This document shows positions 1 to 64,000 of a stretch of 64,000 nucleotides of DNA, piece by piece; the stretch's first letter is position 1, and every line of letters starts with the position of its first letter. The notes under the pieces are model-generated. The model saw only the letters and a list, made by a program, of their open reading frames with translations. It was not told where the DNA came from and did no database searches. A program made the translations under genes and the position numbers. This DNA is from Candidatus Pacearchaeota archaeon (GTDB lineage Archaea > Nanobdellota > Nanobdellia > Pacearchaeales > GW2011-AR1). The DNA lies in assembly GCA_017608405.1 (NCBI GenBank), contig JAFCFX010000001.1, positions 7,667 to 71,666 on the forward strand, written 5' to 3'.

Positions 1-358
1 CTTTTCTTACTGCTCTAGAAACTTTTCTTCTTGTTATAAGGAAGGGTTTTATTCTTAATTGTGAATCTTTTGATTTTGTTGAAAAAGAATCTTCAACATA
101 ATTTGTTCCTTTTCTTATCATTCTTCTCAAATAATATGCCATTAATTTTAATTCTCTTGGAATGCTTGTCGCTTTGTCGTCTTTAACTTTTACTATTAAT
201 TGAATTAGCATCCCTTTACCTCTTAAAGATCTTGTTAAGTCATATTTGATTAATTTTGATTCTAGTTCTTTGATTTCATATGCTTGTAGTTGTGTTTGTC
301 TTCTGATTAGTGGCATTTCCACATCAAAAAATCTTTTTTTTCTTTTTGCCAACGCCAT
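1..358 (-). CDS. Ribosomal protein S3Ae (eS1)-like, 5'-partial in window (runs off the left edge)
   Basis: Minus-strand ORF starting at ATG (complement of 356-358) and continuing past position 1. Translation MALAKRKKRFFDVEMPLI... has the basic KRKK-then-aromatic-DV start typical of S3Ae. It lies directly after rpl44e on the same strand, a common pairing. The six-frame track misses it because it is truncated. Confidence 0.45.
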   Translation of the reverse strand, partial: MALAKRKKRFFDVEMPLIRRQTQLQAYEIKELESKLIKYDLTRSLRGKGMLIQLIVKVKDDKATSIPRELKLMAYYLRRMIRKGTNYVEDSFSTKSKDSQLRIKPFLITRRKVSRAVRK

Positions 359-360
359 TT

Positions 361-678
361 TTATTCTTGTAAGACTTTGCTTGCTCGTTTATTTCTTCTT
401 GAACTCCTGTATTTTGATTTTTTACATTCATTGCAAGTATACATTATGTTTGTCTTTTTTGTTGTTTTAGTTTTTCTTTTAAATTTAGATACAGCAGGTT
501 TAGATCCCCATTTCCCTTTGTTTCCTATTCCTGTTCCAAGTCCACGCTTTTTAGCTCTTGAAATACTCCCTCTTGTCAAGGTTCCTCTTTTTCCTCCTGT
601 TGATACTACTTTGATTTTTTGTTGTGTTTTTTTCTTACAATATGGACAATAACGCTTTGTTGTTTTAGGTATTTTCAT
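361..678 (-). CDS. rpl44e: Ribosomal protein L44e (eL42)
   Basis: 105 aa, very basic. N-terminal KRYCPYCKKKT and C-terminal YTCNECKKS form the C4 zinc-ribbon signature of eL42; the size fits. Confidence 0.8.
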   Translation of the reverse strand: MKIPKTTKRYCPYCKKKTQQKIKVVSTGGKRGTLTRGSISRAKKRGLGTGIGNKGKWGSKPAVSKFKRKTKTTKKTNIMYTCNECKKSKYRSSRRNKRASKVLQE

Positions 679-720
679 GGTAGAAACAGATTTTTTTGGT
701 TTTTAAAGCTTTTTAGGTGC

Positions 721-825
721 ATGGTCCTGCCAAGAATCGGGCTCTGAATAAATTCAGGCCTAGCACTCAAATAAATTTAAGCACTAAACTAAAGTTCGAT
801 TTTTATATGGTCCTGCCAAGAATCG
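721..825 (-). repeat. 19-nt direct repeat of the tRNA-Val 3' end (721-739 and 807-825) bracketing a 67-nt two-hairpin module
   Basis: ATGGTCCTGCCAAGAATCG occurs twice (plus-strand coordinates). The second copy is the T-loop 3' part, T-stem 3' strand, acceptor 3' strand and discriminator of tRNA-Val. Between the copies are hairpins CTTAAAT/ATTTGAG and GGCCTGAA..TTCAGAGCC, written in tRNA orientation. The G.U pair exists only on the minus strand, which argues for a minus-strand transcript. Confidence 0.6.
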
Positions 826-919
826 AACTTGGGTTTCATCGAATCTGAAGTTATACTCTAAAGTTTATGATACTCATAACCTAGTCAGCGATGTGTCTTA
901 GCCATTGGACTACAGGACC
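808..919 (-). tRNA. tRNA-Val (anticodon GAC) with an intron of about 40 nt near the canonical 37/38 site
   Basis: Minus strand reads GGTCCTG-TA-GTCC-AATGGCTAA-GAC-A-CATCG-CTGACTA. After a 40-nt insert come CGATG, a T arm (CCAAG-TTCGATT-CTTGG), acceptor 3' strand CAGGACC and discriminator A. Acceptor strands are perfectly complementary and U33 is present. Anticodon identity is moderately sure. Confidence 0.7.
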
Positions 920-980
920 TTTAAAACAATTCTTAGACATCTCCCGAAATATTTAAATATAATGTTTTGTATGGTTTGTT

Positions 981-1175
981 ATGAGAAGAGGAAATACACT
1001 TTGGTTCATAATCTACCTTGTTTTTGGAGTATATTTTATTAATTCTGCTTTGAATTTTTTCCCTATGTCAGAATCTTTTTTGATAGTAGATAAGTGGATA
1101 AGTTTGATTGGGGGGGTTTTAATTCTTGTTGGGGCATTTAATCTTTTAAGGTTAGGCAGAAGATATAGATATTAG
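981..1175 (+). CDS. Hypothetical small membrane protein (two predicted TM helices)
   Basis: 64-aa ORF with two hydrophobic stretches and no recognisable family. Support comes only from intergenic position and hydrophobicity. Confidence 0.25.
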   Translation: MRRGNTLWFIIYLVFGVYFINSALNFFPMSESFLIVDKWISLIGGVLILVGAFNLLRLGRRYRY

Positions 1176-1294
1176 ATCTTTATAAAAAACTTTATATATC
1201 CTTGTTATTTCTATATATTCATAAGATTTAACATATGGTTAGTAAGAGGTTATATCATATTATAACTAATAATAACCAACATAAGAGGGGTCAT

Positions 1295-1486
1295 ATGGAA
1301 TCTCATAATAATAAAAAGAGAATATTGGATTTTTTAAAACAACAGAGAATAATTACTTCTTCAGAACTTGCTGAAAATTTAAAGGTTTCTTGGAATACTG
1401 CAGATAAATATCTTTTAGAATTGACTTTAGATGGAAAGATTGAAAGAATTAAAAAAACCGGGGTAAACTTATGGTTATTAAAATAA
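1295..1486 (+). CDS. Small winged-helix (wHTH) DNA-binding protein, putative regulator of the downstream surface-protein operon
   Basis: Internal ATG at 1295 is preceded by AGAGGGG 5 nt upstream (SD-like); the annotated ORF starts at 1235. KRILDFLKQQRIITSSELAENLKVSWNTADKYLLELTLDGKIERIK is a typical HTH plus wing. It overlaps the next gene by 16 nt. Confidence 0.55.
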   Translation: MESHNNKKRILDFLKQQRIITSSELAENLKVSWNTADKYLLELTLDGKIERIKKTGVNLWLLK

Positions 1487-3303
1487 ATAAACAAGGACAG
1501 GTGACAGTCTTTATTATAATTGCAATTGTAATTGTTGCTGCAATTATTTTATTTTTCACACTTAGTAAACCAATAACTACTGATAAAATTCCTGCAAGCA
1601 TTGATCCTGTTTATACTACACTTTTGTCTTGTTTAGAAGAAGATACTTTGGTTGGAGTAAGTATCTTGCAAACTCAAGCAGGATATATTGATGTGCCTGA
1701 GTTTGAACCAGGTTCTTCATATATGCCTTTTTCATCTCAACTAGATTTTCTAGGAAATCCTGTGCCTTATTGGTATTATGTTTCAGGAAATAATATTCAG
1801 AAAGAACAAATTCCCTCTAAAGCAAATATGGAGCAGGAACTTGCTGATTTTGTCGAATCAGAAATAAATACCTGTATTTTTGATAAATATTATGAAGATG
1901 GTTTTGAAATAAGATTTGGAGAACCAGAAGCAAATGTAAAGATTAAGGATACTGAAATTGAGGTTGGATTGGATATGGATTTTAATGTCAATTTTGCAGA
2001 AGATAGTGCACGCGTTTCACAACACAATGTTGTAGTTGATTCAAGATTAGGTAAGCTTTATGATTCTGCTGTTGAAGTTTATGAAAAAGAACAGGAAGAA
2101 TTATTTTTAGAAGAATATGCTGTTGATACTTTGACACTCTATGCTCCTGTTGATGGTGTTGAGTTGAGTTGTTCTCCTGTGACCTGGGCAACAGAAGAAG
2201 TTTTTGATGAATTAGAAATAGCTATTGAGGCCAATACCCTTGCTTTAAAATCAAAAGGAAGTAATAAAGATTATTTTGTAGTTGATTTGGGGGTAGATGA
2301 AGATGTGAGGTTTATTAATTCAAGAAATTGGCCAAGAGGTTTTGAAGTTTCTCCTAGTGAAGGAAATATTTTGATTTCTTCTCCTGTGGGTAATCAAGCA
2401 GGATTGGGAATAATGGGCTTTTGTTATGTGCCATATCATTTTGTTTATAATGTGAGGTACCCTGTTCTAATTCAGATACAAGAGGGAGACGAGATTTTTC
2501 AATTTCCTGTTGCAATTGTTTTACAGGGTAATCAGCCAAGACAAGCTTTAGATGCGAGTGCTGTTGCTCTCGGAATCCCTGATTTATGTGAATATAAGAA
2601 CAATATTATGGAAATAGAAGTTTATGATACTAATGTCCGTCCTATTGATGCCCAAATTAGTTTTGAGTGTTCTGGAACAAAGTGTGATATTGGTGAAACA
2701 ACTTCTGGTTCTTTATCTGGAGAATTTCCACAGTGTGTTAATGGACAAGTTTTAGCAAGAGCAGAAGGATATGAAGATGGTAGAAAAGTGGTTTCTGAGA
2801 TAAATGGGGGAAGTGTAAGCTTGTTTTTAGAAAGGCTATATGATGTGGAGATTGAGTTAGAATTAGATGGAAGCGCTTATGGAAAAGACGCAATAATTAG
2901 TTTTATTTCTGAAGGCAAAGCAAGAACAATTGTTTATCCAGAGCAAACACAGGTTGAGTTGAGTGAAGGAGATTATGAAGTGCAGGTTCATATTTATGAT
3001 AGTTCTTCACTGAGAATTGATAAATCTGTTTCAAAGCAATGTGTTGAAGTTCCTAGGTCAGGACTTGGAGGCTTATTTGGATTAACAAAAGAAGAATGTT
3101 TTGAAGTAGAAATACCTGCCCAAGTTATTTCAAATGCATTAGCTGGAGGAGGAAAACAAGGTTATTACTTTGTGCAGTCTGAATTAAATTCAAGAGCAAT
3201 TGTAATTAATGCAGAAAGTTTGCCAGCTCCAAATTCTCTTGAACAATTGCAAGATAATTATTTATTATTTGAAGATAAATCTTTGGAGATTTCTTTTAAA
3301 TGA
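1471..3303 (+). CDS. Membrane-anchored extracellular protein (N-terminal TM, 610 aa), unknown function
   Basis: N-terminal hydrophobic helix (VTVFIIIAIVIVAAIILFF) is followed by about 570 aa of hydrophilic, Cys-containing sequence. Its stop overlaps the start of the giant downstream gene (ATGA). Confidence 0.6.
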   Translation: MVIKINKQGQVTVFIIIAIVIVAAIILFFTLSKPITTDKIPASIDPVYTTLLSCLEEDTLVGVSILQTQAGYIDVPEFEPGSSYMPFSSQLDFLGNPVPYWYYVSGNNIQKEQIPSKANMEQELADFVESEINTCIFDKYYEDGFEIRFGEPEANVKIKDTEIEVGLDMDFNVNFAEDSARVSQHNVVVDSRLGKLYDSAVEVYEKEQEELFLEEYAVDTLTLYAPVDGVELSCSPVTWATEEVFDELEIAIEANTLALKSKGSNKDYFVVDLGVDEDVRFINSRNWPRGFEVSPSEGNILISSPVGNQAGLGIMGFCYVPYHFVYNVRYPVLIQIQEGDEIFQFPVAIVLQGNQPRQALDASAVALGIPDLCEYKNNIMEIEVYDTNVRPIDAQISFECSGTKCDIGETTSGSLSGEFPQCVNGQVLARAEGYEDGRKVVSEINGGSVSLFLERLYDVEIELELDGSAYGKDAIISFISEGKARTIVYPEQTQVELSEGDYEVQVHIYDSSSLRIDKSVSKQCVEVPRSGLGGLFGLTKEECFEVEIPAQVISNALAGGGKQGYYFVQSELNSRAIVINAESLPAPNSLEQLQDNYLLFEDKSLEISFK

Positions 3304-6300
3304 AAATGAAAAAACAACTTATATTTGCAATGGTTTTGATAGTGGGGATTTTATTATTATCTTTTGTTTCTGCTTCAGCTTCACGTTCTATTTCTCAATA
3401 TATTTCTCCTGGCTTGTCTTCTGGTTTTTTTGGCCAAGCTTATGCTCCTATTGACAGGTCAATGTGTGAAGCAGGACAAGATTTTATTGTTCAAATTGCT
3501 CCGGGGGGGTGTACTCCTCCTGTGATTAGACAAGATTTATTAGAAGAACGAGATGTACCTATTACTTGTCAATTAGCTGCAACAAAAATTAATCCTTTGA
3601 TAGATGTTGAAGCAATTGATTATATTAGTTTTGGAACAAAATTTCCAAGAGGAGTTAAAGCAATGAATTTTTACCCTGCACAAGCTGCTTTAGGGGAAAT
3701 GAGAACTAGGTTAAATTCTCCTATTTTAAATAATATTGGTTATGTTGTGATAGTTTTAGAAAGACAACAAAATGCTTCTAAATTGCCTAATTGCGGACTT
3801 GATCCTATTACAAAAACAGAAGTATGCTGGGTTGAAGGCAATTTAACAGCAAATATTAGATATGATATTAAAAATGCTTTTGGTATTGGTCCAGTAAATT
3901 TCTATCTTCCTGAAATGAGTGATTCAGATTGGGAAGATCAGCATACGCAGTATAGTTTTTGGAATGGTAAAGGTTATTTAAGGGCAGAAGCAATTCAAGA
4001 GGATAGGGCTACAATTTCTCTTTATGATGGAGTTAGGGAAATTGATAGTGTTAGATTAGAAGAAGGACACACTTCTGAAAAAATCTATTTACCTGGATTT
4101 GATTGTTTGACTGCTTTAGAATTAGAATTAAAAGGTTTAGAAAATCCTGGAACAAGAGCTAGATTAGATATTAATGGCGAAGTTGTTGAGGTGGGAGATG
4201 GAGAGAGATTTTTAGAAAATAGGTGTAAGGTCACAGATCTTGAAGTCTTAGGACTTGTACAGACTGTTGAAGGCTATTGTGAAAGAGATAATGGCAAAAA
4301 AGAAGATTTTGTTTTTCCGATTAGTCCTAAAATTAAATTAAAAATTGGAAGTGGAGAGCCAAAAGAATACAGTGTTGGAGATTGGTTATATTCTTCAGGA
4401 GAGACTGCGGTTTATCTTGGTTATGCTGGGACTAGGGGCGACACAAGCAGAGAAGAAGATTTATATGTTTATCTTTTTTCAATACCAGAACATGAGAAAG
4501 AGGGTTTGGGTCATGATAAGTTAAAAGTTATTTCTGATGTTGTTTATAATATTGAATATAAAGATGTTACTGGTAATGCACTTACAAATTTTGTAGCTAA
4601 TATGGGTAAATTTTATATGGGAGTTACTCAACAATTTATGGCATATGTTACTAAAGGAGATAATTATGCTAGGATTGGTTATGGGCAAGATGAAAAGATT
4701 GGTGGGCAAGATGTGTTGGTTGTTGGTTTGGCTGGAGCAGAAGATAGAAGCTTTAATGAGCAGAATCTAGATTTTAGAGAATACTATACTAAAGCAATGC
4801 AAGATTATGATACTGTAATAAATAGTTTTGGAACAGAAGAATATTCTGAAGAAGAAATCGGTTTTGCAGAAAAAGCTTTGTTTGAGAAAATAGCATTTGC
4901 AAGTTCTACTCAGCAAAAAAGAGTAATGTTAGATTTTTGTGATGAATTTAATGAGCTATATCCTGATTCTAGATATGCAGAAAAAATAAAATCATATTGT
5001 GATAATGCTTTAAAGCTCGCAAGTCCTGAAGAACCAAGTGAAGATTTTTTAATTAATGGGAGAATGAAAACAATTTCTTTTGAAGGGATTTATGAACCTG
5101 ATGAAGAAGAATATAGTGCAGATATTAGAATTCAAGGTCCTAATGGGCAATCCCGGGTTTTTACATTTAGGCATAATGAACAAATTTATCTTGATTTATT
5201 TAGAGATAATGGAACACAGCATACAGGAGAGTTTATTCAGTTAATTGATTTAGATCTTGATTCAGCAGAGGTGCAGACGTCTTTTGTTTCTAATAAAAAT
5301 ACTGCTGGAAAGATTAGTGATTTTTTCTTTGCATCTAGTAAAAAAACATTAGAAAAAGGAGTTGTTCAGAGTATTGGGAGTGATTATGTTTTGACTCTGG
5401 AAAAAGTTAGGTTGAAAAAACAAGCATTTGTAAGGGTAAGGCCTGCAATTGATGATGCAGGCACAGAAGCTGATTTTAGATTTAAAATTGGAATAGAGAC
5501 TCGACTAATAAAATTATCTCCTGAAAAGACTAAAGAAAAAATAGAAAAAATAGAAAAAAGACTTGAAAAATGGGAGAAAATTTCTAGTACTCTTAACAAA
5601 GTTGTGAAGACTCTTAATACTGCTTGTTATGCAACTCAATTAGCTTTGACTTTAAAGAATCTTGTTACAGAAGGGATATTAAAGAGTGGAAAATCAATTG
5701 CAAGGCAAGAAGTTATGAGGTTAGAAGAGGGGTGGAATGATGAGTGTGGAAATTTAACAGGACCAGATAAACAATATAAAACAAACAGTGCCTGTTTACT
5801 CGGCGAGGCAAAAAAGATTAATGGTGATGTTGATGAACGTTTTGATGCTATGAAGAGTACTGAAGAGTATTTTAAGACAATGCAAGATGACCCTGAAATA
5901 AAAATAAAAGATTCTCTTTTTGGAGATACTGTTTATGATTCTGAAAAGCTTAAGAAAAAATTATTAGATAATAAATATGAAGAACAATTAACAGATGAAA
6001 TTAATTTTGATTCTGTTGAGATTAAGGGGGAGCAAATTCTTGTTTCAGATATTTTGAAAGGATTAAATTCTAGTTCAACTTCAATAGAGCAAATGAGGGA
6101 CATGAGGATGAATGCTGATCTTTTAGATTCAGATAGTGATGTTTTAAGAAGAATGAGTAAGGCACAATTAGAAAAAGATCTTGTAGAGATTTATCAAAAT
6201 ACTAATAAAGAAATAGAATATAAGAGTGTGCTTAATGATTTGCGTGGGAAAGAGGGGCTTAGTAATATTGATATTGCAGTGGCGAGAAGTGGAGATGTTG

Positions 6301-9300
6301 AAGAAATAATTTATGAGGGAGGAATTAAAGGTACAGGAGGTTTTGGAGATATGCCTGATGGTTCTCAAATAATGGGTCTTCAATTTGGAGGAACATGGTA
6401 TATTGTAGAGTTACAGACTATTAAAGTAAATGAATATTCTGTACTTAATGTTTACAGTTCTCAGACTGGGAAGAAAGAGGGAGATTCAGAGGATTTAGCT
6501 AAAGAGATGAATAAAAAATTTGCTTTTAGATCTTATGATTCATCTGCATATGAAAATCCTTATCTATCTTCTTCAGGAAAAACTTATCCTGTTGTAAGAT
6601 ATTTTGAAACAGAACCATATAAAGGATATCCTGCAATTGTTCCTTTTGATTTGAAAAAAGGATGGTATGCTCGTCTTACACAGACTATGCCTGTTTTTGG
6701 TAATCTTGCTCCTGTTGATGCATCTGGGAGGCCTACTAGTTTTTCTGTGTGTAATGTTTGGGAAGATGGGAAAGAAAATAATGGGAGGCCTGATGATAAA
6801 TGTACTTTGATTAATACAAATACAGGACAACCCTATGATCAAGTTTCTGGGCTTTCAAAAACCGAAGCAGAGAAATTGGTTCATGATGCTAGTGAAGCGA
6901 TTAAACAAGCTAGGAGCCAATACCCTGCAAAAGGTAGAATTGAAATTAATATTGGAGGAAGAGATAAATTTTATGTAAAAGTGGGTGAGCCTGCTGTTGA
7001 TGTTCCTGATTTGCAGTGTGAGGAGGTTATGTCTCCAAAAGAGTGTAATGTATTGTTTAATGTTTGTGATCCTGTTATTTGTCCTTCCAGTAGATGTAAT
7101 CTTGGAGGCAACTACCATGTTCAAGATGTTATTCAATCTGGAATAGTGGGTAGTGTTGCTTTATGTTTTCCTAATTGGGTTGTGCTTGGAGGAGATGTTT
7201 ATGTGCCTGTTTGTTTATCTGGAATTAATGCTGGAGTCAAAGCATGGATTACTGTTGAAAAATCACATAGAGATTGTTTGCAAGATAGTTTAGCAACAGG
7301 AGAAATGACTGGAATTTGTGATCAGGTTTATAGTATACACACATGTGAGTTTTTTTGGAAGCATGGAATTCCCTTAGCAAATTTGCTTATTCCTAAAGCT
7401 TTAGAATTAGCTACAGGACAAAAAGCTAAGGGAGGAGGAGAATATATGGGGATTTCACATGCTTGGGAAAATGCAGGAAAGTCATTTGATTATTTTACAC
7501 AATATTATGCTAAAAACTCATTTAAAGCATTTAAAGAAAGATCAACAGAAGAAGTGGGAGGAGAGTTTTGTAAGGTTGCTGTTTCAGGTGTTTATCCTTT
7601 TATGGGGGGAGATGCGTTTGATGCTTTGACAGATCCTAATACACCTTATATTTCTTATGCACGATTTGAAGAGATACCCCACACAACAGCCACAGTTCCT
7701 GCAATGTCCCAGTATAAAGTGTTTTATCATATTTATGCAGGTGAAAATTCTAGAGCTTATTATAAGGTTTATTTAAAGGGGGGAGCTGAAACCTCATTTT
7801 ATGAAGATTTAGGCATGGTTGTTGTTGCTGAAGGATATATTGATAAGGGAGATTATGCTACAGGTAGTCGTGATATTCTAGGGATTTCTGGGTATAAACA
7901 ATTATGTACCATGGTAAATGGAGATGAAAAATGTGGGTTTAAACAGGTTTCAACAGATTTTGCAGTTAATTATGTAACAGAATTATATATGAAAGAACAA
8001 ACAAGTAAAACAGATATTAAATCAGCAAAAGAATGTTATGCAGGAACTCCGAGTGCATATAGTTTAGCAAATCCTCTTAATTTGGCAGGTTTTGGAGGCC
8101 AAACAGTGGAGAATGTAAATGAAATAACAAATCCTGCAATTTATGATAGAGGGGTTATTAGGATTTGTTCTTCTGGAAATCCAGGAAAAGGAGATGACAT
8201 TTTTTGGAATGATCCAAATCAATCTAGATGGAAACCAGTTGGGGTTTGTGATGAGACTATGGATTGTTGGTTAGATACAGAAAGTGTTGAAAGAGTAATA
8301 AAAGCTACAGATTTAAAAGAAGATGTTTTGAAAAATCAAAATGAAAATTATCAACAGATTTTAGAAAATAGTGGTAATTATTTGAGTGAAACTGAATTTC
8401 AAGAAAAAATTAGTGAGATTAAAAAACAAGAAGATCCAAGCAATCAATTAAGCATGATAACACAAATTTTTGACAATGTTTTTAAGAATAATGATAAAGC
8501 TTATTTATATTATTTAAGGGGTGTTGCTTATGCTGCTTTGGCTCTTCAAAAATATGTAGTGAGTGTTCCTGAAAAAATTTTAGGAAAAGATAATGCTACA
8601 ACAGATTATTTAGAAGAAGTAAAAGTAATAGGAGAAAGAAATCCAAAATATCCTCTCTTTGAATTTCAAGATGGTAGAACAAAAGAGAATTTTTATTTTC
8701 AATATTCTGGAAGTGAATGGTGGTGGTCTCGTGTTAGAGACCATGAAGAATCTTGGTTTCCTGTGACTCTTGTCGAAGACCCTGGATTTACAGCTTTTTT
8801 AGATGAGAGGGGGATAAAATTACCTCCTAATCATGATCGAGAACAAATAGCAAAATTACAAGGTAAAGATTATGTTGGGGGGTTAAAAGAGTTGATTGCA
8901 CGGACAATTAGAAATGATGAACCAAAAGGGGTAATAGATTATGTTAATGTAGTTGGTATTGGGGGAGGAGCAACACTAGATACAGAAACTGTGAAGATGT
9001 CTTCTACTAAAATGTTTTATCTTGAGCAAGAAGAGATGCAAACCCCAACTGGTAAATATAAAGAGGTTTTAATTGATATTGTTGATTCAAGGTGGGCCTG
9101 GTCATTTGATATGGAAAATTGGGACTGGTCTTCTCCAACAGATACAAATAAAGTAAGTTCTGATATTATCTTATTATTTGAAATTTTAGAAAGAGATAAT
9201 CCTGTTTTTCTTGATGGTGCTAATCTTATATTTAGTATTGATGCTGAAACTCCTGTTATGGGGGAAGTGGAGGTTATTGGTAATGGGCAAGATATAACAG

Positions 9301-9734
9301 GGGATAAAATTTGGGAAAAAGCTAGTAAAATGGTTACTGATAAACATAATTCTCAAAGAGGAGAATATTTTGATAATGTTTGTGCAAGATTTGTTACAGA
9401 AGTTTTAACTGCTGCAAGGATAGGGGGTTTTGAAGCTCCTTCAGATGAAGATTTTTGCCCTTTAGATAGTGTTAATACTCTAGTAAATGAGTTAGAGAAA
9501 AGAGATGATTTTATTGAAATTCAAGATCCAACATCTTTTGAAAAAGGAGATGTTGTGGCATTTAAATGGTCTGTAGGGGGACAGCATATGACTATCTTTA
9601 ATCAATATGATTCAAGTAATATAAAACACTTATATGTTTTTGGAGAAGGTGGTGAAGATGATCCTGCAATTTTACAAGATTATGTATTAGGACCAGAGGC
9701 GAGTATTCTTGGGGCTTATAGATATGTTGGATAA
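3300..9734 (+). CDS. Giant secreted protein (2144 aa) with Cys-rich regions, coiled-coil segments and a C-terminal NlpC/P60-CHAP-like papain-fold hydrolase domain
   Basis: Uninterrupted 6.4-kb ORF. Signal peptide MKMKKQLIFAMVLIVGILLLSFVSASAS. The middle has coiled-coil (KEKIEKIEKRLEKWEK) and Cys-rich blocks (CDPVICPSSRCNLGG...). The last 150 aa or so contain a catalytic-type Cys (FDNVCARFVTEV) followed about 67 aa later by GDVVAFKWSVGGQHMTIF, the G-D-hydrophobic ... H-hydrophobic His motif of NlpC/P60-CHAP amidases and peptidases. Confidence 0.75.
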   Translation: MKMKKQLIFAMVLIVGILLLSFVSASASRSISQYISPGLSSGFFGQAYAPIDRSMCEAGQDFIVQIAPGGCTPPVIRQDLLEERDVPITCQLAATKINPLIDVEAIDYISFGTKFPRGVKAMNFYPAQAALGEMRTRLNSPILNNIGYVVIVLERQQNASKLPNCGLDPITKTEVCWVEGNLTANIRYDIKNAFGIGPVNFYLPEMSDSDWEDQHTQYSFWNGKGYLRAEAIQEDRATISLYDGVREIDSVRLEEGHTSEKIYLPGFDCLTALELELKGLENPGTRARLDINGEVVEVGDGERFLENRCKVTDLEVLGLVQTVEGYCERDNGKKEDFVFPISPKIKLKIGSGEPKEYSVGDWLYSSGETAVYLGYAGTRGDTSREEDLYVYLFSIPEHEKEGLGHDKLKVISDVVYNIEYKDVTGNALTNFVANMGKFYMGVTQQFMAYVTKGDNYARIGYGQDEKIGGQDVLVVGLAGAEDRSFNEQNLDFREYYTKAMQDYDTVINSFGTEEYSEEEIGFAEKALFEKIAFASSTQQKRVMLDFCDEFNELYPDSRYAEKIKSYCDNALKLASPEEPSEDFLINGRMKTISFEGIYEPDEEEYSADIRIQGPNGQSRVFTFRHNEQIYLDLFRDNGTQHTGEFIQLIDLDLDSAEVQTSFVSNKNTAGKISDFFFASSKKTLEKGVVQSIGSDYVLTLEKVRLKKQAFVRVRPAIDDAGTEADFRFKIGIETRLIKLSPEKTKEKIEKIEKRLEKWEKISSTLNKVVKTLNTACYATQLALTLKNLVTEGILKSGKSIARQEVMRLEEGWNDECGNLTGPDKQYKTNSACLLGEAKKINGDVDERFDAMKSTEEYFKTMQDDPEIKIKDSLFGDTVYDSEKLKKKLLDNKYEEQLTDEINFDSVEIKGEQILVSDILKGLNSSSTSIEQMRDMRMNADLLDSDSDVLRRMSKAQLEKDLVEIYQNTNKEIEYKSVLNDLRGKEGLSNIDIAVARSGDVEEIIYEGGIKGTGGFGDMPDGSQIMGLQFGGTWYIVELQTIKVNEYSVLNVYSSQTGKKEGDSEDLAKEMNKKFAFRSYDSSAYENPYLSSSGKTYPVVRYFETEPYKGYPAIVPFDLKKGWYARLTQTMPVFGNLAPVDASGRPTSFSVCNVWEDGKENNGRPDDKCTLINTNTGQPYDQVSGLSKTEAEKLVHDASEAIKQARSQYPAKGRIEINIGGRDKFYVKVGEPAVDVPDLQCEEVMSPKECNVLFNVCDPVICPSSRCNLGGNYHVQDVIQSGIVGSVALCFPNWVVLGGDVYVPVCLSGINAGVKAWITVEKSHRDCLQDSLATGEMTGICDQVYSIHTCEFFWKHGIPLANLLIPKALELATGQKAKGGGEYMGISHAWENAGKSFDYFTQYYAKNSFKAFKERSTEEVGGEFCKVAVSGVYPFMGGDAFDALTDPNTPYISYARFEEIPHTTATVPAMSQYKVFYHIYAGENSRAYYKVYLKGGAETSFYEDLGMVVVAEGYIDKGDYATGSRDILGISGYKQLCTMVNGDEKCGFKQVSTDFAVNYVTELYMKEQTSKTDIKSAKECYAGTPSAYSLANPLNLAGFGGQTVENVNEITNPAIYDRGVIRICSSGNPGKGDDIFWNDPNQSRWKPVGVCDETMDCWLDTESVERVIKATDLKEDVLKNQNENYQQILENSGNYLSETEFQEKISEIKKQEDPSNQLSMITQIFDNVFKNNDKAYLYYLRGVAYAALALQKYVVSVPEKILGKDNATTDYLEEVKVIGERNPKYPLFEFQDGRTKENFYFQYSGSEWWWSRVRDHEESWFPVTLVEDPGFTAFLDERGIKLPPNHDREQIAKLQGKDYVGGLKELIARTIRNDEPKGVIDYVNVVGIGGGATLDTETVKMSSTKMFYLEQEEMQTPTGKYKEVLIDIVDSRWAWSFDMENWDWSSPTDTNKVSSDIILLFEILERDNPVFLDGANLIFSIDAETPVMGEVEVIGNGQDITGDKIWEKASKMVTDKHNSQRGEYFDNVCARFVTEVLTAARIGGFEAPSDEDFCPLDSVNTLVNELEKRDDFIEIQDPTSFEKGDVVAFKWSVGGQHMTIFNQYDSSNIKHLYVFGEGGEDDPAILQDYVLGPEASILGAYRYVG

Positions 9735-9777
9735 GGTTTCTAAAGCTTTTTATATTGTTAATTGATCATAATTTTAA

Positions 9778-9861
9778 GCGGAGGTGCCGGAGTGGTCAAA
9801 CGGGCTGGATTTAGGCTCCAGTGGCTTAGTGCCTGCGAGGGTTCGAATCCTTTCCTCCGCA
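9778..9861 (+). tRNA. tRNA-Leu (anticodon UAG), class II with long variable arm, no intron
   Basis: GCGGAGG acceptor pairs with CCTCCGC; anticodon arm CTGGA-TTTAGGC-TCCAG; long variable arm TGGCTTAGTGCCTGCGAG; T loop GGGTTCGAATCC; discriminator A. Confidence 0.8.
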
Positions 9862-9875
9862 TAATGTTTTTAGAA

Positions 9876-10802
9876 TTAGTCTTTTTTCTTGTGTTCTTTT
9901 TCCTTTTGCTTAATTTTTTCTTCTAAATTAAGTCTTTCAATTAGCTCTTTGTATCTGTTTCTGATTGTGACTTCTGTGATTCCTGCAATGTCTGCAACTT
10001 CTCTTTGAGTCTTTTTTTCATCATTCATTAAAGCAGCAACATATAGGGCTGCTGCAGCAATTCCAGCAGGTCCTCTTCCTGAAGTTAATTCAACTTTTTC
10101 TGCTTGCTTTAATACTTTTAAAGCATCATTTTGAGTTCTTGGAGAGAGTTTTAATACACTTGAAAATCTTGAAATATAATCTTTTGGAGAACTTTGTTTA
10201 ACTTTAATCTGTAATTTTCTAATTATGAATCTATAGGTTCTTCCAATTTCTTTTCTTTCAACATCAGAAGCTGTTGCCATTTCATCTAAGGTTCTTGGGA
10301 TATTATAAGATCTACATGCAGCGTATAAACAAGCAGCAATTACAGATTCCATGCTTCTTCCTCTGACAAGTCCTCTTTGAAGAACAAAATTGTAAATTCT
10401 TGAAGCTTCATCTCTTACGACATTTGGTAGATTAAGATATGAAGAAATAACTCTTAATTCGGCCATTGCGAGTCTAAGGTTTCTTTCAATACTCGTAGAT
10501 ACCCTTTCTTGCCACTTTTTTAATCTTAAGAATTTCCTTGTTTGTCCTGGTTCTAGTTTGTAAATATCTGAGATTTCCCCAACATTTGTGGCAAGTCCCT
10601 TATCAAACTTTTGCATGCTTATTGGAGCTCCACCCCTTCCTTTTTTCTCATCTTTATCAAACTTACCTTGTAAATCTACCCCTGTATCTACCATTTTTTC
10701 TTCAATTACAAGGCCACAGTCATTGCAAATAACTTCTCCTAGGTGAGAATCATAGGTTAGATTAATACTACCGCATTCTGGGCATTTTTTTACAAAACTC
10801 AT
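9876..10802 (-). CDS. tfb: Transcription initiation factor IIB (TFB)
   Basis: N-terminal zinc ribbon (CPECGS...CNDCG) followed by two cyclin-fold repeats; 308 aa. Confidence 0.9.
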   Translation of the reverse strand: MSFVKKCPECGSINLTYDSHLGEVICNDCGLVIEEKMVDTGVDLQGKFDKDEKKGRGGAPISMQKFDKGLATNVGEISDIYKLEPGQTRKFLRLKKWQERVSTSIERNLRLAMAELRVISSYLNLPNVVRDEASRIYNFVLQRGLVRGRSMESVIAACLYAACRSYNIPRTLDEMATASDVERKEIGRTYRFIIRKLQIKVKQSSPKDYISRFSSVLKLSPRTQNDALKVLKQAEKVELTSGRGPAGIAAAALYVAALMNDEKKTQREVADIAGITEVTIRNRYKELIERLNLEEKIKQKEKEHKKKD

Positions 10803-10916
10803 TTTACATTAGAACCTTTGCTAATTTCCTAGTTAATAGTAAGTTTTTTAAAGCTTTCCCTTTTTTAAAGCTTTTGGTTTTTGTGGCTATGTTAGAATGG
10901 TAAAAGTAGAAAGATA

Positions 10917-11285
10917 TTACTTAACTAAAACTCCATTAATAAGGCCTTCTTGGCTTGGTCGATTAGTTATCTTAACTTTTCCTAGTTCTGTTTCAACAAT
11001 GGTGCCTTTTGTTAAGACATTTTGTCTTGCTAAGAATCGATTTGAAGGTGTTTCAAGAACATTTTTGATTTCTAATTTTTTTTGTTTTTTGTCTTTATCT
11101 TCAATATTAACAAATTTTGCTTTGAGTAGGAATGTTTTTTTGCTTCCTCCCCTTATTTTTTTTGATTTTCTTTTTTCTTCTCCTAGCTTCACTACTTTTT
11201 TTTGTCCTGCTCTTTCATGGAACTTCTTTTTTCTTCTTTTAATATACTTCCCACCTGAAATTTTTCTTCCTTTTTTGCTTACCAT
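10917..11285 (-). CDS. rps8e: Ribosomal protein S8e (eS8)
   Basis: Starts MVSKKGRKISGGKYIKRRKKKFHERAG, matching the conserved eS8 start (RK.SGG...RKK). GGAGGT sits 7 nt upstream of the ATG. Confidence 0.8.
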   Translation of the reverse strand: MVSKKGRKISGGKYIKRRKKKFHERAGQKKVVKLGEEKRKSKKIRGGSKKTFLLKAKFVNIEDKDKKQKKLEIKNVLETPSNRFLARQNVLTKGTIVETELGKVKITNRPSQEGLINGVLVK

Positions 11286-11302
11286 TTAAAACCTCCACCG
11301 GG

Positions 11303-11320
11303 TTTTAGATCCCCGGACCT
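11303..11320 (-). promoter_or_regulatory. Putative archaeal TATA box/BRE for rps8e
   Basis: On the minus strand, CTTTTTATATAGG lies about 25-35 nt upstream of the rps8e ribosome-binding site and ATG. Confidence 0.3.
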
Positions 11321-11461
11321 ATATAAAAAGAATAAAAATGCTTTAAATAGGTTTCTGTTTCAGGGAGAGAAACGTTTAAAAACTAATTTTGCAGAGATTA
11401 AATATGGTTAGGCTGAAATCTTTTAGATTTCGCTAAAACCATTTGTAAATTAAAATTTAAA

Positions 11462-11713
11462 ATGGTTAATGGAATAGAAAGACCACTAGATTTGTTGAAC
11501 AACTCTAAAGGAAAAGAAGTTTTAGTACATTTGAAAGGAGACAAACAGTTTGTAGGAACTTTGTTAGCCTTTGACATACACATAAATTTGGTGTTGGACA
11601 ACATTAAAGAAATGCAGAATGGTGAGATAAAGCGGAACCTTGGATTGACTTTTCTAAGAGGGGATACAATTATTTTTATTTCTCCGGCTTCAACAGCCTT
11701 AAAGAAAGAATAA
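11462..11713 (+). CDS. Sm-like archaeal protein (LSm/SmAP)
   Basis: The 83-aa sequence (EVLVHLKGDKQFVGTLLAFDIHINLVLDN...RGDTIIFISP) carries Sm1 and Sm2 motifs. Confidence 0.8.
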   Translation: MVNGIERPLDLLNNSKGKEVLVHLKGDKQFVGTLLAFDIHINLVLDNIKEMQNGEIKRNLGLTFLRGDTIIFISPASTALKKE

Positions 11714-11803
11714 GCGTTTACCTGTTAAATTTTCGCAAGGCCCAGAATTTATTTCTAGTTGGCACTTTGATAGTTTTATAAATTAATTCTTCTTATTTAT
11801 TTT

Positions 11804-12706
11804 ATGGCATCAAAGATAAAAATAACATTTTTAGGCACAGGAGATCAGATTCCAAGTGCGCAGAGGAATCATACAGCTGTGCTTTTAACATATGAAGGAG
11901 AAAATATTTTGATTGATTGCGGAGAAGGAACTCAAAGACAATTTAGAAAAGCAAGATTAAATCCTTGCAAAGTAAATAGAATTTTAATTACTCATTGGCA
12001 TGGAGATCATGTTTTAGGACTTCCTGGTTTTTTTGCTACTTTAGCTCATAGTGGTTATAAAAAAACTCTTTATATTTATGGCCCAAGAGGAACAAAAAGA
12101 TTTGTGTTTGAACTTTTCAAGGTTTTTAATTTTAAAAGAGAATATGAAATTAAAATTAAAGAAGTAGCTGGGAAATTTTTTGAAACAAAAGACTTTTATT
12201 TAGAAGCTGAAAAAATGAAGCATGGAATTCCTTGCAATGCTTATAAATTTGTAAAAAAGGGGTTAATAAGAATTGATAAGGTAAAAATGAAAAAAGCAAA
12301 GCTGCTACAAGGACCTCATCTTCAGAAATTAAAACAAGGTAAAGATATTAAGTACAAAGGTAAAAAATACAAGGCTAAAAATTTAACTTTTGTTGATGGA
12401 GATAAAAAAATAAGTTTTGTTTTTGATACCTTAGATAACAAAAATATTCAAAAATTTGCAACAGATTCTGATGTGTTTGTTTGCGAGGCTCCTTTTAGTA
12501 ATGAAATTAAAAAACAAGCTACAGAGCATTTACATATGACTGCAAAACAAGTAGCAGAAAATGCAAAAAAAGCTAAAGTAAAAAAATTAATTTTAACTCA
12601 CCTGAGTCAGAGGTATGAAAAAAATCCCAAAGTAATTTTAAATGAAGCTAAAAAAGTATTTAAGAAGACTTTTATTGCTAATGATTTAGATGTTTTTGAG
12701 ATATAG
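11804..12706 (+). CDS. rnz: Ribonuclease Z (tRNA 3'-processing endonuclease, short form)
   Basis: Metallo-beta-lactamase fold: FLGTGDQIP, DCGEGTQRQ and the HWHGDH (HxHxDH) motif; 300 aa. Confidence 0.8.
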   Translation: MASKIKITFLGTGDQIPSAQRNHTAVLLTYEGENILIDCGEGTQRQFRKARLNPCKVNRILITHWHGDHVLGLPGFFATLAHSGYKKTLYIYGPRGTKRFVFELFKVFNFKREYEIKIKEVAGKFFETKDFYLEAEKMKHGIPCNAYKFVKKGLIRIDKVKMKKAKLLQGPHLQKLKQGKDIKYKGKKYKAKNLTFVDGDKKISFVFDTLDNKNIQKFATDSDVFVCEAPFSNEIKKQATEHLHMTAKQVAENAKKAKVKKLILTHLSQRYEKNPKVILNEAKKVFKKTFIANDLDVFEI

Positions 12707-13049
12707 AAACTTTTATTAATCTGTTTTTGTTTAAGGTTTTATGGAAGAAAAATTAGAAAAAAGAATACATTTGACTGCAAAAAAACATTTATTTTCTTTA
12801 AATACTAGATTGAAATTCAAGAGAAAAATATGTGCTGTTTTTGGACATAGAAAGGAATCAGTTAGAAAAGCAGTTGGTTTAATAGGGCATACTCAATGTT
12901 ATTGTAGTTATTGTTTTAGAGGGTATAAGAGGTCCCCTAAAAGCGGAGATCTTGAAAAAGATATAAATTATATTTCTCCAGAGGTCTGGAGTATGCAATT
13001 TAATTGGTAATAGAAACATTTTAAATATAACTTTTTCTTGTTTTGATTA

Positions 13050-13106
13050 GGGTCTGTAGTTCAGCCTGGATAAGCTGGAATGTAAAATTCTGCTAAATCC
13101 ATCTGA
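13050..13106 (+). ncRNA. Orphan tRNA 5'-half-like sequence (acceptor 5' strand plus D arm, no matching 3' half nearby)
   Basis: GGGTCTG-TA-GTTC-AGCCTGGATA-AGC resembles a tRNA 5' end, and its D loop is identical to that of the adjacent tRNA-Arg. No canonical 7-nt anticodon loop forms and no CAGACCC acceptor partner is found within reach. It ends 1 nt before tRNA-Arg(UCU). Confidence 0.35.
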
Positions 13107-13107
13107 C

Positions 13108-13199
13108 GCCCCTGTAGCTCAGCCTGGATAGAGCGACTGCCTTCTATCTATTGAGGTGAAGAAAGCAGTAGGTCGCAGGTTCGAATCCTGTCGGGGGCA
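13108..13199 (+). tRNA. tRNA-Arg (anticodon UCU) with an intron of about 17 nt
   Basis: GCCCCTG-TA-GCTC-AGCCTGGATA-GAGC-G-ACTGC-CTTCTA, then an insert (TCTATTGAGGTGAAGAA) of about 17 nt, then GCAGT, AGGTC, GCAGG-TTCGAAT-CCTGT, CGGGGGC and discriminator A. Confidence 0.75.
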
Positions 13200-13261
13200 T
13201 GAAATCTCTAATGAGATTCCACGCCACTAGAACGCCCATGCGTGGTCATCCTAGGGCATTT

Positions 13262-13399
13262 GCGGAGGTGGCACAACGGTACTGCAGTCGGTTGCAGCTG
13301 GGGGGCACCAAGGTTCCCCTTACGATAACCCCTCCTTTTTCGAAAGGAGAAGGAAAGGCAAAACCCGACTTTTCGTGGGTTCGACTCCCACCCTCCGCT
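13262..13399 (+). tRNA. tRNA-Cys (anticodon GCA) with a structured intron of about 68 nt; discriminator U73
   Basis: GCGGAGG-TG-GCAC-AACGGTA-CTGC-A-GTCGG-TTGCAG, then an intron of about 68 nt holding two hairpins, then CCGAC-TTTTC-GTGGG-TTCGACT-CCCAC-CCTCCGC-T. U73 is the expected Cys identity element. Spurious ORFs on both strands cover this RNA in the track. Confidence 0.7.
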
Positions 13400-13412
13400 T
13401 ATTTTTTTAGAA

Positions 13413-14204
13413 TTATTTTTTTGATCTTTTTTTTCTAGATCGTCTTTCAATTGCCAGAAGAATTGTTGCACCGAAAATTACAAACACAAAAACATAAACA
13501 AATTTATTATCTTTAACATAACTAAGGAGTGCCATTTCTGAATCTTCATCTGGACTTATTCCTCCTGTTAAAGGAGTCCTTCCAGCAACATTTTGATCTA
13601 AAGCTCCAATTGCTTGCCCTGTCCCTGTTAATCTTACTCCTCCCTTAGTTAAAGCAGGACTTATTCCATCATCTACTCTTATTTCATAATTTCCCTCTGG
13701 GGCAACTAAATTATATACAATAGATTCTCCTGGACTTAAACTAGGAGATTTTGTTCCAGTAGTTTGACCAATTGTGATTTTAATTGTTCTAGTATATTGG
13801 GTATTTCCCATGTTGGTCACTAATAGTTTGTTTCTATCTAATGAAAATCTTGCTAATTCTTTTCTTCCTATTTCAAAAAAATCTACTTCTTCATGATCTT
13901 GATATTTTACAGTTATTGTACCTTGTCCAGATGTTGCCGTTTCTCCAAGATCAATTATGATTGTATCTTTTGAATTAAATGTTTGTTCTATTTTAGATTT
14001 TTTTTCTGAGTCTTCTAAAATAATAAGAACTTCATCATAGACTAAATTGCTTTGATCATCATAGAGATTTATTTTAAAAGTAATTTTTTCTCCTGGTGCA
14101 AAATTATTGTTGTCTTCTGGAAATTCTATTTGAATTGATTGAGCAAGAACTAATGGAGATAATAAGATGGCACAGAATAAGAAAACTAAAACTTTTTCTT
14201 TCAT
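13413..14204 (-). CDS. Secreted protein with signal peptide and C-terminal TM anchor plus basic tail
   Basis: N-terminal MKEKVLVFLFCAILLSPLVLAQS; C-terminal hydrophobic stretch then RRSRKKRSKK. No family recognised. Confidence 0.55.
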   Translation of the reverse strand: MKEKVLVFLFCAILLSPLVLAQSIQIEFPEDNNNFAPGEKITFKINLYDDQSNLVYDEVLIILEDSEKKSKIEQTFNSKDTIIIDLGETATSGQGTITVKYQDHEEVDFFEIGRKELARFSLDRNKLLVTNMGNTQYTRTIKITIGQTTGTKSPSLSPGESIVYNLVAPEGNYEIRVDDGISPALTKGGVRLTGTGQAIGALDQNVAGRTPLTGGISPDEDSEMALLSYVKDNKFVYVFVFVIFGATILLAIERRSRKKRSKK

Positions 14205-14285
14205 ATTTTTTTTAGTTATTTTATATATTTAAATATTGTGGAATTTCATAAGAAAGTATTTAAAATAAAGTTTCTATAGGTATAT

Positions 14286-17174
14286 ATGAGAAAGAGGGAG
14301 AGGATTGTTACTTATTTATTTATTGTAGTTTTACTTGGTTTTGCAATTGGTTTTTTATATGTAGCAGAGGTAAGACTTACTGGATTTGCTGTTTTTGGGG
14401 ATTCTGGAGTGGAAGTTGAAAAAGGAGCTTATTGGGATAAGTATGAAGATGCACAAGGGATTCAAAGACTAAAAATTCATAACACTCCTATTAATTATTA
14501 TGATGGAAATGATTATGTTAGTATTACTTATGGTTCTTGTGGGAGCAATTGTTTCAGAGATTGGAATGGATTAATCTATAGAGTAAGTACAGATCCTCAA
14601 AAAGCGTACATAAATTTATATGATTCTGAAGATAATTATATTTCTAGTTTTGGTTTTGGCATTACTGGACAGATTGGAGCAAATACTTATAAATATACTA
14701 CTTTGAATTTTACATGGACTTGGACCCAAGAAACTGTTGGAGAGGAATATATTTTTACAGGATCGAATAATCAAGCTAATTTTAATTGGACTCAAGAATT
14801 TCATTTTTATCCAAATCAATCAATGAAGATTAAAAATACAATTACAAATAATTTGGGAGTGAGTGTTGATAATACTGAATTTTGGTTTATTCAGACTATT
14901 GGATCAAATCAAGGTGTTTGGTTTAATGGAACTAAATATGATCAAGATGTATATAGGTCAGGAAATTTTGATGCGTTAATGTCAAATATTCAGTTTGAAG
15001 ATAATTATGTTTTTGATTATAGTGATTTGCTTGTTAATGGGTTTAATATTACTTCATTTTATTTAGGGGATGGAGAGGTTGTGGGGGTTGGAGGAACAAG
15101 ATTACTAGCAATTGGAATAACAAGGGGAAGCAGTGTATTTTCAGATGGAGTTGCTGTGGTTGTTGATCCTAGTGTAAAAGTAAGTGAGGGAGGGGATGAT
15201 GCATATGTGGCTTCTGGGAGTCCAAATCAAAATTTTGGAACAAATACAGGATTAGAAGTAAGAAGACAAAGTCCAACAAGAAGATCATATCTTATGTTTA
15301 ATATTTCTGAGATCCCTGTTAATCAAGTGATAGATGATGCAGAATTATGTTTGTATCTTTATGATGACGTGATTTCTGGGGCCACTACAATTTCAATAAA
15401 TCATGTTCACAATATTTCTTGGTGCGAGGGAAATGGAGGGAGTGATGGAAGCCCTGTTTGTGAAATAACTTGGAACAATCAACCTTGCGGAACAAATTTT
15501 GATAATTCTTCTTTATGTAATTTGACTTCAGAATCAAATATTACTAATGATGGAAATCAAGATAATACTTGGCAATGTTGGAATATTACTGCTTTGGTTT
15601 CTAAATCTTACTTGGATGGTAGCAATAAAACTGCAATGGTTTTGACTACAAATGATTCAGGGAGTGCAGATAAATTTAGATCAAAAGAATATAGTGATTC
15701 TGCTTTGTGGCCTTATATTAATGTTACTTATCATACTGCAAATATTGCCCCCTCTATAAGTCTTGTAGAGCCCCAGAACCTTGTGTATGGTTATAATGAA
15801 TCTTTATCTTTGAATTTTTCTGCTTTTGATATTGATGATAATTTAGATACTTGTTGGTATACAATTAATGCAGGGAGTGGGATTATTCTTGCAAATTGCA
15901 CTAATACTACTTTTGATGTTTCTGAAGAGGGAGTTTATAATTTGACAATTTATGTAAATGATACTTTTGGGGAGCAGGCAAGTGATAGTGTTAATTTTAA
16001 TATAGATTTAACAGGAGTAAGTATTTCTGTTTCAGAGCCTCAAGGAGACAAGACTTCTAGAACAGAAATTCCTTTGCAATATTCTGTGGTTGGGAATAAT
16101 TTAACTTGTTGGTATGAGGTAAGAACTTCAATTGGGGGAAGTGTCATTGATAATTTAACCCTTGTAAATTGTTCTGAGTCAAGTTTTGATGTTTCTTCAG
16201 ATGGAGATTATGTTTTGAGTTTATATGCAAATAATAGTTTTGGAACTTTTAATTTAACAAGTTCTAGTTTTAGTGTTTCAACTTCTTCAACTCCACCAGA
16301 TAATGGTGGGGGTAGCGGGGGGGGGAGTAGTAGTGGATCTTATACTTTAGCAACAGGACTCTTTATAGGCCCAGTACAGGATTTAATTATAGAGGCTGGA
16401 AAAACAAAGAAAATAAATGTAAATGTTAAAAATGAAAAGTTGGTTTTTTTACAAGACTGTAGGGTCGTAGGTGATGGAGATTATCCTGATTGGATTTCTC
16501 AAAGTGAAATTAAGGGCTTAGCTGCAGGAGAGTCTTATGATTTTATTTCTGATTTAACTATTCCTGAAGGTTTTGATTCAGGAATATATGGTTTGGGACT
16601 AAAGGTTGTTTGTGAAGGTGAAGAAAAAAATATTAGTTTTAATGTAGAGATTCTTGAAAAGAAATTTGATTTTCATTTAATTGATGTTGAGAGGTTTAGT
16701 GAAGATAAAATGAAAATAGTTTATTCTCTAGAAGAACTTGCAGGATTAGATCAGGAAATAGGAGTGGAATTTTTATTTTTTGATTTAGATGATGAGAAGC
16801 AAGCAGAGGTTAAAGAAAATAAGACAATCACCCCCAATTCAAATCAAGAATTCGAAGCCTTTGTTTCTATTGATCCTGATTTAAAAGGCGATTTAACTAT
16901 GTTAATTAATTTAAATTCAGAAGTTTATTCTTATTTTGTTCAAGAAAATATTGTTTTGGGCCCTTCAATTAGTGGTCTTGCTGTTTTAGCAGACAATGTT
17001 AATCTTAATAATATTTTTAGTATTGTCTTTGTTCTTCTTTTCTTGGTATTTGCTTTTTTTGTGATTAGAAAAATTAGGAGAGGCAAGGTAGGAGTTAAGA
17101 AAAAAAAATCAAGAAGAAAAAAATATGATTATGTAGTGCCTAAATATGTACTAATGGTCTTGTGTGGTGCCTAA
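14286..17174 (+). CDS. Large cell-surface protein (962 aa), N-glycosylation sequon-rich, tandem Ig-like repeats, C-terminal TM anchor with basic tail; S-layer-like
   Basis: N-terminal TM; more than 30 NxS/T sequons (e.g. NSSLCNLTSESNITNDG, NKTAMVLTTNDSG); two repeats of about 90 aa (CWYTINAG...FDVSEEGVYNLTIYVNDTFG / CWYEVRTS...FDVSSDGDYVLSLYANNSFG); GGGSGGGSSSGS linker; C-terminal hydrophobic segment plus IRKIRRGKVGVKKKKSRRKK. Confidence 0.65.
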   Translation: MRKRERIVTYLFIVVLLGFAIGFLYVAEVRLTGFAVFGDSGVEVEKGAYWDKYEDAQGIQRLKIHNTPINYYDGNDYVSITYGSCGSNCFRDWNGLIYRVSTDPQKAYINLYDSEDNYISSFGFGITGQIGANTYKYTTLNFTWTWTQETVGEEYIFTGSNNQANFNWTQEFHFYPNQSMKIKNTITNNLGVSVDNTEFWFIQTIGSNQGVWFNGTKYDQDVYRSGNFDALMSNIQFEDNYVFDYSDLLVNGFNITSFYLGDGEVVGVGGTRLLAIGITRGSSVFSDGVAVVVDPSVKVSEGGDDAYVASGSPNQNFGTNTGLEVRRQSPTRRSYLMFNISEIPVNQVIDDAELCLYLYDDVISGATTISINHVHNISWCEGNGGSDGSPVCEITWNNQPCGTNFDNSSLCNLTSESNITNDGNQDNTWQCWNITALVSKSYLDGSNKTAMVLTTNDSGSADKFRSKEYSDSALWPYINVTYHTANIAPSISLVEPQNLVYGYNESLSLNFSAFDIDDNLDTCWYTINAGSGIILANCTNTTFDVSEEGVYNLTIYVNDTFGEQASDSVNFNIDLTGVSISVSEPQGDKTSRTEIPLQYSVVGNNLTCWYEVRTSIGGSVIDNLTLVNCSESSFDVSSDGDYVLSLYANNSFGTFNLTSSSFSVSTSSTPPDNGGGSGGGSSSGSYTLATGLFIGPVQDLIIEAGKTKKINVNVKNEKLVFLQDCRVVGDGDYPDWISQSEIKGLAAGESYDFISDLTIPEGFDSGIYGLGLKVVCEGEEKNISFNVEILEKKFDFHLIDVERFSEDKMKIVYSLEELAGLDQEIGVEFLFFDLDDEKQAEVKENKTITPNSNQEFEAFVSIDPDLKGDLTMLINLNSEVYSYFVQENIVLGPSISGLAVLADNVNLNNIFSIVFVLLFLVFAFFVIRKIRRGKVGVKKKKSRRKKYDYVVPKYVLMVLCGA

Positions 17175-17210
17175 AGAAAAGTTTATATAGTTTTGTAGTG
17201 CCTAAGTATA

Positions 17211-18860
17211 ATGGCATTTGTTGTTAAGAAAGTGATTTATGGGAAAGAATATTATTATCTTAATGAAAATAAGAGGGTTGATGGAAAAGTAAAGACAAAG
17301 ACACTTGCTTATCTTGGTAAGACAAGAAAAGATGCAGAAAAAAAAGCTAAGCAGATCTTAGAGCAGAATGTGGGTGAGAAAAAAAAGAAAAAACCACCTG
17401 TTCAGTTGATAAAATCTGAGATTTCTATTGAAGATATGGCTGTTTTTTGTAAAAGAAAGGGTTTTGTTTATCAATCAGGCGATATTTACGGGGGATTGGC
17501 AGGATTTTGGGATTTTGGATATTTGGGTGTTGAATTGAAAAGTAATCTTGAGCATGAATGGTGGAAATCCCATGTAAGTCAAAGAGAGGACATAGTGGGG
17601 ATTGACGGCTCAATAATCACCAATCCTAAGGTTTGGGAAGCTTCTGGTCATGTTGAGAATTTTAATGATATTGCTGTGGTTTGTAAAAAATGCAAAAAAG
17701 CAACAAAGTTAGATAAGTCTGAATTAGGAAAAGTTAAATGTGAGTGTGGAGGAGAATATGAAAATAAAGGCGAGTTTAATCAATTGTTTGAAAGTAATGT
17801 TGGACCTTTAAATTCACAAAAAATTTATTTAAGACCAGAGACTGCGCAACTGATGTTTACTAATTTTAAATTTGTTTATGATAATGCAAGAATGAAATTG
17901 CCTTTTGGAATTGCTCAGGTTGGAAAAGCTTTTAGAAATGAAATTGCTCCAAGAGATTTTTTATTTAGGTGTAGAGAATTTAATCAAATGGAAGTTGAGT
18001 ATTTTATTAATTCTAATGAAGATTGTTCATATAAGATCCCAGAAGTAGTTATTTTGATTTATTCTGCAGAAGCACAAGAAAAAAATAAAGAACCTTTAAA
18101 GATGAAGATTTCAGAAGCATTAAAGAAAAAGATTATTAAAAAAGATTGGCATGCATATTGGCTTGCAATAGAATTTTTATGGTTTAAAAATTTGGGGGCA
18201 GATCCTGATAAGTTTAGAATACGGCAGCACACCAAAGAAGAACTTGCACATTATTCAAGTGATTGTTGGGATTTAGAATATAATTTTCCTTTTGGTTGGA
18301 AAGAGCTGGAAGGGATTGCAGATAGAGGAGATTATGATTTAAGTCAGCATGAAAAAGTTTCAAAAAAAGATTTAAAGATTTTTGATGAGAAAAGTAAAAG
18401 TAAGATTTTGCCGTTTGTTGTTGCTGAACCCTCTCTTGGTCTTGAAAGATCTTTCTTAGTTTTTTTGTTTGATGCTTTTTATAAAAATAAAGAAGCAGGC
18501 AATGTTGTTTTGAGGTTGCACCCCAAACTTTCTCCGATCAAAGCTGCGATTTTTCCAATTGTTAAGCAACCAAAGTTTGAAAAGATTGCAGAAGAAATTG
18601 TAAATGATTTGAAAAAGGAATTTGTGATTGTTTACGATAAATCCGGGAGTATTGGAAGAAGGTATGCAAGGAATGATGAAGTTGGAACCCCTTTTTGCAT
18701 AACTGTCGATGGCGATTCTATAAAAAATAAGGATGTGACAATTAGGGACCGGGATACAACAAAACAGATTCGAGTAAAAAATTCCGATTTAAAAGAAGTT
18801 TTGAGAAAATTAATTAATAAAGAGATTGAATTTGAAAGAGCAGGTAAGTTGATTAGTTAA
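17211..18860 (+). CDS. glyS: Glycyl-tRNA synthetase (archaeal/eukaryotic-type class II) with a Lys-rich N-terminal extension of about 75 aa
   Basis: Core starts about aa 76 (alternative ATG at 17436): RKGFVYQSGDIYGGLAGFWDFGYLG, motif-2/3-like FRNEIAPRDFLFRCREFNQMEVEYF, and a C-terminal anticodon-binding domain. Confidence 0.8.
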   Translation: MAFVVKKVIYGKEYYYLNENKRVDGKVKTKTLAYLGKTRKDAEKKAKQILEQNVGEKKKKKPPVQLIKSEISIEDMAVFCKRKGFVYQSGDIYGGLAGFWDFGYLGVELKSNLEHEWWKSHVSQREDIVGIDGSIITNPKVWEASGHVENFNDIAVVCKKCKKATKLDKSELGKVKCECGGEYENKGEFNQLFESNVGPLNSQKIYLRPETAQLMFTNFKFVYDNARMKLPFGIAQVGKAFRNEIAPRDFLFRCREFNQMEVEYFINSNEDCSYKIPEVVILIYSAEAQEKNKEPLKMKISEALKKKIIKKDWHAYWLAIEFLWFKNLGADPDKFRIRQHTKEELAHYSSDCWDLEYNFPFGWKELEGIADRGDYDLSQHEKVSKKDLKIFDEKSKSKILPFVVAEPSLGLERSFLVFLFDAFYKNKEAGNVVLRLHPKLSPIKAAIFPIVKQPKFEKIAEEIVNDLKKEFVIVYDKSGSIGRRYARNDEVGTPFCITVDGDSIKNKDVTIRDRDTTKQIRVKNSDLKEVLRKLINKEIEFERAGKLIS

Positions 18861-18950
18861 TTTTTTATTTTTTGGGCCAGAGATTTTTTCTACCAAAACT
18901 TTTTAAACAAGCGATTCGTTTTTATTTTAATTAAAAAGAGAGGTGCAAAG

Positions 18951-19136
18951 ATGGTAAGACTTAAGACACCAAAACAAATTACAGCGAAGATAAAGAGTTT
19001 GAGTAAGCAGGTTAAGGTGCTTGAAAAGAGGAAGAAAAAAATGGCTGACGCTGCAAAGAAAAAGAAAAAAAAGAAACCTGTGAAGAAGAAAAAAGCTGCA
19101 AAGAAAAAAGCCAAGAAAAGGAAGAAGAGAAGATAA
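18951..19136 (+). CDS. Small lysine-rich basic protein (61 aa), possible nucleic-acid-binding/H1-like
   Basis: AGAGGTG lies 6 nt upstream of the ATG. More than half the residues are K/R (KKKKKKKPVKKKKAAKKKAKKRKKRR). Composition resembles the TFE tail at 30.9-31.2 kb. Confidence 0.35.
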   Translation: MVRLKTPKQITAKIKSLSKQVKVLEKRKKKMADAAKKKKKKKPVKKKKAAKKKAKKRKKRR

Positions 19137-19216
19137 GCAAAATATTTTTTATTTTTGAATTTTTTTAGTTAGGGCTTTGTGATAATGTTTTTAAACTATT
19201 TCTTTTTATTATTACT

Positions 19217-19585
19217 ATGCCTGATGATTGTATTTTTTGTAAGATAGCAAGTGGAGAAACCCCTACAGAAAAAATTATTGATGAAGATAATTTTTTTTCT
19301 ATTTTGAATAAGGATCCCCAATTAGAGGGGCATTCACTAATTATTTCAAAAAAACATTTTGAGACTGTTTTAGATATGCCTAATAGTTTAGGTCCTGAAT
19401 TTTTAGATTGTGCTAAAAAGACCGCCTCGAAGTTAATGGAAAAATATAATGCAGAAGGATTTAATTTAGCAAATAATATTTTTGAAGTAGCAGGTCAAAG
19501 TATTAAACATTTTCATTTTCATATTTTACCAAGAAAGAAAGGTGATGGGTATTCTTTAGCTTTGGGTGGAAAAGGTTCTCTTTAG
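19217..19585 (+). CDS. HIT-family (histidine triad) nucleotide hydrolase
   Basis: CIFCKI N-terminus and HFHFHILPR (HxHxHxx) triad; 122 aa. Confidence 0.8.
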   Translation: MPDDCIFCKIASGETPTEKIIDEDNFFSILNKDPQLEGHSLIISKKHFETVLDMPNSLGPEFLDCAKKTASKLMEKYNAEGFNLANNIFEVAGQSIKHFHFHILPRKKGDGYSLALGGKGSL

Positions 19586-19653
19586 AAAATGTTGTTACTT
19601 TTATGTTAATACAACACCCCAATATTTAAAAAGGATTCTTTCTAGGAGGGATT

Positions 19654-19989
19654 ATGTTAGGGCAAAATAAAGGTAATCCAACTAAAAAGATTATCCAAAC
19701 AGGGGCTTATTGTTTAGTTAGTGGTGTTTGTTTATATTTTGCTAACGAGATGAGTTCTACAGTAAAAGATATCTTAGTCCAGAATAACATGACAATAAAG
19801 GATGTTTTTTTTAATCCTGAAGCCCCTATTACTGCTCCAATGTTGAAGGGTGCGGGTAGTTTTTGTGCAGGAATTATTCCAACAATAAGGTCAGGAATAA
19901 GTTTAGTAGATATTGCTCGTGGGGAATTTAGAACTAGACAAATGGAAACCTATTGGGATGATAGTATTGATTGGGCATTAAAAGATTGA
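19654..19989 (+). CDS. Hypothetical protein
   Basis: 111-aa ORF with no recognisable motif. Confidence 0.3.
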   Translation: MLGQNKGNPTKKIIQTGAYCLVSGVCLYFANEMSSTVKDILVQNNMTIKDVFFNPEAPITAPMLKGAGSFCAGIIPTIRSGISLVDIARGEFRTRQMETYWDDSIDWALKD

Positions 19990-20045
19990 TTATTTGATAT
20001 ACTTTTTCTTAATAAGATCCCTTGCAATATTATCTATTTATTATT

Positions 20046-20147
20046 ATGTCTCTGAGGGGATTTTGGCTCAGAACAAGTTCTGGCCTGCGTTTTGATAAAT
20101 CAAAACACAAACCAAGGTTAAAATCATAATGTCTCTGAGGGGATTTT
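20046..20147 (-). repeat. 19-nt direct repeat of the tRNA-CAU 3' end (20046-20064 and 20129-20147) bracketing a 64-nt two-hairpin module
   Basis: ATGTCTCTGAGGGGATTTT occurs twice. Between the copies (tRNA orientation) are hairpins GTTTTGA/TCAAAAC and GGCCAGAA..TTCTGAGCC, the same architecture as the module downstream of tRNA-Val. Confidence 0.6.
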
Positions 20148-20259
20148 AACCCCCGACCTCTGCCTTTCTCAGTCAACACTGGAATCAAAGATTCCGTGAA
20201 TGTGTTTGAATAAATTCAAACCCATGAGAGCAGCGCTCTAAACCCTGAGCTACAGAGAC
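20130..20259 (-). tRNA. tRNA-Met or tRNA-Ile2 (anticodon CAU) with an intron of about 56 nt
   Basis: Minus strand reads GTCTCTG-TA-GCTC-AGGGTTTA-GAGC-G-CTGCT-CTCATG, then an intron of about 56 nt with two hairpins (GTTTGAAT/ATTCAAAC and GGAATC/GATTCC), then GGCAG-AGGTC-GGGGG-TTAAAAT-CCCCT-CAGAGAC-A. The anticodon stem lacks the GGG/CCC initiator signature, so this is an elongator Met or agmatidine-type Ile2. Confidence 0.7.
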
Positions 20260-20311
20260 CTATTTACAAGAATTAATTCATTTAAAAGTTTTAAGGTATA
20301 TAGAAAACTGT

Positions 20312-20521
20312 TTATTTTGCTAAGGGAATCTTGGGTTGACTTTCTTTTTCTTGTTTTTTTAATCTGGATAAAAAGCCAGCTAATTGATTTCTGATTTTTT
20401 TACTTGGCATTGTTTTCCCAAGTGTTTTTTTATTTTTTTCAAAATCTTCACTAAACTTAACATCTTTTTCTAAGAGTTTGCTTGCTGATTTTTTTACTGT
20501 CTTTGATTTTATTTTTCCCAT
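20312..20521 (-). CDS. rps17e: Ribosomal protein S17e (eS17)
   Basis: MGKIKSKTVKKSASKLLEKDVKFSEDFEKNKK...SKKIRNQLAGF matches the eS17 pattern (MG.IR...K..A..L...Y...F..DF..NK...SKK.RN.IAGY). Confidence 0.75.
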   Translation of the reverse strand: MGKIKSKTVKKSASKLLEKDVKFSEDFEKNKKTLGKTMPSKKIRNQLAGFLSRLKKQEKESQPKIPLAK

Positions 20522-20555
20522 GATAGAAAGGGGAGTTGGGGATTTTTAAAGGTTT

Positions 20556-21431
20556 TTATTTAATTTTTTCAAGTCCAGAAAGATCTTTTATTGCATGAAT
20601 GAAATTTTGTATTTTTTTTGTTGGTTCTCCTAGACTTAAGATTGTATAGGGAAGATTTATCTCAGATGCTCTTTTATGGGCTTTGATTATATCTGCCTCA
20701 GTTATTCTTTTTTTATTATATGCTACAAGAAGTTCTTCCCTTTGATTTTGTCTAACTTTTAATATTAATTCATTTTTACTAAATCCTTCAATACCTGCTA
20801 TTTCAATTGACTTTTCTTCTAAAAAATCTTTTACTTTATTAAAGAATTTTTCATTTGTTTTTTGTGTTGGTGTTTTTCTTTTAAGTGGCTTTTTTTTAGA
20901 CGCGTCGAAGATATCTAATTTTTTTTCAAATACTTTGCTCTTTTGGTCTTTTTCAATTTTTAACTTAGTTGCCATTGGTACTTCTAATTTTTGAGAAAAA
21001 GTTTGTTTTATTTTAAGTTCTGATTCTGGGACTGTTAAATATCTCCAATAAATTTCTTGATTTTTTTTAAAAGGGATTGCAAAGTCTTTAAGTGATCTCA
21101 AGGCCACTCTTATTGCAGGTTGTTGTTTTGTATCTTTTAGAAATTTTTTTTCTTTTAACAATACAAATGCTTCTTTTTCCTTAGTCTTAAGATGCTGTGC
21201 AAAATTTGCGATTAAAGGTTCTTGTCCTGGAATAAAATAAATTGGAGAGTTCCCCACTTTCATATGACTTATTTTAATCTTTTGATCTGAAATTAATTCT
21301 GATAAAAATGCCCCTGCAAAGAGCATACTTAATCCTATTCTTTGTGCAACATGAACTGGTAAGCTTGGGCCTCTTTGTCTAAGGATAATTAATATTTTTT
21401 CTTTTATTTCAGACGGATCTTGAACAGGCAT
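20556..21431 (-). CDS. Hypothetical protein with N-terminal winged-helix domain (291 aa)
   Basis: EIKEKILIILRQRGPSLPVHVAQRIGLSMLFAGAFLSELISDQKIK looks like a wHTH. There is no zinc ribbon or ATPase motif, and the family is not recognised. Confidence 0.5.
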   Translation of the reverse strand: MPVQDPSEIKEKILIILRQRGPSLPVHVAQRIGLSMLFAGAFLSELISDQKIKISHMKVGNSPIYFIPGQEPLIANFAQHLKTKEKEAFVLLKEKKFLKDTKQQPAIRVALRSLKDFAIPFKKNQEIYWRYLTVPESELKIKQTFSQKLEVPMATKLKIEKDQKSKVFEKKLDIFDASKKKPLKRKTPTQKTNEKFFNKVKDFLEEKSIEIAGIEGFSKNELILKVRQNQREELLVAYNKKRITEADIIKAHKRASEINLPYTILSLGEPTKKIQNFIHAIKDLSGLEKIK

Positions 21432-21478
21432 AAATCGATTAAAGAATTAAGGATTATAAATATTTTTATGGCTTTGAG

Positions 21479-21793
21479 TTAGAATAAAGAAGAAGATATT
21501 AGGGCTATTATGTTTAGAATTATTAATGAGTTTAGAATTTTAAGTGTTTTTACTCTTTTTTTTATGCTTTCATTTATGTTGTATTTGTTTGAAAAAGTTG
21601 TTTTAAATATGGGATTTGCAGCAAATAATGTTAGATTGGTTATTTTATGAGTGAACTTGGTAGGGTTTAATTCATGGTATAAGCTTGGAGATTTATTTTT
21701 GATATCGCTCATTATGCTATTCAAATATAGGTATCTAATTATTGCTAGAACCATTAAGGTAACTGCTAGTATTATTGTAAGGTAGAGATTCAT
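21479..21793 (-). CDS. Hypothetical membrane protein
   Basis: 104 aa, hydrophobic N- and C-terminal segments; 4-nt overlap with endA. Confidence 0.35.
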   Translation of the reverse strand: MNLYLTIILAVTLMVLAIIRYLYLNSIMSDIKNKSPSLYHELNPTKFTHKITNLTLFAANPIFKTTFSNKYNINESIKKRVKTLKILNSLIILNIIALISSSLF

Positions 21794-22329
21794 GGCCTAA
21801 CCCAACCTACCTCATAATAACTAACATCTCCTTCTTCATCAAGAATTGCTAGTAAAAGTTTCTTTTTTGTGGAATGTGCAACACGATTTTTTGCACTGAA
21901 TTCGTGCCAGGTCAATCTTTTTGATTCGTGATCTGCAAATACAATCCATTTTGCATGTATTTTTCCTGGTTTTTTTCCTTTGTCATAGACTCTGAAATCT
22001 GCTCCAAATTTTAAGGCTGTTTTTACAATATATCCTTTTTCTCTTAAATTTTTAAACACAGGATATTTTAATTGGATTCTTTTATCTATTCTTTTGAATT
22101 TGTTTAATAGTTCTTTTTTTTCAATTTTTTTGTTTCTCGAGTAGATTTCTATTTTGTTTTTTTCAACTAAGAATAAAGCTTCTGATAAGGTATATTGAAT
22201 TTTTTCCCCAATACGTTCCCCAAAGCAAGATTTTTTGCACAAATTATGAGCTTCACTAGTATTGCTGGATACAATCTGTCCAATAATGTGTGCTTGTATT
22301 TTTTCCATGTTTTGAATACGAGAGGACAA
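21790..22329 (-). CDS. endA: tRNA-splicing endonuclease (EndA), short homotetramer-type
   Basis: 179 aa. The C-terminal catalytic domain KTALKFGADFRVYDKGKKPGKIHAKWIVF carries the conserved G.DFRVY ... H.K motif. This is consistent with the four intron-bearing tRNAs in this window. Confidence 0.8.
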   Translation of the reverse strand: MSSRIQNMEKIQAHIIGQIVSSNTSEAHNLCKKSCFGERIGEKIQYTLSEALFLVEKNKIEIYSRNKKIEKKELLNKFKRIDKRIQLKYPVFKNLREKGYIVKTALKFGADFRVYDKGKKPGKIHAKWIVFADHESKRLTWHEFSAKNRVAHSTKKKLLLAILDEEGDVSYYEVGWVRP

Positions 22330-22360
22330 TATTTAAAAGTTCCTAAGTGATTGTTTTTAT

Positions 22361-24808
22361 ATGAAACATAATTTTAAAAGCATAGAGAAAAAATACCAAA
22401 AGAAGTGGGAATCTAAAAAAATATTTGTAGCTAGACAAGGTAAAGCTAAAGGTAAGAAGTTTTATGTTCTTGAAATGTATCCCTACCCCTCAGGAAGTGG
22501 GCTTCATATGGGACATGCTTTTAATTACATTGTTAGTGATGTTCTTGCAAGAATGAAAAGAATGCAGGGATTTAATGTACTCTATCCTGTTGGTTATGAT
22601 TCTTTAGGATTGCCTGCTGAAAATGCTGCAATAAAGAAAGGAATTCATCCTAAAAAACATACTGAAAAAGCGATTATTAATTTTATGAAACAACAAAAAG
22701 AATTGGGTTTGAGTTATGATTGGACTCGGCTTTTAGCAACTCATGATTCTGGTTATTATAAATGGGATCAATGGATTTTTCTTAAGATGTTTGAAAAAGG
22801 TTTAGCTTATAGAAAAAAATCAAGTGTTAATTATTGTAAAAAATGTAAAACTGTTTTAGCAAATGAACAAGTTCATAATGGAAAGTGTTGGAGACATCCA
22901 GATACTAGTGTTGAAATAAAACAATTAGAACAATGGTTTTTCAAGACTACAAAATATGCTGATGAGCTTTATCAAGGAATTGATAAACTAAGGAATTGGC
23001 CTGAGAGAATAAAATCTATGCAAAAAAACTGGATTGGTAAAAGCCATGGAACTGAAATTAATTTTAAGATAAATAATGAAGATTGGAAAATTTTTACAAC
23101 ACGTCCAGATACTGTTTTTGGTGTGACTTTTATGGTTGTTAGTGCACAACATCCAAAGCTTTTTGATTTAGTTACTGAGAAGCAAAAAAAACAAGTTGAG
23201 AAATTTTTAAAGAAAATAAAGTCAACATCTCAAGAAGATGCTGATAAACTAGATAAAGAAGGGGTATTTACAGGAGCATATGCTACTAATCCCCTAACTA
23301 AAGAAAAAATTCCTGTTTGGGTCGGAAATTTTGTTGTTGCTGATTATGGTAGTGGTATGGTTATGGCTGTTCCAGGTCATGACCAGAGAGATTATGAATT
23401 TGCTAAAAAATATAAATTAAAAATTAAACAAGTTGTTGAAAGTAAAGTTAAAGATTTTGCTTATGAGGGTGATGGAAAGCTGGTCAATTCTCCTGGTTTT
23501 AATGGATTAGATAATATTAAGGCAAAAGAAAAAATAACTAAATTTTTATTAAAGAAAAAGCTTGGAAAAAAAGCAGTTAAGTTTAAACTTAGAGATTGGT
23601 TAGTGAGTAGACAGAGATATTGGGGGACTCCAATTCCCATTGTTTATTGTGATAAATGCGGGATTGTGGCTGTGGATGAAAAAGATTTGCCTGTAAAACT
23701 TCCTGAAAAAGTTAAGTTTGGAAAAGGAAATCCTTTGGAAACTGCAAAATCTTGGGTAAATACAAAATGTCCAAAATGTAATTCAAAAGCTAGGCGTGAA
23801 ACAGACACAATGGATACTTTTGTTAATTCTTCATGGTATTTTTTAAGATATCTTGATGTTAAAAATAAGTCAAAGATTTTTGATGTGAAAAAAGCAAAAT
23901 ACTGGATGCCTATTGACCAATATATTGGGGGCGCAGAACACGCTTGTATGCATTTAATTTATTTTAGATTTTATACAAAATTTTTAAGGGATTTGGGTTT
24001 ACTAAAAATAGATGAACCAACTTATAATTTATTTAATCAAGGAATGCTCCATGGAAAAGATGGTTATGTTATGAGTAAGTCAAGGGGAAATGTTGTATTG
24101 CCAGAAAAAATATCAAAAAAATATGGTATTGATACTGCCAGGTTGTTTTTAATGAGTATAGCGACCCCAGATAAAGATATTGCCTGGAGCGACAAGGGAA
24201 TTGAAGGAAGTTTTAGATTTATTAATAAAGTAATGGATTATTTTCAAGAAGTTAAAATAGTAAAAAATCCCGATGCTAGGACAGAGAGCAAGTTGAATAA
24301 AACAATTATTGAAGTTACAGATTATATTTCTGAGTTTAAATATAATTTAGCTATAATTAAAATCAGGGAATTATTTAATTCACTTCCAAAGTCAATTAGC
24401 AAGGATGTTTTAGAAAACAGTTTAAAATTACTTAGTGTTTTTTGTCCACATATTACTGAAGAACTTTGGGGAAAAATTAGATCTAAAGGTTTTATTTCTT
24501 TGAGTAATTGGCCTAAGTTTGATAAAAAGAAAATAAATCTTAAATTTGAAAAACAAGATCAAGCAGTTGAAAAGATAGTTTCAGATATTATGAATATTTT
24601 AAAGATAATTAAAGCTAGAAAAGAAAAAAGAGATAAGGTTTTTGTTTATGTGATCCCAAATGAAAAAGAGCTTTATGATGAATCTGAGATAAGTAATAGA
24701 GTTAAAAAATTAGTTAGGATATTTGCAGTTAATGATAAGAATAAATATGATCCAACAAATAAATCTAAGAATACAAAGCCCTATCGTCCTAGCATTTATT
24801 TGGAGTAG
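22361..24808 (+). CDS. leuS: Leucyl-tRNA synthetase (archaeal/eukaryotic type)
   Basis: YPYPSGSGLHMGHAFNY (HIGH region) and KMSKSRGNVV (KMSKS); 815 aa. Confidence 0.85.
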   Translation: MKHNFKSIEKKYQKKWESKKIFVARQGKAKGKKFYVLEMYPYPSGSGLHMGHAFNYIVSDVLARMKRMQGFNVLYPVGYDSLGLPAENAAIKKGIHPKKHTEKAIINFMKQQKELGLSYDWTRLLATHDSGYYKWDQWIFLKMFEKGLAYRKKSSVNYCKKCKTVLANEQVHNGKCWRHPDTSVEIKQLEQWFFKTTKYADELYQGIDKLRNWPERIKSMQKNWIGKSHGTEINFKINNEDWKIFTTRPDTVFGVTFMVVSAQHPKLFDLVTEKQKKQVEKFLKKIKSTSQEDADKLDKEGVFTGAYATNPLTKEKIPVWVGNFVVADYGSGMVMAVPGHDQRDYEFAKKYKLKIKQVVESKVKDFAYEGDGKLVNSPGFNGLDNIKAKEKITKFLLKKKLGKKAVKFKLRDWLVSRQRYWGTPIPIVYCDKCGIVAVDEKDLPVKLPEKVKFGKGNPLETAKSWVNTKCPKCNSKARRETDTMDTFVNSSWYFLRYLDVKNKSKIFDVKKAKYWMPIDQYIGGAEHACMHLIYFRFYTKFLRDLGLLKIDEPTYNLFNQGMLHGKDGYVMSKSRGNVVLPEKISKKYGIDTARLFLMSIATPDKDIAWSDKGIEGSFRFINKVMDYFQEVKIVKNPDARTESKLNKTIIEVTDYISEFKYNLAIIKIRELFNSLPKSISKDVLENSLKLLSVFCPHITEELWGKIRSKGFISLSNWPKFDKKKINLKFEKQDQAVEKIVSDIMNILKIIKARKEKRDKVFVYVIPNEKELYDESEISNRVKKLVRIFAVNDKNKYDPTNKSKNTKPYRPSIYLE

Positions 24809-24873
24809 GATTAATTGTGTATTCACTTGAAAAAAGTAGTAAGGCTTATATATTTTGGAGGTTTTGGATTAAC

Positions 24874-26445
24874 ATGGTTAAGAAGAATTTATTTTTATTT
24901 TTGGCAGTGTTTTTTTTAATAGCAAATTTGCAATTTGCCTTTGCAATTGAAGGTAAGAGGGCGATTTTGAAAGAAGATAGATTGACTATTGATGAAATAA
25001 ATCAATTAATTAAGGAAAAAGGGGCTAGTTGGATTGCTAGGGAAAACCCTGTTTATAATCTTCCTGATGAAGAAAGAAAGAAAATGTATGGTTTAGAAAT
25101 TACTGCAGAAGATTTTATGAAAATCTTTGGAGATGAAGAAAGATTAATTGAAAGTAGTGGAGATCTTCCTGAATATTTTGATTGGACAGACTATCATGGA
25201 CAAAATTATATGACTCTTGTAAGAAATCAAGCTGCTTGCGGGGGGTGTTGGGCTTTTAGCACAATTGCAGCTTTAGAAGGAAATGCAAATGTTTTCTATA
25301 ATGATCCTAGTTTAGATTTAGATATGTCTGAACAAGATTTAATTTCTTGTTATATGGGGGACGGTTGTGATGGAGCTAATGAGGAAGAGATTGAATATGG
25401 ATTTAGTAATTATCTTAGAAATACAGGGGTTGCAACAGAATCTTGTTTTAGATTTACTGCTACTAACGATTTTTGCTCAAACAAGTGTGTTGATTGGCAA
25501 GATGATGCTTGGAAAATTTTAGGATATCGAGATGTAACCTTGAGTATGGATGCTATAAAACAAGCAATTATGGATTATGGTCCTGTTGCAGTTGGAATGA
25601 TTGTTTATGAGGATTTTCCTGCATATTCTGAAGGAATATATTCACATACAACAGAAGAAATTGAAGGATATCATTCTGTTGCTCTTGTTGGTTTTGGTGA
25701 GGAAAATGGAGTAAAATATTGGATTGCTAAAAATAGTTGGGCATATTGGTGGGGAGAGAGTGGATATTTTAGAATAAAAATGGGAGATTCAGAAATTGAT
25801 TCTTGGTTTGCTTTTGCAGTAACTCAACCAGATCCTCCTGAACCCCAAACTGTTCTTTGTACAGATGCAGATGCAGATGGTTATTGTTATTGGGGGATAG
25901 GAGATAAGCCTGGGACAGGTTGTCCTGCTTGTAATGATACTGTATTTGATTGTGATGATTCTGATCCTATGATGTTTGAAGGTTGTGGATTTTATCCTGC
26001 AGGACCAGGACTCTTAAATATAAGTTCAGATCCAACAAGTGCTAGGATTTATATTAAGAATTTATTGACTGGAGAATGGAATTATGTGAGCCAAACACCT
26101 TTTTTGTATTTATTAGATTCTGGTGAAAGAGAAATAAACCTTACTAAGTGGGGATATTATGATTATCTCACTACTATTTTAATTGAAGAAGATCTTACAA
26201 CTGATTTATTTGTTGTTTTAGAAAGAGAACCTTGTGGAGATGTTAATAATGATACTAAAATTAATATTTTAGATATTGTTTATTTGATTAATTATATTTA
26301 TAAGGAAGGGCCCGATCCAATTTGTTCTCCTATTGAAATGTGCGCAGATATAAATAATTATGGGGGGATAGATATCTTGGATGTTGTTTATTTGATAAAT
26401 TATGTTTATAAGGGGGGAGGTCCTCCTTGCGGTATCCCTGAATAA
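24874..26445 (+). CDS. Secreted papain-family (C1) cysteine peptidase with C-terminal dockerin-like module
   Basis: Start is supported by GGAGGT upstream of ATG 24874 and a signal peptide (MVKKNLFLFLAVFFLIANLQFAFA). Catalytic QAACGGCWAFS (QxxCGSCWAF), HSVALVGF and NSW are present. The C-terminus has two dockerin-type Ca-binding segments: GDVNNDTKINILDIVYLINYIYK and ADINNYGGIDILDVVYLINYVYK. Confidence 0.8.
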   Translation: MVKKNLFLFLAVFFLIANLQFAFAIEGKRAILKEDRLTIDEINQLIKEKGASWIARENPVYNLPDEERKKMYGLEITAEDFMKIFGDEERLIESSGDLPEYFDWTDYHGQNYMTLVRNQAACGGCWAFSTIAALEGNANVFYNDPSLDLDMSEQDLISCYMGDGCDGANEEEIEYGFSNYLRNTGVATESCFRFTATNDFCSNKCVDWQDDAWKILGYRDVTLSMDAIKQAIMDYGPVAVGMIVYEDFPAYSEGIYSHTTEEIEGYHSVALVGFGEENGVKYWIAKNSWAYWWGESGYFRIKMGDSEIDSWFAFAVTQPDPPEPQTVLCTDADADGYCYWGIGDKPGTGCPACNDTVFDCDDSDPMMFEGCGFYPAGPGLLNISSDPTSARIYIKNLLTGEWNYVSQTPFLYLLDSGEREINLTKWGYYDYLTTILIEEDLTTDLFVVLEREPCGDVNNDTKINILDIVYLINYIYKEGPDPICSPIEMCADINNYGGIDILDVVYLINYVYKGGGPPCGIPE

Positions 26446-26474
26446 TTGGATACTTTTTTATAATTGTTTTAGTT

Positions 26475-27494
26475 TTGTTATCTATGGAAAAGTGGGTGAT
26501 AGTTTCAGCAGTGAGTATTCTTTTGTTCCTTGTTGTGGGGGGCATTTGGATGTTTCAACCTTTTTGGAAACTTTTTACTTGTGGAGATGGAACACTTTAT
26601 GGAACCTGCTCTTCAAGACAACCTTATTTTTGCGGTCAGGGGTTTCTTGTAGAAAATGCCTCTTTTTGTGGATGTCCTGAAATCTTAACTTTAGAAGAAA
26701 ATTCTTGTATTTCTGATTATCAAACAAAACCAAGGAAAACTCTTTTGAAATATATTTTAAGAGGCAAAGAAAATTATATTGATTTTACTGCTTATGGGGG
26801 CCTAGTTGATTATTTATTAGATCTTTCTCCAAATGTTGTTTTTGATGAGCAAGGAGAAGTTTCTTTTAGAGATTTGAAAATTAGAAATATTAATCTCGTG
26901 GAACAAGAATATTTGATTTTACCTTTAGTCACACAAATACAAAATCTTGTTCATGATAAAACAGATCAGATGAGGATTGCTATTAGTTTGGTTCAACATA
27001 TTCCCTATAATGAGTCTGAGAAGATTGTTAGGGTAAGGAATCAAAATTTTAATTATTCTAGATATGCTTATGAGGTTCTTTATGAATCACAAGCTGCTTG
27101 TGGAGGCAAGTCAGAGCTTTTGGCTTTTTTATTAAAAGAAATTGGTTATGGTGTTGTTTTGTTTTATTATCCTGTTGAAGATCATATTGCTGTTGGAGTG
27201 AAATGTCCTCTGGAATATAGTTTAGATAATAGTGGATATTGTTTTATTGAAACTACAGGACCAGCAATAATTACAAATAATCAAAATTACTATATTGGTT
27301 GGGGTAAGCTTAGTCCTAATCCTGAAATAATTTCAATTTCTGAAGGATATTCTTTAGATGATGATTTATATGAATATGATGATGCTGACAAAAGAATTAA
27401 GATTTCTGCAGTCATTGAAGAAAAAGGAGAGATTAATTGGTTTCAGAGTAAAGAATTGAGTAAATTAAAACAAAAATATGGTTTAGAGTTTTAG
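26475..27494 (+). CDS. Membrane-anchored transglutaminase-like (Cys-His-Asp papain-fold) protein
   Basis: N-terminal TM then Cys-rich CGDGTLYGTCSS. Core YESQAACGGKSELLAFLLKEIGYGVVLFYYPVEDHIAVGV matches the transglutaminase-like C...H arrangement. Confidence 0.55.
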   Translation: MLSMEKWVIVSAVSILLFLVVGGIWMFQPFWKLFTCGDGTLYGTCSSRQPYFCGQGFLVENASFCGCPEILTLEENSCISDYQTKPRKTLLKYILRGKENYIDFTAYGGLVDYLLDLSPNVVFDEQGEVSFRDLKIRNINLVEQEYLILPLVTQIQNLVHDKTDQMRIAISLVQHIPYNESEKIVRVRNQNFNYSRYAYEVLYESQAACGGKSELLAFLLKEIGYGVVLFYYPVEDHIAVGVKCPLEYSLDNSGYCFIETTGPAIITNNQNYYIGWGKLSPNPEIISISEGYSLDDDLYEYDDADKRIKISAVIEEKGEINWFQSKELSKLKQKYGLEF

Positions 27495-27495
27495 A

Positions 27496-29181
27496 TTATT
27501 CTAAAACAGCTTTTATTCTTCGAACACCTGCACTAGAAGAAGTTTGTTTTTGTATTTTAAATCTCTTTAGTTCGCTTGTGTTTCTAACGTGTGGGCCTGC
27601 ACAAATCTCTTTTGAAAAATTTCCAATACAATAAACAGAGATTTTATTTCCATATTTTTCGTCAAAAGAACCAAGAGCTCCTTTTTTCTTTGCTTCTTCA
27701 GGAGACATTATTTTCCTTGTAATTTCACAGCATTTTTCAATTTGTTTGTTGACTGTGTCTTCTACTTTTTTTATTTCTTGTTGTGTTAGTTTTCTTGGAA
27801 AAGAAAAATCTAATCTTAATCTCTCTGCAGTTATGTTGCTCCCTCTCTGCACAATGTTTTCATCTTTTAGCACTTTTCTTAATGCTGTTAATAATAAGTG
27901 AGCTGCAGTATGGAGTTTAGTAGTTGCTTGGGAATCGTCTGCCAATCCCGATTTGAATTTGCCTGCCGTAGCTGTTCTCGACAATTTTTGATGTTTTTGC
28001 AATTCTTTTTCGTAATATTTTTCATTTATTTTAATTTTATTTTCTTTAGCAAGTTCTTTTGTCATTTCTAGTGGAAAACCGTAACTTTGGTATAATAAGA
28101 AAGTTTGTTTTCCCGAAAGGATTTTTTTATTTGAAGTGAATTTTTTAAATTTGTTTAAACCTTTTTCAATTGTTCTACTGAATTTTTCTTCTTCTTTTTT
28201 AAGTTCTTCTAAAATGTTTTTTTTATTTTTTAGTTCAGGATAATCATCATAAATATGGAAAATAGGTTCAGCTATTTTTGTGAGTGATTCTTTTATGTTT
28301 AATTTTCTTTTATATCTTACAGCTCTCCTAATCAACCTCCTTAATACATATCCTTGTTCTAGATTACTGGGGGTGATTTTGTTTGCAATCATAAATACAG
28401 AGGCTTTGACATGGTCTGCTATTATTCTCATTTCTTTTTTATGTTGTGTATATTTCTTTTTTGATAAATTTTCTATTTCATTAATTATTGGTTTAAATAT
28501 GTCTGTTAGGTAATTATCTTTTAGATTGTTTAAAATTGCGATTGTTCTTTCAACCCCCATCCCAGTGTCTATGTTTTTTTGTTTTGCTTGCTTATAGTTT
28601 CCTTTTGAGTCTTTGTTATATTCCATAAAAACATTATTCCATATTTCAAATCCATTCACAAACATTTCTGTGTCAGGCCCACAAGGTCCTGTTTTTCCTG
28701 CAGGCCCCCACCAATTATCTTTCTTTCCTAAAAATTTTATTTTTTTTATTGCATGATCTCCCCATATTTGTGCAGATTCTGTATCTTTTTTAGCATTTTT
28801 ATCTCCCTTAAAACATGTTACTAATATTTGGCTTTTTTTGATTTTCAATATTTTGGTTAAGAATTCAACACTATATTCAATAGCTTCTTGCTTCCAATAA
28901 TCTCCTAAACTCCAATTACCTAGCATTTCAAAAAAAGTGTGGTGGTGGGGGTCTCCGACTTCTCCTATGTCTCGTGTTCTTATGCATTTTTGCACATTTA
29001 CAAGACGTTTGCCCTGGGCATGAGATTGTCCTAATAAATAAGGAACTATTGGGTGCATTCCTGCTGTTGTGAATAAGACTGTTGGATCATTTTCAGGAAT
29101 AAGTGGAGCATTCGGAATCTCTTTATGATTTTTAGATTTAAAAAATTCAATATATTCCTTGATTAATTGTTTCCGATTCAT
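27496..29181 (-). CDS. alaS: Alanyl-tRNA synthetase, compact (561 aa), bacterial-like N-terminus, editing-domain motifs present, no C-Ala domain
   Basis: FKSKNHKEIPNAPLIPENDPTVLFTTAGMHP...QKCIRT...HHHTFFEMLGNWSLGDYWK has class II AlaRS motifs. The editing region shows HTAAHLL and CAGPHV. Confidence 0.75.
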   Translation of the reverse strand: MNRKQLIKEYIEFFKSKNHKEIPNAPLIPENDPTVLFTTAGMHPIVPYLLGQSHAQGKRLVNVQKCIRTRDIGEVGDPHHHTFFEMLGNWSLGDYWKQEAIEYSVEFLTKILKIKKSQILVTCFKGDKNAKKDTESAQIWGDHAIKKIKFLGKKDNWWGPAGKTGPCGPDTEMFVNGFEIWNNVFMEYNKDSKGNYKQAKQKNIDTGMGVERTIAILNNLKDNYLTDIFKPIINEIENLSKKKYTQHKKEMRIIADHVKASVFMIANKITPSNLEQGYVLRRLIRRAVRYKRKLNIKESLTKIAEPIFHIYDDYPELKNKKNILEELKKEEEKFSRTIEKGLNKFKKFTSNKKILSGKQTFLLYQSYGFPLEMTKELAKENKIKINEKYYEKELQKHQKLSRTATAGKFKSGLADDSQATTKLHTAAHLLLTALRKVLKDENIVQRGSNITAERLRLDFSFPRKLTQQEIKKVEDTVNKQIEKCCEITRKIMSPEEAKKKGALGSFDEKYGNKISVYCIGNFSKEICAGPHVRNTSELKRFKIQKQTSSSAGVRRIKAVLE

Positions 29182-29221
29182 TGTAGTTTAAAGAAGAAGA
29201 GATATTTTAAAAATTGTGTGG

Positions 29222-29579
29222 TTAATGTAATTTTCTTAGTTTGTTTTGAATATTTTGAAGTTCGAGTTCTATGCTTTCATCGTAAGGCTCATCTCTTTTT
29301 TTTGGTTTTGGTTTTTTTTCAACTTCTTCGTCATCTTTTAGGATCTCTGGAATTTGCATTTTTGGGAGTATTTTTTGTAGTTTACTCATGTTTGTTTTTG
29401 TTTCTGCTAACTTTCTATGGAGTTTAATCTTAGTTTGTAGTTCTTCACCCCTAAAGGAATGATATCTCTTTAAGATCTTTATCATTTTCAATAAATCCAT
29501 TTCTGATTTAAGAACATCTCTTTTTGATTGGATTGCTTCGCTTCTTTCGAGTTTAATATGGATTAGGTTTTTTGCCATT
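29222..29579 (-). CDS. Coiled-coil protein (119 aa from MAKNL), translationally coupled to the upstream gene
   Basis: ATG at 29579 follows the stop of the upstream ORF by 1 nt (TAAAATG). Predicted alpha-helical coiled coil; no family assignment. Confidence 0.45.
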
Positions 29580-30152
29580 TTATTCAACCTTAGAAAAAAT
29601 GTCTTGGTCCACTTTCTCAATTTGTGCCTTGATTGCTTGGATTTCTGCTTCCCATGCTGATAATTCTTTTTCCTCTTCTTCTTTCAACTTCTTTATGTCA
29701 TGCAACATTTTTTCGATTTCGTGGACTTTCTTTTTTGTTTTTTCAAAAACATGCAACCCCTCTTCGAATTTATCTATTCTGATGAAGATTGGTTCATTTT
29801 TTCTCACAATTTTAGCAACTTCTTCAAATTCTTTTGGAATTCTTCCTCCTGAAAGTTCTTTTGTTCTAGGAATTTTAAGAGGTTTTTGCATCCTTTGCAA
29901 CTCATCTTCTGCAAACTCATCTGCATCAAAAACCTCTTCACCTTCTTTTTTCCCAGTTATAGCTTCTTTTATAGTATTTTGTGAGAATTTTTCTCCAAGA
30001 GAAGTATTTGGAAAGCTGGGTAGTTGAGGAATTGACGGCTGCGAATTATTTTCTCCTATTTTTGGCAATTCTGGCAATCTTGGTAATTCTGGCAAGGATT
30101 GGCCTGGCCCCTTTTTCTCTTCTTTTTTTTCGTTTTTACTAAACCACCCCAT
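29580..30152 (-). CDS. Coiled-coil protein with N-terminal LPxLP repeats (190 aa)
   Basis: LPELPRLPELPKI repeats, then a long heptad-like region (EKELSAWEAEIQAIKAQIEK); no family recognised. Confidence 0.45.
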   Translation of the reverse strand: MGWFSKNEKKEEKKGPGQSLPELPRLPELPKIGENNSQPSIPQLPSFPNTSLGEKFSQNTIKEAITGKKEGEEVFDADEFAEDELQRMQKPLKIPRTKELSGGRIPKEFEEVAKIVRKNEPIFIRIDKFEEGLHVFEKTKKKVHEIEKMLHDIKKLKEEEEKELSAWEAEIQAIKAQIEKVDQDIFSKVE

Positions 30153-30286
30153 TTGATATATCCTTTTTTATATAGTCTTTATAATATATATAAAATAGAA
30201 TACAGGTTTAAAAACTTTTATTTTTTTAAAAATTGTTAAAATTACTAACCGAAAGTTATTTAATTGAATTTTTTTTAATATTTAGA

Positions 30287-31192
30287 ATGCTAAATAAGTT
30301 TCTAAAGGATGTTATAATTATTGTTGTTGGTAAACAAGTAGAAGACATTGCTGATCTGCTTAATGCAAAGAAACATGTAAATGAGTTTATAATTGCAAAG
30401 AAATTGGACCTAACAATAAATCAAACCAGAAATATTCTTTATAAAATTTCAGATCATGGGTTAGTTTCCTCAATTAGGAAAAAAGATAAGCGAAAAGGAT
30501 GGTATACTTACTTTTGGAAAATTGAAATTTTGAAGGCTTTAGAATTTTTAAAAGAAATTTTGATTAAGAAGAAATTACAGATCTTAAACCAAATTAAAAG
30601 CCGAGAAACAAAGCAATTTTATGTTTGTGAAAGATGCAATATTGAGTTTAATGAAGAAAATGCATTACTTCATAACTTTACTTGTGATGAGTGTGGGGGA
30701 ATTTTCTCTTTAAAAGATAATTCTAAAGTTTTAAAAGAATTTAAGAGACATTTAGAGAAAATTAATAGAGAATTATCTTTAGTTAACTCAGAAATTGAAA
30801 AAGAATTATTAAAAATAGAAAAACAAAGACAAAAGCAACTGGCAAAACAGAAAAGAGAAAAAGCAAAGAAAACCAAGGCCAGCATTGCTAAGAGGAGGAA
30901 AACTGCCGCACTAAAGGCAAAGGCGAAGGGCAAGGGGGTTAAGAAGAAAGTTAAGAAACCCATAAAAAAGACTAAGAAAAAGAAATTTGTTAAAAAGAAA
31001 TCAAGGGTTGTGAAGAAAAAAAAGCTAGTAAAAAAGATTAAGAAAAAGAAAATTGTAAAGAAGAAGTTAAAGAAGAAACTTAAAAAGAAACCAGGAAAAA
31101 AGAAAAAAATTATGAAGGAGAAGTTTGCTAAAAAGAAGCTAAAGGTTGTGAAGAAACCATTTAAGAAAATTAAAAAAGCTAGAAAAAAGTAA
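30287..31192 (+). CDS. tfe: Transcription factor E (TFE/TFIIE-alpha) with a Lys-rich C-terminal tail of about 120 aa
   Basis: Winged helix (ADLLNAKKHVNEFIIAKKLDLTINQTRNILYKISDHGLVSSIRKKDKRKGWYTYFWKI) plus zinc ribbon (CERCNIEF...FTCDECGG). The last 120 aa or so are about 60% K/R (KKKVKKPIKKTKKKKFVKKKSRVVKKKK...). Confidence 0.75.
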   Translation: MLNKFLKDVIIIVVGKQVEDIADLLNAKKHVNEFIIAKKLDLTINQTRNILYKISDHGLVSSIRKKDKRKGWYTYFWKIEILKALEFLKEILIKKKLQILNQIKSRETKQFYVCERCNIEFNEENALLHNFTCDECGGIFSLKDNSKVLKEFKRHLEKINRELSLVNSEIEKELLKIEKQRQKQLAKQKREKAKKTKASIAKRRKTAALKAKAKGKGVKKKVKKPIKKTKKKKFVKKKSRVVKKKKLVKKIKKKKIVKKKLKKKLKKKPGKKKKIMKEKFAKKKLKVVKKPFKKIKKARKK

Positions 31193-31199
31193 TTCTAAA

Positions 31200-31889
31200 A
31201 TGCCAGGCATTTATCAAATTTACCATAAAAAGAAAAAAAATTTATGGGAAAAATTTACTATTAATACAAATATAATAATATTAAATATTGTGTGTTATTT
31301 TATTTTTTATGTTTTGCTTTTATCTGGGGTTCTTTCTATTGATTCTATAGCAATTAAGCCAGCAAATATTCTTCAAGGAAAATATATTTGGACTTTTTTA
31401 ACAAGTATGTTTATGCATGGGGGAATTTGGCATTTATTTGTAAATATGTTGTCTTTGTTTTTTGTTGGGTCTTTATTGCAAAAGATTTTAGGAGCAAAAA
31501 GATATTTGAAATTTTATTTACTTTCTGGCTTATTTGCAGGTTTGCTCTTTGTTTTGATGAGTCTGGTTTGGATGTCTGATTTTAATGCTTATGCTGTCGG
31601 TGCTTCTGGGGCTTTATTTGGATTAATTGGACTCTTGGTTTTGCTGACCCCCAATCTTCCTGTATATTTGATGTTTATTCCGATTCCAATAAAGATGAAG
31701 TATGCGGGCCCAGGAATGTTGATTGTATTATGGTTAATTTCTCAAGCACCTCTTCTTTTCGGGGGAGAGCAAATTTCTATTGGGCATACTGCTCATTTAG
31801 GGGGTTTTGTTGCTGGACTTGCCTATGGAATCTATTTGAGAAACAAATATAAAAACAAGACTCGTATGATAAGCAAGCATTTTAGGTAA
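31200..31889 (+). CDS. Rhomboid-family intramembrane serine protease
   Basis: Multi-TM; catalytic GASGALFGLIG (GxSG) and downstream HTAHLGG histidine. Confidence 0.75.
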   Translation: MPGIYQIYHKKKKNLWEKFTINTNIIILNIVCYFIFYVLLLSGVLSIDSIAIKPANILQGKYIWTFLTSMFMHGGIWHLFVNMLSLFFVGSLLQKILGAKRYLKFYLLSGLFAGLLFVLMSLVWMSDFNAYAVGASGALFGLIGLLVLLTPNLPVYLMFIPIPIKMKYAGPGMLIVLWLISQAPLLFGGEQISIGHTAHLGGFVAGLAYGIYLRNKYKNKTRMISKHFR

Positions 31890-31893
31890 AAAG

Positions 31894-32493
31894 ATGGTGA
31901 AAAAGAAAGAAAAGCCTTTTAGTTTGAAAAAGCAATATAGAAAAAGTTGGGATTATATTAAGGAATCGAAGAATTTTATTTACATAATTGTGGGGTTTTT
32001 TTTAATCTTTGCTTTAATTGGTTTTTTTGTTCCTGCACCAGAAGCCCTTTCTGAGCAAATTATGAAGTTGATTCAACAACTTTTAGAACAAACAAAAGGA
32101 ATGTCTAATGGAGAATTAATAAAATTTATTTTCTTTAATAATTTGAAAAGTAGTTTTTTTGGATTTTTATTTGGCCTTGTCCTTGGAATTTTTCCTGTAA
32201 TCGGAGCTATTACTAATGGATATTTATTGGGTTTTGTTGCTACCATGGCTACTCAAACAGAAAGCATTTGGGTTTTAGCTAGAATTTTACCTCATGGGAT
32301 TTTTGAATTGCCTGCTGTTTTTATTTCTTTTGGATTGGGACTGAGGTTTGGCATGTTTATTTTTAAGAAAAATAAAATAAAAACATTAAAAGAAACTTTT
32401 TGGAACTCTTTAAGGGTTTTTTTGTTGGTAGTTCTTCCGCTTCTAATTATCGCAGCCATCATAGAAGCAACCCTTATTTCTATTTCAGGATAA
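31894..32493 (+). CDS. Integral membrane protein (SpoIIM/DUF95-like)
   Basis: 199 aa, 5-6 predicted TM segments; weak resemblance to stage II sporulation protein M family topology. Confidence 0.4.
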   Translation: MVKKKEKPFSLKKQYRKSWDYIKESKNFIYIIVGFFLIFALIGFFVPAPEALSEQIMKLIQQLLEQTKGMSNGELIKFIFFNNLKSSFFGFLFGLVLGIFPVIGAITNGYLLGFVATMATQTESIWVLARILPHGIFELPAVFISFGLGLRFGMFIFKKNKIKTLKETFWNSLRVFLLVVLPLLIIAAIIEATLISISG

Positions 32494-32709
32494 TTAATCT
32501 CTTAAATCACTAATTCCAAGCATTAGTAAAAGAAAACCAATCATAACTACAAACCAGAAAATTCCTCCCTTGAGAAATATCCACGCAGCACTTAAAAAAT
32601 TAAGACTTTTTCCGAATAATGTCCAAGAATATATTGATGAACACCAAGCAATCAAAATTATCCCCACTAAGAGAACAAGCCCCAATAAGATTTCTACCCA
32701 TTTATTCAT
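32494..32709 (-). CDS. Small hypothetical membrane protein
   Basis: 71 aa, two hydrophobic helices. Confidence 0.3.
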   Translation of the reverse strand: MNKWVEILLGLVLLVGIILIAWCSSIYSWTLFGKSLNFLSAAWIFLKGGIFWFVVMIGFLLLMLGISDLRD

Positions 32710-32888
32710 TGTATTATTTTTTGTTGTTCTTCATTTAAAAAGATTTTTGTGATTAAATATATGTTACAAAACTCTTAAAAACCCGGTTATAATCAATAAG
32801 ATATGGAAACTGAGATGATTTGTAAGTCATTAGCAATTCCAATTTTGTAATTCTAGCTAGAACTTTAATTAAAATACCTTATTATTTT

Positions 32889-33839
32889 ATGGCACAAGTT
32901 AAAGATTTTTTATGGAAACCTGGATTGTCTGTGGAAGAATTAGTTGAAAATATGGGAAATATTGGTTTTCAGAGTGTTGAGTTGAAAAAAGCAGCAGATG
33001 TTATTGTTAAGATGAAGAAAAATAATTCAGATATTTTTTTAACTTTTACTTCAAACATGGTTAGTTCTGGTTTAAGAGGCTTTTTTGCTCAGGTTATTAG
33101 GTTGGGTCTTTGCAATGTGATTGTTACAACTGCAGGAGCTATTGAAGAAGATATTATGAAAGCAACAGGCGAGAAATTTTTAATTGGAAAATTTGATAGT
33201 GATGATGTTGAATTGCATGAACGAGGAGTTAATAGGATTGGAAATTTGCTTTTAAAAAATGAAAGTTATATGAATTTTGAGACTTGGATTTATTCTGCTC
33301 TTGATAAATTTTATGCAAAAAAGAAAAAATGGAGTGTGTCTAGCCTTTTAAGGGAAATTGGGCTGATGATTGATGATAAAGATTCAATTTTATATCAGGC
33401 AGCTAAAAATAATATTCCTATTTTTTGTCCTGCAATAACAGATGGAGCAATTGGATTTCATCTTTATTTATTTCAACAAAAACATAAAGATTTTGAAATA
33501 GATGTTGTCAATGATTTTGGGAATATTTTACTTTCAACTAGTTTTGATGCAAAGAAAGCGGTTATTGCTCTTGGGGGGGGCATTTCAAAACACCACGCTA
33601 TTTTATGCACTTTGTTAAATGGAGGAGCTGAATATGCAGTCTATATGACCACCGCACATAAAACTTCAGGAAGTATGTCTGGAGCCACGACTAGCGAAGC
33701 AAAGTCTTGGGGGAAGATTAAGGATGATAGTGATGTAGCAACTGTGATAGGAGATGTTACTGTTATGTTTCCCTTGGTGATGATTAAAGCCCTAGAAGAA
33801 TTAAATAGAGAAGGCTTTTTGAAAAATGCAACCTCCTAA
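32889..33839 (+). CDS. dys: Deoxyhypusine synthase
   Basis: FTSNMVSSGLRG...VIVTTAGAIEEDI...GVNRIGNLL match conserved DHS blocks; 316 aa. Confidence 0.8.
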   Translation: MAQVKDFLWKPGLSVEELVENMGNIGFQSVELKKAADVIVKMKKNNSDIFLTFTSNMVSSGLRGFFAQVIRLGLCNVIVTTAGAIEEDIMKATGEKFLIGKFDSDDVELHERGVNRIGNLLLKNESYMNFETWIYSALDKFYAKKKKWSVSSLLREIGLMIDDKDSILYQAAKNNIPIFCPAITDGAIGFHLYLFQQKHKDFEIDVVNDFGNILLSTSFDAKKAVIALGGGISKHHAILCTLLNGGAEYAVYMTTAHKTSGSMSGATTSEAKSWGKIKDDSDVATVIGDVTVMFPLVMIKALEELNREGFLKNATS

Positions 33840-34878
33840 ATTTATTATTTCTAAGAAGAAAGTTCTAGAACAATATCATAAGGTTGAGGAAATTTGTGAT
33901 TTTGTTTCATATAGCTCTAAGACAAATCAAATTGTTACAAAAATATTAGAAGAAAACACAAATAGCTTGTTTAGTGTGCATTTTATGAATGAACTTAAAC
34001 ATATTAAAGATAATTCAAGAGTTTTATTTATTGCCCAGGCATGGACTCAATCTCAAATACAACATTTAGTAAATAAGGGAATAAATTCTTTTATTATAGA
34101 TAATGAAGTTGATTTAAACAAATTAGTTTTGTTTTTAGAAGGCACTGAGGTAAAGATTAATCTTTTTTTGAGAATTAAATTTAAAGAAAATACTATTAGG
34201 ACAGAAAGGTATTTTGTTTTTGGAATGAATTCTGAAATTGTAAATAAAAGAATAAGGGAATTGAGAAGTAATGAAGAAATAAAATCTAAAATAATGAGTT
34301 TAGGGATTCATTTTCATAGAAAGTCTCAAAATATTAGTGAGTGGAATCTAGAATCTGAAGTTGAAAGTATAATTGATAAAGATGTTTTTGATTTAATCGA
34401 TGTTGTGAATATTGGAGGAGGATTACCTTCAGAATATGCAAATACAAATGGAAATGTTGTTGGAGGAGCAATTAAAGGGATAAAAAATTTTAGACTTTGG
34501 CTAAACCAGAGAAAAATTAAGATGATTGTAGAACCTGGAAGATTCTTAGCTGCTTCTAGTACAAAACTGGTAACAGAAATTATTGGAATACATGGAAATA
34601 ATATTATTGTTAATGCATCTGTTTACGGGGGGAATATGGATGCTTTGATTATCCCTGTAAAATTGCTTGTTGAAGGAGAATTGACTGATCAAGACGACTT
34701 AGCAAAGCCATATGTTGTTAAGGGCATTACTCCTTGTTCCTTAGATTTATTTAGATATAAGGTTTATTTAAGAGAACCAAAACTTGGAGACAAAATTACT
34801 TTTCTCAATGCTGGAGCGTATAATTTCTCAACTGATTTTTGCGATTTAGATAAAATAGATTATGAGATTGTTGATTAG
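33826..34878 (+). CDS. PLP-dependent Orn/DAP/Arg decarboxylase-family (alanine-racemase fold) protein
   Basis: VSYSSKTN (PLP-Lys block), GGG(LP) and MIVEPGRFLAASSTKLVTEIIG (EPGR motif). Overlaps dys by 14 nt, so probably an operon. Confidence 0.6.
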   Translation: MQPPKFIISKKKVLEQYHKVEEICDFVSYSSKTNQIVTKILEENTNSLFSVHFMNELKHIKDNSRVLFIAQAWTQSQIQHLVNKGINSFIIDNEVDLNKLVLFLEGTEVKINLFLRIKFKENTIRTERYFVFGMNSEIVNKRIRELRSNEEIKSKIMSLGIHFHRKSQNISEWNLESEVESIIDKDVFDLIDVVNIGGGLPSEYANTNGNVVGGAIKGIKNFRLWLNQRKIKMIVEPGRFLAASSTKLVTEIIGIHGNNIIVNASVYGGNMDALIIPVKLLVEGELTDQDDLAKPYVVKGITPCSLDLFRYKVYLREPKLGDKITFLNAGAYNFSTDFCDLDKIDYEIVD

Positions 34879-34920
34879 TTTTACATAAAAATTTATATAA
34901 TTCTGTGCTTTTTTTATTGT

Positions 34921-36003
34921 ATGGATATTAAAGTTAATCCTGAAAAAGACTTGGGGAAAAAAAAGAAAAATGCAGATGAAACAACTTTTATTGATGTCTT
35001 GAAGATTTTTTCACCAGGAACTGTTATGAGGACAGCATTTGATGATATTTTGCGTGCAAGAATGGGTGCCTTGGTTGTAGTGGATAAAGAAGGATTTTCT
35101 TCTATTTGTGAGGGAGGATTTAAAGTTAATTGTAAATTTAGTTCTCAAAGATTGGTAGAGCTTGCTAAAATGGATGGGGCAATTATTCTTTCTTCTGATA
35201 GAAAGAAAATACTTTCTGCTAATACCCTTTTAGTACCAAATATTAATTTACATACGAGTGAAACAGGCACAAGACACAGGGCAGCTGAAAGAACTTCTAA
35301 GCAATTTAAAACAATAGTGGTGGCTGTTTCTGAAAGAAGAAACAAGATTACTTTGTATTGGGGAGATGAAAAACATGTTTTGGAAAAAAGCTCTGAAATT
35401 TTAAGAAGAGCTACAGAGACACTACAAATATTAGAAAAACAAAAAGATATTTTTGAAGATGCTTTATTGCATTTGAATATTTTAGAAATAACTAATCTTG
35501 CAACTACAAGTGATGTTTGTAATGTTTTGCAAAGAATGGAGATTATTAGAAGAATTTCAGAAAGTGTAAAAAGATATTTAGTGGAGTTAGGAAAAGAAGG
35601 GATTATTGTTAGTATGAGATTAAAAGAATTAACAAGGAATTTGAGTTCAGAAAGAGAAATGATATTAATAGATTATTTTAAATCGCGTGCACCCAAAATT
35701 AAGACGCTTCTCAATAATATGAATTTTGATTTTTTATTGGAAACTTCTAATATTGTGAGGCTAATTTTTGAAAAACTCCATGACGAGTCTGTTTCTGGTA
35801 AAGGCGAAAGGATTTTAAGTAAGATAAATCTTCTTGAAAAAGAGAGAAGACTTTTAATGACTCATTTTAAAACCTTGGATAAGGTTTTTGATGCAGATAA
35901 AGAATCTCTCTTGGAAATTGTTCAGAGACAAGCAATTGTGGACTCATTAAAAGAAAAATTAGAAAATTTAAGAGAAAAAATTTTGAATGGGAAACGAATT
36001 TAA
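34921..36003 (+). CDS. Diadenylate cyclase (DAC domain, DisA-like) c-di-AMP synthase
   Basis: N-terminal DAC motifs: DGAIILS, TGTRHRAAERTS, VSERRNKITLY; 360 aa with a helical C-terminal region. Confidence 0.75.
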   Translation: MDIKVNPEKDLGKKKKNADETTFIDVLKIFSPGTVMRTAFDDILRARMGALVVVDKEGFSSICEGGFKVNCKFSSQRLVELAKMDGAIILSSDRKKILSANTLLVPNINLHTSETGTRHRAAERTSKQFKTIVVAVSERRNKITLYWGDEKHVLEKSSEILRRATETLQILEKQKDIFEDALLHLNILEITNLATTSDVCNVLQRMEIIRRISESVKRYLVELGKEGIIVSMRLKELTRNLSSEREMILIDYFKSRAPKIKTLLNNMNFDFLLETSNIVRLIFEKLHDESVSGKGERILSKINLLEKERRLLMTHFKTLDKVFDADKESLLEIVQRQAIVDSLKEKLENLREKILNGKRI

Positions 36004-37044
36004 ATGTTAACTGAAAAACAAGTGATGGAGATTAAATCTCATCTTGAAAAGGCACAGAATCCTTTGTTTTTTTTTGATAATGATGCAGATGGATTATGTA
36101 GTTTTCTTTTACTGCAAAGATGGATTGGGAGAGGAAAAGGATTTCCTGTTAAATCTTTTCCTGATTTAACTGTTGATTATTTTAGGAAAGTTAATGAATT
36201 AAATGCAGATTATATTTTCATTTTAGATAAACCAGTTGTTTCTGAGGATTTTTTTAAAGAAGTAAAACAAGTCAATATTCCTGTTGTTTGGATTGATCAT
36301 CATGGAGCGCAAAGCAATATACCGGATTTTGTTAATTATTATGACCCCACATTAAATAAGCCTCCTTCTAATGAACCTGTGACTGCTTTGTGTTATCAAA
36401 TAACAAATAAAAAAGATGATTTGTGGATTGCAGTAATGGGGTGTGTAGCAGATGGGTATGTTCCTGATTTTTATGAAGATTTTAAAAAGGATTTTCCTGA
36501 TTTGACAGTAGATTCAAAAGATGCTTTCCATGTTCTTTATAGTTCCCAGATAGGGCAAATTGCCCAAACCCTTGGAAATGGATTAAAAGACAGGACAACT
36601 AATGTTATCAGTATGTTGAAGTTTTTAATGCGAGCAGCAGGCCCTTATGATGTTTTAGAAGAGACAAATAAAAATCATACAATGCATGAACGTTCTAAAC
36701 AAATTCAGAAAAAATTTAATGAATTAATAGATAGGGCAAAAATTCTTGCTAAATCTTCTGATAAGATTTTATTTTTTAAATATGGCGGGGATTTGAGTAT
36801 TAGTGCTGAATTGGCAAATAAATTATGCTATCTGTTTCCAGAAAAGGTTGTTGTTGTGGCTTATATGAGTGGGATTAAGGCGAACGTTTCCATAAGGGGG
36901 AAAAACGTAAAAAAGCTTGTTGAACAGGCAATTAAAGGATTGGAGAATGCTACAGGGGGAGGCCACGAGATGGCTGTTGGTGCCCAGGTGAGGATAGAAG
37001 ATGTTGATAAATTTAAAGAAAATTTAAATAGAATTTTAGTATAG
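36004..37044 (+). CDS. DHH-family phosphoesterase (NrnA/GdpP-like)
   Basis: FDNDADGLCSF (DxD) and WIDHHG (DHH) motifs. Start codon abuts the stop of the DAC gene. Confidence 0.7.
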   Translation: MLTEKQVMEIKSHLEKAQNPLFFFDNDADGLCSFLLLQRWIGRGKGFPVKSFPDLTVDYFRKVNELNADYIFILDKPVVSEDFFKEVKQVNIPVVWIDHHGAQSNIPDFVNYYDPTLNKPPSNEPVTALCYQITNKKDDLWIAVMGCVADGYVPDFYEDFKKDFPDLTVDSKDAFHVLYSSQIGQIAQTLGNGLKDRTTNVISMLKFLMRAAGPYDVLEETNKNHTMHERSKQIQKKFNELIDRAKILAKSSDKILFFKYGGDLSISAELANKLCYLFPEKVVVVAYMSGIKANVSIRGKNVKKLVEQAIKGLENATGGGHEMAVGAQVRIEDVDKFKENLNRILV

Positions 37045-37404
37045 AAAATTATAAAAGTATGGTTTTTCTGTGTAGGTTATGATAAAGCAACTAAGTTACC
37101 AGATATGTATGATTAACTTAGTTTGCATTATAACAAAAACAAAAAAATACTCTTCAAATTAATTCAGTCTTTTGATCTGGGTTGAATGGAGAGAGATTTC
37201 TTATTTTATCTGGATTTTAAAGGATTTTGTTTTAATTTGAAAAAATTAAAATGAAAATACAGGAGAAAATGGAAAAGGAATTTGTAGAAAAAGAGTTAAA
37301 TTTGTTAATTGAATTTACTCTAGAATTGGAAAAGGAATTAGATTCTATTGTTCAAAATAAAAGATGATTTATTTAATTAAGAATTTCTCTTATTTGTAAT
37401 TATG

Positions 37405-38853
37405 TTAATATGATTTGCCCACATAAACAACAACATCTGCTTTTTTGTTGCAGATTATGCATTTTCCTGTGGCTTTTTCATTTTTGCTTGCCAAAGTTCC
37501 CCGCACTTCTGCATTTATTTGCTTTTCAATTATTTCTGCGCATTTTTCCCCTTGAACATCTGTTGAACAGAAATTCACCCTCGCTATTTTCCCAGAATTG
37601 ATTGTCTTTTTTAATTCCTGTTTTGTTTTGCAATTTGTTATTTTTCCTTTTGTAAAATTATCTGCTTTTTTAAGAAGCCTTTTGTCATAGTCTTGACCTA
37701 GTTTTGTTAATTTTGATAATTGGGTTATATTTATTTTTTCTTTTTTTCCAGAATCTCTTGTGAAAAGAGTTAAAGATTTATTTTTTAGCTCTTGTTCCCC
37801 AATTTCTAACCTAAATGGAACCCCCTTTAATTCATATTCATTGTATTTTTCTCCAGGACGTTTTTCACTTGCGTCTATTTCTGTTTTTATTTTTAGAGTT
37901 TCTAGTGCTGATTTTATTTTTTCTGATTCTTTAAGTATTTTATTCTTGTTTTTGGTTGAATAAATTGGGATGATTATTACTTGAATAGGCGAAATGCAAA
38001 AAGGAAGGATGAGTCCTTTATTGTCTCCATGTTGGGAGATTATTGAAACAAGGATTCTTGACATTGCTGGTCCATAAGCTGTTGTGTAAAGATATTCTTC
38101 AGATCCAGATTCAGTTTTAAATTTAGCTTCAAAAGCTCTTGAGAATTTCTGCCCCATCATGTGTGTGGAAGGTTGTTGAATTAATTTATTATCTGGCATT
38201 AAAACATCTGAGCCAACAGTATATTCTGCTCCTGCAAATTTATCCCATGATGGTCTTTTCATGGCAAAGAACGGAATTCCAAGATTTTGATGCATTATTT
38301 TTTCTGTTGTGTCTATGTCTTCTTGAACTTGTGCTTCTGCTTGCTTTTTTGTTGCAAATGCATCATGACACTCTACCCATAATATTTCTCTAGTTCTTAT
38401 TAAGGGTCTTGTGGCTTTAGTGTCTAATCTAAATACAGAACCTCTTTGATATAATTTCATTGGCAAGTCTCTATGACTTCTTATCCAGAGTTTAAACATT
38501 GGGGTGTATAGAGTTTCGCTTGTGGGTCTTAGTGCAAGTTTTCCTTCTCCTTTTATTTTTTCTAGCCAAAAAACTTCCGGAGTAAATCCCTTTATGTGGG
38601 AAGATTCTTTTGTTAGGTTTTTTTCTGGAATGACTGTGGGCATAAAAGTTGGTTTGTGGCCCTTGGATTGAATTTCTTTTTCATAGAGTTTATACATGTT
38701 TTCAATAATCATTGCTCCCCAGGGTCTTACAACCATGAATCCTTTTACTTTATTTCTAATGTCTACTATTTCTGCTTTTTCAAGAACTTGAGTGTACCAC
38801 TCACCAAAGTTTTCTTTTTTCACTGTTAATCCTTCTTGCGACTTTTTTGCCAT
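37405..38853 (-). CDS. proS: Prolyl-tRNA synthetase (archaeal-type class II)
   Basis: 482 aa. Class II core with anticodon-binding and C-terminal Zn-binding domain ending ...VVYVGKSY, characteristic of archaeal/eukaryotic ProRS. Confidence 0.8.
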   Translation of the reverse strand: MAKKSQEGLTVKKENFGEWYTQVLEKAEIVDIRNKVKGFMVVRPWGAMIIENMYKLYEKEIQSKGHKPTFMPTVIPEKNLTKESSHIKGFTPEVFWLEKIKGEGKLALRPTSETLYTPMFKLWIRSHRDLPMKLYQRGSVFRLDTKATRPLIRTREILWVECHDAFATKKQAEAQVQEDIDTTEKIMHQNLGIPFFAMKRPSWDKFAGAEYTVGSDVLMPDNKLIQQPSTHMMGQKFSRAFEAKFKTESGSEEYLYTTAYGPAMSRILVSIISQHGDNKGLILPFCISPIQVIIIPIYSTKNKNKILKESEKIKSALETLKIKTEIDASEKRPGEKYNEYELKGVPFRLEIGEQELKNKSLTLFTRDSGKKEKINITQLSKLTKLGQDYDKRLLKKADNFTKGKITNCKTKQELKKTINSGKIARVNFCSTDVQGEKCAEIIEKQINAEVRGTLASKNEKATGKCIICNKKADVVVYVGKSY

Positions 38854-38935
38854 TATAGATAAAAGAAAGTTTGGTATTTAAGATTAACTTTTAGATCATA
38901 GCAATATTTAAAAATATTAAAAGAGATTTTATTTT

Positions 38936-39268
38936 ATGACAGAAATGATTAGGCTTGAGGAGGTTATGGGGGTTAAGAAAGCTTTGGAAGATGGGCAATT
39001 CGTTATTTCTGATAGATATGTTTATGATAAATATATTATGGAAAAGCTTCCTCAATTAAAACAAAATAATTATCCAAAATCTCTGTATGATAATAAAGCT
39101 CCTGGTGAAAATAAATTAGATCATATATTGCCTTGTGCTTATTTATGGGGAAATACTTTTTCTGGAGTTTGTTGGTTAGAGTTTCTACATGATGATAATT
39201 GGTTTGTTCAGAGTTCTCATTTGAAGATAAAAAAATTCTTAAAAATGGAATCTTGTGAAGAATTTTAA
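38936..39268 (+). CDS. Hypothetical protein
   Basis: 110-aa ORF, no motif recognised. Confidence 0.3.
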   Translation: MTEMIRLEEVMGVKKALEDGQFVISDRYVYDKYIMEKLPQLKQNNYPKSLYDNKAPGENKLDHILPCAYLWGNTFSGVCWLEFLHDDNWFVQSSHLKIKKFLKMESCEEF

Positions 39269-40125
39269 ATTAGTGTTTCTCCTAAAAATTCTTCAGATAT
39301 ACTATTTGTAGTGTCTTTTATATAATTTGATTCTAATGCAAATCCTAGGCTTTCTCCCCCACCTATTTTAAAATTGTTTATGCCTATGACTTCTCCTTGT
39401 TTATTTATTAGAGGACCCCCTGAATTTCCGGGATTTAATGCTGCATCTGTTTGAACATATGCTTCTATTTGACTTGGTCCTTGTCTGTGAACTCCAGAAA
39501 CAATTCCTTCTGAGACAGAAAATTGTAATCCAAGGGGATTTCCAATTGCAATTACTTTTTCCCCTATTTGAATATCATTTGAATTACCTAGGCTTAGTTT
39601 TTCGTATCTCCCAGGTATTTTTAATAAAGCTATATCAAATTGTTTATTATATCCAATAAATTCTGCTTCTATGGCTTCTTGATTGTAGGTTAGGGCATAG
39701 ACTTCAGAGCTTCCTGCTAGAACATGAGAATTAGTAACAATGTACCCTTCTGAAGCAATGATGAATCCTGTGCCTTGACCAACATTTGTTCTGATTGTGA
39801 CAACTGATTTTATTGATTCTTCTATTATGCCTGAGAAATCTTCACTTGCTGACGTTTTTAGTAAGTCTACTTCTTGATTAATTGAGCCGAGTTCAACATC
39901 TAGGCTAGATAAACTTTCTTTTGTTTGTATTAGGTTTTTTGTTAGTGAGTTAAATTTGCTTTGTGTGTCTGCTTGAAGTCCTATTATGTCTTTTTCTAGA
40001 CTATTGTAGCTTAGTTGAAGTTGTCCATATAGCACATAAATTAATAAGCTGTTTGCTATTATTGTGAGAATTAAGAATCCACTCACCCCCCCTATCATCC
40101 ATTTATGGTGTCTTTTTAATGGCAT
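39265..40125 (-). CDS. Trypsin-like serine protease (HtrA/DegP family, membrane-anchored, no obvious PDZ)
   Basis: N-terminal TM. Catalytic triad context: TNSHV (His), DIALLKI (Asp), GNSGGPLIN (Ser). Confidence 0.75.
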   Translation of the reverse strand: MPLKRHHKWMIGGVSGFLILTIIANSLLIYVLYGQLQLSYNSLEKDIIGLQADTQSKFNSLTKNLIQTKESLSSLDVELGSINQEVDLLKTSASEDFSGIIEESIKSVVTIRTNVGQGTGFIIASEGYIVTNSHVLAGSSEVYALTYNQEAIEAEFIGYNKQFDIALLKIPGRYEKLSLGNSNDIQIGEKVIAIGNPLGLQFSVSEGIVSGVHRQGPSQIEAYVQTDAALNPGNSGGPLINKQGEVIGINNFKIGGGESLGFALESNYIKDTTNSISEEFLGETLI

Positions 40126-40182
40126 TTTACATTATATACTAAGAAATAACATATAAAAACCTTAAGTTTTTATTTAGATTAA

Positions 40183-40254
40183 GGGCGCATAGTTTAATGG
40201 ATAGAATTTCCGGTTTCGGCCCGGTTGGTGGAGGTTCGATCCCTCCTGCGCCCG
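40183..40254 (+). tRNA. tRNA-Arg (anticodon UCG), no intron
   Basis: GGGCGCA-TA-GTTT-AATGGATA-GAAT ... TCCGG-TTTCGGC-CCGGT ... GGAGG-TTCGATC-CCTCC-TGCGCCC-G. Anticodon assignment is moderately confident; position 27.43 is mismatched. Confidence 0.6.
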
Positions 40255-40262
40255 TTTTTAAA

Positions 40263-41528
40263 ATGAAAAAATCAAAAGCAGTTCCAGGAGATTATGTAGA
40301 AGTGCATTTGACTAGATTAATTTATGAAGGAGTTCTTTTGGAAGTTCCTGAGTCTGAGAAATCTATGATCTTGTTGAAGTTGGATAATGGATACAATATT
40401 GGATTGTCTAAAAAAGATATTTTAGAGATTAAGCTTATTAAAAGAGCTAAAGAAGAAAAAAGTAAAATTGAAATAAAAAAAGATCCAGGTAAGCCAAATA
40501 TTGCCATGATTATTACCGGGGGAACAATTGCCGCAAGACTAAATCCAAGAAAAGGGGGGGTGGATTGGTTGACAAGTTCTGAGGATTTGTTTAAATTTTA
40601 TCCTGAATTATTTGAAAAGGTTAATGTTTCTAGGGTTGAAATTCCTTTTATGAAAGCTTCTGAAGATATGGATTTTAAAGATTGGCAAAAGCTTGCGCGA
40701 GTTGTTCAAAAGTTATTGAATGATCAACAGATTAAAGGAGTCGTAATTACCCATGGAACTGATTTTTTACATTATACTGCTGAAGCTTTGTCTTTCTTTT
40801 TGAGGGATTTGAATAAGCCAGTTGTTTTAACTTATAGCCAGAGATCTATTGATAGGGCTTCAAGTGATGCTAATTTAAATTTGCAGTGTTCTGCTTTGGC
40901 TGCGATTTCAAATATTGCTGAGGTTATGCTTGTTGGCCATGCTAATTCTAATGATGATTTTTGTTATGCAATGCCTGGAACGAAAGTAAGAAAACTTCAT
41001 TCTTCTAGGAGAGATGCTTTTAGAGTTGTTAATTCTAAGGTTTTTGCTAAGATTTTTAGTAGTAAAATGGAAATTTTAAGTGAGCATAAAATTAGAAATA
41101 AAGGGAAAGTTAAACTAGATTTGGATTTTGAAGACAAAGTCGCGTTAGTTAAATTTTATCCAGGGCAAGATCCAGACATACTGGATTATTATGTTAAAAA
41201 AAAGTATAAAGGAATAGTCTTAGAGATGGGGGGATTGGGGCATGTTGCGACTAAAAGGGCTAGAAATTCTTGGACAAAGAAGTTAACAGAAGTTCAGAAA
41301 AAGGGTTTGATTGTTTGTGCTACTGCCCAGACAATTAATGGAAGATTAGATCCTTTGGTTTATTCTAATGGTAGGGAATTGTTAGAGACAGGAATTATCT
41401 ATCTAGAAGATATGTTGAGTGAGACAGCCTTAATTAAGTTAAGTTGGGTTTTAGGACATAAAGATTGGAATGTTAAAGAAAAAATGTTAGAAAATGTTTC
41501 TAAAGAATTTGGGGATAGATTGGGGTGA
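40263..41528 (+). CDS. gatD: Glu-tRNA(Gln) amidotransferase subunit D (GatD)
   Basis: Asparaginase-like domain with IITGGTIA and THGTDFL motifs after a GatD-specific N-terminal domain. The track ORF begins inside the tRNA; the internal ATG at 40263 (MKKSKAV...) is the plausible start. Confidence 0.75.
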   Translation: MKKSKAVPGDYVEVHLTRLIYEGVLLEVPESEKSMILLKLDNGYNIGLSKKDILEIKLIKRAKEEKSKIEIKKDPGKPNIAMIITGGTIAARLNPRKGGVDWLTSSEDLFKFYPELFEKVNVSRVEIPFMKASEDMDFKDWQKLARVVQKLLNDQQIKGVVITHGTDFLHYTAEALSFFLRDLNKPVVLTYSQRSIDRASSDANLNLQCSALAAISNIAEVMLVGHANSNDDFCYAMPGTKVRKLHSSRRDAFRVVNSKVFAKIFSSKMEILSEHKIRNKGKVKLDLDFEDKVALVKFYPGQDPDILDYYVKKKYKGIVLEMGGLGHVATKRARNSWTKKLTEVQKKGLIVCATAQTINGRLDPLVYSNGRELLETGIIYLEDMLSETALIKLSWVLGHKDWNVKEKMLENVSKEFGDRLG

Positions 41529-41960
41529 TTATTTTTTATATTTTCTTCTTAATATTAGATTCTTAATTTCCCGAATTTCTTTTTCTGCTTTTTTATTTAT
41601 TTTATAATCAAATTCTGCTTTTGCTCTATCTCTCTGGGTTTGTCTGTTCTGGCTCATTAATATGATTGGTGCTTGGATAGCTGCAAGGCAAGATAATGCT
41701 AGATTTAATAAGATAAATGGGTATGGATCAAAAGCTCCTGTTTGTTTGTATTGGATTAGATAATATCCATTGATAAACATCCATGCACCAATAAAAATGA
41801 AGAAAATTATTATAAATGTCCAGCTTCCTGCCCAATTTGTGATCTTATCTGATGCTTTTTGTCCAAAGGTTCTTGGCCCCCTAAAAATTGGATGTTTTAA
41901 TTTAAAGAAGAGTTTTTCTCTTAATTCTTTTTTTGCTTTCTTTTCTTCATCCTTTTTCAT
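41529..41960 (-). CDS. Membrane protein, DUF1003-like
   Basis: Two TM helices (WTFIIIFFIFIGAWMFINGYY, FILLNLALSCLAAIQAPIILMSQNR) flanked by charged helical regions. Confidence 0.45.
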   Translation of the reverse strand: MKKDEEKKAKKELREKLFFKLKHPIFRGPRTFGQKASDKITNWAGSWTFIIIFFIFIGAWMFINGYYLIQYKQTGAFDPYPFILLNLALSCLAAIQAPIILMSQNRQTQRDRAKAEFDYKINKKAEKEIREIKNLILRRKYKK

Positions 41961-42031
41961 ATTTATACAGGGAAAAGGTTTTTTATAAACTTTACCAAAA
42001 AAGTAATAAACTCTTTTGTTTTGTTAGCTTA

Positions 42032-43471
42032 ATGCAGTTAGATTATGAAAAACTTGGATTTAAGTCAGGATTAGAAATTCACCAGCAGCTTGATACCAAT
42101 AAACTATTTTGTAATTGTCCTTTTTTGTTAAGAAAAGATGAACCTGATTTTGAAATTAAAAGAAGACTTCATGCAGTAGCAGGAGAGAGCGGAAAAGTTG
42201 ATATAGCTGCCAAACACGAAGCTAGTTTAGACAAGGATTTTATTTATCAAGGATATGATACTACTTGTTTAGTTGAGTTAGATGAAGAACCGCCTCACGA
42301 AATTAATTCAGAAGCTTTGGAAATAGCTTTACATATTTCTTTATTATTAAATTGTGAGATTCAGCCAATTACCCAGGTAATGCGAAAAACAGTTATTGAT
42401 GGTTCTAATACTTCTGGTTTTCAGAGAACCGTTATGATAGCAAGGGATGGTTATATTGAAACAAGTAAAGGTAAGGTGGGTATCTGGTATATTTATTTAG
42501 AAGAAGATGCTGCTAGAACAATTAGTGAGGACGAGAATTCTAAAACTTATAGGTTAGATAGATTGGGGGGTCCGATGGTTGAAGTTGTGACAGCTCCAGA
42601 TATAAAAGATGCAGAACATGTAAAAGAAGTTGCTTTGAAAATAGGAGATATTTTAAGGAGTTGTAAAGTTAAAAGAGGTATTGGAACAATTAGACAAGAT
42701 ATTAATGTTTCAATAAGAGGGCACCCAAGAGCTGAAATTAAGGGTTTTCAGGATCCAAAGGTATTTCTTGAAGTTGTGAATAAAGAGATTGAAAGGCAAT
42801 TAGGAAATGTAGGAAAAAAAATAAAAACAAAGCCAGAGGTAAGAGGAGCAAATGAAGACAATACAACTAAATTTCTAAGACCAATGCCAGGAGCAGCTAG
42901 GATGTATCCTGAGACAGATCTTCCTATTTTAAAGATTTCTCAACAAGTGATTAATCAGGCTAAGAAATCTCTTCCTATGTTAAGAAGTGACTTACAATCT
43001 GAATTAAGAAAAGAAGGGCTTAGTGAAGAGTATATTAGGATGTTGTTTAAGCAAAACAAGATCGAAGAATATAAGGAACTTTTAGAAGTAATTAATAAGC
43101 CCCAGTTAATTGCAAAGACTCTTTTGGTTTTTCCAAAAGATATTGCTAAAAGAAAAAATAAATCTTTAGCAGAAGTTGAAAAGATTTTAGAAGATAATTA
43201 TAATGGTGTTTTTTATTTAGTCAAAAGAAGACAAATTTCTGAGTCTCATGTTAAAGATGTTTTAAGTGCTATTGTTGATGGAAAGGGCTTAGATGATGCA
43301 ATTAAACTTGAGAAAGTAGATATTGGTGATGTTGAGGAAAAAATCCATAAGATTATTAAGGAAAAACCAGGACTTTCTGAAAAAGCTTATATGGGGTTAG
43401 TTATGAAGGAATTTAAGGGTCAGATTGATGGTAAACAAGTTATGGAGATAATTAAGAAATTTGTAAAATAA
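42032..43471 (+). CDS. gatE: Glu-tRNA(Gln) amidotransferase subunit E (GatE)
   Basis: Start at internal ATG 42032. GLEIHQQLDTNKLFCNCP is the GatB/GatE N-terminal signature; 480 aa with the GatE-type insertion and C-terminal YqeY-like tail. Confidence 0.7.
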   Translation: MQLDYEKLGFKSGLEIHQQLDTNKLFCNCPFLLRKDEPDFEIKRRLHAVAGESGKVDIAAKHEASLDKDFIYQGYDTTCLVELDEEPPHEINSEALEIALHISLLLNCEIQPITQVMRKTVIDGSNTSGFQRTVMIARDGYIETSKGKVGIWYIYLEEDAARTISEDENSKTYRLDRLGGPMVEVVTAPDIKDAEHVKEVALKIGDILRSCKVKRGIGTIRQDINVSIRGHPRAEIKGFQDPKVFLEVVNKEIERQLGNVGKKIKTKPEVRGANEDNTTKFLRPMPGAARMYPETDLPILKISQQVINQAKKSLPMLRSDLQSELRKEGLSEEYIRMLFKQNKIEEYKELLEVINKPQLIAKTLLVFPKDIAKRKNKSLAEVEKILEDNYNGVFYLVKRRQISESHVKDVLSAIVDGKGLDDAIKLEKVDIGDVEEKIHKIIKEKPGLSEKAYMGLVMKEFKGQIDGKQVMEIIKKFVK

Positions 43472-43483
43472 GTTTATTTGATA

Positions 43484-44839
43484 TTATTTTAATTTTTTTT
43501 CTAAGATTTCTTTGGCTATTTTAAAGTCAGCTCTTTTGTTTGTCAATCTCATAATTTGTCCGACTAAAAAATTAATTGCCCAAGATTTTCCATTTTTGTA
43601 ATCTTCTACTGCTTTTTTGTTTTCTTTTATAACTTTTATAGCTAATTTTTCTATTTCTTGTTTTCCTGAAATTGTTGAATGTTTTTTAAGATCTTTTTTT
43701 GGTGAAAAAGATTTTGGAATAAATTTTCTTAAAATTTCTTGTGCTTTGAGTTCTGTTATTTCTTTTTTCTCTATTAAGTTTAACAGTTCTATGAAATGTT
43801 CTGGTTGTATGTTGACTTCATCTAGTTCTTTTTTATTGTAGTTTAAAATGTTGAGCAGTTCCACAATTACCCAGCGTATTGCTAGGCTTGGATCTGATTT
43901 TTCTATTATTTTTTCAAAAAATTCAACAATTTCTATTTTCTTAGTTAGAATTTGAGCATATTTTTTTCCTACTTTGTATTTTTTAATTAATTTTTCTAGT
44001 TTTGTTTTTGGTGTTTCTGGTAAAGATGCTTTTAGACTTTGTATTCTTTTTTTATTTATTTTTATTGTTGGAAGATCGGGGTCAGAAATAAATCTATAAT
44101 CTTGAGCTTCTTCTTTCGATCTCATTTTGGCTGTTGTTTTTCTTGATTCATCATATCTTCTTGTTTCTTGTTTTCTTGGTAAATCTTTATGTTGCCTTTT
44201 GATTTCATATTCGATTGCATTTTTTATGTTGTTTAGGCTGTTGATGTTTTTTACTTCTACTCTTTCTCCACCTTTAATTGATATATTTACATCTGCTTTT
44301 AATCCTGCAAATTTATCAATTGTTTTTATATAACTTAAAACAGAAATTAGTTCTTTTAACCATTCTATTACTTGTGTTGAATTTTTAAAATCTGGTTCTG
44401 TTACAATTTCTATTAAAGGGGATCCTGAACGATTATAGTCAATTCCTCCTGTTTTTGGGTTCCATGCTGCAGGGTCTTCTTCTAAATGAACTTCTGTTAT
44501 TTTTATTCCTAAAAATTTTCCTTTTTCTCCATTTGGAATTGCATGGGGGCCAGACATTGTATTTTGATATCCTTTTGGCAGATCTGGCCAATCATAATGT
44601 TTCCTTTGCCAAGTTATTTTTTCATTGATTTTGCACCCTAAAATTAGGGCTATTTTAATTGCCTTATCTAGTGCTTCTTTATTTGGGAGTAGGGGTTTGG
44701 CTCCTGGTTGTCCTGTACAAATTGGACAAATATTTATATTTGGTTTTGAATGTTTGATTCCGTGTTCAGCTTTGCATGTACAAAATAATTTTTCTTTTGT
44801 TGCAATATAACCATGAATTTCTAAACCTATTTTTGCCAT
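43484..44839 (-). CDS. gatB: Asp/Glu-tRNA amidotransferase subunit B (GatB)
   Basis: IGLEIHGYIATKEKLFCTC...ICPICTGQPGAKP...RKHYDWPDLPKGYQ are conserved GatB blocks; 451 aa. Confidence 0.8.
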   Translation of the reverse strand: MAKIGLEIHGYIATKEKLFCTCKAEHGIKHSKPNINICPICTGQPGAKPLLPNKEALDKAIKIALILGCKINEKITWQRKHYDWPDLPKGYQNTMSGPHAIPNGEKGKFLGIKITEVHLEEDPAAWNPKTGGIDYNRSGSPLIEIVTEPDFKNSTQVIEWLKELISVLSYIKTIDKFAGLKADVNISIKGGERVEVKNINSLNNIKNAIEYEIKRQHKDLPRKQETRRYDESRKTTAKMRSKEEAQDYRFISDPDLPTIKINKKRIQSLKASLPETPKTKLEKLIKKYKVGKKYAQILTKKIEIVEFFEKIIEKSDPSLAIRWVIVELLNILNYNKKELDEVNIQPEHFIELLNLIEKKEITELKAQEILRKFIPKSFSPKKDLKKHSTISGKQEIEKLAIKVIKENKKAVEDYKNGKSWAINFLVGQIMRLTNKRADFKIAKEILEKKLK

Positions 44840-44925
44840 AATTGTTTGACGGGCTAGTTATTTAATAAACTTTTTATTCTGTGCTTTTAGCAAAGATTTA
44901 TAAATTATTTCTCTAGATTATCTTT

Positions 44926-45990
44926 ATGGTAAAATCAAGAATTTTGTTAATAAAAACAGGCGGAACAATAGCGCAAAAACCAGATGTAAATGGAGTTCTA
45001 AATGTTTCTTCTGCTGATTATCTTATAAAAGTGGGGGGTTTGAGAGATCTAGCGAATGTAGATGTAAAAGATGTGGGATCTATCGATAGTACAGATATGG
45101 AAACAAATTTACGATTTGAAAATTCTGGAGATAAAGGGAAAGATAGGGCAGCAATTGCAGGGGAAATTTATAAAAATGCTTCAAAATATGATGGTTTTGT
45201 TGTTGTTCATGGCACAGACACAATGGTTGAAACAGCTGCCGCATTAACTTATATGCTTCCTAATTTTAGAAAGCCGATTGTATTGACTGGCTCTCAAAGA
45301 TCTGCTTGGGTTCCTAGGAGTGATGGCCCTAATAATGTTTTTACTGCAGTGCAAACAGCTACAAAAGATTTGGGAGAGGTTGCGGTTGTCTTTGGAAATT
45401 ATGTTTTAAGAGGAACACGTGCTAAAAAAATTGATGAAGAAGGTTTTGATGCTTTTCATAGTCCAGGTGTTGAACCTATTGGAAAAGTAATTGCCTTAGA
45501 AGAGGGGGTAAGACTCGCTCCACACGCAATCAAAAGAAAGAAGTTTAGACCCAAATTATTTACAGATTTTGATACAAGAGTTTTTAATTATGATCATGTT
45601 TCTGGAGCTACTATAGATGGCGTTTTAAATGATATTGCTAAAGGTAATGAAGTACAAGGCATTTTAATGGGGGGTTTTGGTGCAGGGAATATTCCAAGCA
45701 GATTACTTGGATTTATTAAAACTGCTAAGGAAAACTATAAACCTGTTTATGTTTATACAAAATGTGATATTGGTGCTGCAGACATGGGACTTTATGCTGT
45801 GGGGGCTGCACCTTTGCAAGCAGGAGCTATTCCTGCAGGAGACATGACCCCAGAAGCTTTAGGTCAGAAACTGATGTGTGCTTTGGGGATAGGGAGAAAA
45901 TTCAAAGGCCAGAAAAGGTTAGATTTTATAGAGTCGCTTATAAGAACTCCCTTTAATGGGGATATTACTGTTACAGAAGCAAGGAAATAA
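44926..45990 (+). CDS. L-asparaginase (type I-like; GatD-related)
   Basis: IKTGGTIA and VVHGTDTM motifs; 354 aa without the GatD N-terminal domain. Confidence 0.7.
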   Translation: MVKSRILLIKTGGTIAQKPDVNGVLNVSSADYLIKVGGLRDLANVDVKDVGSIDSTDMETNLRFENSGDKGKDRAAIAGEIYKNASKYDGFVVVHGTDTMVETAAALTYMLPNFRKPIVLTGSQRSAWVPRSDGPNNVFTAVQTATKDLGEVAVVFGNYVLRGTRAKKIDEEGFDAFHSPGVEPIGKVIALEEGVRLAPHAIKRKKFRPKLFTDFDTRVFNYDHVSGATIDGVLNDIAKGNEVQGILMGGFGAGNIPSRLLGFIKTAKENYKPVYVYTKCDIGAADMGLYAVGAAPLQAGAIPAGDMTPEALGQKLMCALGIGRKFKGQKRLDFIESLIRTPFNGDITVTEARK

Positions 45991-46042
45991 TTTTAATTCT
46001 TCTTATAGAAATTATTAAAAACTATTAAACACACTTTTTAAT

Positions 46043-47359
46043 ATGGGGGATTTAAATTTAGACAAGTTTGATAAAAAGAGAAATCTAATAAGAAGTGTTT
46101 TTAGTAATAAGAAAAAAGAAGTGGAAATTGCTGGCTGGGTGTCTAATACCCGTGCATTGGGGAAAATAAGGTTTATTCTTTTAAAGGATTTTTCTGGAGA
46201 AATTCAGATTACTGCAATAAAAGGCAAAACAGATAAAAAAGTTTTTGAGGTAATGGATAAAGTTACAAGAGAATCTGTTGTTTATGTTAGAGGTTCTGTA
46301 AAAGATTCAAAACAAGCGCCAGGAGGGAAAGAAGTTATTCCAAATGAGATAAAAGTTATTGCGGGGGCAGAAAAATTGCCTATTGATGTTTCTGATTTTT
46401 CTAAGACAGATATTTCCAAGAGGCTTGATTATCGGTTTTTAGATTTACATAGAAAAAAGATTCAAGCAATTTTTAAAATACAATCAACAGTTTCAATGGC
46501 TTTTAGAGAATATTTTGTTGATCAAGATTTTATTGAGATGCAGCCTCCTTTGGTTATTGGCTCAAGTAGTGAGGGGGGAACAGAATTATTTGAAGCAAAA
46601 TATTTTGAGAAAAAAGCATATCTTGCACAAAGCCCTCAATTGTATAAGCAAATGGTTGCTTGCTCTATGGAAAAAGCCATGACTATTGCTCCTGTTTGGA
46701 GAGCAGAAAAACATAATACTGTCAGACATTTAAATGAATGTAGGCAAATGGATATTGAGGTGGCCTTTGCAAATACCATGATTGTTATGAAAAAATTAGA
46801 AGAAGTTGTGAAGTATGTTGTTAAAAAAGTTTTAGAAAAAAATAAACCCGAATTAGATTTTTTAGAAATTAAGTTGAAAATTCCTAAAGCAAAATATATG
46901 ACTTTTGCAGAAGCATCTTCTTTGATGAAGAAGAAGAAGGTTCATGTTGGAGAAGACGATTTAACAGGAGAAGCTGAGAAAAAATTAGACGAGTTATTCC
47001 CAGATACAATTGTGTTTGTTTATGATTGGCCTCTTTCTGGTAAACCATTTTATATTATGCCTAAAGATGAAAAGGTTAATGCAAAGTTAAGTGAGGGTTT
47101 TGATGCAGTCTATAAAGGAATGGAGATTTCTTCAGGAGGTCAACGGATTCATCTGCCTGATTTATTAATTTCCAGATTAAAAGCAAAGAAACTCAATATT
47201 AAGAATTTTAAGGCATACATTGATAGTTTTAGATTTGGAGCTCCTCCTCATGCAGGATGGTCAATTGGTCTTGAAAGATTTACTCAAGTTCTTTTAAGTT
47301 TGAAAAATGTTAGGGAGGCTTGCATGTTTCCTAGGGATAGGGACAGGTTGGTTCCTTGA
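46043..47359 (+). CDS. aspS: Aspartyl-tRNA synthetase (archaeal type, class IIb)
   Basis: N-terminal OB anticodon-binding domain, class II motifs (FREYFVDQDFIEMQPP; GGTELF; GAPPHAGWSIGLERF); 438 aa. Confidence 0.7.
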   Translation: MGDLNLDKFDKKRNLIRSVFSNKKKEVEIAGWVSNTRALGKIRFILLKDFSGEIQITAIKGKTDKKVFEVMDKVTRESVVYVRGSVKDSKQAPGGKEVIPNEIKVIAGAEKLPIDVSDFSKTDISKRLDYRFLDLHRKKIQAIFKIQSTVSMAFREYFVDQDFIEMQPPLVIGSSSEGGTELFEAKYFEKKAYLAQSPQLYKQMVACSMEKAMTIAPVWRAEKHNTVRHLNECRQMDIEVAFANTMIVMKKLEEVVKYVVKKVLEKNKPELDFLEIKLKIPKAKYMTFAEASSLMKKKKVHVGEDDLTGEAEKKLDELFPDTIVFVYDWPLSGKPFYIMPKDEKVNAKLSEGFDAVYKGMEISSGGQRIHLPDLLISRLKAKKLNIKNFKAYIDSFRFGAPPHAGWSIGLERFTQVLLSLKNVREACMFPRDRDRLVP

Positions 47360-47360
47360 A

Positions 47361-48692
47361 ATGAAAAAAGAGTATATTAAAGATATTTTAAAGAGAAAAA
47401 ACAAGGATGTTGTTCTTTATGGTTGGATAAAGTCTAAAAGAGTTTCTAAAGAGATTGTTTTTTTGGATGTTGTAGATTCTTCTGGCCAGATGCAAGCTGT
47501 TGTAGATAAAAAGAATGTTTCTTCTTGGAATTTGGCTAATCAAATAGCTCCTGAATCTTCTGTCCTAATTAAAGGAGTTTTGAAGCGGGGAAAAAATAAT
47601 CTTGAAGTAGGAGTAAAAACTATTCAATTGGTGGGAGATGCAAAATTAAATTTATCTCCCCGTCCGAGGCAAGATTTTGATATTTTTGGTTCATCCTATG
47701 CAGATTATGTTTTGAAAAATAGACATTTGTTTTTGAGGAATCCGAAGTTGCAGGCAGTATTAAAATTTAAGCATAAATTTCTTATTAATCTTCATAAGTG
47801 GTTTACTGAAAGAGAATTTTTGTTTTTGGATGCTCCGGTATTAACTGAGCTTTTATTGTATGATGATGATAGTGCCTTTAAATTAGACTATTCTGACAAA
47901 ATTAGTGGCAAGCAGGAAGTGTTTTTGTCTCAATGCAATACTTTTCAATTGGAGGCCGCAATACACTCTTTTGAAAAAGTATACAACATGACTCCTTCTT
48001 TTAGGGCAGAGCACAGCAAATCTAGCAGACATTTAAGAGAATACTGGCATTTGAAGGTTGAAATTGCTTGGGCAAATCTGGATGATTTGATTAAAATAGC
48101 AGGGGAAATGTTATATGCGGTGGCTAAGAATACTGTTGAGGAGTGTGGAAATGAGTTGGAGGTTTTAGGGGTTAAGGTAGATTTGGATAAACTGAAGCCC
48201 CCATATAAGCAAATAACTTATGATGAAGCATTGAAAATTATTCATTCAAAAGGCAACAAGATGAAATGGGGGAAGAGTTTTGGTGTTGAGGAAGAGATGA
48301 TTTTAACCAAAGAATTTGGGGAGAATTTTTTGTTTATTCGAGGAATCCCCTGTAGTGCAGAAGGCTTTCCTTTTTCTAGAGATAAATCAAATATTAAAAT
48401 TACTCGAACTTGTGATTTAATTGCCCCTGAAGGATTTGGAGAACTCTTGGGTACAGCAGAAAAAATTACTGACAAAAAAGAATTATTAGAAAGGATGAAG
48501 GAAAAAGGAAAAACCACTCCTGAGCAAATGAAAAGATATCAATGGTATGTTGATTTGAGAGATTATGGAATTATTCCTCATGGAGGTATAGGAATGGGCA
48601 TAGAAAGGGTTGTAAGGTATTTACTAAAAATCCCCCATGTTAGGGATACTATTTCATTTCCGAGGCTTTATGGAAGGTACCCCAACCCTTAA
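47361..48692 (+). CDS. Class IIb aaRS paralog (AsnRS-like, or a second AspRS)
   Basis: Starts 2 nt after the aspS stop. OB domain plus class II core (PSFRAEHSKSSRHLREYWHLKVEIAW; GIIPHGGIGMGIERV). Asn versus Asp specificity cannot be told from sequence by eye. Confidence 0.6.
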   Translation: MKKEYIKDILKRKNKDVVLYGWIKSKRVSKEIVFLDVVDSSGQMQAVVDKKNVSSWNLANQIAPESSVLIKGVLKRGKNNLEVGVKTIQLVGDAKLNLSPRPRQDFDIFGSSYADYVLKNRHLFLRNPKLQAVLKFKHKFLINLHKWFTEREFLFLDAPVLTELLLYDDDSAFKLDYSDKISGKQEVFLSQCNTFQLEAAIHSFEKVYNMTPSFRAEHSKSSRHLREYWHLKVEIAWANLDDLIKIAGEMLYAVAKNTVEECGNELEVLGVKVDLDKLKPPYKQITYDEALKIIHSKGNKMKWGKSFGVEEEMILTKEFGENFLFIRGIPCSAEGFPFSRDKSNIKITRTCDLIAPEGFGELLGTAEKITDKKELLERMKEKGKTTPEQMKRYQWYVDLRDYGIIPHGGIGMGIERVVRYLLKIPHVRDTISFPRLYGRYPNP

Positions 48693-48693
48693 A

Positions 48694-49671
48694 ATGACTT
48701 TTGAAAAGAAGGGAATAGATTACATGTATGACTTATATCTGGCAACTTCTAAAAAAAAATTTACCAAAGTAGTTGTCTGTCCTGAATTGTATCCTTACGC
48801 GAAATTAATTTATGAAGCTTATGACAATCCTATTAGTTTAATAGATAATTCTGGAAAATTGTTATTTTCTAGGAAAAAGAGGAAAAAACCTTTTTTTGTT
48901 TTTTTAGTGAGTAGTGGAAAAGATTCTTTAGCTACTTTTTTTAAACACAGAAAAAAACAAAAAAAACAAAATAAGTTGGTGCATGTTCTTAATATAAATC
49001 CCCTGTATCCTTTTGAAAAGAAATTGGCTAAAAGAATTTTTAAACTTTTAAGGTTAAATGTAGATTTTTTTAATTTTAAACTGAGAAAAACGGGATTATG
49101 GCTCCCTGAATCAGTTATAAAAAATCAAATGATTTATGCTTTTGTTTTAGAGAAATTAGATTTTCTCCCTTTGGCTATTGGATTTGGGGGGACTAGATAT
49201 GTTGGACCGCAATCTATGGCTTTTTTTCATGATAATTTTTTGGCTTTCAAACTTTTCCATGAGTTTGCAAACAAAGCCTGGGGAACCCATAAATTACTTC
49301 CTTTTTTAGATGACGAAATAATGGCTTATCAAATTTTGTTTAAAAAAGCTCCTACTTCAGTTTTAAATATTTTGGGGAGTTGTATGGCAGATTATAAGGA
49401 GAAAGGTAAAATAAAAAGATCGGTAGAAACGAAGTTTAACTTTTCTATCTCTAACAAATATGAATGTGGGAAGTGCTATAAGTGTGCAGAAAAAGCGATC
49501 ATTGAAGATAAATTTTTAAACAAAAAATATCCAAAAAAATATCTTTCTTTTTGTAAAAAGATAATTTCTGATAAAATAAAAGAAACTTTGAAATTAAATG
49601 GATATCCTGCTAGTTGTTTAAAACAGAGGTTTCCAAAACACTATTTGGAACGAATGGGTTTCCGCAATTAA
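48694..49671 (+). CDS. PP-loop ATP pyrophosphatase family protein (QueC/ExsB-like) with C-terminal Cys cluster
   Basis: SSGKDSL (SGGxDS PP-loop) and C-terminal CGKCYKC. Starts 2 nt after the preceding stop. Confidence 0.5.
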   Translation: MTFEKKGIDYMYDLYLATSKKKFTKVVVCPELYPYAKLIYEAYDNPISLIDNSGKLLFSRKKRKKPFFVFLVSSGKDSLATFFKHRKKQKKQNKLVHVLNINPLYPFEKKLAKRIFKLLRLNVDFFNFKLRKTGLWLPESVIKNQMIYAFVLEKLDFLPLAIGFGGTRYVGPQSMAFFHDNFLAFKLFHEFANKAWGTHKLLPFLDDEIMAYQILFKKAPTSVLNILGSCMADYKEKGKIKRSVETKFNFSISNKYECGKCYKCAEKAIIEDKFLNKKYPKKYLSFCKKIISDKIKETLKLNGYPASCLKQRFPKHYLERMGFRN

Positions 49672-49701
49672 TCTTATAAATACCTAGTTCTTTTTTAATT
49701 A

Positions 49702-49956
49702 ATGGCAGATTTCCTATTTCATAAGGTTTCAGAAGCAGAAAAAAAACAAATTCAAAAGCAGGCAAAGGTTCTTATGGATAAATTTTCCCAGAGGCTTTCT
49801 AAGATTGGGAAGCAAATAGATGACCCTCTAATTGAGAGGGGAGAAGGAGAAAGAAGAGAGGGAGGAGAAAAAATAGATTTTTCTAGGAAAATTATGTTTG
49901 AGAATGCTCCCAATAAAAATAAAGATTTTTTTGTTGTAGAGAGAAAATCATGGTAG
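49702..49956 (+). CDS. gatC: Putative GatC (amidotransferase subunit C)
   Basis: 84-aa helical protein immediately upstream of gatA and overlapping it by 7 nt, giving the classical gatC-gatA arrangement. Sequence similarity to GatC is weak, so the call rests mainly on context. Confidence 0.35.
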   Translation: MADFLFHKVSEAEKKQIQKQAKVLMDKFSQRLSKIGKQIDDPLIERGEGERREGGEKIDFSRKIMFENAPNKNKDFFVVERKSW

Positions 49957-51266
49957 TTGTTGAAAAGTTAAAAATTTATTTAGAAGAAATAAAGAAAAAT
50001 GATAAACAAGGAAATAAAATAAATTCCTTTTTACAATTAAATCCTGATGTTCTAGAACAAGCCAAGGCCATTGATTCTAAAAAAAATAAAGGAAAACTTT
50101 TTGGAAAGGTTATTGGGGTTAAGGCTAATATTAATGTTGAGGGTATGAATATAAGTTGTGCTTCTAAAACTTTGGAAAAATATAAGGCTCCTTATGATGC
50201 TACTGTGATTAAGAAAATTAAGCAAGAAGAGGGTTTGATTTTGGGTTTAACAAATATGGATGAATTTGCTTCAGGAGGAAGTGGGGAAACTTCTGCATTT
50301 GGGGCTGTTAAAAATCCCAAGGTCTTAGGCTTGATTCCTGGGGGATCTAGTGCTGGAAGTGCTGCTTCTGTTGCTGCGGGTTTTTGTGATGTGGCTTTGG
50401 GCAGTGATACAGGTGGGAGCATAAGAAATCCAGCAAGTCATTGCGGGGTTGTTGGATTAAAACCGACTTACTCAAGTGTTTCAAGATATGGTTTAATTGA
50501 TTTGAGTATGGGTTTAGATCAAATTGGTGTTTTGGCTAGGAGTGTAGGTGATGTGGCATTGTTTTTTTCAATTATCCAGGGCAAAGATGAAAAAGATGCA
50601 ATAAGTCAGGCTAGTGAGAAAATAAATTTGAAAGCCATTGAAAAAATTCCCAAGGCAATAACAGTGGGAGTTTTGGATTTTAAAATACAAGATAAGAGAA
50701 TTCAGAAATTGATTGATGAAAAAGTTAAACAGGTAGCAAAAACTAATTCTTGGAAAATAAAAAAAATTAAAATTAATAATATTGATCTTGCTGTTGAGAC
50801 TTATTATCCTTTAGTATATGTTGAGTTTTTTTCTGGAACAAGGCGTTTTGATGCTAGAAGATACGGTCAGAAAATTGAAGATGTTGCGGGGTCAGAGGTA
50901 TTAAGAAGGATTTTGGGGGGGAGTGAGATTTCAAAAGCAGAATATCGTGGAAGATATTATCATTTGGCATTGAAAGCAAAAAAACTAATTAAAGAAGAAT
51001 TTGAACAGGCATTTAAAAAAGTAGATTGTATTATTTCTCCTACTGTTCCCAAACTTCCCCATAAGATTGGTGAAAAGATTTCTGTTGAAGACATGTATGA
51101 GTATGATGCTTTAACTGCACCTGCAAATCTTGCTGGAAATTGTGCTATTTCTATTCCTTGTGGAACTGTGGACAATATTCCTGTAGGGATGCAGATAATG
51201 TGTGATAAGTTTAAAGAACAAAAACTCTTGCAAATAGCAAGAAGTTTTGAAAAGATTTTTCTTTGA
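49950..51266 (+). CDS. gatA: Glutamyl-tRNA(Gln)/Asp-tRNA(Asn) amidotransferase subunit A (amidase signature family)
   Basis: Amidase signature GGSSAGSAASVAAGFCDVALGSDTGGSIRNPAS with catalytic Ser/Ser/Lys context; 438 aa. Confidence 0.75.
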   Translation: MVVVEKLKIYLEEIKKNDKQGNKINSFLQLNPDVLEQAKAIDSKKNKGKLFGKVIGVKANINVEGMNISCASKTLEKYKAPYDATVIKKIKQEEGLILGLTNMDEFASGGSGETSAFGAVKNPKVLGLIPGGSSAGSAASVAAGFCDVALGSDTGGSIRNPASHCGVVGLKPTYSSVSRYGLIDLSMGLDQIGVLARSVGDVALFFSIIQGKDEKDAISQASEKINLKAIEKIPKAITVGVLDFKIQDKRIQKLIDEKVKQVAKTNSWKIKKIKINNIDLAVETYYPLVYVEFFSGTRRFDARRYGQKIEDVAGSEVLRRILGGSEISKAEYRGRYYHLALKAKKLIKEEFEQAFKKVDCIISPTVPKLPHKIGEKISVEDMYEYDALTAPANLAGNCAISIPCGTVDNIPVGMQIMCDKFKEQKLLQIARSFEKIFL

Positions 51267-51347
51267 CTTTTTGTCCCTAGAAAGGGGAAAGGTAGTTTTA
51301 AAAACTAGAAAGTCAGATAGATTTATTTAAAATTGGAGGGATTTTAA

Positions 51348-51404
51348 ATGCCTGAAGACGAATATGAAGATGATGAAGATGATGAAGATGAAGAGGATGA
51401 TTGA
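51348..51404 (+). CDS. Possible 18-aa acidic micro-ORF (MPEDEYEDDEDDEDEEDD)
   Basis: ATG is preceded by GGAGGG 7 nt upstream. Entirely D/E after the first four residues. Could be a spacer artefact. Confidence 0.2.
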   Translation: MPEDEYEDDEDDEDEEDD

Positions 51405-51446
51405 TCTTAATTAACCTTTTAAACTTTATTTTTTTATTAATTTCCT

Positions 51447-52553
51447 ATGTTAAAGAATCTTTATACTGTTATAAGAAAAACAGGGGGTTATATTCCTACT
51501 GTGAGAGTTTCAAATAGTGATTTTCTTAAGGGTGAATTTTATGGGTCTGATGGCAAAAAAGTAAAATATACTAGTGGTCCTAAAGAAGGACAAGAAAAAC
51601 CAATTGAAGAAATTGTCCAGACTTTTGAAAAAATAACTGGAATAAAAGAGAGGAGATATGTTACAGATGATCTTAATGCATCTGATATTGGAACTTTAGC
51701 TGTAAAGGAATTTTTTAATGGTTCTGACATAGAAAATCTAAAATATATTATATTTGCACATAATTTTGGGGATATAAGTGCAGAGAATAAAAGATCTGAA
51801 TTTGTTCCTAGTTTGGGTGCAAGAGTTAAACTTAATCTTGGAATTGAAGATCCAAATGTAATTGCTTATGATTTGCCTTTTGGCTGTCCTGGTTGATTAG
51901 AGGCTTTTATTCAAGCAGATGAAAGATTAAAAAAAGGTGAAAAAGCATGGGCTATTGGTGCAGAAACACTATCAAGGGTTTCTCCTAGTGAGGATATGGA
52001 TGGTATGCTTTATTCTGATGGATCAGGAGCTGCAGAACTTGAAAAAATTGAAAGTGATAAACCTGTTGGGGTCTTATCTCATGTGACTCATTCTGATAGT
52101 TCTTATCTCTTGAAAATGGGAAGATCATATAATCCAAATCATAAAGGAAATGAATTATTTTTAAAAATGAATGGGCATGCTCTTTATGAATATGCTTTAA
52201 GGAATGTTCCAAAGGTTGTTAAAAAAAGCCTGGATAAAGCAGGGTTAAAACTAAAAGATGTGAAAAAGATTTTAATTCATCAAGCTAATGAGAAAATGGA
52301 TGAAGCAATAGTAAAGCGCCTGTTTAAGTTATATGGTGAAAAACCTAGTGCAGAGGAAATTAGGAATATTATACCAATGATAATTTCCTGGTTAGGAAAT
52401 AGTTCTGTTGCCACTTTGCCAACATTGCTTGATTTAGTACTTAAGGGAAAAGTAAATAATCATGGTTTAAATCCCAGAGATATTGTTGTTTTTGCTTCTG
52501 TTGGAGGGGGAATGAATATTAACTCTCTTGTTTATAAGATGCCTTGGGCTTAG
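51447..52553 (+). pseudogene. FabH-like 3-oxoacyl synthase III / thiolase-fold condensing enzyme interrupted by an in-frame TGA (51894-51896)
   Basis: Two track ORFs (51447-51896 and 51996-52553) are in the same frame and together form one thiolase-fold protein. The active-site context YDLPFGCPG-[TGA]-LEAF corresponds to FabH ...CAG-F/W..., and the downstream HQAN motif is present. TGA is used as a true stop by neighbouring genes. Confidence 0.55.
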
Positions 52554-52587
52554 AAATACTTTTAAACTGGAACTTGTTTTTGATAAT

Positions 52588-53253
52588 ATGAAAATAGATG
52601 ATATAGAGATAAAATGGCTTGGACATGCAGGGTTTTTAATTAAAAACTCAAAAGTAATTTATGTTGACCCGTATAATATTAAAGAAGATTGCGAAAAAGC
52701 AGATTTGATCTTAATTACACATAGTCATTATGATCATTGCAGTGTGGCTGATTTAAATAAAATTGTAAAAGAAGGAACAAGGATTGTGGTGACAGCAGAT
52801 TGTCAAAGTAAATTAATGCATTTTGATGTGCCAATTAAAATAGAAATTATTGAGGCTTTGCAAGAATTGGTTTTTGGGGATGTTAAAGTATCTGCTTTTC
52901 CAGCATATAATACAGATAAACCTTTTCATCCAAATGATGAAGCCTGGATTGGTTATTTAATAAAAATGAATAATCTTCTTATTTATCATGCAGGAGATAC
53001 AGATGTGATTCCTGAGATGCAAAAACTTACTGGTTTTAAACAAGCAGATAAGAAGTTTATTGCTTTGCTTCCTATAGGAGGAAGATTTACAATGAGTGTT
53101 GAAGAAGCTGTTGATGCAGCTAAAATAATTAAGCCAACTTTAGCAATTCCAATGCATTATGGAAGTATTGTTGGAAGTGAAGAAGATGCTAAGGAATTTG
53201 TAGAACTTTGTAAAGAGGAAGGAGTAGAAGCTGAGATTTTGGAGAAAGAATGA
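52588..53253 (+). CDS. Metallo-beta-lactamase-fold metal-dependent hydrolase (UPF0173-like)
   Basis: LITHSHYDHC (HxHxDH) and downstream His/Asp ligands (YHAGDTD, PMHYG); start at internal ATG 52588. Confidence 0.6.
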   Translation: MKIDDIEIKWLGHAGFLIKNSKVIYVDPYNIKEDCEKADLILITHSHYDHCSVADLNKIVKEGTRIVVTADCQSKLMHFDVPIKIEIIEALQELVFGDVKVSAFPAYNTDKPFHPNDEAWIGYLIKMNNLLIYHAGDTDVIPEMQKLTGFKQADKKFIALLPIGGRFTMSVEEAVDAAKIIKPTLAIPMHYGSIVGSEEDAKEFVELCKEEGVEAEILEKE

Positions 53254-53801
53254 ATCCTGATTTTCTTAAAAGAAAAAAAGATATTTTATCTAAGCAAGAT
53301 AAATCTTCTAAGCAAGGTTATGATGAGAAAATTAAAGATCTTTGTGAAAAGATAAATCAAAAACAAAATTATTATACAACTTCATCTTGTTCTGGGAGAG
53401 TTGTGGTTGTGAAAGATATTTCTAAGAGTCCGGGGGTTTTTTTATTTGCTAGTCATGATTTAATTGATTTTGAGAATCTAAAAAAAGAGTTAGAAGGGAT
53501 TAAGGATAATGGTATTTTTAAGCAGGAGCCCTGTATACTTCATGTTGCATGTAGAGAATTTAAAGATGCTGAGAAATTATTGAAAAAGGCCCAGCTTGGG
53601 GGATGGAAAAGAAGTGGCATTATTTCAAGTAAAGATAAATTTATTTGTGAATTGCTTAGTACTGAAAAACTTGAATTCCCAATTGCTGATAAGGGAAAAT
53701 TATTAGTTGATGATGATTTTTTGAAAGTAGTTGTTGAGAAGAGCAATGAGAATCTTGAGAAGAGCTGGGAGAAGATTGGAAGATTGAAGAGTTTGTTGTG
53801 A
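53250..53801 (+). CDS. taw3: tRNA wyosine-derivative methyltransferase Taw3 (TYW3 family)
   Basis: YYTTSSCSGRVVVV contains the family-defining TSSCSGR motif; 183 aa. Confidence 0.65.
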   Translation: MNPDFLKRKKDILSKQDKSSKQGYDEKIKDLCEKINQKQNYYTTSSCSGRVVVVKDISKSPGVFLFASHDLIDFENLKKELEGIKDNGIFKQEPCILHVACREFKDAEKLLKKAQLGGWKRSGIISSKDKFICELLSTEKLEFPIADKGKLLVDDDFLKVVVEKSNENLEKSWEKIGRLKSLL

Positions 53802-54184
53802 TTTAGTATCTAAATATTTATAATATTTTTCTTATTTGTTTCTTTATGGCAGGTTATTAAGGGAGTTTAAGGGTTGTGTTTGTCCTACCTATCTTACTAA
53901 GACTGGAGATAGTTATTCTGAGTCAACAGTTCTCTGTTGTGAAGCAGCAGGTAAAAGACATACTTTTAATGTTGAATGGGTGAAGATAAATTAGATTGGC
54001 TTGCTAAAGTCTATAGTGAAGATTTAATGCAGGCTCGTGCAGATGGGATTAAATGTTTTGTTAAGGAGATACAAAAGAAACAAAAAAGTATCGAGGATTT
54101 TATTGGGGGATGGGGAACGAATTTAAATCATTGTTAAATGAAGATAAAAGTTAATTTAATAAATCATTTTACATTATCTAATTC

Positions 54185-54652
54185 ATGTATCCGCAGACAC
54201 ATTTATTGTTTTCATATTTTGTTGCATTGATATTTGTAAAGTTTACAGTCTTTGACCATAACACAGCTATTTTTGTTGCACTTGTTGCACTGCTTATTGA
54301 TGTTGACCATTACTTAACTTTTATTTTCAAATACAAAGAAATGGATTTTAAGCATGCTTGGAATAAGGCAGTTAAAGGAGTCTATAAGGGTAGAAGTTTT
54401 ATTCACCATAAGATCGGTTTTGCTGTAATTACTGCTATTGTTGTGGTTTTGTATTTTATAGATAGGAATTTATTTTGGATTATTGGACTTGGGTATTATT
54501 CCCATATGTTTTTAGATTATGCGCATCTTAATTTCTTAAAGATTAGAGGAAAGATGACTTTCAAAGAGTTTGGGATTGTAGAAAGAATAGGTAAGTTTGA
54601 GGTTTTACTTGATGTTTTTTTAATTATTGGCATTATTCTGCTGTTTCTGTGA
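54185..54652 (+). CDS. Membrane-bound metal-dependent hydrolase-like protein (DUF457-like)
   Basis: 155 aa, 4 predicted TM helices with His/Asp-rich loops (DVDHY, HHK). Confidence 0.4.
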   Translation: MYPQTHLLFSYFVALIFVKFTVFDHNTAIFVALVALLIDVDHYLTFIFKYKEMDFKHAWNKAVKGVYKGRSFIHHKIGFAVITAIVVVLYFIDRNLFWIIGLGYYSHMFLDYAHLNFLKIRGKMTFKEFGIVERIGKFEVLLDVFLIIGIILLFL

Positions 54653-54728
54653 TATGTGTTAAAACAGCAAAATCTTTAAATACAATTACCTATTTTCCAG
54701 GTTATATAGTTACAAGGAGGTATAAAAT

Positions 54729-55808
54729 ATGGTTTTAGATTTTGCAAAAGAGGCAATAGAAAAAACAGATTCCCATAGTATTAACTTTGATGAATTAAGA
54801 GCTGGTAAGGCTAATATTAAAGTTGTTGGTGTTGGGGGAATGGGAGGAAACGGAGTTACCTGGCTTTTTAATAAAGGGATCAATGGAGCTACAATTTATG
54901 CAGTAAATACAGATGCACTTCATCTTAGTGTTACAAAAGCAGATGAAAAAGTTCTCATTGGTAAAGAATTGACTAGAGGTTTGGGTGCTGGTGGAAAACC
55001 CAAGATAGGTAGAGAAGCTGCTAAAGAGGCTGTTGTCGATTTAAAGAAAACAGTTGGTGGAGCAGACATGGTTTTTGTTATTGCCGGATTAGGCGGTGGA
55101 ACCGGAACAGGTGCAGCCCCAGTAATTGCACAGATGGCTAAGGAAACTGGTGCAGTTGTTATTGGAGTTGTTACAATGCCGTTTGAATCAGAAAGAGCAA
55201 GAATTGATAAAGCAGAATTTGGTTTGCAAGAATTAAGAGAAGTGACTGATACTTGTATTGTTCTAGACAATAATAGACTTGTTGATATTGCTGGACAATT
55301 ACCTATTGAGCAAGCTTTTGCTGTTGCTAATGAATTAGTAAGTACTATGGTAAAAGGAATTGTTGAAACTATTACTTTGCCAAGTTTAATTAATTTGGAT
55401 TATGCAGATGTTTCCTCAATTATGAAGAATGGTGGTGTTGCTGTCATTGGTATTGGAGAAGCAGATACCCAAGATCGTGTTAATGAAGCTGTAAAGCAAG
55501 CCCTAACTCATCCTCTACTTGATGTGGATTATGCAGGTGCTGGCGGAGCTTTAATACATATTACTTGTGGTCCTGACTTAAAGCTAGAAGAGTTTGATTT
55601 GATAGGAAGAATTGTTTCTGAAAACCTGAGCCCAGATGCACAGGTAATTATTGGAGCGAGAATTAGCAAGGACTTTGTTGGTAAGGTTAGAGTGATTACA
55701 ATTATGACAGGAGTTAAGTCTCCATATGTCTTAGGAAGCGAGGTTGAACAGGAATCAATTCCTGTTTCTAAGGAAATGTCTGATTTAGGTATTGAAGTTT
55801 TAAGATAA
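54729..55808 (+). CDS. ftsZ: Cell division GTPase FtsZ
   Basis: Tubulin signature GGGTGTGAAPVIA, T4 loop, and GVGGMGGNGV nucleotide-binding N-terminus; 359 aa. Confidence 0.9.
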   Translation: MVLDFAKEAIEKTDSHSINFDELRAGKANIKVVGVGGMGGNGVTWLFNKGINGATIYAVNTDALHLSVTKADEKVLIGKELTRGLGAGGKPKIGREAAKEAVVDLKKTVGGADMVFVIAGLGGGTGTGAAPVIAQMAKETGAVVIGVVTMPFESERARIDKAEFGLQELREVTDTCIVLDNNRLVDIAGQLPIEQAFAVANELVSTMVKGIVETITLPSLINLDYADVSSIMKNGGVAVIGIGEADTQDRVNEAVKQALTHPLLDVDYAGAGGALIHITCGPDLKLEEFDLIGRIVSENLSPDAQVIIGARISKDFVGKVRVITIMTGVKSPYVLGSEVEQESIPVSKEMSDLGIEVLR

Positions 55809-55860
55809 ATTTATTCTAGCCTGCATTTGCGGGCTTTTTTTCTTTTTTGGAGTTTTTTTT

Positions 55861-56415
55861 CTAAATATTAATTAAAATAGAAGTAAGAGAAAGAGCTATA
55901 ATAATTCCAAGACAAACCCAAGGACCTATTCTTTTTTCATATTCTTTGTTTTCCATTATTCTATTTATTTCGTATTGTAGATAAAAGATGTTGAAGATAA
56001 GTGTGAAAAACCATGAAATTTTTTTTGTAACTCCTTTTTTAGTAAGGGTTTCATTTATTATTGTTCTTATACAGAAGGACATAAATAAAACTAAAATAAG
56101 GATGAAGAGGGCTATAATTGAATAAATTATTGCTATAATTGTAAAAATTGAAGCATAATCCAGGTTTGGTTTTGTAATGGCTAAAGTGCTAAAGACAAAT
56201 AATAAGATTAAGATAGGGATAGCGACAATTGTAATAATTAAATAAATAACTGTGAGTGTTTCTTTTAATTTTTTTTGGGTTCCCAAAGTGTTTAATTCTC
56301 TTGATTTTTTAATAAACCATATTGCAGAATAAATATTAAGAGTTATGGTAGATAAGATCCATAATAATGCCACGTTCTTTTTTTGGGGTGGGGTTTGTTG
56401 TTCTTGATCTTTCAT
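55861..56415 (-). CDS. Hypothetical integral membrane protein
   Basis: 184 aa, 5-6 hydrophobic helices; abuts the nitroreductase gene. Confidence 0.4.
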   Translation of the reverse strand: MKDQEQQTPPQKKNVALLWILSTITLNIYSAIWFIKKSRELNTLGTQKKLKETLTVIYLIITIVAIPILILLFVFSTLAITKPNLDYASIFTIIAIIYSIIALFILILVLFMSFCIRTIINETLTKKGVTKKISWFFTLIFNIFYLQYEINRIMENKEYEKRIGPWVCLGIIIALSLTSILINI

Positions 56416-56973
56416 TTAAACATCTAGCTTTTTAGCAGGTTTTAGTTTTGTATTGCTATAAGCATTAAAATAAAGAATATTGTCTAGGTCTATTTTTATT
56501 TTTTTTGTAGGTTTTTTCTCAAACTCATATCCAATAGGAAAGAGAGCTTCTACATTGACTTCTTTTGGTATTGATAATGCTCTTTTTACTTGACTTTCTA
56601 CAAAATGGCCTACCCAACAGCTTGAGAGTTTTGCTTCTTGAATTTTTAATAAGAAATTTTGAATTGCTGCGCCTGCTTGTTGCCTTGTGTAGGTTTTTCC
56701 TTTTTCTCCATAACTATTTATTGTTCTTGAAGGGTTTGAACAGGCCACCACAACATAATGTGCTTGCGCAATAAAATTTTGTTGTGCTGCTTTTGCTAAT
56801 TTTTTTATTTTTTCTTTATCATCGACTATAATAAATTTTACAGTGTAATTATTTCCTGCCATTGGAGCATAGCGCGCAGCGTTTATGCATTCAATTATCT
56901 TTCTCCAGTCTGGTTTTTTATTGCTGAATTTTCTTACACTTTTTCTAGATTGTATTGCTTTGTCTAATTCCAT
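56416..56973 (-). CDS. Nitroreductase-family flavoprotein
   Basis: QSRKSVRKFSNKKP...CINAARYAPMAGNNYTVKFIIV is the nitroreductase N-terminal FMN-binding signature. Confidence 0.7.
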   Translation of the reverse strand: MELDKAIQSRKSVRKFSNKKPDWRKIIECINAARYAPMAGNNYTVKFIIVDDKEKIKKLAKAAQQNFIAQAHYVVVACSNPSRTINSYGEKGKTYTRQQAGAAIQNFLLKIQEAKLSSCWVGHFVESQVKRALSIPKEVNVEALFPIGYEFEKKPTKKIKIDLDNILYFNAYSNTKLKPAKKLDV

Positions 56974-57052
56974 GAAAAAATTAAGAAATATGGTTATAAA
57001 AATGTTTTTGAATTCGTAACCTTTAAAAGTAAATAGAATTTATCATTATCAT

Positions 57053-57126
57053 GTCCCCGTGGCTCAGTTGGTTAGAGCGATCGGCTGTTAACCGATAGGT
57101 CGGAGGTTCGAGTCCTCCCGGGGACG
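57053..57126 (+). tRNA. tRNA-Asn (anticodon GUU), no intron
   Basis: GTCCCCG-TG-GCTC-AGTTGGTTA-GAGC-G-ATCGG-CTGTTAA-CCGAT-AGGTC-GGAGG-TTCGAGT-CCTCC-CGGGGAC-G; clean cloverleaf. Confidence 0.85.
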
Positions 57127-57127
57127 T

Positions 57128-57628
57128 TTACCTCTTCAACCCTAAATCAATTACTGGTTTGACTTGGTGTTTTTCAAGATGAGCATATACATTTGAATGT
57201 TTTGATCCTTTGATAATTAAGATGATTGCTTCTTGAGCATTTTCAATATTTTCTGCATCTCCAACTATGCCTATTTTATTATCTTTTAATTCAAAATAAC
57301 ATTTTGTTAACTGACTTAGAGTTTGGAGTGCTTTTCCTTTTTTCCCTATTATTCTGGCTCTGATTCTTTCCAAGTCTTTTCGTGTTGTATGGTCTTTTAT
57401 GTGTATTGTTTCAAAAACAAAGTCTTCTTCTTTAATTAAAATTGCAACAGAAAAAGGAAACCCGAGATTTAAGGCATCAATGACTTTTTCTGCAATAAAT
57501 TCATCTTCTGGTTTGCCAGAAATATTTACTTCCTTGCCCCTATTAGTGATTTTAACCTTTAGAATTTTTTCTAATCTCTTCTTATTTTTTGTTATTCTTG
57601 GAACTTTGTCGATTAAGAGAGTTTTCAT
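57128..57628 (-). CDS. KH-domain RNA-binding protein (Dim2/Pno1-like)
   Basis: Two KH-type segments including RIIGKKGKALQTL (GxxG loop); 166 aa. Confidence 0.55.
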   Translation of the reverse strand: MKTLLIDKVPRITKNKKRLEKILKVKITNRGKEVNISGKPEDEFIAEKVIDALNLGFPFSVAILIKEEDFVFETIHIKDHTTRKDLERIRARIIGKKGKALQTLSQLTKCYFELKDNKIGIVGDAENIENAQEAIILIIKGSKHSNVYAHLEKHQVKPVIDLGLKR

Positions 57629-57678
57629 ATTAAGAATAATTTAGGTAATTATTTAAATGTTTATTAACTATTCAATAT

Positions 57679-57936
57679 ATGAAGAGTAAATTAGCTATTT
57701 GGAGCTTTATTTCAGTAATTGTTATAATAATTTTGGGATTTTTACTAGGAGATTTACTATATGTGTCTGGGATAATTTGGATTTTTTGGATATTATATGC
57801 TGTCCCTTTGGTTTTAGGTATATTGGGCTTAGTTGATATTCGTAAAAATAAACTAGAAGGTAAAAGCTTAGCAATAATAGGAATTATTTTGGCTGCTTTG
57901 TTGTATCTTGTTAATTTGGTAGCCCCCTTTTTTTAA
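57679..57936 (+). CDS. Small hypothetical membrane protein
   Basis: 85 aa, three hydrophobic helices. Confidence 0.3.
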   Translation: MKSKLAIWSFISVIVIIILGFLLGDLLYVSGIIWIFWILYAVPLVLGILGLVDIRKNKLEGKSLAIIGIILAALLYLVNLVAPFF

Positions 57937-57941
57937 TATAA

Positions 57942-58292
57942 TTAAAATTCTTGTTTTTCTGTTTTAAGATAACCATTTCTTTTTAACCAAGCTACTTGAT
58001 TTGGCCTGTGTTTAAATATAATATCTGCCTTTTCATCATCTAGTTCCCAAGGCTCTACAGTAACAATATCTCCTGGCCTAAGCCATAATCTTCTTCTTAA
58101 TCTTCCTGGGACTCTGCAGTTCCGTGTTTTTCCATCTGTGCAAACAATTAACATTTTATTTCCTCCAAGTCTTTGTTCCATTATTCCTAGTATTTCTCTT
58201 CCTCTTGGAAGTTTAGCTCTGACTATTTTTTGTTCTTCTTGTCCTGGTTTTTCTGGTTCTGGTTTTACAGTCTTGTCTTCAAATTCTTCCAT
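57942..58292 (-). CDS. eif1a: Translation initiation factor 1A (aIF1A)
   Basis: LGGNKMLIVCTDGKTRNCRVPGRLRRRLWLRPGDIVTVEPW matches the S1-like OB core of a/eIF1A. Confidence 0.8.
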   Translation of the reverse strand: MEEFEDKTVKPEPEKPGQEEQKIVRAKLPRGREILGIMEQRLGGNKMLIVCTDGKTRNCRVPGRLRRRLWLRPGDIVTVEPWELDDEKADIIFKHRPNQVAWLKRNGYLKTEKQEF

Positions 58293-58370
58293 GTTTATTT
58301 TAGAAAGCAGGTGTTTATAAAACTAATCACATCAATACAAAAGCGAATCAAAGATTCTTATTAGTCCTTA

Positions 58371-58667
58371 TTACATAAGAACTAGTGCGAAAGGTATTCT
58401 TTGGATCTTTTTTATTCCTTCCTCTGAGATGATTCCTGCTTTAAGGGCTGTTGCAGTTGATTTTTCTCCCACGATATTAAATGTTGCATCTTCTGCTATC
58501 ATGTCTTTCATGATTTCCATTGCTTTTTCTTGGGAAGTTTGTTCTCCTTTAAAGAATTCTCCTGTTAAATCTAATTGAAAATTATCTTCTTCAAATTTTT
58601 GCCCTAAGAGTTCTTTATCACAAATAGCAACAATATCTCTATAGGATTTAATAATTCTTAATAACAT
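58371..58667 (-). CDS. Hypothetical protein (98 aa)
   Basis: Intact ORF between aIF1A and a Zn-ribbon gene; no motif recognised. Confidence 0.35.
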   Translation of the reverse strand: MLLRIIKSYRDIVAICDKELLGQKFEEDNFQLDLTGEFFKGEQTSQEKAMEIMKDMIAEDATFNIVGEKSTATALKAGIISEEGIKKIQRIPFALVLM

Positions 58668-58715
58668 TTTAAATAGTTCCCATACAAATAAAATTAAAAA
58701 TAAAAAATAAAAAAA

Positions 58716-58910
58716 TTAAAAAGCCTTTTTAGCTTCGCCAGCTTGGATTGCTTTTTCTGCATTGTCTTTTGACATCATAGCACACATCTTTGTACCGCAC
58801 GCAGTACATGTTCCTTTAGCCATAAATCCCCCTTTAACAGTTTGATTTATTGCTACTTCTTTCATTTCTTGTCCTTTTTTCTTACATTTGACGCAATATC
58901 CTTTTACCAT
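58716..58910 (-). CDS. Small zinc-ribbon protein (64 aa)
   Basis: CVKCKKKG ... CTACGTKMC gives two CxxC pairs. Confidence 0.4.
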   Translation of the reverse strand: MVKGYCVKCKKKGQEMKEVAINQTVKGGFMAKGTCTACGTKMCAMMSKDNAEKAIQAGEAKKAF

Positions 58911-59013
58911 GTTTTTATCTCCTTTTTATTTAATTATTTGGTGGATTATTAAGGAGATTTTGTTTTATAAAGATATCTGAGAAGGATTTTATATAGAAAT
59001 CTTTTAATACCTG

Positions 59014-59442
59014 TTGCATTTGGTGTGGGTTATGGGGTTAAAAAATTTTCTTCGTAAACTTTTTGAAGAGGAAGAAGACAATACTGTTTCTCTTCTTATG
59101 GCTATGGCTGATTTTACTATTAAGATGAAAAATGCTAAATATGAAAGAAATAGTAGTGTTTGTTTTGATCCAAGATCTTTGGCTACTAATTTTGGAAGTG
59201 TTAATGTTGGTCTCTGTGATGATGTTATGTTAGAAAAAAAGGCATTAAATTATCTGAGTATTTTATCTAGAAATAAATTATATGATGAGTATAACCGGGC
59301 TTATCTTCTTGCAGAAATAACAGATAATAGTTTTTTTGATCTTAAATTTCCTGATCCAGACCATCCTAGAATAAAATATTTTATAAAACCTACACAATAC
59401 ATGTTTTTAACCCAAAAGCAGATGGGTGTAAAAACCAGTTAA
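59014..59442 (+). CDS. Hypothetical protein (142 aa)
   Basis: ORF only. Confidence 0.3.
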   Translation: MHLVWVMGLKNFLRKLFEEEEDNTVSLLMAMADFTIKMKNAKYERNSSVCFDPRSLATNFGSVNVGLCDDVMLEKKALNYLSILSRNKLYDEYNRAYLLAEITDNSFFDLKFPDPDHPRIKYFIKPTQYMFLTQKQMGVKTS

Positions 59443-59445
59443 TAA

Positions 59446-59853
59446 TTATATCTTCCCCCTAACACTATGTTTAGCCCCACATGCGAGGCATTGCAAAAAC
59501 ATTAATCTGTCTTGTTTTTTGAGTTCTGTGTCTGGTTTTCCACATTCTTTACAAAGAACAAACTCTTTTACATATTGTTCTATTTTTTGATTCATTATTG
59601 AACTTGAGACTCTTTTGTTTAGAACTAACCTATCTCCTTCTTTTTGACCTGAAGCTGCAACTTCTTTTAATAGAAATTTTTGAAAGTGTTCTGGCCTTCT
59701 TCTTATATGGGAAGCGACTTGGAAAAAGTTAGTCAAGATTGTTTTTTTACCTTGGAAATGCCCTGATATTTTTGGAATTTCAAATCTATCGCTAGTAGAA
59801 TCAACTTGTTTTACTTTTTCATATGCTTTGTCTAATAATTTTTCGTATTCCAT
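59446..59853 (-). CDS. eif2b: Translation initiation factor 2 beta subunit (aIF2-beta)
   Basis: C-terminal C4 zinc ribbon CKECGKPDTEL...CLACGA and conserved central helix-turn; 135 aa. Confidence 0.8.
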   Translation of the reverse strand: MEYEKLLDKAYEKVKQVDSTSDRFEIPKISGHFQGKKTILTNFFQVASHIRRRPEHFQKFLLKEVAASGQKEGDRLVLNKRVSSSIMNQKIEQYVKEFVLCKECGKPDTELKKQDRLMFLQCLACGAKHSVRGKI

Positions 59854-59883
59854 ATTTTAGGGGTGTAGAAAGAGTTTATAAAA

Positions 59884-60513
59884 CTAACCCAGGTATCTTA
59901 TTTTTCCTGGTCTCGGTTCAAAAGTAATGCCTTCTTCTAGAAATTTTTGCACTTCTTGATTAATTATTTCTGGTGAAATATCTCTTAAATCCATTATTAG
60001 TTGATCCATTTCAATTCCTCCATTTTCTTCTGCATTCTTTATTGCCCCCAAGATCCTATCTTTTACTGCGACTATTTGTTCTCTCCCCAGACTTTCTGTA
60101 TTTTTGCTTTTTTCTTTTTCAAGCTCAAGTTTTCTTACAACAAGGTATCTTGGATCTTGTTCTTTTATTATTTCAGGAGCAATATAGGTTTCATTATTCC
60201 AATGTCTTAGGAGCCCTATGATGAGCACTGTTTGGCCTTGATTTAGGTTTTTTAACTTTTCTACATCATCTCCAAACGATTTTAATTTTATTTGTCCAGA
60301 ACCGTCATCTAGTGTTACAAAAGAATATTGTTTTTCTCCTTCACTATCATATTTTTCAACAATATTGCCTAAGATATTGACTCTCACTATATTTTTTTCT
60401 CCTAATTCTAAAAATGAAAATCTTTCTCCATCGATTATTGGCTTTCCAATTAAAATATCTCCAATTCTTAACTTAAATGCAATATTTCTTTTAAATTGTT
60501 GTTCTTCTGGCAT
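59884..60513 (-). CDS. OB-fold / winged-helix protein adjacent to mcm (RPA32-like?)
   Basis: 209 aa. Beta-rich N-terminal region then a helical C-terminal domain; sits immediately downstream of mcm. Family uncertain. Confidence 0.35.
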   Translation of the reverse strand: MPEEQQFKRNIAFKLRIGDILIGKPIIDGERFSFLELGEKNIVRVNILGNIVEKYDSEGEKQYSFVTLDDGSGQIKLKSFGDDVEKLKNLNQGQTVLIIGLLRHWNNETYIAPEIIKEQDPRYLVVRKLELEKEKSKNTESLGREQIVAVKDRILGAIKNAEENGGIEMDQLIMDLRDISPEIINQEVQKFLEEGITFEPRPGKIRYLG

Positions 60514-60551
60514 TTTGATAGTGAAGAAAATCTCTATTTATTTTTAAAGAT

Positions 60552-62591
60552 TTATGTTCTTCCAACATAACCTCTTCTTGGTTTAAAGATTTCTCCTTGA
60601 GTATTTAGCTTATTTATTGCTTCATCTATCTCTTCTTTACTTAATTTGCCTTCTAATTCTTTTTCAATTTCTTCAATAGGAATCATTTTTCCTAAACGAT
60701 TTTCTAATTCAATAATTATGTCTCTTACTGTAAAGATTTTTCCCCTCTGAGAAGAAGTCATCCCTGTTGTCGCTTTATCAATATCAAATGTTTTTGATTC
60801 ATAATCATATCCTACTTGTATTAAATAATATTTCATTAATTCGATTGCTTCTTTAGCATCTTTAGATTCTACTGTTTTGTTTAATCTTAATCTTGCAGAT
60901 GCTTCTGCCATTCTAATTAATGCTTGTAATTGCCTTGCAGAAATTGGAATCGGTCTCATCGCGCTTTCTGATGTTACTGGTTTATTTCTTAAATCAACAT
61001 AGAATTTTCTTATTTCTGCAACTGCATCATCACTTAGTTTTGGACTTATCTTTTGTTTTGCATATGCTACATATTTTCTAAAGATTTCTCTTGGGATTAG
61101 CATATCTTCACCTGTTTTTTGATGTTCATATAAAACATGCGTAGCAATTTTTTCATCTTTGCTTCTATCTGGAATATCTCTTAAGGTGAAAATAACATCA
61201 AAACGATTAATTAGGGTTGGGGGAAGGTCAATTTGTTGCGCAATTGTTTGATAGGGATCAAATCTTCCAAATTTGGGATTGGCTGCTGCTAAAACCGAGG
61301 TTTCTGCCCTTAAAGTTGCTTGAACATTGGCTTTTGTCACGGTAATTGTTTGCTGTTCCATTGCCTCGTGCATTGCACTCCTATCTTGAGGATCCATTTT
61401 TTCTAATTCATCAATGCAAACAAGTCCTTTGTTTGCTAATACCATTGCTCCTGCTTCTAGGCTCCAGCCTCTTAGATATTCGTCTCTGACTACTGTGGCT
61501 GTTAATCCTGCCCCCGATGCAGATTTTCCTACAACATATCTTCCTTTTGGAGAAATACTAGCCATAAAGTTTAACATAACAGATTTAGCTACTCCTGGAT
61601 CTCCAATTAATAAAATATGCATATCCCCCCTGCTTCTTTGTCCGTCTGCCATTATTTTTTTCACCCCTCCAAATAATTGTAAAATAAGGGCTTTTTTTAT
61701 TTCTTCATAACCCCATACACTTGGTGCAATGCTTCTTGACAATTTATCAAAGATTTTTGGATCTTGTGCAAGTTCTTGAATATGTTGTTCGTCTTCATCA
61801 TTTATATCTAATTCTTCAAATGTTTCTTCTAAGGGAATAATGTTGTTTGCTTCTATTGCTAATTCAAATCTTGTTGAAAGTCCGCCTGTTCTTAGTGGAA
61901 CTGGGACTTCTTTTAATATTCCAATGATTTTTACTCTACTTCCAGGAGTTGTTTTTTCCTCCATTTTTGGTTCAACTAAATCTTCTTTTACAAATACATT
62001 GATTCTCTTTGGCTGCTCTCCCCCTGATAAAGATTCTGGAGCTTCTTCTATTACTAATCTTTGAGTATCGACCATTTCTTTGCTAATTAATTTAAAACCT
62101 CCTCTTCTACCACATGAACACCTCATCGGTTCTTGAAACTTTTTTTCTATTTGCAATACTGCAATGACTGTTCCGCAGCTTGGACATTCAAATTTTGCGT
62201 TTACTACCTGGGGCCTAACATCTGAGGCTTGTCTTATTATTCCTTCAACTACAATGAGTTCATTTAAATTTTTTGAACGAATATTTCTTACTTTTAGTTC
62301 TTGGGTTTTTGGAAGATTTTGGAGTCTTATTCTTACGTTTTGGACTAAACCAGATTCTTCAATTGCTAATTCTATTATTCTTAATATCTCTTCTGGGTCT
62401 GCGAGTATTTCGTCTGATAATATATTGGAAAATTCTGTTAGTTGCATAAAATCAAGATATATTACTTTGTCCCCTTTTCTTAAAGATTCACCTAATTCCT
62501 TTTTATGGAAATCAAAAAACTTCTTTGCTTCAATAATTAGGTCTTCTTTTTTAGGCCTTGCTTCGCTCTCTTTTTTTACTTCTTCTTCCAT
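60552..62591 (-). CDS. mcm: MCM replicative helicase
   Basis: Zn finger CPSCG...CSCG, Walker A IGDPGVAKS, Walker B CIDELEKM, arginine finger SARQ; 679 aa. Confidence 0.9.
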   Translation of the reverse strand: MEEEVKKESEARPKKEDLIIEAKKFFDFHKKELGESLRKGDKVIYLDFMQLTEFSNILSDEILADPEEILRIIELAIEESGLVQNVRIRLQNLPKTQELKVRNIRSKNLNELIVVEGIIRQASDVRPQVVNAKFECPSCGTVIAVLQIEKKFQEPMRCSCGRRGGFKLISKEMVDTQRLVIEEAPESLSGGEQPKRINVFVKEDLVEPKMEEKTTPGSRVKIIGILKEVPVPLRTGGLSTRFELAIEANNIIPLEETFEELDINDEDEQHIQELAQDPKIFDKLSRSIAPSVWGYEEIKKALILQLFGGVKKIMADGQRSRGDMHILLIGDPGVAKSVMLNFMASISPKGRYVVGKSASGAGLTATVVRDEYLRGWSLEAGAMVLANKGLVCIDELEKMDPQDRSAMHEAMEQQTITVTKANVQATLRAETSVLAAANPKFGRFDPYQTIAQQIDLPPTLINRFDVIFTLRDIPDRSKDEKIATHVLYEHQKTGEDMLIPREIFRKYVAYAKQKISPKLSDDAVAEIRKFYVDLRNKPVTSESAMRPIPISARQLQALIRMAEASARLRLNKTVESKDAKEAIELMKYYLIQVGYDYESKTFDIDKATTGMTSSQRGKIFTVRDIIIELENRLGKMIPIEEIEKELEGKLSKEEIDEAINKLNTQGEIFKPRRGYVGRT

Positions 62592-62676
62592 GATTATGGA
62601 ATAAGCTTGTAGTTTTTATAGATTTATATAGATTCTATAGTAGTTTTAGAAATAAATGATTATTCTTGGGGGGTGA

Positions 62677-63237
62677 TTATTTCTTATAGTTTTTTAATGC
62701 AGCCTTTACATTTTTTAAAAGCTGAATCATGCTGAATTCAAGCTGTTGTTTGTTTTTTGTTCCTGTGCAAACAAGTTTTCCATTGCTAAAGAGTAAGAAG
62801 GTGGCATTTGGCTCTATTAATTTATATACTAAACCAGGAAATTGTTCTGGTTCATATTCTGTATTTTGCATTTCTAATGCTAAAAAGTTTAGATTAAGTT
62901 TTAAGTTGATTGAGCCTGAAGCAACAATATTTTGAACTGTTATTTTTGGTTTTGTTGTTATTTTAACATTGATTTTTTTGAGTTGTTTTATTACTGCTTG
63001 TATTACTTGCTTTACTTGTGCAACTGATTTTGTTCCTGTACACACAAGATTTCCTGAAGAAAATACAAGAACAGCTGATTTTGGCTCTTTTATTCTTAAA
63101 ACTAAACCTGGAAAAGTTTCAGGATTATACTCTGTATTTGGTTGGGTTCTTGCTAACTTTGTCAATGGCACAGGTTTTTCTAGAGAAGTTGTTGCTACAA
63201 TGTTTTGTATTTTGTAATTTGACTTAGATTTTACCAT
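62677..63237 (-). CDS. tbp: TATA-box binding protein
   Basis: Two direct repeats (QNIVATTSL...FPGLVLRIKEP...LVFSSGNLVCTGTK / QNIVASGSI...FPGLVYKLIEP...LLFSNGKLVCTGTK). Confidence 0.9.
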   Translation of the reverse strand: MVKSKSNYKIQNIVATTSLEKPVPLTKLARTQPNTEYNPETFPGLVLRIKEPKSAVLVFSSGNLVCTGTKSVAQVKQVIQAVIKQLKKINVKITTKPKITVQNIVASGSINLKLNLNFLALEMQNTEYEPEQFPGLVYKLIEPNATFLLFSNGKLVCTGTKNKQQLEFSMIQLLKNVKAALKNYKK

Positions 63238-63318
63238 TTTAAACTAGTAAAACTATGGAAAAATCCATTTATAAAGGTATCGAGGAGGGTTTTTAAAGAA
63301 TTTATTACTGATTTTTAC

Positions 63319-63879
63319 ATGAAAAATAGATGTCCCTGGCCTGGAAAAAATGAATTAATGATTGACTACCATGATAAAGAATGGGGGGTTCCATTACATG
63401 ATGATAGAAAATTGTTTGAGTTTTTAGTACTTGATGCTTTTCAAGCAGGGCTTTCGTGGCAGATTGTCTTGAATAAGCGTGAGGGATTTAGAAAGGCATT
63501 TGATAATTTTAATTATAAAAAAATAGCTAAATATTCTGAAAAAGATTTTGATAGGCTTGTTAATGATGCTGGAATAATTAGAAATAGATTAAAGATAAGG
63601 GCAACTATTAATAATGCTCAGAAGTTTTTAGAAATTCAAAAAGAGTTTGGAAGTTTTGATAAATATATATGGCAGTTTGTAAATAATAGGCCTATTGACA
63701 ACAAGTGTAAGACCCTAAAAGACATTCCTGTGAAGACAAAAGAGTCAGATGCAATGAGTGAGGATCTTAGGAAAAGAGGATTTAAGTTTGTGGGCTCAAC
63801 AATATGCTACGCTTTTATGCAAGCAGCAGGAATGGTTAATGATCATGTGATTGATTGTTTTAGATGTAGTGAGGTATAA
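63319..63879 (+). CDS. tag: DNA-3-methyladenine glycosylase I (Tag)
   Basis: CPW...YHDKEWGVPLHDDRKLFEFLVLDAFQAGLSWQIVLNKRE and C-terminal Cys/His zinc ligands. Confidence 0.75.
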   Translation: MKNRCPWPGKNELMIDYHDKEWGVPLHDDRKLFEFLVLDAFQAGLSWQIVLNKREGFRKAFDNFNYKKIAKYSEKDFDRLVNDAGIIRNRLKIRATINNAQKFLEIQKEFGSFDKYIWQFVNNRPIDNKCKTLKDIPVKTKESDAMSEDLRKRGFKFVGSTICYAFMQAAGMVNDHVIDCFRCSEV

Positions 63880-64000
63880 TAGGGATTAGGAGTCATTGAT
63901 TCTAATAATTTGAGATAATTAGTCTGTAAATGGTTCTAGTAACTTAAGATAATCAACCCTATTTTCCTAATTATGTTTTATATTCTTTATCCTAAGCTCT

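What the first reader, a model, noticed from the sequence alone, without database searches (positions are those of the whole stretch)
40183..51266. Super-cluster of tRNA-dependent amidation machinery: gatD, gatE, gatB, L-asparaginase, aspS, a second class-IIb aaRS, PP-loop ATPase, gatC, gatA
Within 11 kb are both the archaeal GatDE (Gln) and the GatCAB-type subunits B, C(?), A, a free-standing asparaginase (GatD paralog), AspRS and an adjacent AspRS/AsnRS paralog starting 2 nt after it, all next to a tRNA-Arg. Having both amidotransferases plus two class-IIb synthetases raises the question of which are discriminating or redundant. This degree of clustering of indirect-aminoacylation genes is unusual and may reflect a co-regulated or co-transferred unit.
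Basis: partly seen in the sequence, partly recalled or inferred. Interest (0 to 1): 0.55.

Follow-up and report, generated by a model that had tools for sequence, protein, structure and literature searches.

The report
Asparagine/glutamine tRNA-amidation gene island, odd AsnRS-like enzyme
A small symbiotic-type (DPANN) archaeon keeps almost all its genes for making asparagine- and glutamine-charged tRNAs in one 11-kb block, and the "second synthetase" in that block belongs to an apparently undescribed enzyme lineage, shared with ultra-small bacteria, whose amino-acid pocket has been rebuilt.

Summary
Window 40183-51266 holds tRNA-Arg, gatD, gatE, gatB, a type I asparaginase, a non-discriminating-type AspRS, a second class IIb enzyme, a PP-loop ATPase, gatC and gatA.

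The clustering is not chance. The block, or large parts of it, recurs in rearranged form in at least five other DPANN loci. Six of the genes form a tight co-directional string.

It resolves into two modules: (A) asparaginase-aspS-gatCAB and (B) "asnS2"-QueC-like PP-loop(-HIT).

The second synthetase is not a canonical AsnRS:
- It scores below both NCBIfam AsnRS cut-offs.
- It forms its own clade (200/200 bootstraps), about as far from AsnRS as AsnRS is from AspRS.
- It carries family-invariant replacements at pocket positions (Glu→Tyr167, Ser→Cys192, Glu→Lys232, Gln-Arg→Glu367-Lys368).
- In several genomes it sits beside a canonical AsnRS.

The family is widespread in Patescibacteria and DPANN, where it usually lies next to an AspRS gene.

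The PP-loop family is tiny. Its gene directly follows asnS2 in 13 of 13 informative loci.

GatE lacks its AspRS-like insertion domain, and this is a lineage-wide trait.

My best reading is a dual-route Asn-tRNA system of the Thermus/Deinococcus kind, with a non-canonical AsnRS. A new function for asnS2 is not excluded.

The parts
40183..40254 (+). tRNA-Arg (anticodon TCG). It marks the left border of the island and is not functionally tied to amidation.
   Evidence: ARAGORN and Rfam (58.1 bits). The same tRNA sits at the left edge of the homologous cluster in L002.
40263..41528 (+). gatD, the asparaginase-type ammonia-generating subunit of the archaeal Glu-tRNA(Gln) amidotransferase.
   Evidence: Pfam GatD_N + Asparaginase + Asparaginase_C. 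NCBIfam GatD 426.6 bits against a cut-off of 310. JGI gene call of 421 aa.
41529..41960 (-). DUF1003 membrane protein. It is an interloper on the opposite strand, conserved between gatD and gatE in L002 as well.
   Evidence: Pfam DUF1003, E = 3.5e-35. L002 has the same arrangement.
42032..43471 (+). gatE, short form (479 aa). It is the kinase/transamidase subunit and lacks the roughly 125-residue AspRS-like insertion domain.
   Evidence: NCBIfam GatE 501.4 bits against a cut-off of 456, matched in two stretches. It aligns to M. thermautotrophicus GatE residues 1-271 and 397-613 only. All 120 best homologues are 473-510 aa.
43484..44839 (-). gatB, the kinase/transamidase subunit of GatCAB. It is transcribed divergently from the asparaginase operon.
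   Evidence: Pfam GatB_N + GatB_Yqey. NCBIfam GatB 458.5 bits against a cut-off of 338.
44926..45990 (+). Free-standing type I L-asparaginase homologue. It is the first gene of the six-gene string.
   Evidence: Pfam Asparaginase and Asparaginase_C. asnASE_I 198.7 bits, below the cut-off of 260.5. Best solved relatives are archaeal type I asparaginases; the TGGT and HGTDT motifs are present. An orthologous position next to aspS/gat genes is seen in L002, L070 and L091.
46043..47359 (+). aspS, an archaeal-type AspRS with non-discriminating signatures.
   Evidence: NCBIfam 'aspartate--tRNA(Asn) ligase' 486.5 bits against a cut-off of 353. Pro93 lies at the T. kodakarensis Lys85 position and the L1 loop reads 'QAPGG', as in AsnRS.
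47361..48692 (+). 'asnS2', a full-length class IIb enzyme of a distinct AsnRS-related lineage with a remodelled amino-acid pocket.
   Evidence: AsnRS models 319.9 bits (cut-off 414) and 290.1 bits (cut-off 342.6). Signature residues Tyr167, Cys192, Lys232, Glu367 and Lys368 are invariant or nearly so in 120 homologues. Clade support is 200/200. The AF2 model has pLDDT 92.3 and TM 0.89 to P. horikoshii AsnRS.
48670..49671 (+). QueC-like PP-loop ATPase (the alternative start at 48694 lies 1 nt after the asnS2 stop). It is an obligate downstream neighbour of asnS2.
   Evidence: SSGKDS PP-loop motif and a Cys238/266/269/272 cluster. AF2 pLDDT 86.5. Best compact fold match is QueC 3BL5, TM 0.70. 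Only 16 clusters exist in 5.8 billion proteins. It directly follows asnS2 in 13 of 13 informative loci.
49702..49956 (+). gatC (probable), the small GatCAB subunit, translationally coupled to gatA.
   Evidence: Weak GatC hits of 31 and 27 bits, below the cut-offs. There is a 7-nt overlap with gatA. Orthologues in L002 (39.7 bits), L070 (43.2 bits against 47.1) and L091 (Pfam GatC) occupy the same position.
49950..51266 (+). gatA, the amidase-type glutaminase subunit of GatCAB.
   Evidence: Pfam Amidase, E = 2.1e-116. NCBIfam gatA 482.5 bits against a cut-off of 481.1.
57053..57126 (+). tRNA-Asn (GUU), the presumed substrate of AspRS/GatCAB and of asnS2, 5.8 kb downstream. It has G1-C72, G73 and a 5-nt variable loop.
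   Evidence: Rfam 73.9 bits and ARAGORN. Sequence read. In L070 the tRNA-Asn gene lies inside the equivalent cluster.

Best explanation
The block is a selectively maintained neighbourhood that gathers the machinery for the two amide aminoacyl-tRNAs in a genome-reduced DPANN archaeon.

1. GatD and a short GatE amidate Glu-tRNA(Gln). This is inferred from orthology.

2. Module A is type I asparaginase, non-discriminating AspRS and GatC/GatA/GatB. AspRS puts Asp on tRNA(Asn). GatB phosphorylates the side chain, and ammonia from GatA converts it to Asn-tRNA(Asn). This pathway is established for orthologues. I infer that the co-transcribed asparaginase turns scavenged Asn into Asp plus ammonia, so either amino acid can feed both tRNAs.

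3. Module B is asnS2 plus a QueC-like PP-loop ATPase, with a HIT hydrolase in other genomes. In the window it is inserted between aspS and gatC of module A.

4. asnS2 is a complete, probably active class IIb enzyme. It keeps the tRNA anticodon-binding OB fold, motif 2 and motif 3, but its amino-acid pocket differs from every characterised AsnRS and AspRS.

My preferred reading, at about even odds on this one step, is that asnS2 is a non-canonical AsnRS that charges salvaged free Asn directly. That gives the archaeon both routes, as in Thermus and Deinococcus.

The PP-loop partner most likely performs an ATP-dependent adenylation/amidation step linked to asnS2. Its substrate is unknown.
For: Gene identities.

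Operon-like spacing comes from the coordinates. A TATA-like 'TTTATAAA' lies about 25 nt upstream of the asparaginase ATG in the 86-bp divergent region.

Recurrence in other loci:
- L002 keeps all the genes except the PP-loop gene, with an internal block rearrangement.
- L070 (Woesearchaeota): aspS-asparaginase-asnS2-tRNA(Asn)-aspS-like-gatC-gatA-gatB.
- L091: asparaginase-aspS-gatC-gatA-gatB, divergent from asnS2-PP-loop.
- L094: gatB, gatA, then asnS2-PP-loop-aspS.
- L013: gatA-gatB and aspS-asnS2 on one contig.

The window AspRS has the Pro signature of non-discriminating enzymes.

asnS2 retains features expected of an active tRNA-charging enzyme:
- OB-fold residues Phe34, Gln45 and Arg27.
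- Motif-2 Arg215-x-Glu217.
- Asp352, Glu361 and motif-3 Arg416.
- An AsnRS-like fold.

In 65 of 80 GTDB species loci asnS2 lies within 250 bp of another class IIb gene, 62 of them on the same strand. In Patescibacteria that neighbour has the discriminating-type Lys loop, while a third AspRS carries the 'AP-GG' loop. That is the AsnRS + D-AspRS + ND-AspRS + GatCAB layout known from Thermus/Deinococcus (PMC2330236 and PMC4206432).

No asnA or asnB is seen in the roughly 52 kb of the window that carries Pfam calls.
Against: - asnS2 fails both curated AsnRS cut-offs.
- The flipping-loop Glu contacts the Asn moiety in human AsnRS (PMC10831071). In asnS2 it is an invariant Tyr.
- The positions of Ser188, Gln190, Glu228, Gln363 and Arg364 of P. 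horikoshii AsnRS are replaced family-wide.
- A canonical AsnRS, above cut-off, sits directly beside asnS2 in L004, L017, L089, L097, L099 and L101. That would be redundant if asnS2 were simply an AsnRS.
- The published rule for archaea is that GatCAB is encoded only when AsnRS is absent.
- 42 of 120 family members have lost the motif-2 Arg.
- The island has strand switches and an unrelated DUF1003 gene, so it is not a single operon.
- The role I give the asparaginase is inference only.
- The rest of the genome was not available, so other AspRS, AsnRS or asnB genes cannot be excluded.
Confidence: 0.6

Rival explanations
1. asnS2 is not an AsnRS. It is a neofunctionalised class IIb enzyme that still binds a GUN-anticodon tRNA and ATP but activates a different substrate. 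One possibility is Asp, making it a tRNA(Asn)-dedicated mischarging enzyme. Another is a non-amino-acid carboxylate. It would work in a pathway with the QueC-like PP-loop amidoligase and a HIT adenylate hydrolase. Asn-tRNA(Asn) in this archaeon would then be made only by AspRS + GatCAB, which would explain why the asparaginase is needed to recycle free Asn.
For: - Pocket residues are replaced in a family-invariant way: Tyr167, Cys192 and Lys232 in 120/120, Glu367 in 119/120, Lys368 in 116/120.
- By my reasoning the pocket gains net positive charge (Lys232, Lys368, Glu367), like AspRS rather than AsnRS.
- The lineage is as far from AsnRS (32% identity) as AsnRS is from AspRS (31%).
- It co-occurs with an adjacent canonical AsnRS in six loci.
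- It co-occurs with GatCAB in archaea, against the known exclusion rule.
- It is obligately linked to a PP-loop protein in 13 of 13 loci, and often to HIT, including one fusion protein, P0122.
- Loss of the motif-2 Arg co-varies perfectly with Gln191→Arg, which shows continued selection on an altered active site.
Against: - The family is near-universal in Patescibacteria, paired with a discriminating-type AspRS. That pattern fits a housekeeping AsnRS.
- The ATP-binding and tRNA-binding elements are intact.
- The best HMM and fold matches are AsnRS.
- The PP-loop and HIT partners are confined to a small DPANN subgroup, so they cannot define the family's core function.
Confidence: 0.3
2. The adjacency has no functional meaning. 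In a tiny, gene-dense genome rich in translation genes, these genes ended up together by drift, and the arrangement is simply inherited by close relatives.
For: - The same 64-kb window also carries GlyRS, LeuRS, AlaRS and ProRS.
- Synteny with L002 extends beyond the cluster: ProRS and a protease on the left; Lactamase_B, TYW3, YdjM and FtsZ on the right.
- There are strand switches and an unrelated DUF1003 gene inside the block.
- Relatives L006 and L008 have asnS2 alone.
Against: - Differently ordered versions recur in lineages whose asnS2 is only 41-56% identical to the window's (L070, L091, L094, L013).
- The tRNA(Asn) gene itself lies inside the L070 cluster.
- The block survived an internal rearrangement between the window and L002.
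- Spacers of 1 nt and overlaps imply co-translation.
Confidence: 0.07
3. The block is a horizontally acquired island that was co-transferred as a unit.
For: - The asnS2 family is shared between Patescibacteria and DPANN at 40-52% identity, higher than the 33-38% seen for the neighbouring AspRS.
- The window also has a bacterial-type LeuRS.
- A tRNA gene sits at the border.
Against: - GC and skew are uniform across the window.
- There are no integrase, transposase or repeat borders.
- GatD and GatE are archaeal signature genes.
- The flanking synteny is shared with L002.
- Any inter-domain transfer concerns asnS2 (perhaps with aspS), not the whole block.
Confidence: 0.03

Closest known systems
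Dual-route Asn-tRNA(Asn) systems of Thermus thermophilus and Deinococcus radiodurans (AsnRS + discriminating AspRS + archaeal-type non-discriminating AspRS + GatCAB, no AsnA/AsnB)
   Same: An AsnRS-type enzyme co-exists with a non-discriminating archaeal-type AspRS and GatCAB. In the known systems the indirect route serves as the only Asn biosynthesis (PMC2330236 and PMC4206432). The Patescibacteria loci even show the three-synthetase layout.
   Different: Here the host is an archaeon, where GatCAB and AsnRS were reported to be mutually exclusive. The AsnRS-type enzyme belongs to a separate lineage with a rebuilt pocket. The genes are physically clustered, with an asparaginase and a PP-loop gene. 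Only one AspRS is visible in the window.
Canonical asparaginyl-tRNA synthetase (e.g. Pyrococcus horikoshii AsnRS, PDB 1X54)
   Same: Same length and two-domain class IIb architecture. TM-score 0.89 and 34% identity. Motif 2 loop 'RAE..S..RHL.E(F/Y)WH' and motif 3 are conserved.
   Different: It scores below the curated AsnRS cut-offs. Relative to P. horikoshii numbering: Glu168→Tyr, Ser188→Cys, Gln190→Thr/Ala/Gly, Glu228→Lys, Gln363→Glu, Arg364→Lys. It forms a separate clade and can co-exist next to a canonical AsnRS.
Archaeal GatDE (Methanothermobacter thermautotrophicus, PDB 2D6F)
   Same: GatD has the N-terminal domain plus asparaginase domains. GatE has the cradle/kinase domain and a YqeY-type tail. 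Both score above the curated cut-offs.
   Different: GatE lacks residues equivalent to about 272-396, the AspRS-like insertion domain. In the review's model that domain sterically prevents GatDE from docking with a class II ND-AspRS.
QueC (7-cyano-7-deazaguanine synthase, B. subtilis, PDB 3BL5) and other PP-loop ATP pyrophosphatases
   Same: SGGxDS PP-loop, a Rossmann-like core and a C-terminal Cys...CxxCxxC cluster. QueC is the best compact fold match, TM 0.70, and there are weak QueC HMM hits in 11 of 16 members.
   Different: About 330 aa against about 220, with an extra conserved N-terminal region of about 70 residues and C-terminal helices. The window copy has no Pfam hit. The family is tiny and always follows asnS2. 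Nothing links it to 7-deazaguanine genes.
aaRS paralogues with non-translational roles (AsnA and archaeal asparagine synthetase AS-AR, EpmA/PoxA, GluQRS)
   Same: A synthetase catalytic core is retained while amino-acid or acceptor specificity is altered. NCBIfam reports secondary similarity to asparagine synthetase A models (141.9 bits, below the cut-off of 368).
   Different: Those class IIb-derived paralogues have lost the anticodon-binding domain. asnS2 keeps it, with the conserved Phe, Gln and Arg residues.

Membership tests
GatDE (archaeal Glu-tRNA(Gln) amidotransferase) | GatD has a GatD-specific N-terminal domain followed by the two asparaginase domains and scores above the curated equivalog cut-off. 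| tested here: met
   Pfam GatD_N, Asparaginase and Asparaginase_C. NF003217 426.6 bits against a cut-off of 310.
GatDE (archaeal Glu-tRNA(Gln) amidotransferase) | GatE has a GatB/E catalytic (cradle) domain plus a YqeY-like tail and scores above the curated cut-off. | tested here: met
   GatB_N E = 1.4e-54. GatB_Yqey 36.6 bits against a cut-off of 27. NF003107 501.4 bits against a cut-off of 456.
GatDE (archaeal Glu-tRNA(Gln) amidotransferase) | GatE carries the AspRS-like insertion domain, the feature that distinguishes GatE from GatB. | tested here: not met
   The protein aligns to 2D6F GatE residues 1-271 and 397-613 only. It is 479 aa against about 620. All 120 nearest homologues are equally short.
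GatCAB | GatA (amidase signature family) and GatB both score above the curated cut-offs. | tested here: met
   gatA 482.5 bits against 481.1 (marginal). gatB 458.5 bits against 338.
GatCAB | A GatC subunit is present. | tested here: inconclusive
   The 84-aa ORF gives 31 and 27 bits against cut-offs of 64 and 52. Support comes from the 7-nt overlap with gatA and from positional orthologues that hit GatC models.
Non-discriminating archaeal-type AspRS | Archaeal-type architecture (no GAD insertion, about 430 aa) and a score above the ND-AspRS equivalog cut-off. | tested here: met
   438 aa. NF003483 486.5 bits against 353. TIGR00458 460.9 bits against 368.4.
Non-discriminating archaeal-type AspRS | Anticodon-domain determinants: Pro at the T. 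kodakarensis Lys85 position and His at the Trp26 position. These determinants are cited from my own memory of the published mutagenesis work. | tested here: inconclusive
   Pro93 is present at the Lys85 position, but Ser34, not His, is at the Trp26 position.
Non-discriminating archaeal-type AspRS | The enzyme aspartylates tRNA(Asn) as well as tRNA(Asp). | not testable with these tools
   This needs an aminoacylation assay.
Canonical AsnRS | Scores above the curated AsnRS equivalog cut-offs. | tested here: not met
   NF003037 319.9 bits against 414. TIGR00457 290.1 bits against 342.6. A neighbouring true AsnRS in L004, L017 and L089 scores 438-465 bits.
Canonical AsnRS | Conserved residues that contact the amino acid: the flipping-loop Glu, the 'QSxQ' Ser and Gln, the motif-2-distal Glu, and the 'GGSQR' Arg. 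| tested here: not met
   Tyr167, Cys192, Thr194, Lys232, Glu367 and Lys368 stand in their place, invariant or nearly so across 120 homologues. The role of the flipping-loop Glu is taken from PMC10831071. The roles of the other residues are from my own knowledge of AspRS and AsnRS structures.
Canonical AsnRS | Class II motifs 2 and 3 and an OB-fold anticodon-binding domain. | tested here: met
   SFRAE, GMGIERVVR and the OB-fold residues Phe34, Gln45 and Arg27 are conserved. The fold gives TM 0.89 to 1X54.
Canonical AsnRS | Asn-specific aminoacylation of tRNA(Asn). | not testable with these tools
   This needs biochemistry.
QueC | A PP-loop SGGxDS motif and a Cys-rich zinc site. | tested here: met
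   SSGKDS in the window copy and SGGKDS in the family. Cys238, Cys266, Cys269 and Cys272 are at least 90% conserved.
QueC | A match to the Pfam QueC model above the gathering score. | tested here: not met
   The window protein has no hit. The best family member reaches E = 1.5e-6. One PADLOC QueC hit of 23.8 bits was found for L089.
QueC | Genomic or functional link to 7-deazaguanine synthesis (queD, queE, tgt). | tested here: not met
   None of the 13 neighbourhoods shows such genes. The constant neighbour is asnS2.
Type I L-asparaginase | Both asparaginase domains with the catalytic TGGT and HGTDT motifs. | tested here: met
   Pfam hits with E = 3.7e-49 and 3.6e-17. The motifs are visible in the alignment to 5OT0.
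Type I L-asparaginase | A score above the NCBIfam subfamily cut-off. | tested here: not met
   198.7 bits against a cut-off of 260.5. The L070 orthologue scores 257.8 bits.

The most novel reading that the evidence does not exclude
asnS2 defines a third functional lineage of class IIb synthetase-like enzymes beside AspRS and AsnRS (LysRS aside). It would be a tRNA(Asn/Asp)-binding, ATP-using enzyme whose rebuilt pocket (Tyr167, Cys192, Lys232, Glu367, Lys368) handles something other than free asparagine. In some DPANN it would act in a three-enzyme pathway with a QueC-like PP-loop amidoligase and a HIT adenylate hydrolase. Examples of what that pathway might be: a dedicated Asp-tRNA(Asn) mischarging step, an adenylate-based amidation route parallel to GatCAB, or a tRNA-linked modification. 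If so, most Patescibacteria and many DPANN that are now scored as 'AsnRS-positive' would in fact rely on a different chemistry.
Probability: 0.3. Interest if true: 0.85.

Novelty: new variant of a known kind. Interest (0 to 1): 0.62.

Why it matters
How asparagine entered the genetic code, and why so many organisms keep the indirect tRNA-dependent route, are long-standing questions.

This locus offers a compact, testable system. It places an archaeon with GatDE, GatCAB, an ND-type AspRS and an AsnRS-like enzyme side by side, contrary to the reported archaeal rule that GatCAB and AsnRS exclude each other.

More broadly, the AsnRS-like gene represents a lineage present in most ultra-small bacteria and many DPANN archaea. 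Annotation pipelines name it inconsistently: 'asparagine--tRNA ligase', 'aaRS-related protein' or 'hypothetical'. Every pocket residue I could map differs from characterised enzymes.

Whether it is a second structural solution for recognising asparagine or an enzyme with a new substrate, a handful of standard assays would settle it. Either answer would change how translation capacity is inferred for these organisms.

The short GatE is also relevant to models of how the transamidosome discriminates its tRNA and synthetase partners.

Tried and rejected
- Exact look-up of the 443-aa asnS2 failed because the public gene call uses an upstream ATG (461 aa). The gatB look-up found the contig.
- Five full-text searches for a prior description found nothing relevant. 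They covered an AsnRS-like lineage in Patescibacteria/DPANN and an asparaginase-aspS-gatCAB operon. AARS Online and the 2017 aaRS survey list only AsnRS, AspRS and AsxRS classes.
- PADLOC gave no defence-system match for asnS2, the window PP-loop protein, HIT or DUF1003. I therefore dropped a defence-island reading.
- I considered the asparaginase as a second GatD for GatB. I rejected this because it lacks GatD_N and is closer to free asparaginases.
- I considered the PP-loop protein as an AsnB-like asparagine synthetase. No Asn_synthase hit appears even at E = 10; QueC, PAPS reductase and NAD synthase are the weak hits. This remains only a speculative function.
- I considered it a bona fide QueC. 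I rejected that on thresholds, size, rarity and context.
- I considered a horizontally transferred island. I rejected that on composition and flanks.
- The first bootstrapped tree script timed out. I re-ran it with a faster distance method.
- L010 could not be analysed by ORFs because it appears to use another genetic code.

Full report
**1. What is there**

The window is archaeal. It has GatDE, intron-containing tRNAs and about 31% GC. It is part of a 152-kb metagenomic contig, JGI Ga0366824_1000030.

GatE homologues at 63-72% identity are labelled Nanoarchaeota or Pacearchaeota. The nearest named relative of the second synthetase is Candidatus Aenigmarchaeum, at 62%. The organism is therefore a DPANN archaeon.

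| Gene | Coordinates | Note |
|---|---|---|
| gatD | 40263-41528 | starts 8 nt after tRNA-Arg(TCG), 40183-40254 |
| gatE | 42032-43471 | |
| gatB | 43484-44839 | minus strand |
| type I asparaginase homologue | 44926-45990 | |
| aspS | 46043-47359 | |
| second class IIb gene | 47361-48692 | |
| PP-loop protein | 48670/48694-49671 | |
| gatC | 49702-49956 | weak hits; see below |
| gatA | 49950-51266 | |

An unrelated DUF1003 gene lies between gatD and gatE on the other strand.

From the asparaginase to gatA the spacers are 52 nt, 1 nt, an overlap (or 1 nt), 30 nt and -7 nt. The 86-bp region shared with the divergent gatB contains a TATA-like TTTATAAA about 25 nt before the asparaginase start. 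I infer one six-gene transcript plus gatB from a shared control region. This was not tested.

**2. Is the clustering meaningful?**

A relative, L002, has proteins 53-78% identical to the window's. It keeps gatB, asparaginase, gatD, DUF1003, gatE, aspS, the second synthetase, gatC and gatA between the same tRNA-Arg and the same right-hand flank. In L002 the gatB-asparaginase block lies on the other side of gatD-gatE. That alone could be inherited synteny.

Differently ordered versions occur in more distant lineages:

- **L070 (Woesearchaeota):** aspS, asparaginase, second synthetase, the tRNA-Asn gene itself, an AspRS-like gene, gatC, gatA, gatB.
- **L091:** asparaginase-aspS-gatC-gatA-gatB, divergent from second synthetase-PP-loop.
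- **L094:** gatB and gatA next to second synthetase-PP-loop-aspS.
- **L013 (Parvarchaeota):** gatA-gatB and aspS-second synthetase on one contig.

Other relatives have the second synthetase alone.

I conclude that two modules exist:

- **Module A:** asparaginase-aspS-gatCAB.
- **Module B:** second synthetase-PP-loop, with or without HIT.

In the window, B sits inside A, and the GatDE genes lie alongside.

Nothing suggests a mobile island. Composition is uniform and there are no integrase or transposase genes at the borders.

**3. The AspRS**

It scores above the curated cut-offs for 'aspartate--tRNA(Asn) ligase'.

Aligned to T. kodakarensis AspRS, it has Pro93 at the Lys85 position and Ser34 at Trp26. 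Its loop 'QAPGG' matches the AsnRS and ND-AspRS pattern. From memory of published mutagenesis, Lys85→Pro confers tRNA(Asn) recognition, so a non-discriminating enzyme is likely.

The tRNA-Asn(GUU) at 57053-57126 has G1-C72, G73 and a 5-nt variable loop. A 5-nt variable loop is the feature the review attributes to archaeal GatCAB substrates.

**4. The second class IIb enzyme ("asnS2")**

Its best models are AsnRS, but it falls below both cut-offs: 319.9 bits against 414, and 290.1 against 342.6.

Its AF2 model (pLDDT 92.3) superposes on P. horikoshii AsnRS at TM 0.89 with 34% identity. It is therefore a complete two-domain class IIb protein.

Conserved features:
- OB-fold residues Phe34, Gln45 and Arg27.
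- The motif-2 loop.
- Asp352 and Glu361.
- Motif 3.

The positions that bind the amino acid are not conserved. Relative to P. horikoshii AsnRS:

| P. horikoshii AsnRS | asnS2 |
|---|---|
| Glu168 (flipping loop) | Tyr167 |
| Ser188 | Cys192 |
| Gln190 | Thr194 (variable) |
| Glu228 | Lys232 |
| Gln363-Arg364 | Glu367-Lys368 |

Across 120 homologues, Tyr167, Cys192 and Lys232 are invariant, Glu367 is present in 119 and Lys368 in 116. The window AspRS and two AsnRS references have Glu, Ser, Asp/Glu, Gln and Arg at these positions.

The flipping-loop Glu contacts the asparagine moiety in human AsnRS (PMC10831071). The roles of the other residues rest on my knowledge of AspRS and AsnRS structures.

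In a neighbour-joining tree the family is monophyletic in 200 of 200 bootstraps. Mean identities are 32% to AsnRS and 25% to AspRS, compared with 31% between AsnRS and AspRS.

A subclade of 42 of the 120 has lost the motif-2 Arg. The loss co-varies perfectly with Gln191→Arg next to Cys192. That looks like a relocated catalytic arginine, and therefore like continued selection on activity.

**5. Distribution of asnS2 and what it implies**

The family occurs in Patescibacteria of many phyla and in Aenigm-, Micr-, Parv- and Woesearchaeota. Sources name it 'asparagine--tRNA ligase', 'amino acid--tRNA ligase-related protein' or 'hypothetical'.

In 65 of 80 species-level loci another class IIb gene lies within 250 bp, 62 of them on the same strand. 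Fourteen loci have two extra class IIb genes.

In Patescibacteria the direct neighbour is an archaeal-type AspRS with the discriminating-type 'VKLGG' loop. The additional, non-adjacent AspRS has 'AP-GG'. This mirrors the Thermus/Deinococcus set of AsnRS, D-AspRS, ND-AspRS and GatCAB. It is my main reason to favour a real, if unorthodox, AsnRS.

Against that reading:
- A canonical AsnRS above cut-off sits directly beside asnS2 in L004, L017, L089, L097, L099 and L101.
- In archaea GatCAB was reported only where AsnRS is absent. Yet at least five DPANN loci carry both.

I could not find the lineage described in the searchable literature.

**6. The PP-loop protein**

The window copy has no Pfam or NCBIfam hit. 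The family has only 16 clusters in 5.8 billion proteins.

Its features:
- An SGGKDS motif.
- Strongly conserved ESVIKNQ and GFGGT..GPQSMAFFHD motifs.
- A Cys238...Cys266-x2-Cys269-x2-Cys272 cluster.

The AF2 model (pLDDT 86.5) best matches QueC in compactness (TM 0.70), followed by TtuA, GMP synthetase and NAD synthetase. Eleven of 16 members weakly hit Pfam QueC.

A profile search finds a wider, heterogeneous superfamily of 401 representatives. It includes fusions to DNA methylase, PLP-enzyme and GNAT domains.

In all 13 loci where the upstream sequence exists, the gene directly follows asnS2.

A HIT-family gene is adjacent in L089, L090, L096, L097, L099 and L101/L004, and is fused in P0122. 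The window's only HIT gene is 29 kb away.

PP-loop enzymes adenylate carboxylates for amidation or thiolation, and HIT enzymes hydrolyse acyl-adenylates. This is established knowledge. I therefore infer an adenylate-based step coupled to asnS2. The substrate is unknown.

**7. GatE**

The 479-aa GatE aligns to M. thermautotrophicus GatE residues 1-271 and 397-613. It therefore lacks the AspRS-like insertion domain. All 120 closest homologues are equally short, so this is a lineage trait rather than a local deletion.

The review notes that this domain was modelled to clash with a class II ND-AspRS. Its absence removes that barrier. Whether it changes substrate range is untested.

**8. Verdict**

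The components GatDE, GatCAB and ND-AspRS are ordinary. Their consolidation with an asparaginase, and above all the embedded asnS2-PP-loop pair, are not.

I rate the finding a new variant of a known kind. The function of asnS2 is the open point:
- About 0.5-0.6 that it is a non-canonical AsnRS.
- About 0.3 that it has a different substrate or role.

Noticed in passing
window 17211-18860 (+), 22361-24808 (+), 27496-29181 (-), 37405-38853 (-): The same 64-kb window also encodes GlyRS, a bacterial-type LeuRS (leuS_bact 907 bits against leuS_arch 203), a short 561-aa AlaRS and ProRS. With AspRS and asnS2 that makes seven synthetase-type genes in about 65 genes. The bacterial-type LeuRS hints at bacterium-to-DPANN gene exchange.
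   Followed up: partly
window 42032-43471 and homologues P0283-P0401: GatE without the AspRS-like insertion domain is the norm in this DPANN group: 120 of 120 best homologues are 473-510 aa. I found no description of this in the searched literature.
   Followed up: partly
window 808-919 (-), 13262-13399 (+), 20130-20259 (-); 21790-22308 (-): Rfam finds three long tRNA genes (112-138 nt, presumably intron-containing) that ARAGORN misses. A tRNA-splicing endonuclease gene lies nearby.
   Followed up: no
L070 12270-13675: In a Woesearchaeota genome the tRNA-Asn gene lies inside the equivalent cluster. It is followed by an AspRS-like paralogue whose aspartate-binding residues are degenerate ('LRQDPQLHRQ', with the Asp of 'SIDSE' lost), just upstream of gatCAB.
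   Followed up: partly
asnS2 family (P0050-P0120 subset; L017, L070, L089, L090): Loss of the class II motif-2 arginine (FR→HA, FS, HS or FA; 42 of 120) co-varies perfectly with Gln191→Arg in the 'S(Q/R)C' motif. This suggests a relocated catalytic arginine.
   Followed up: partly
L089 4928-5389, L090 8982-9455, L097, L099, L101, P0122; window 19217-19585: A divergent HIT-family protein, with 'LHAKLFP' instead of HxHxH, is adjacent to or fused with the PP-loop protein in several genomes. The window has only a distant stand-alone HIT gene.
   Followed up: partly
window 51447-51896 and 51996-52553 (+): A KAS-III/ACP_syn_III-like gene appears split into two consecutive ORFs. This could be a frameshift, a pseudogene or a two-piece gene.
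   Followed up: no
window 41529-41960 (-) and L002 6086-6502 (-): A DUF1003 membrane-protein gene is conserved between gatD and gatE on the opposite strand in both genomes. No link to amidation is apparent.
   Followed up: no
L010 (CAUTND010000003.1) 10001-17500: This locus (asnS2, gatA, gatB, aspS) aligns end to end by tblastn, but its ORFs are broken under genetic code 11. It is probably a Patescibacteria lineage with a reassigned stop codon.
   Followed up: no
window 34921-37044 (+): A DisA-type diadenylate cyclase gene is followed directly by a DHH/DHHA1 phosphoesterase gene. This is a likely c-di-AMP synthesis and degradation pair, and L002 also has the DHH gene nearby.
   Followed up: no
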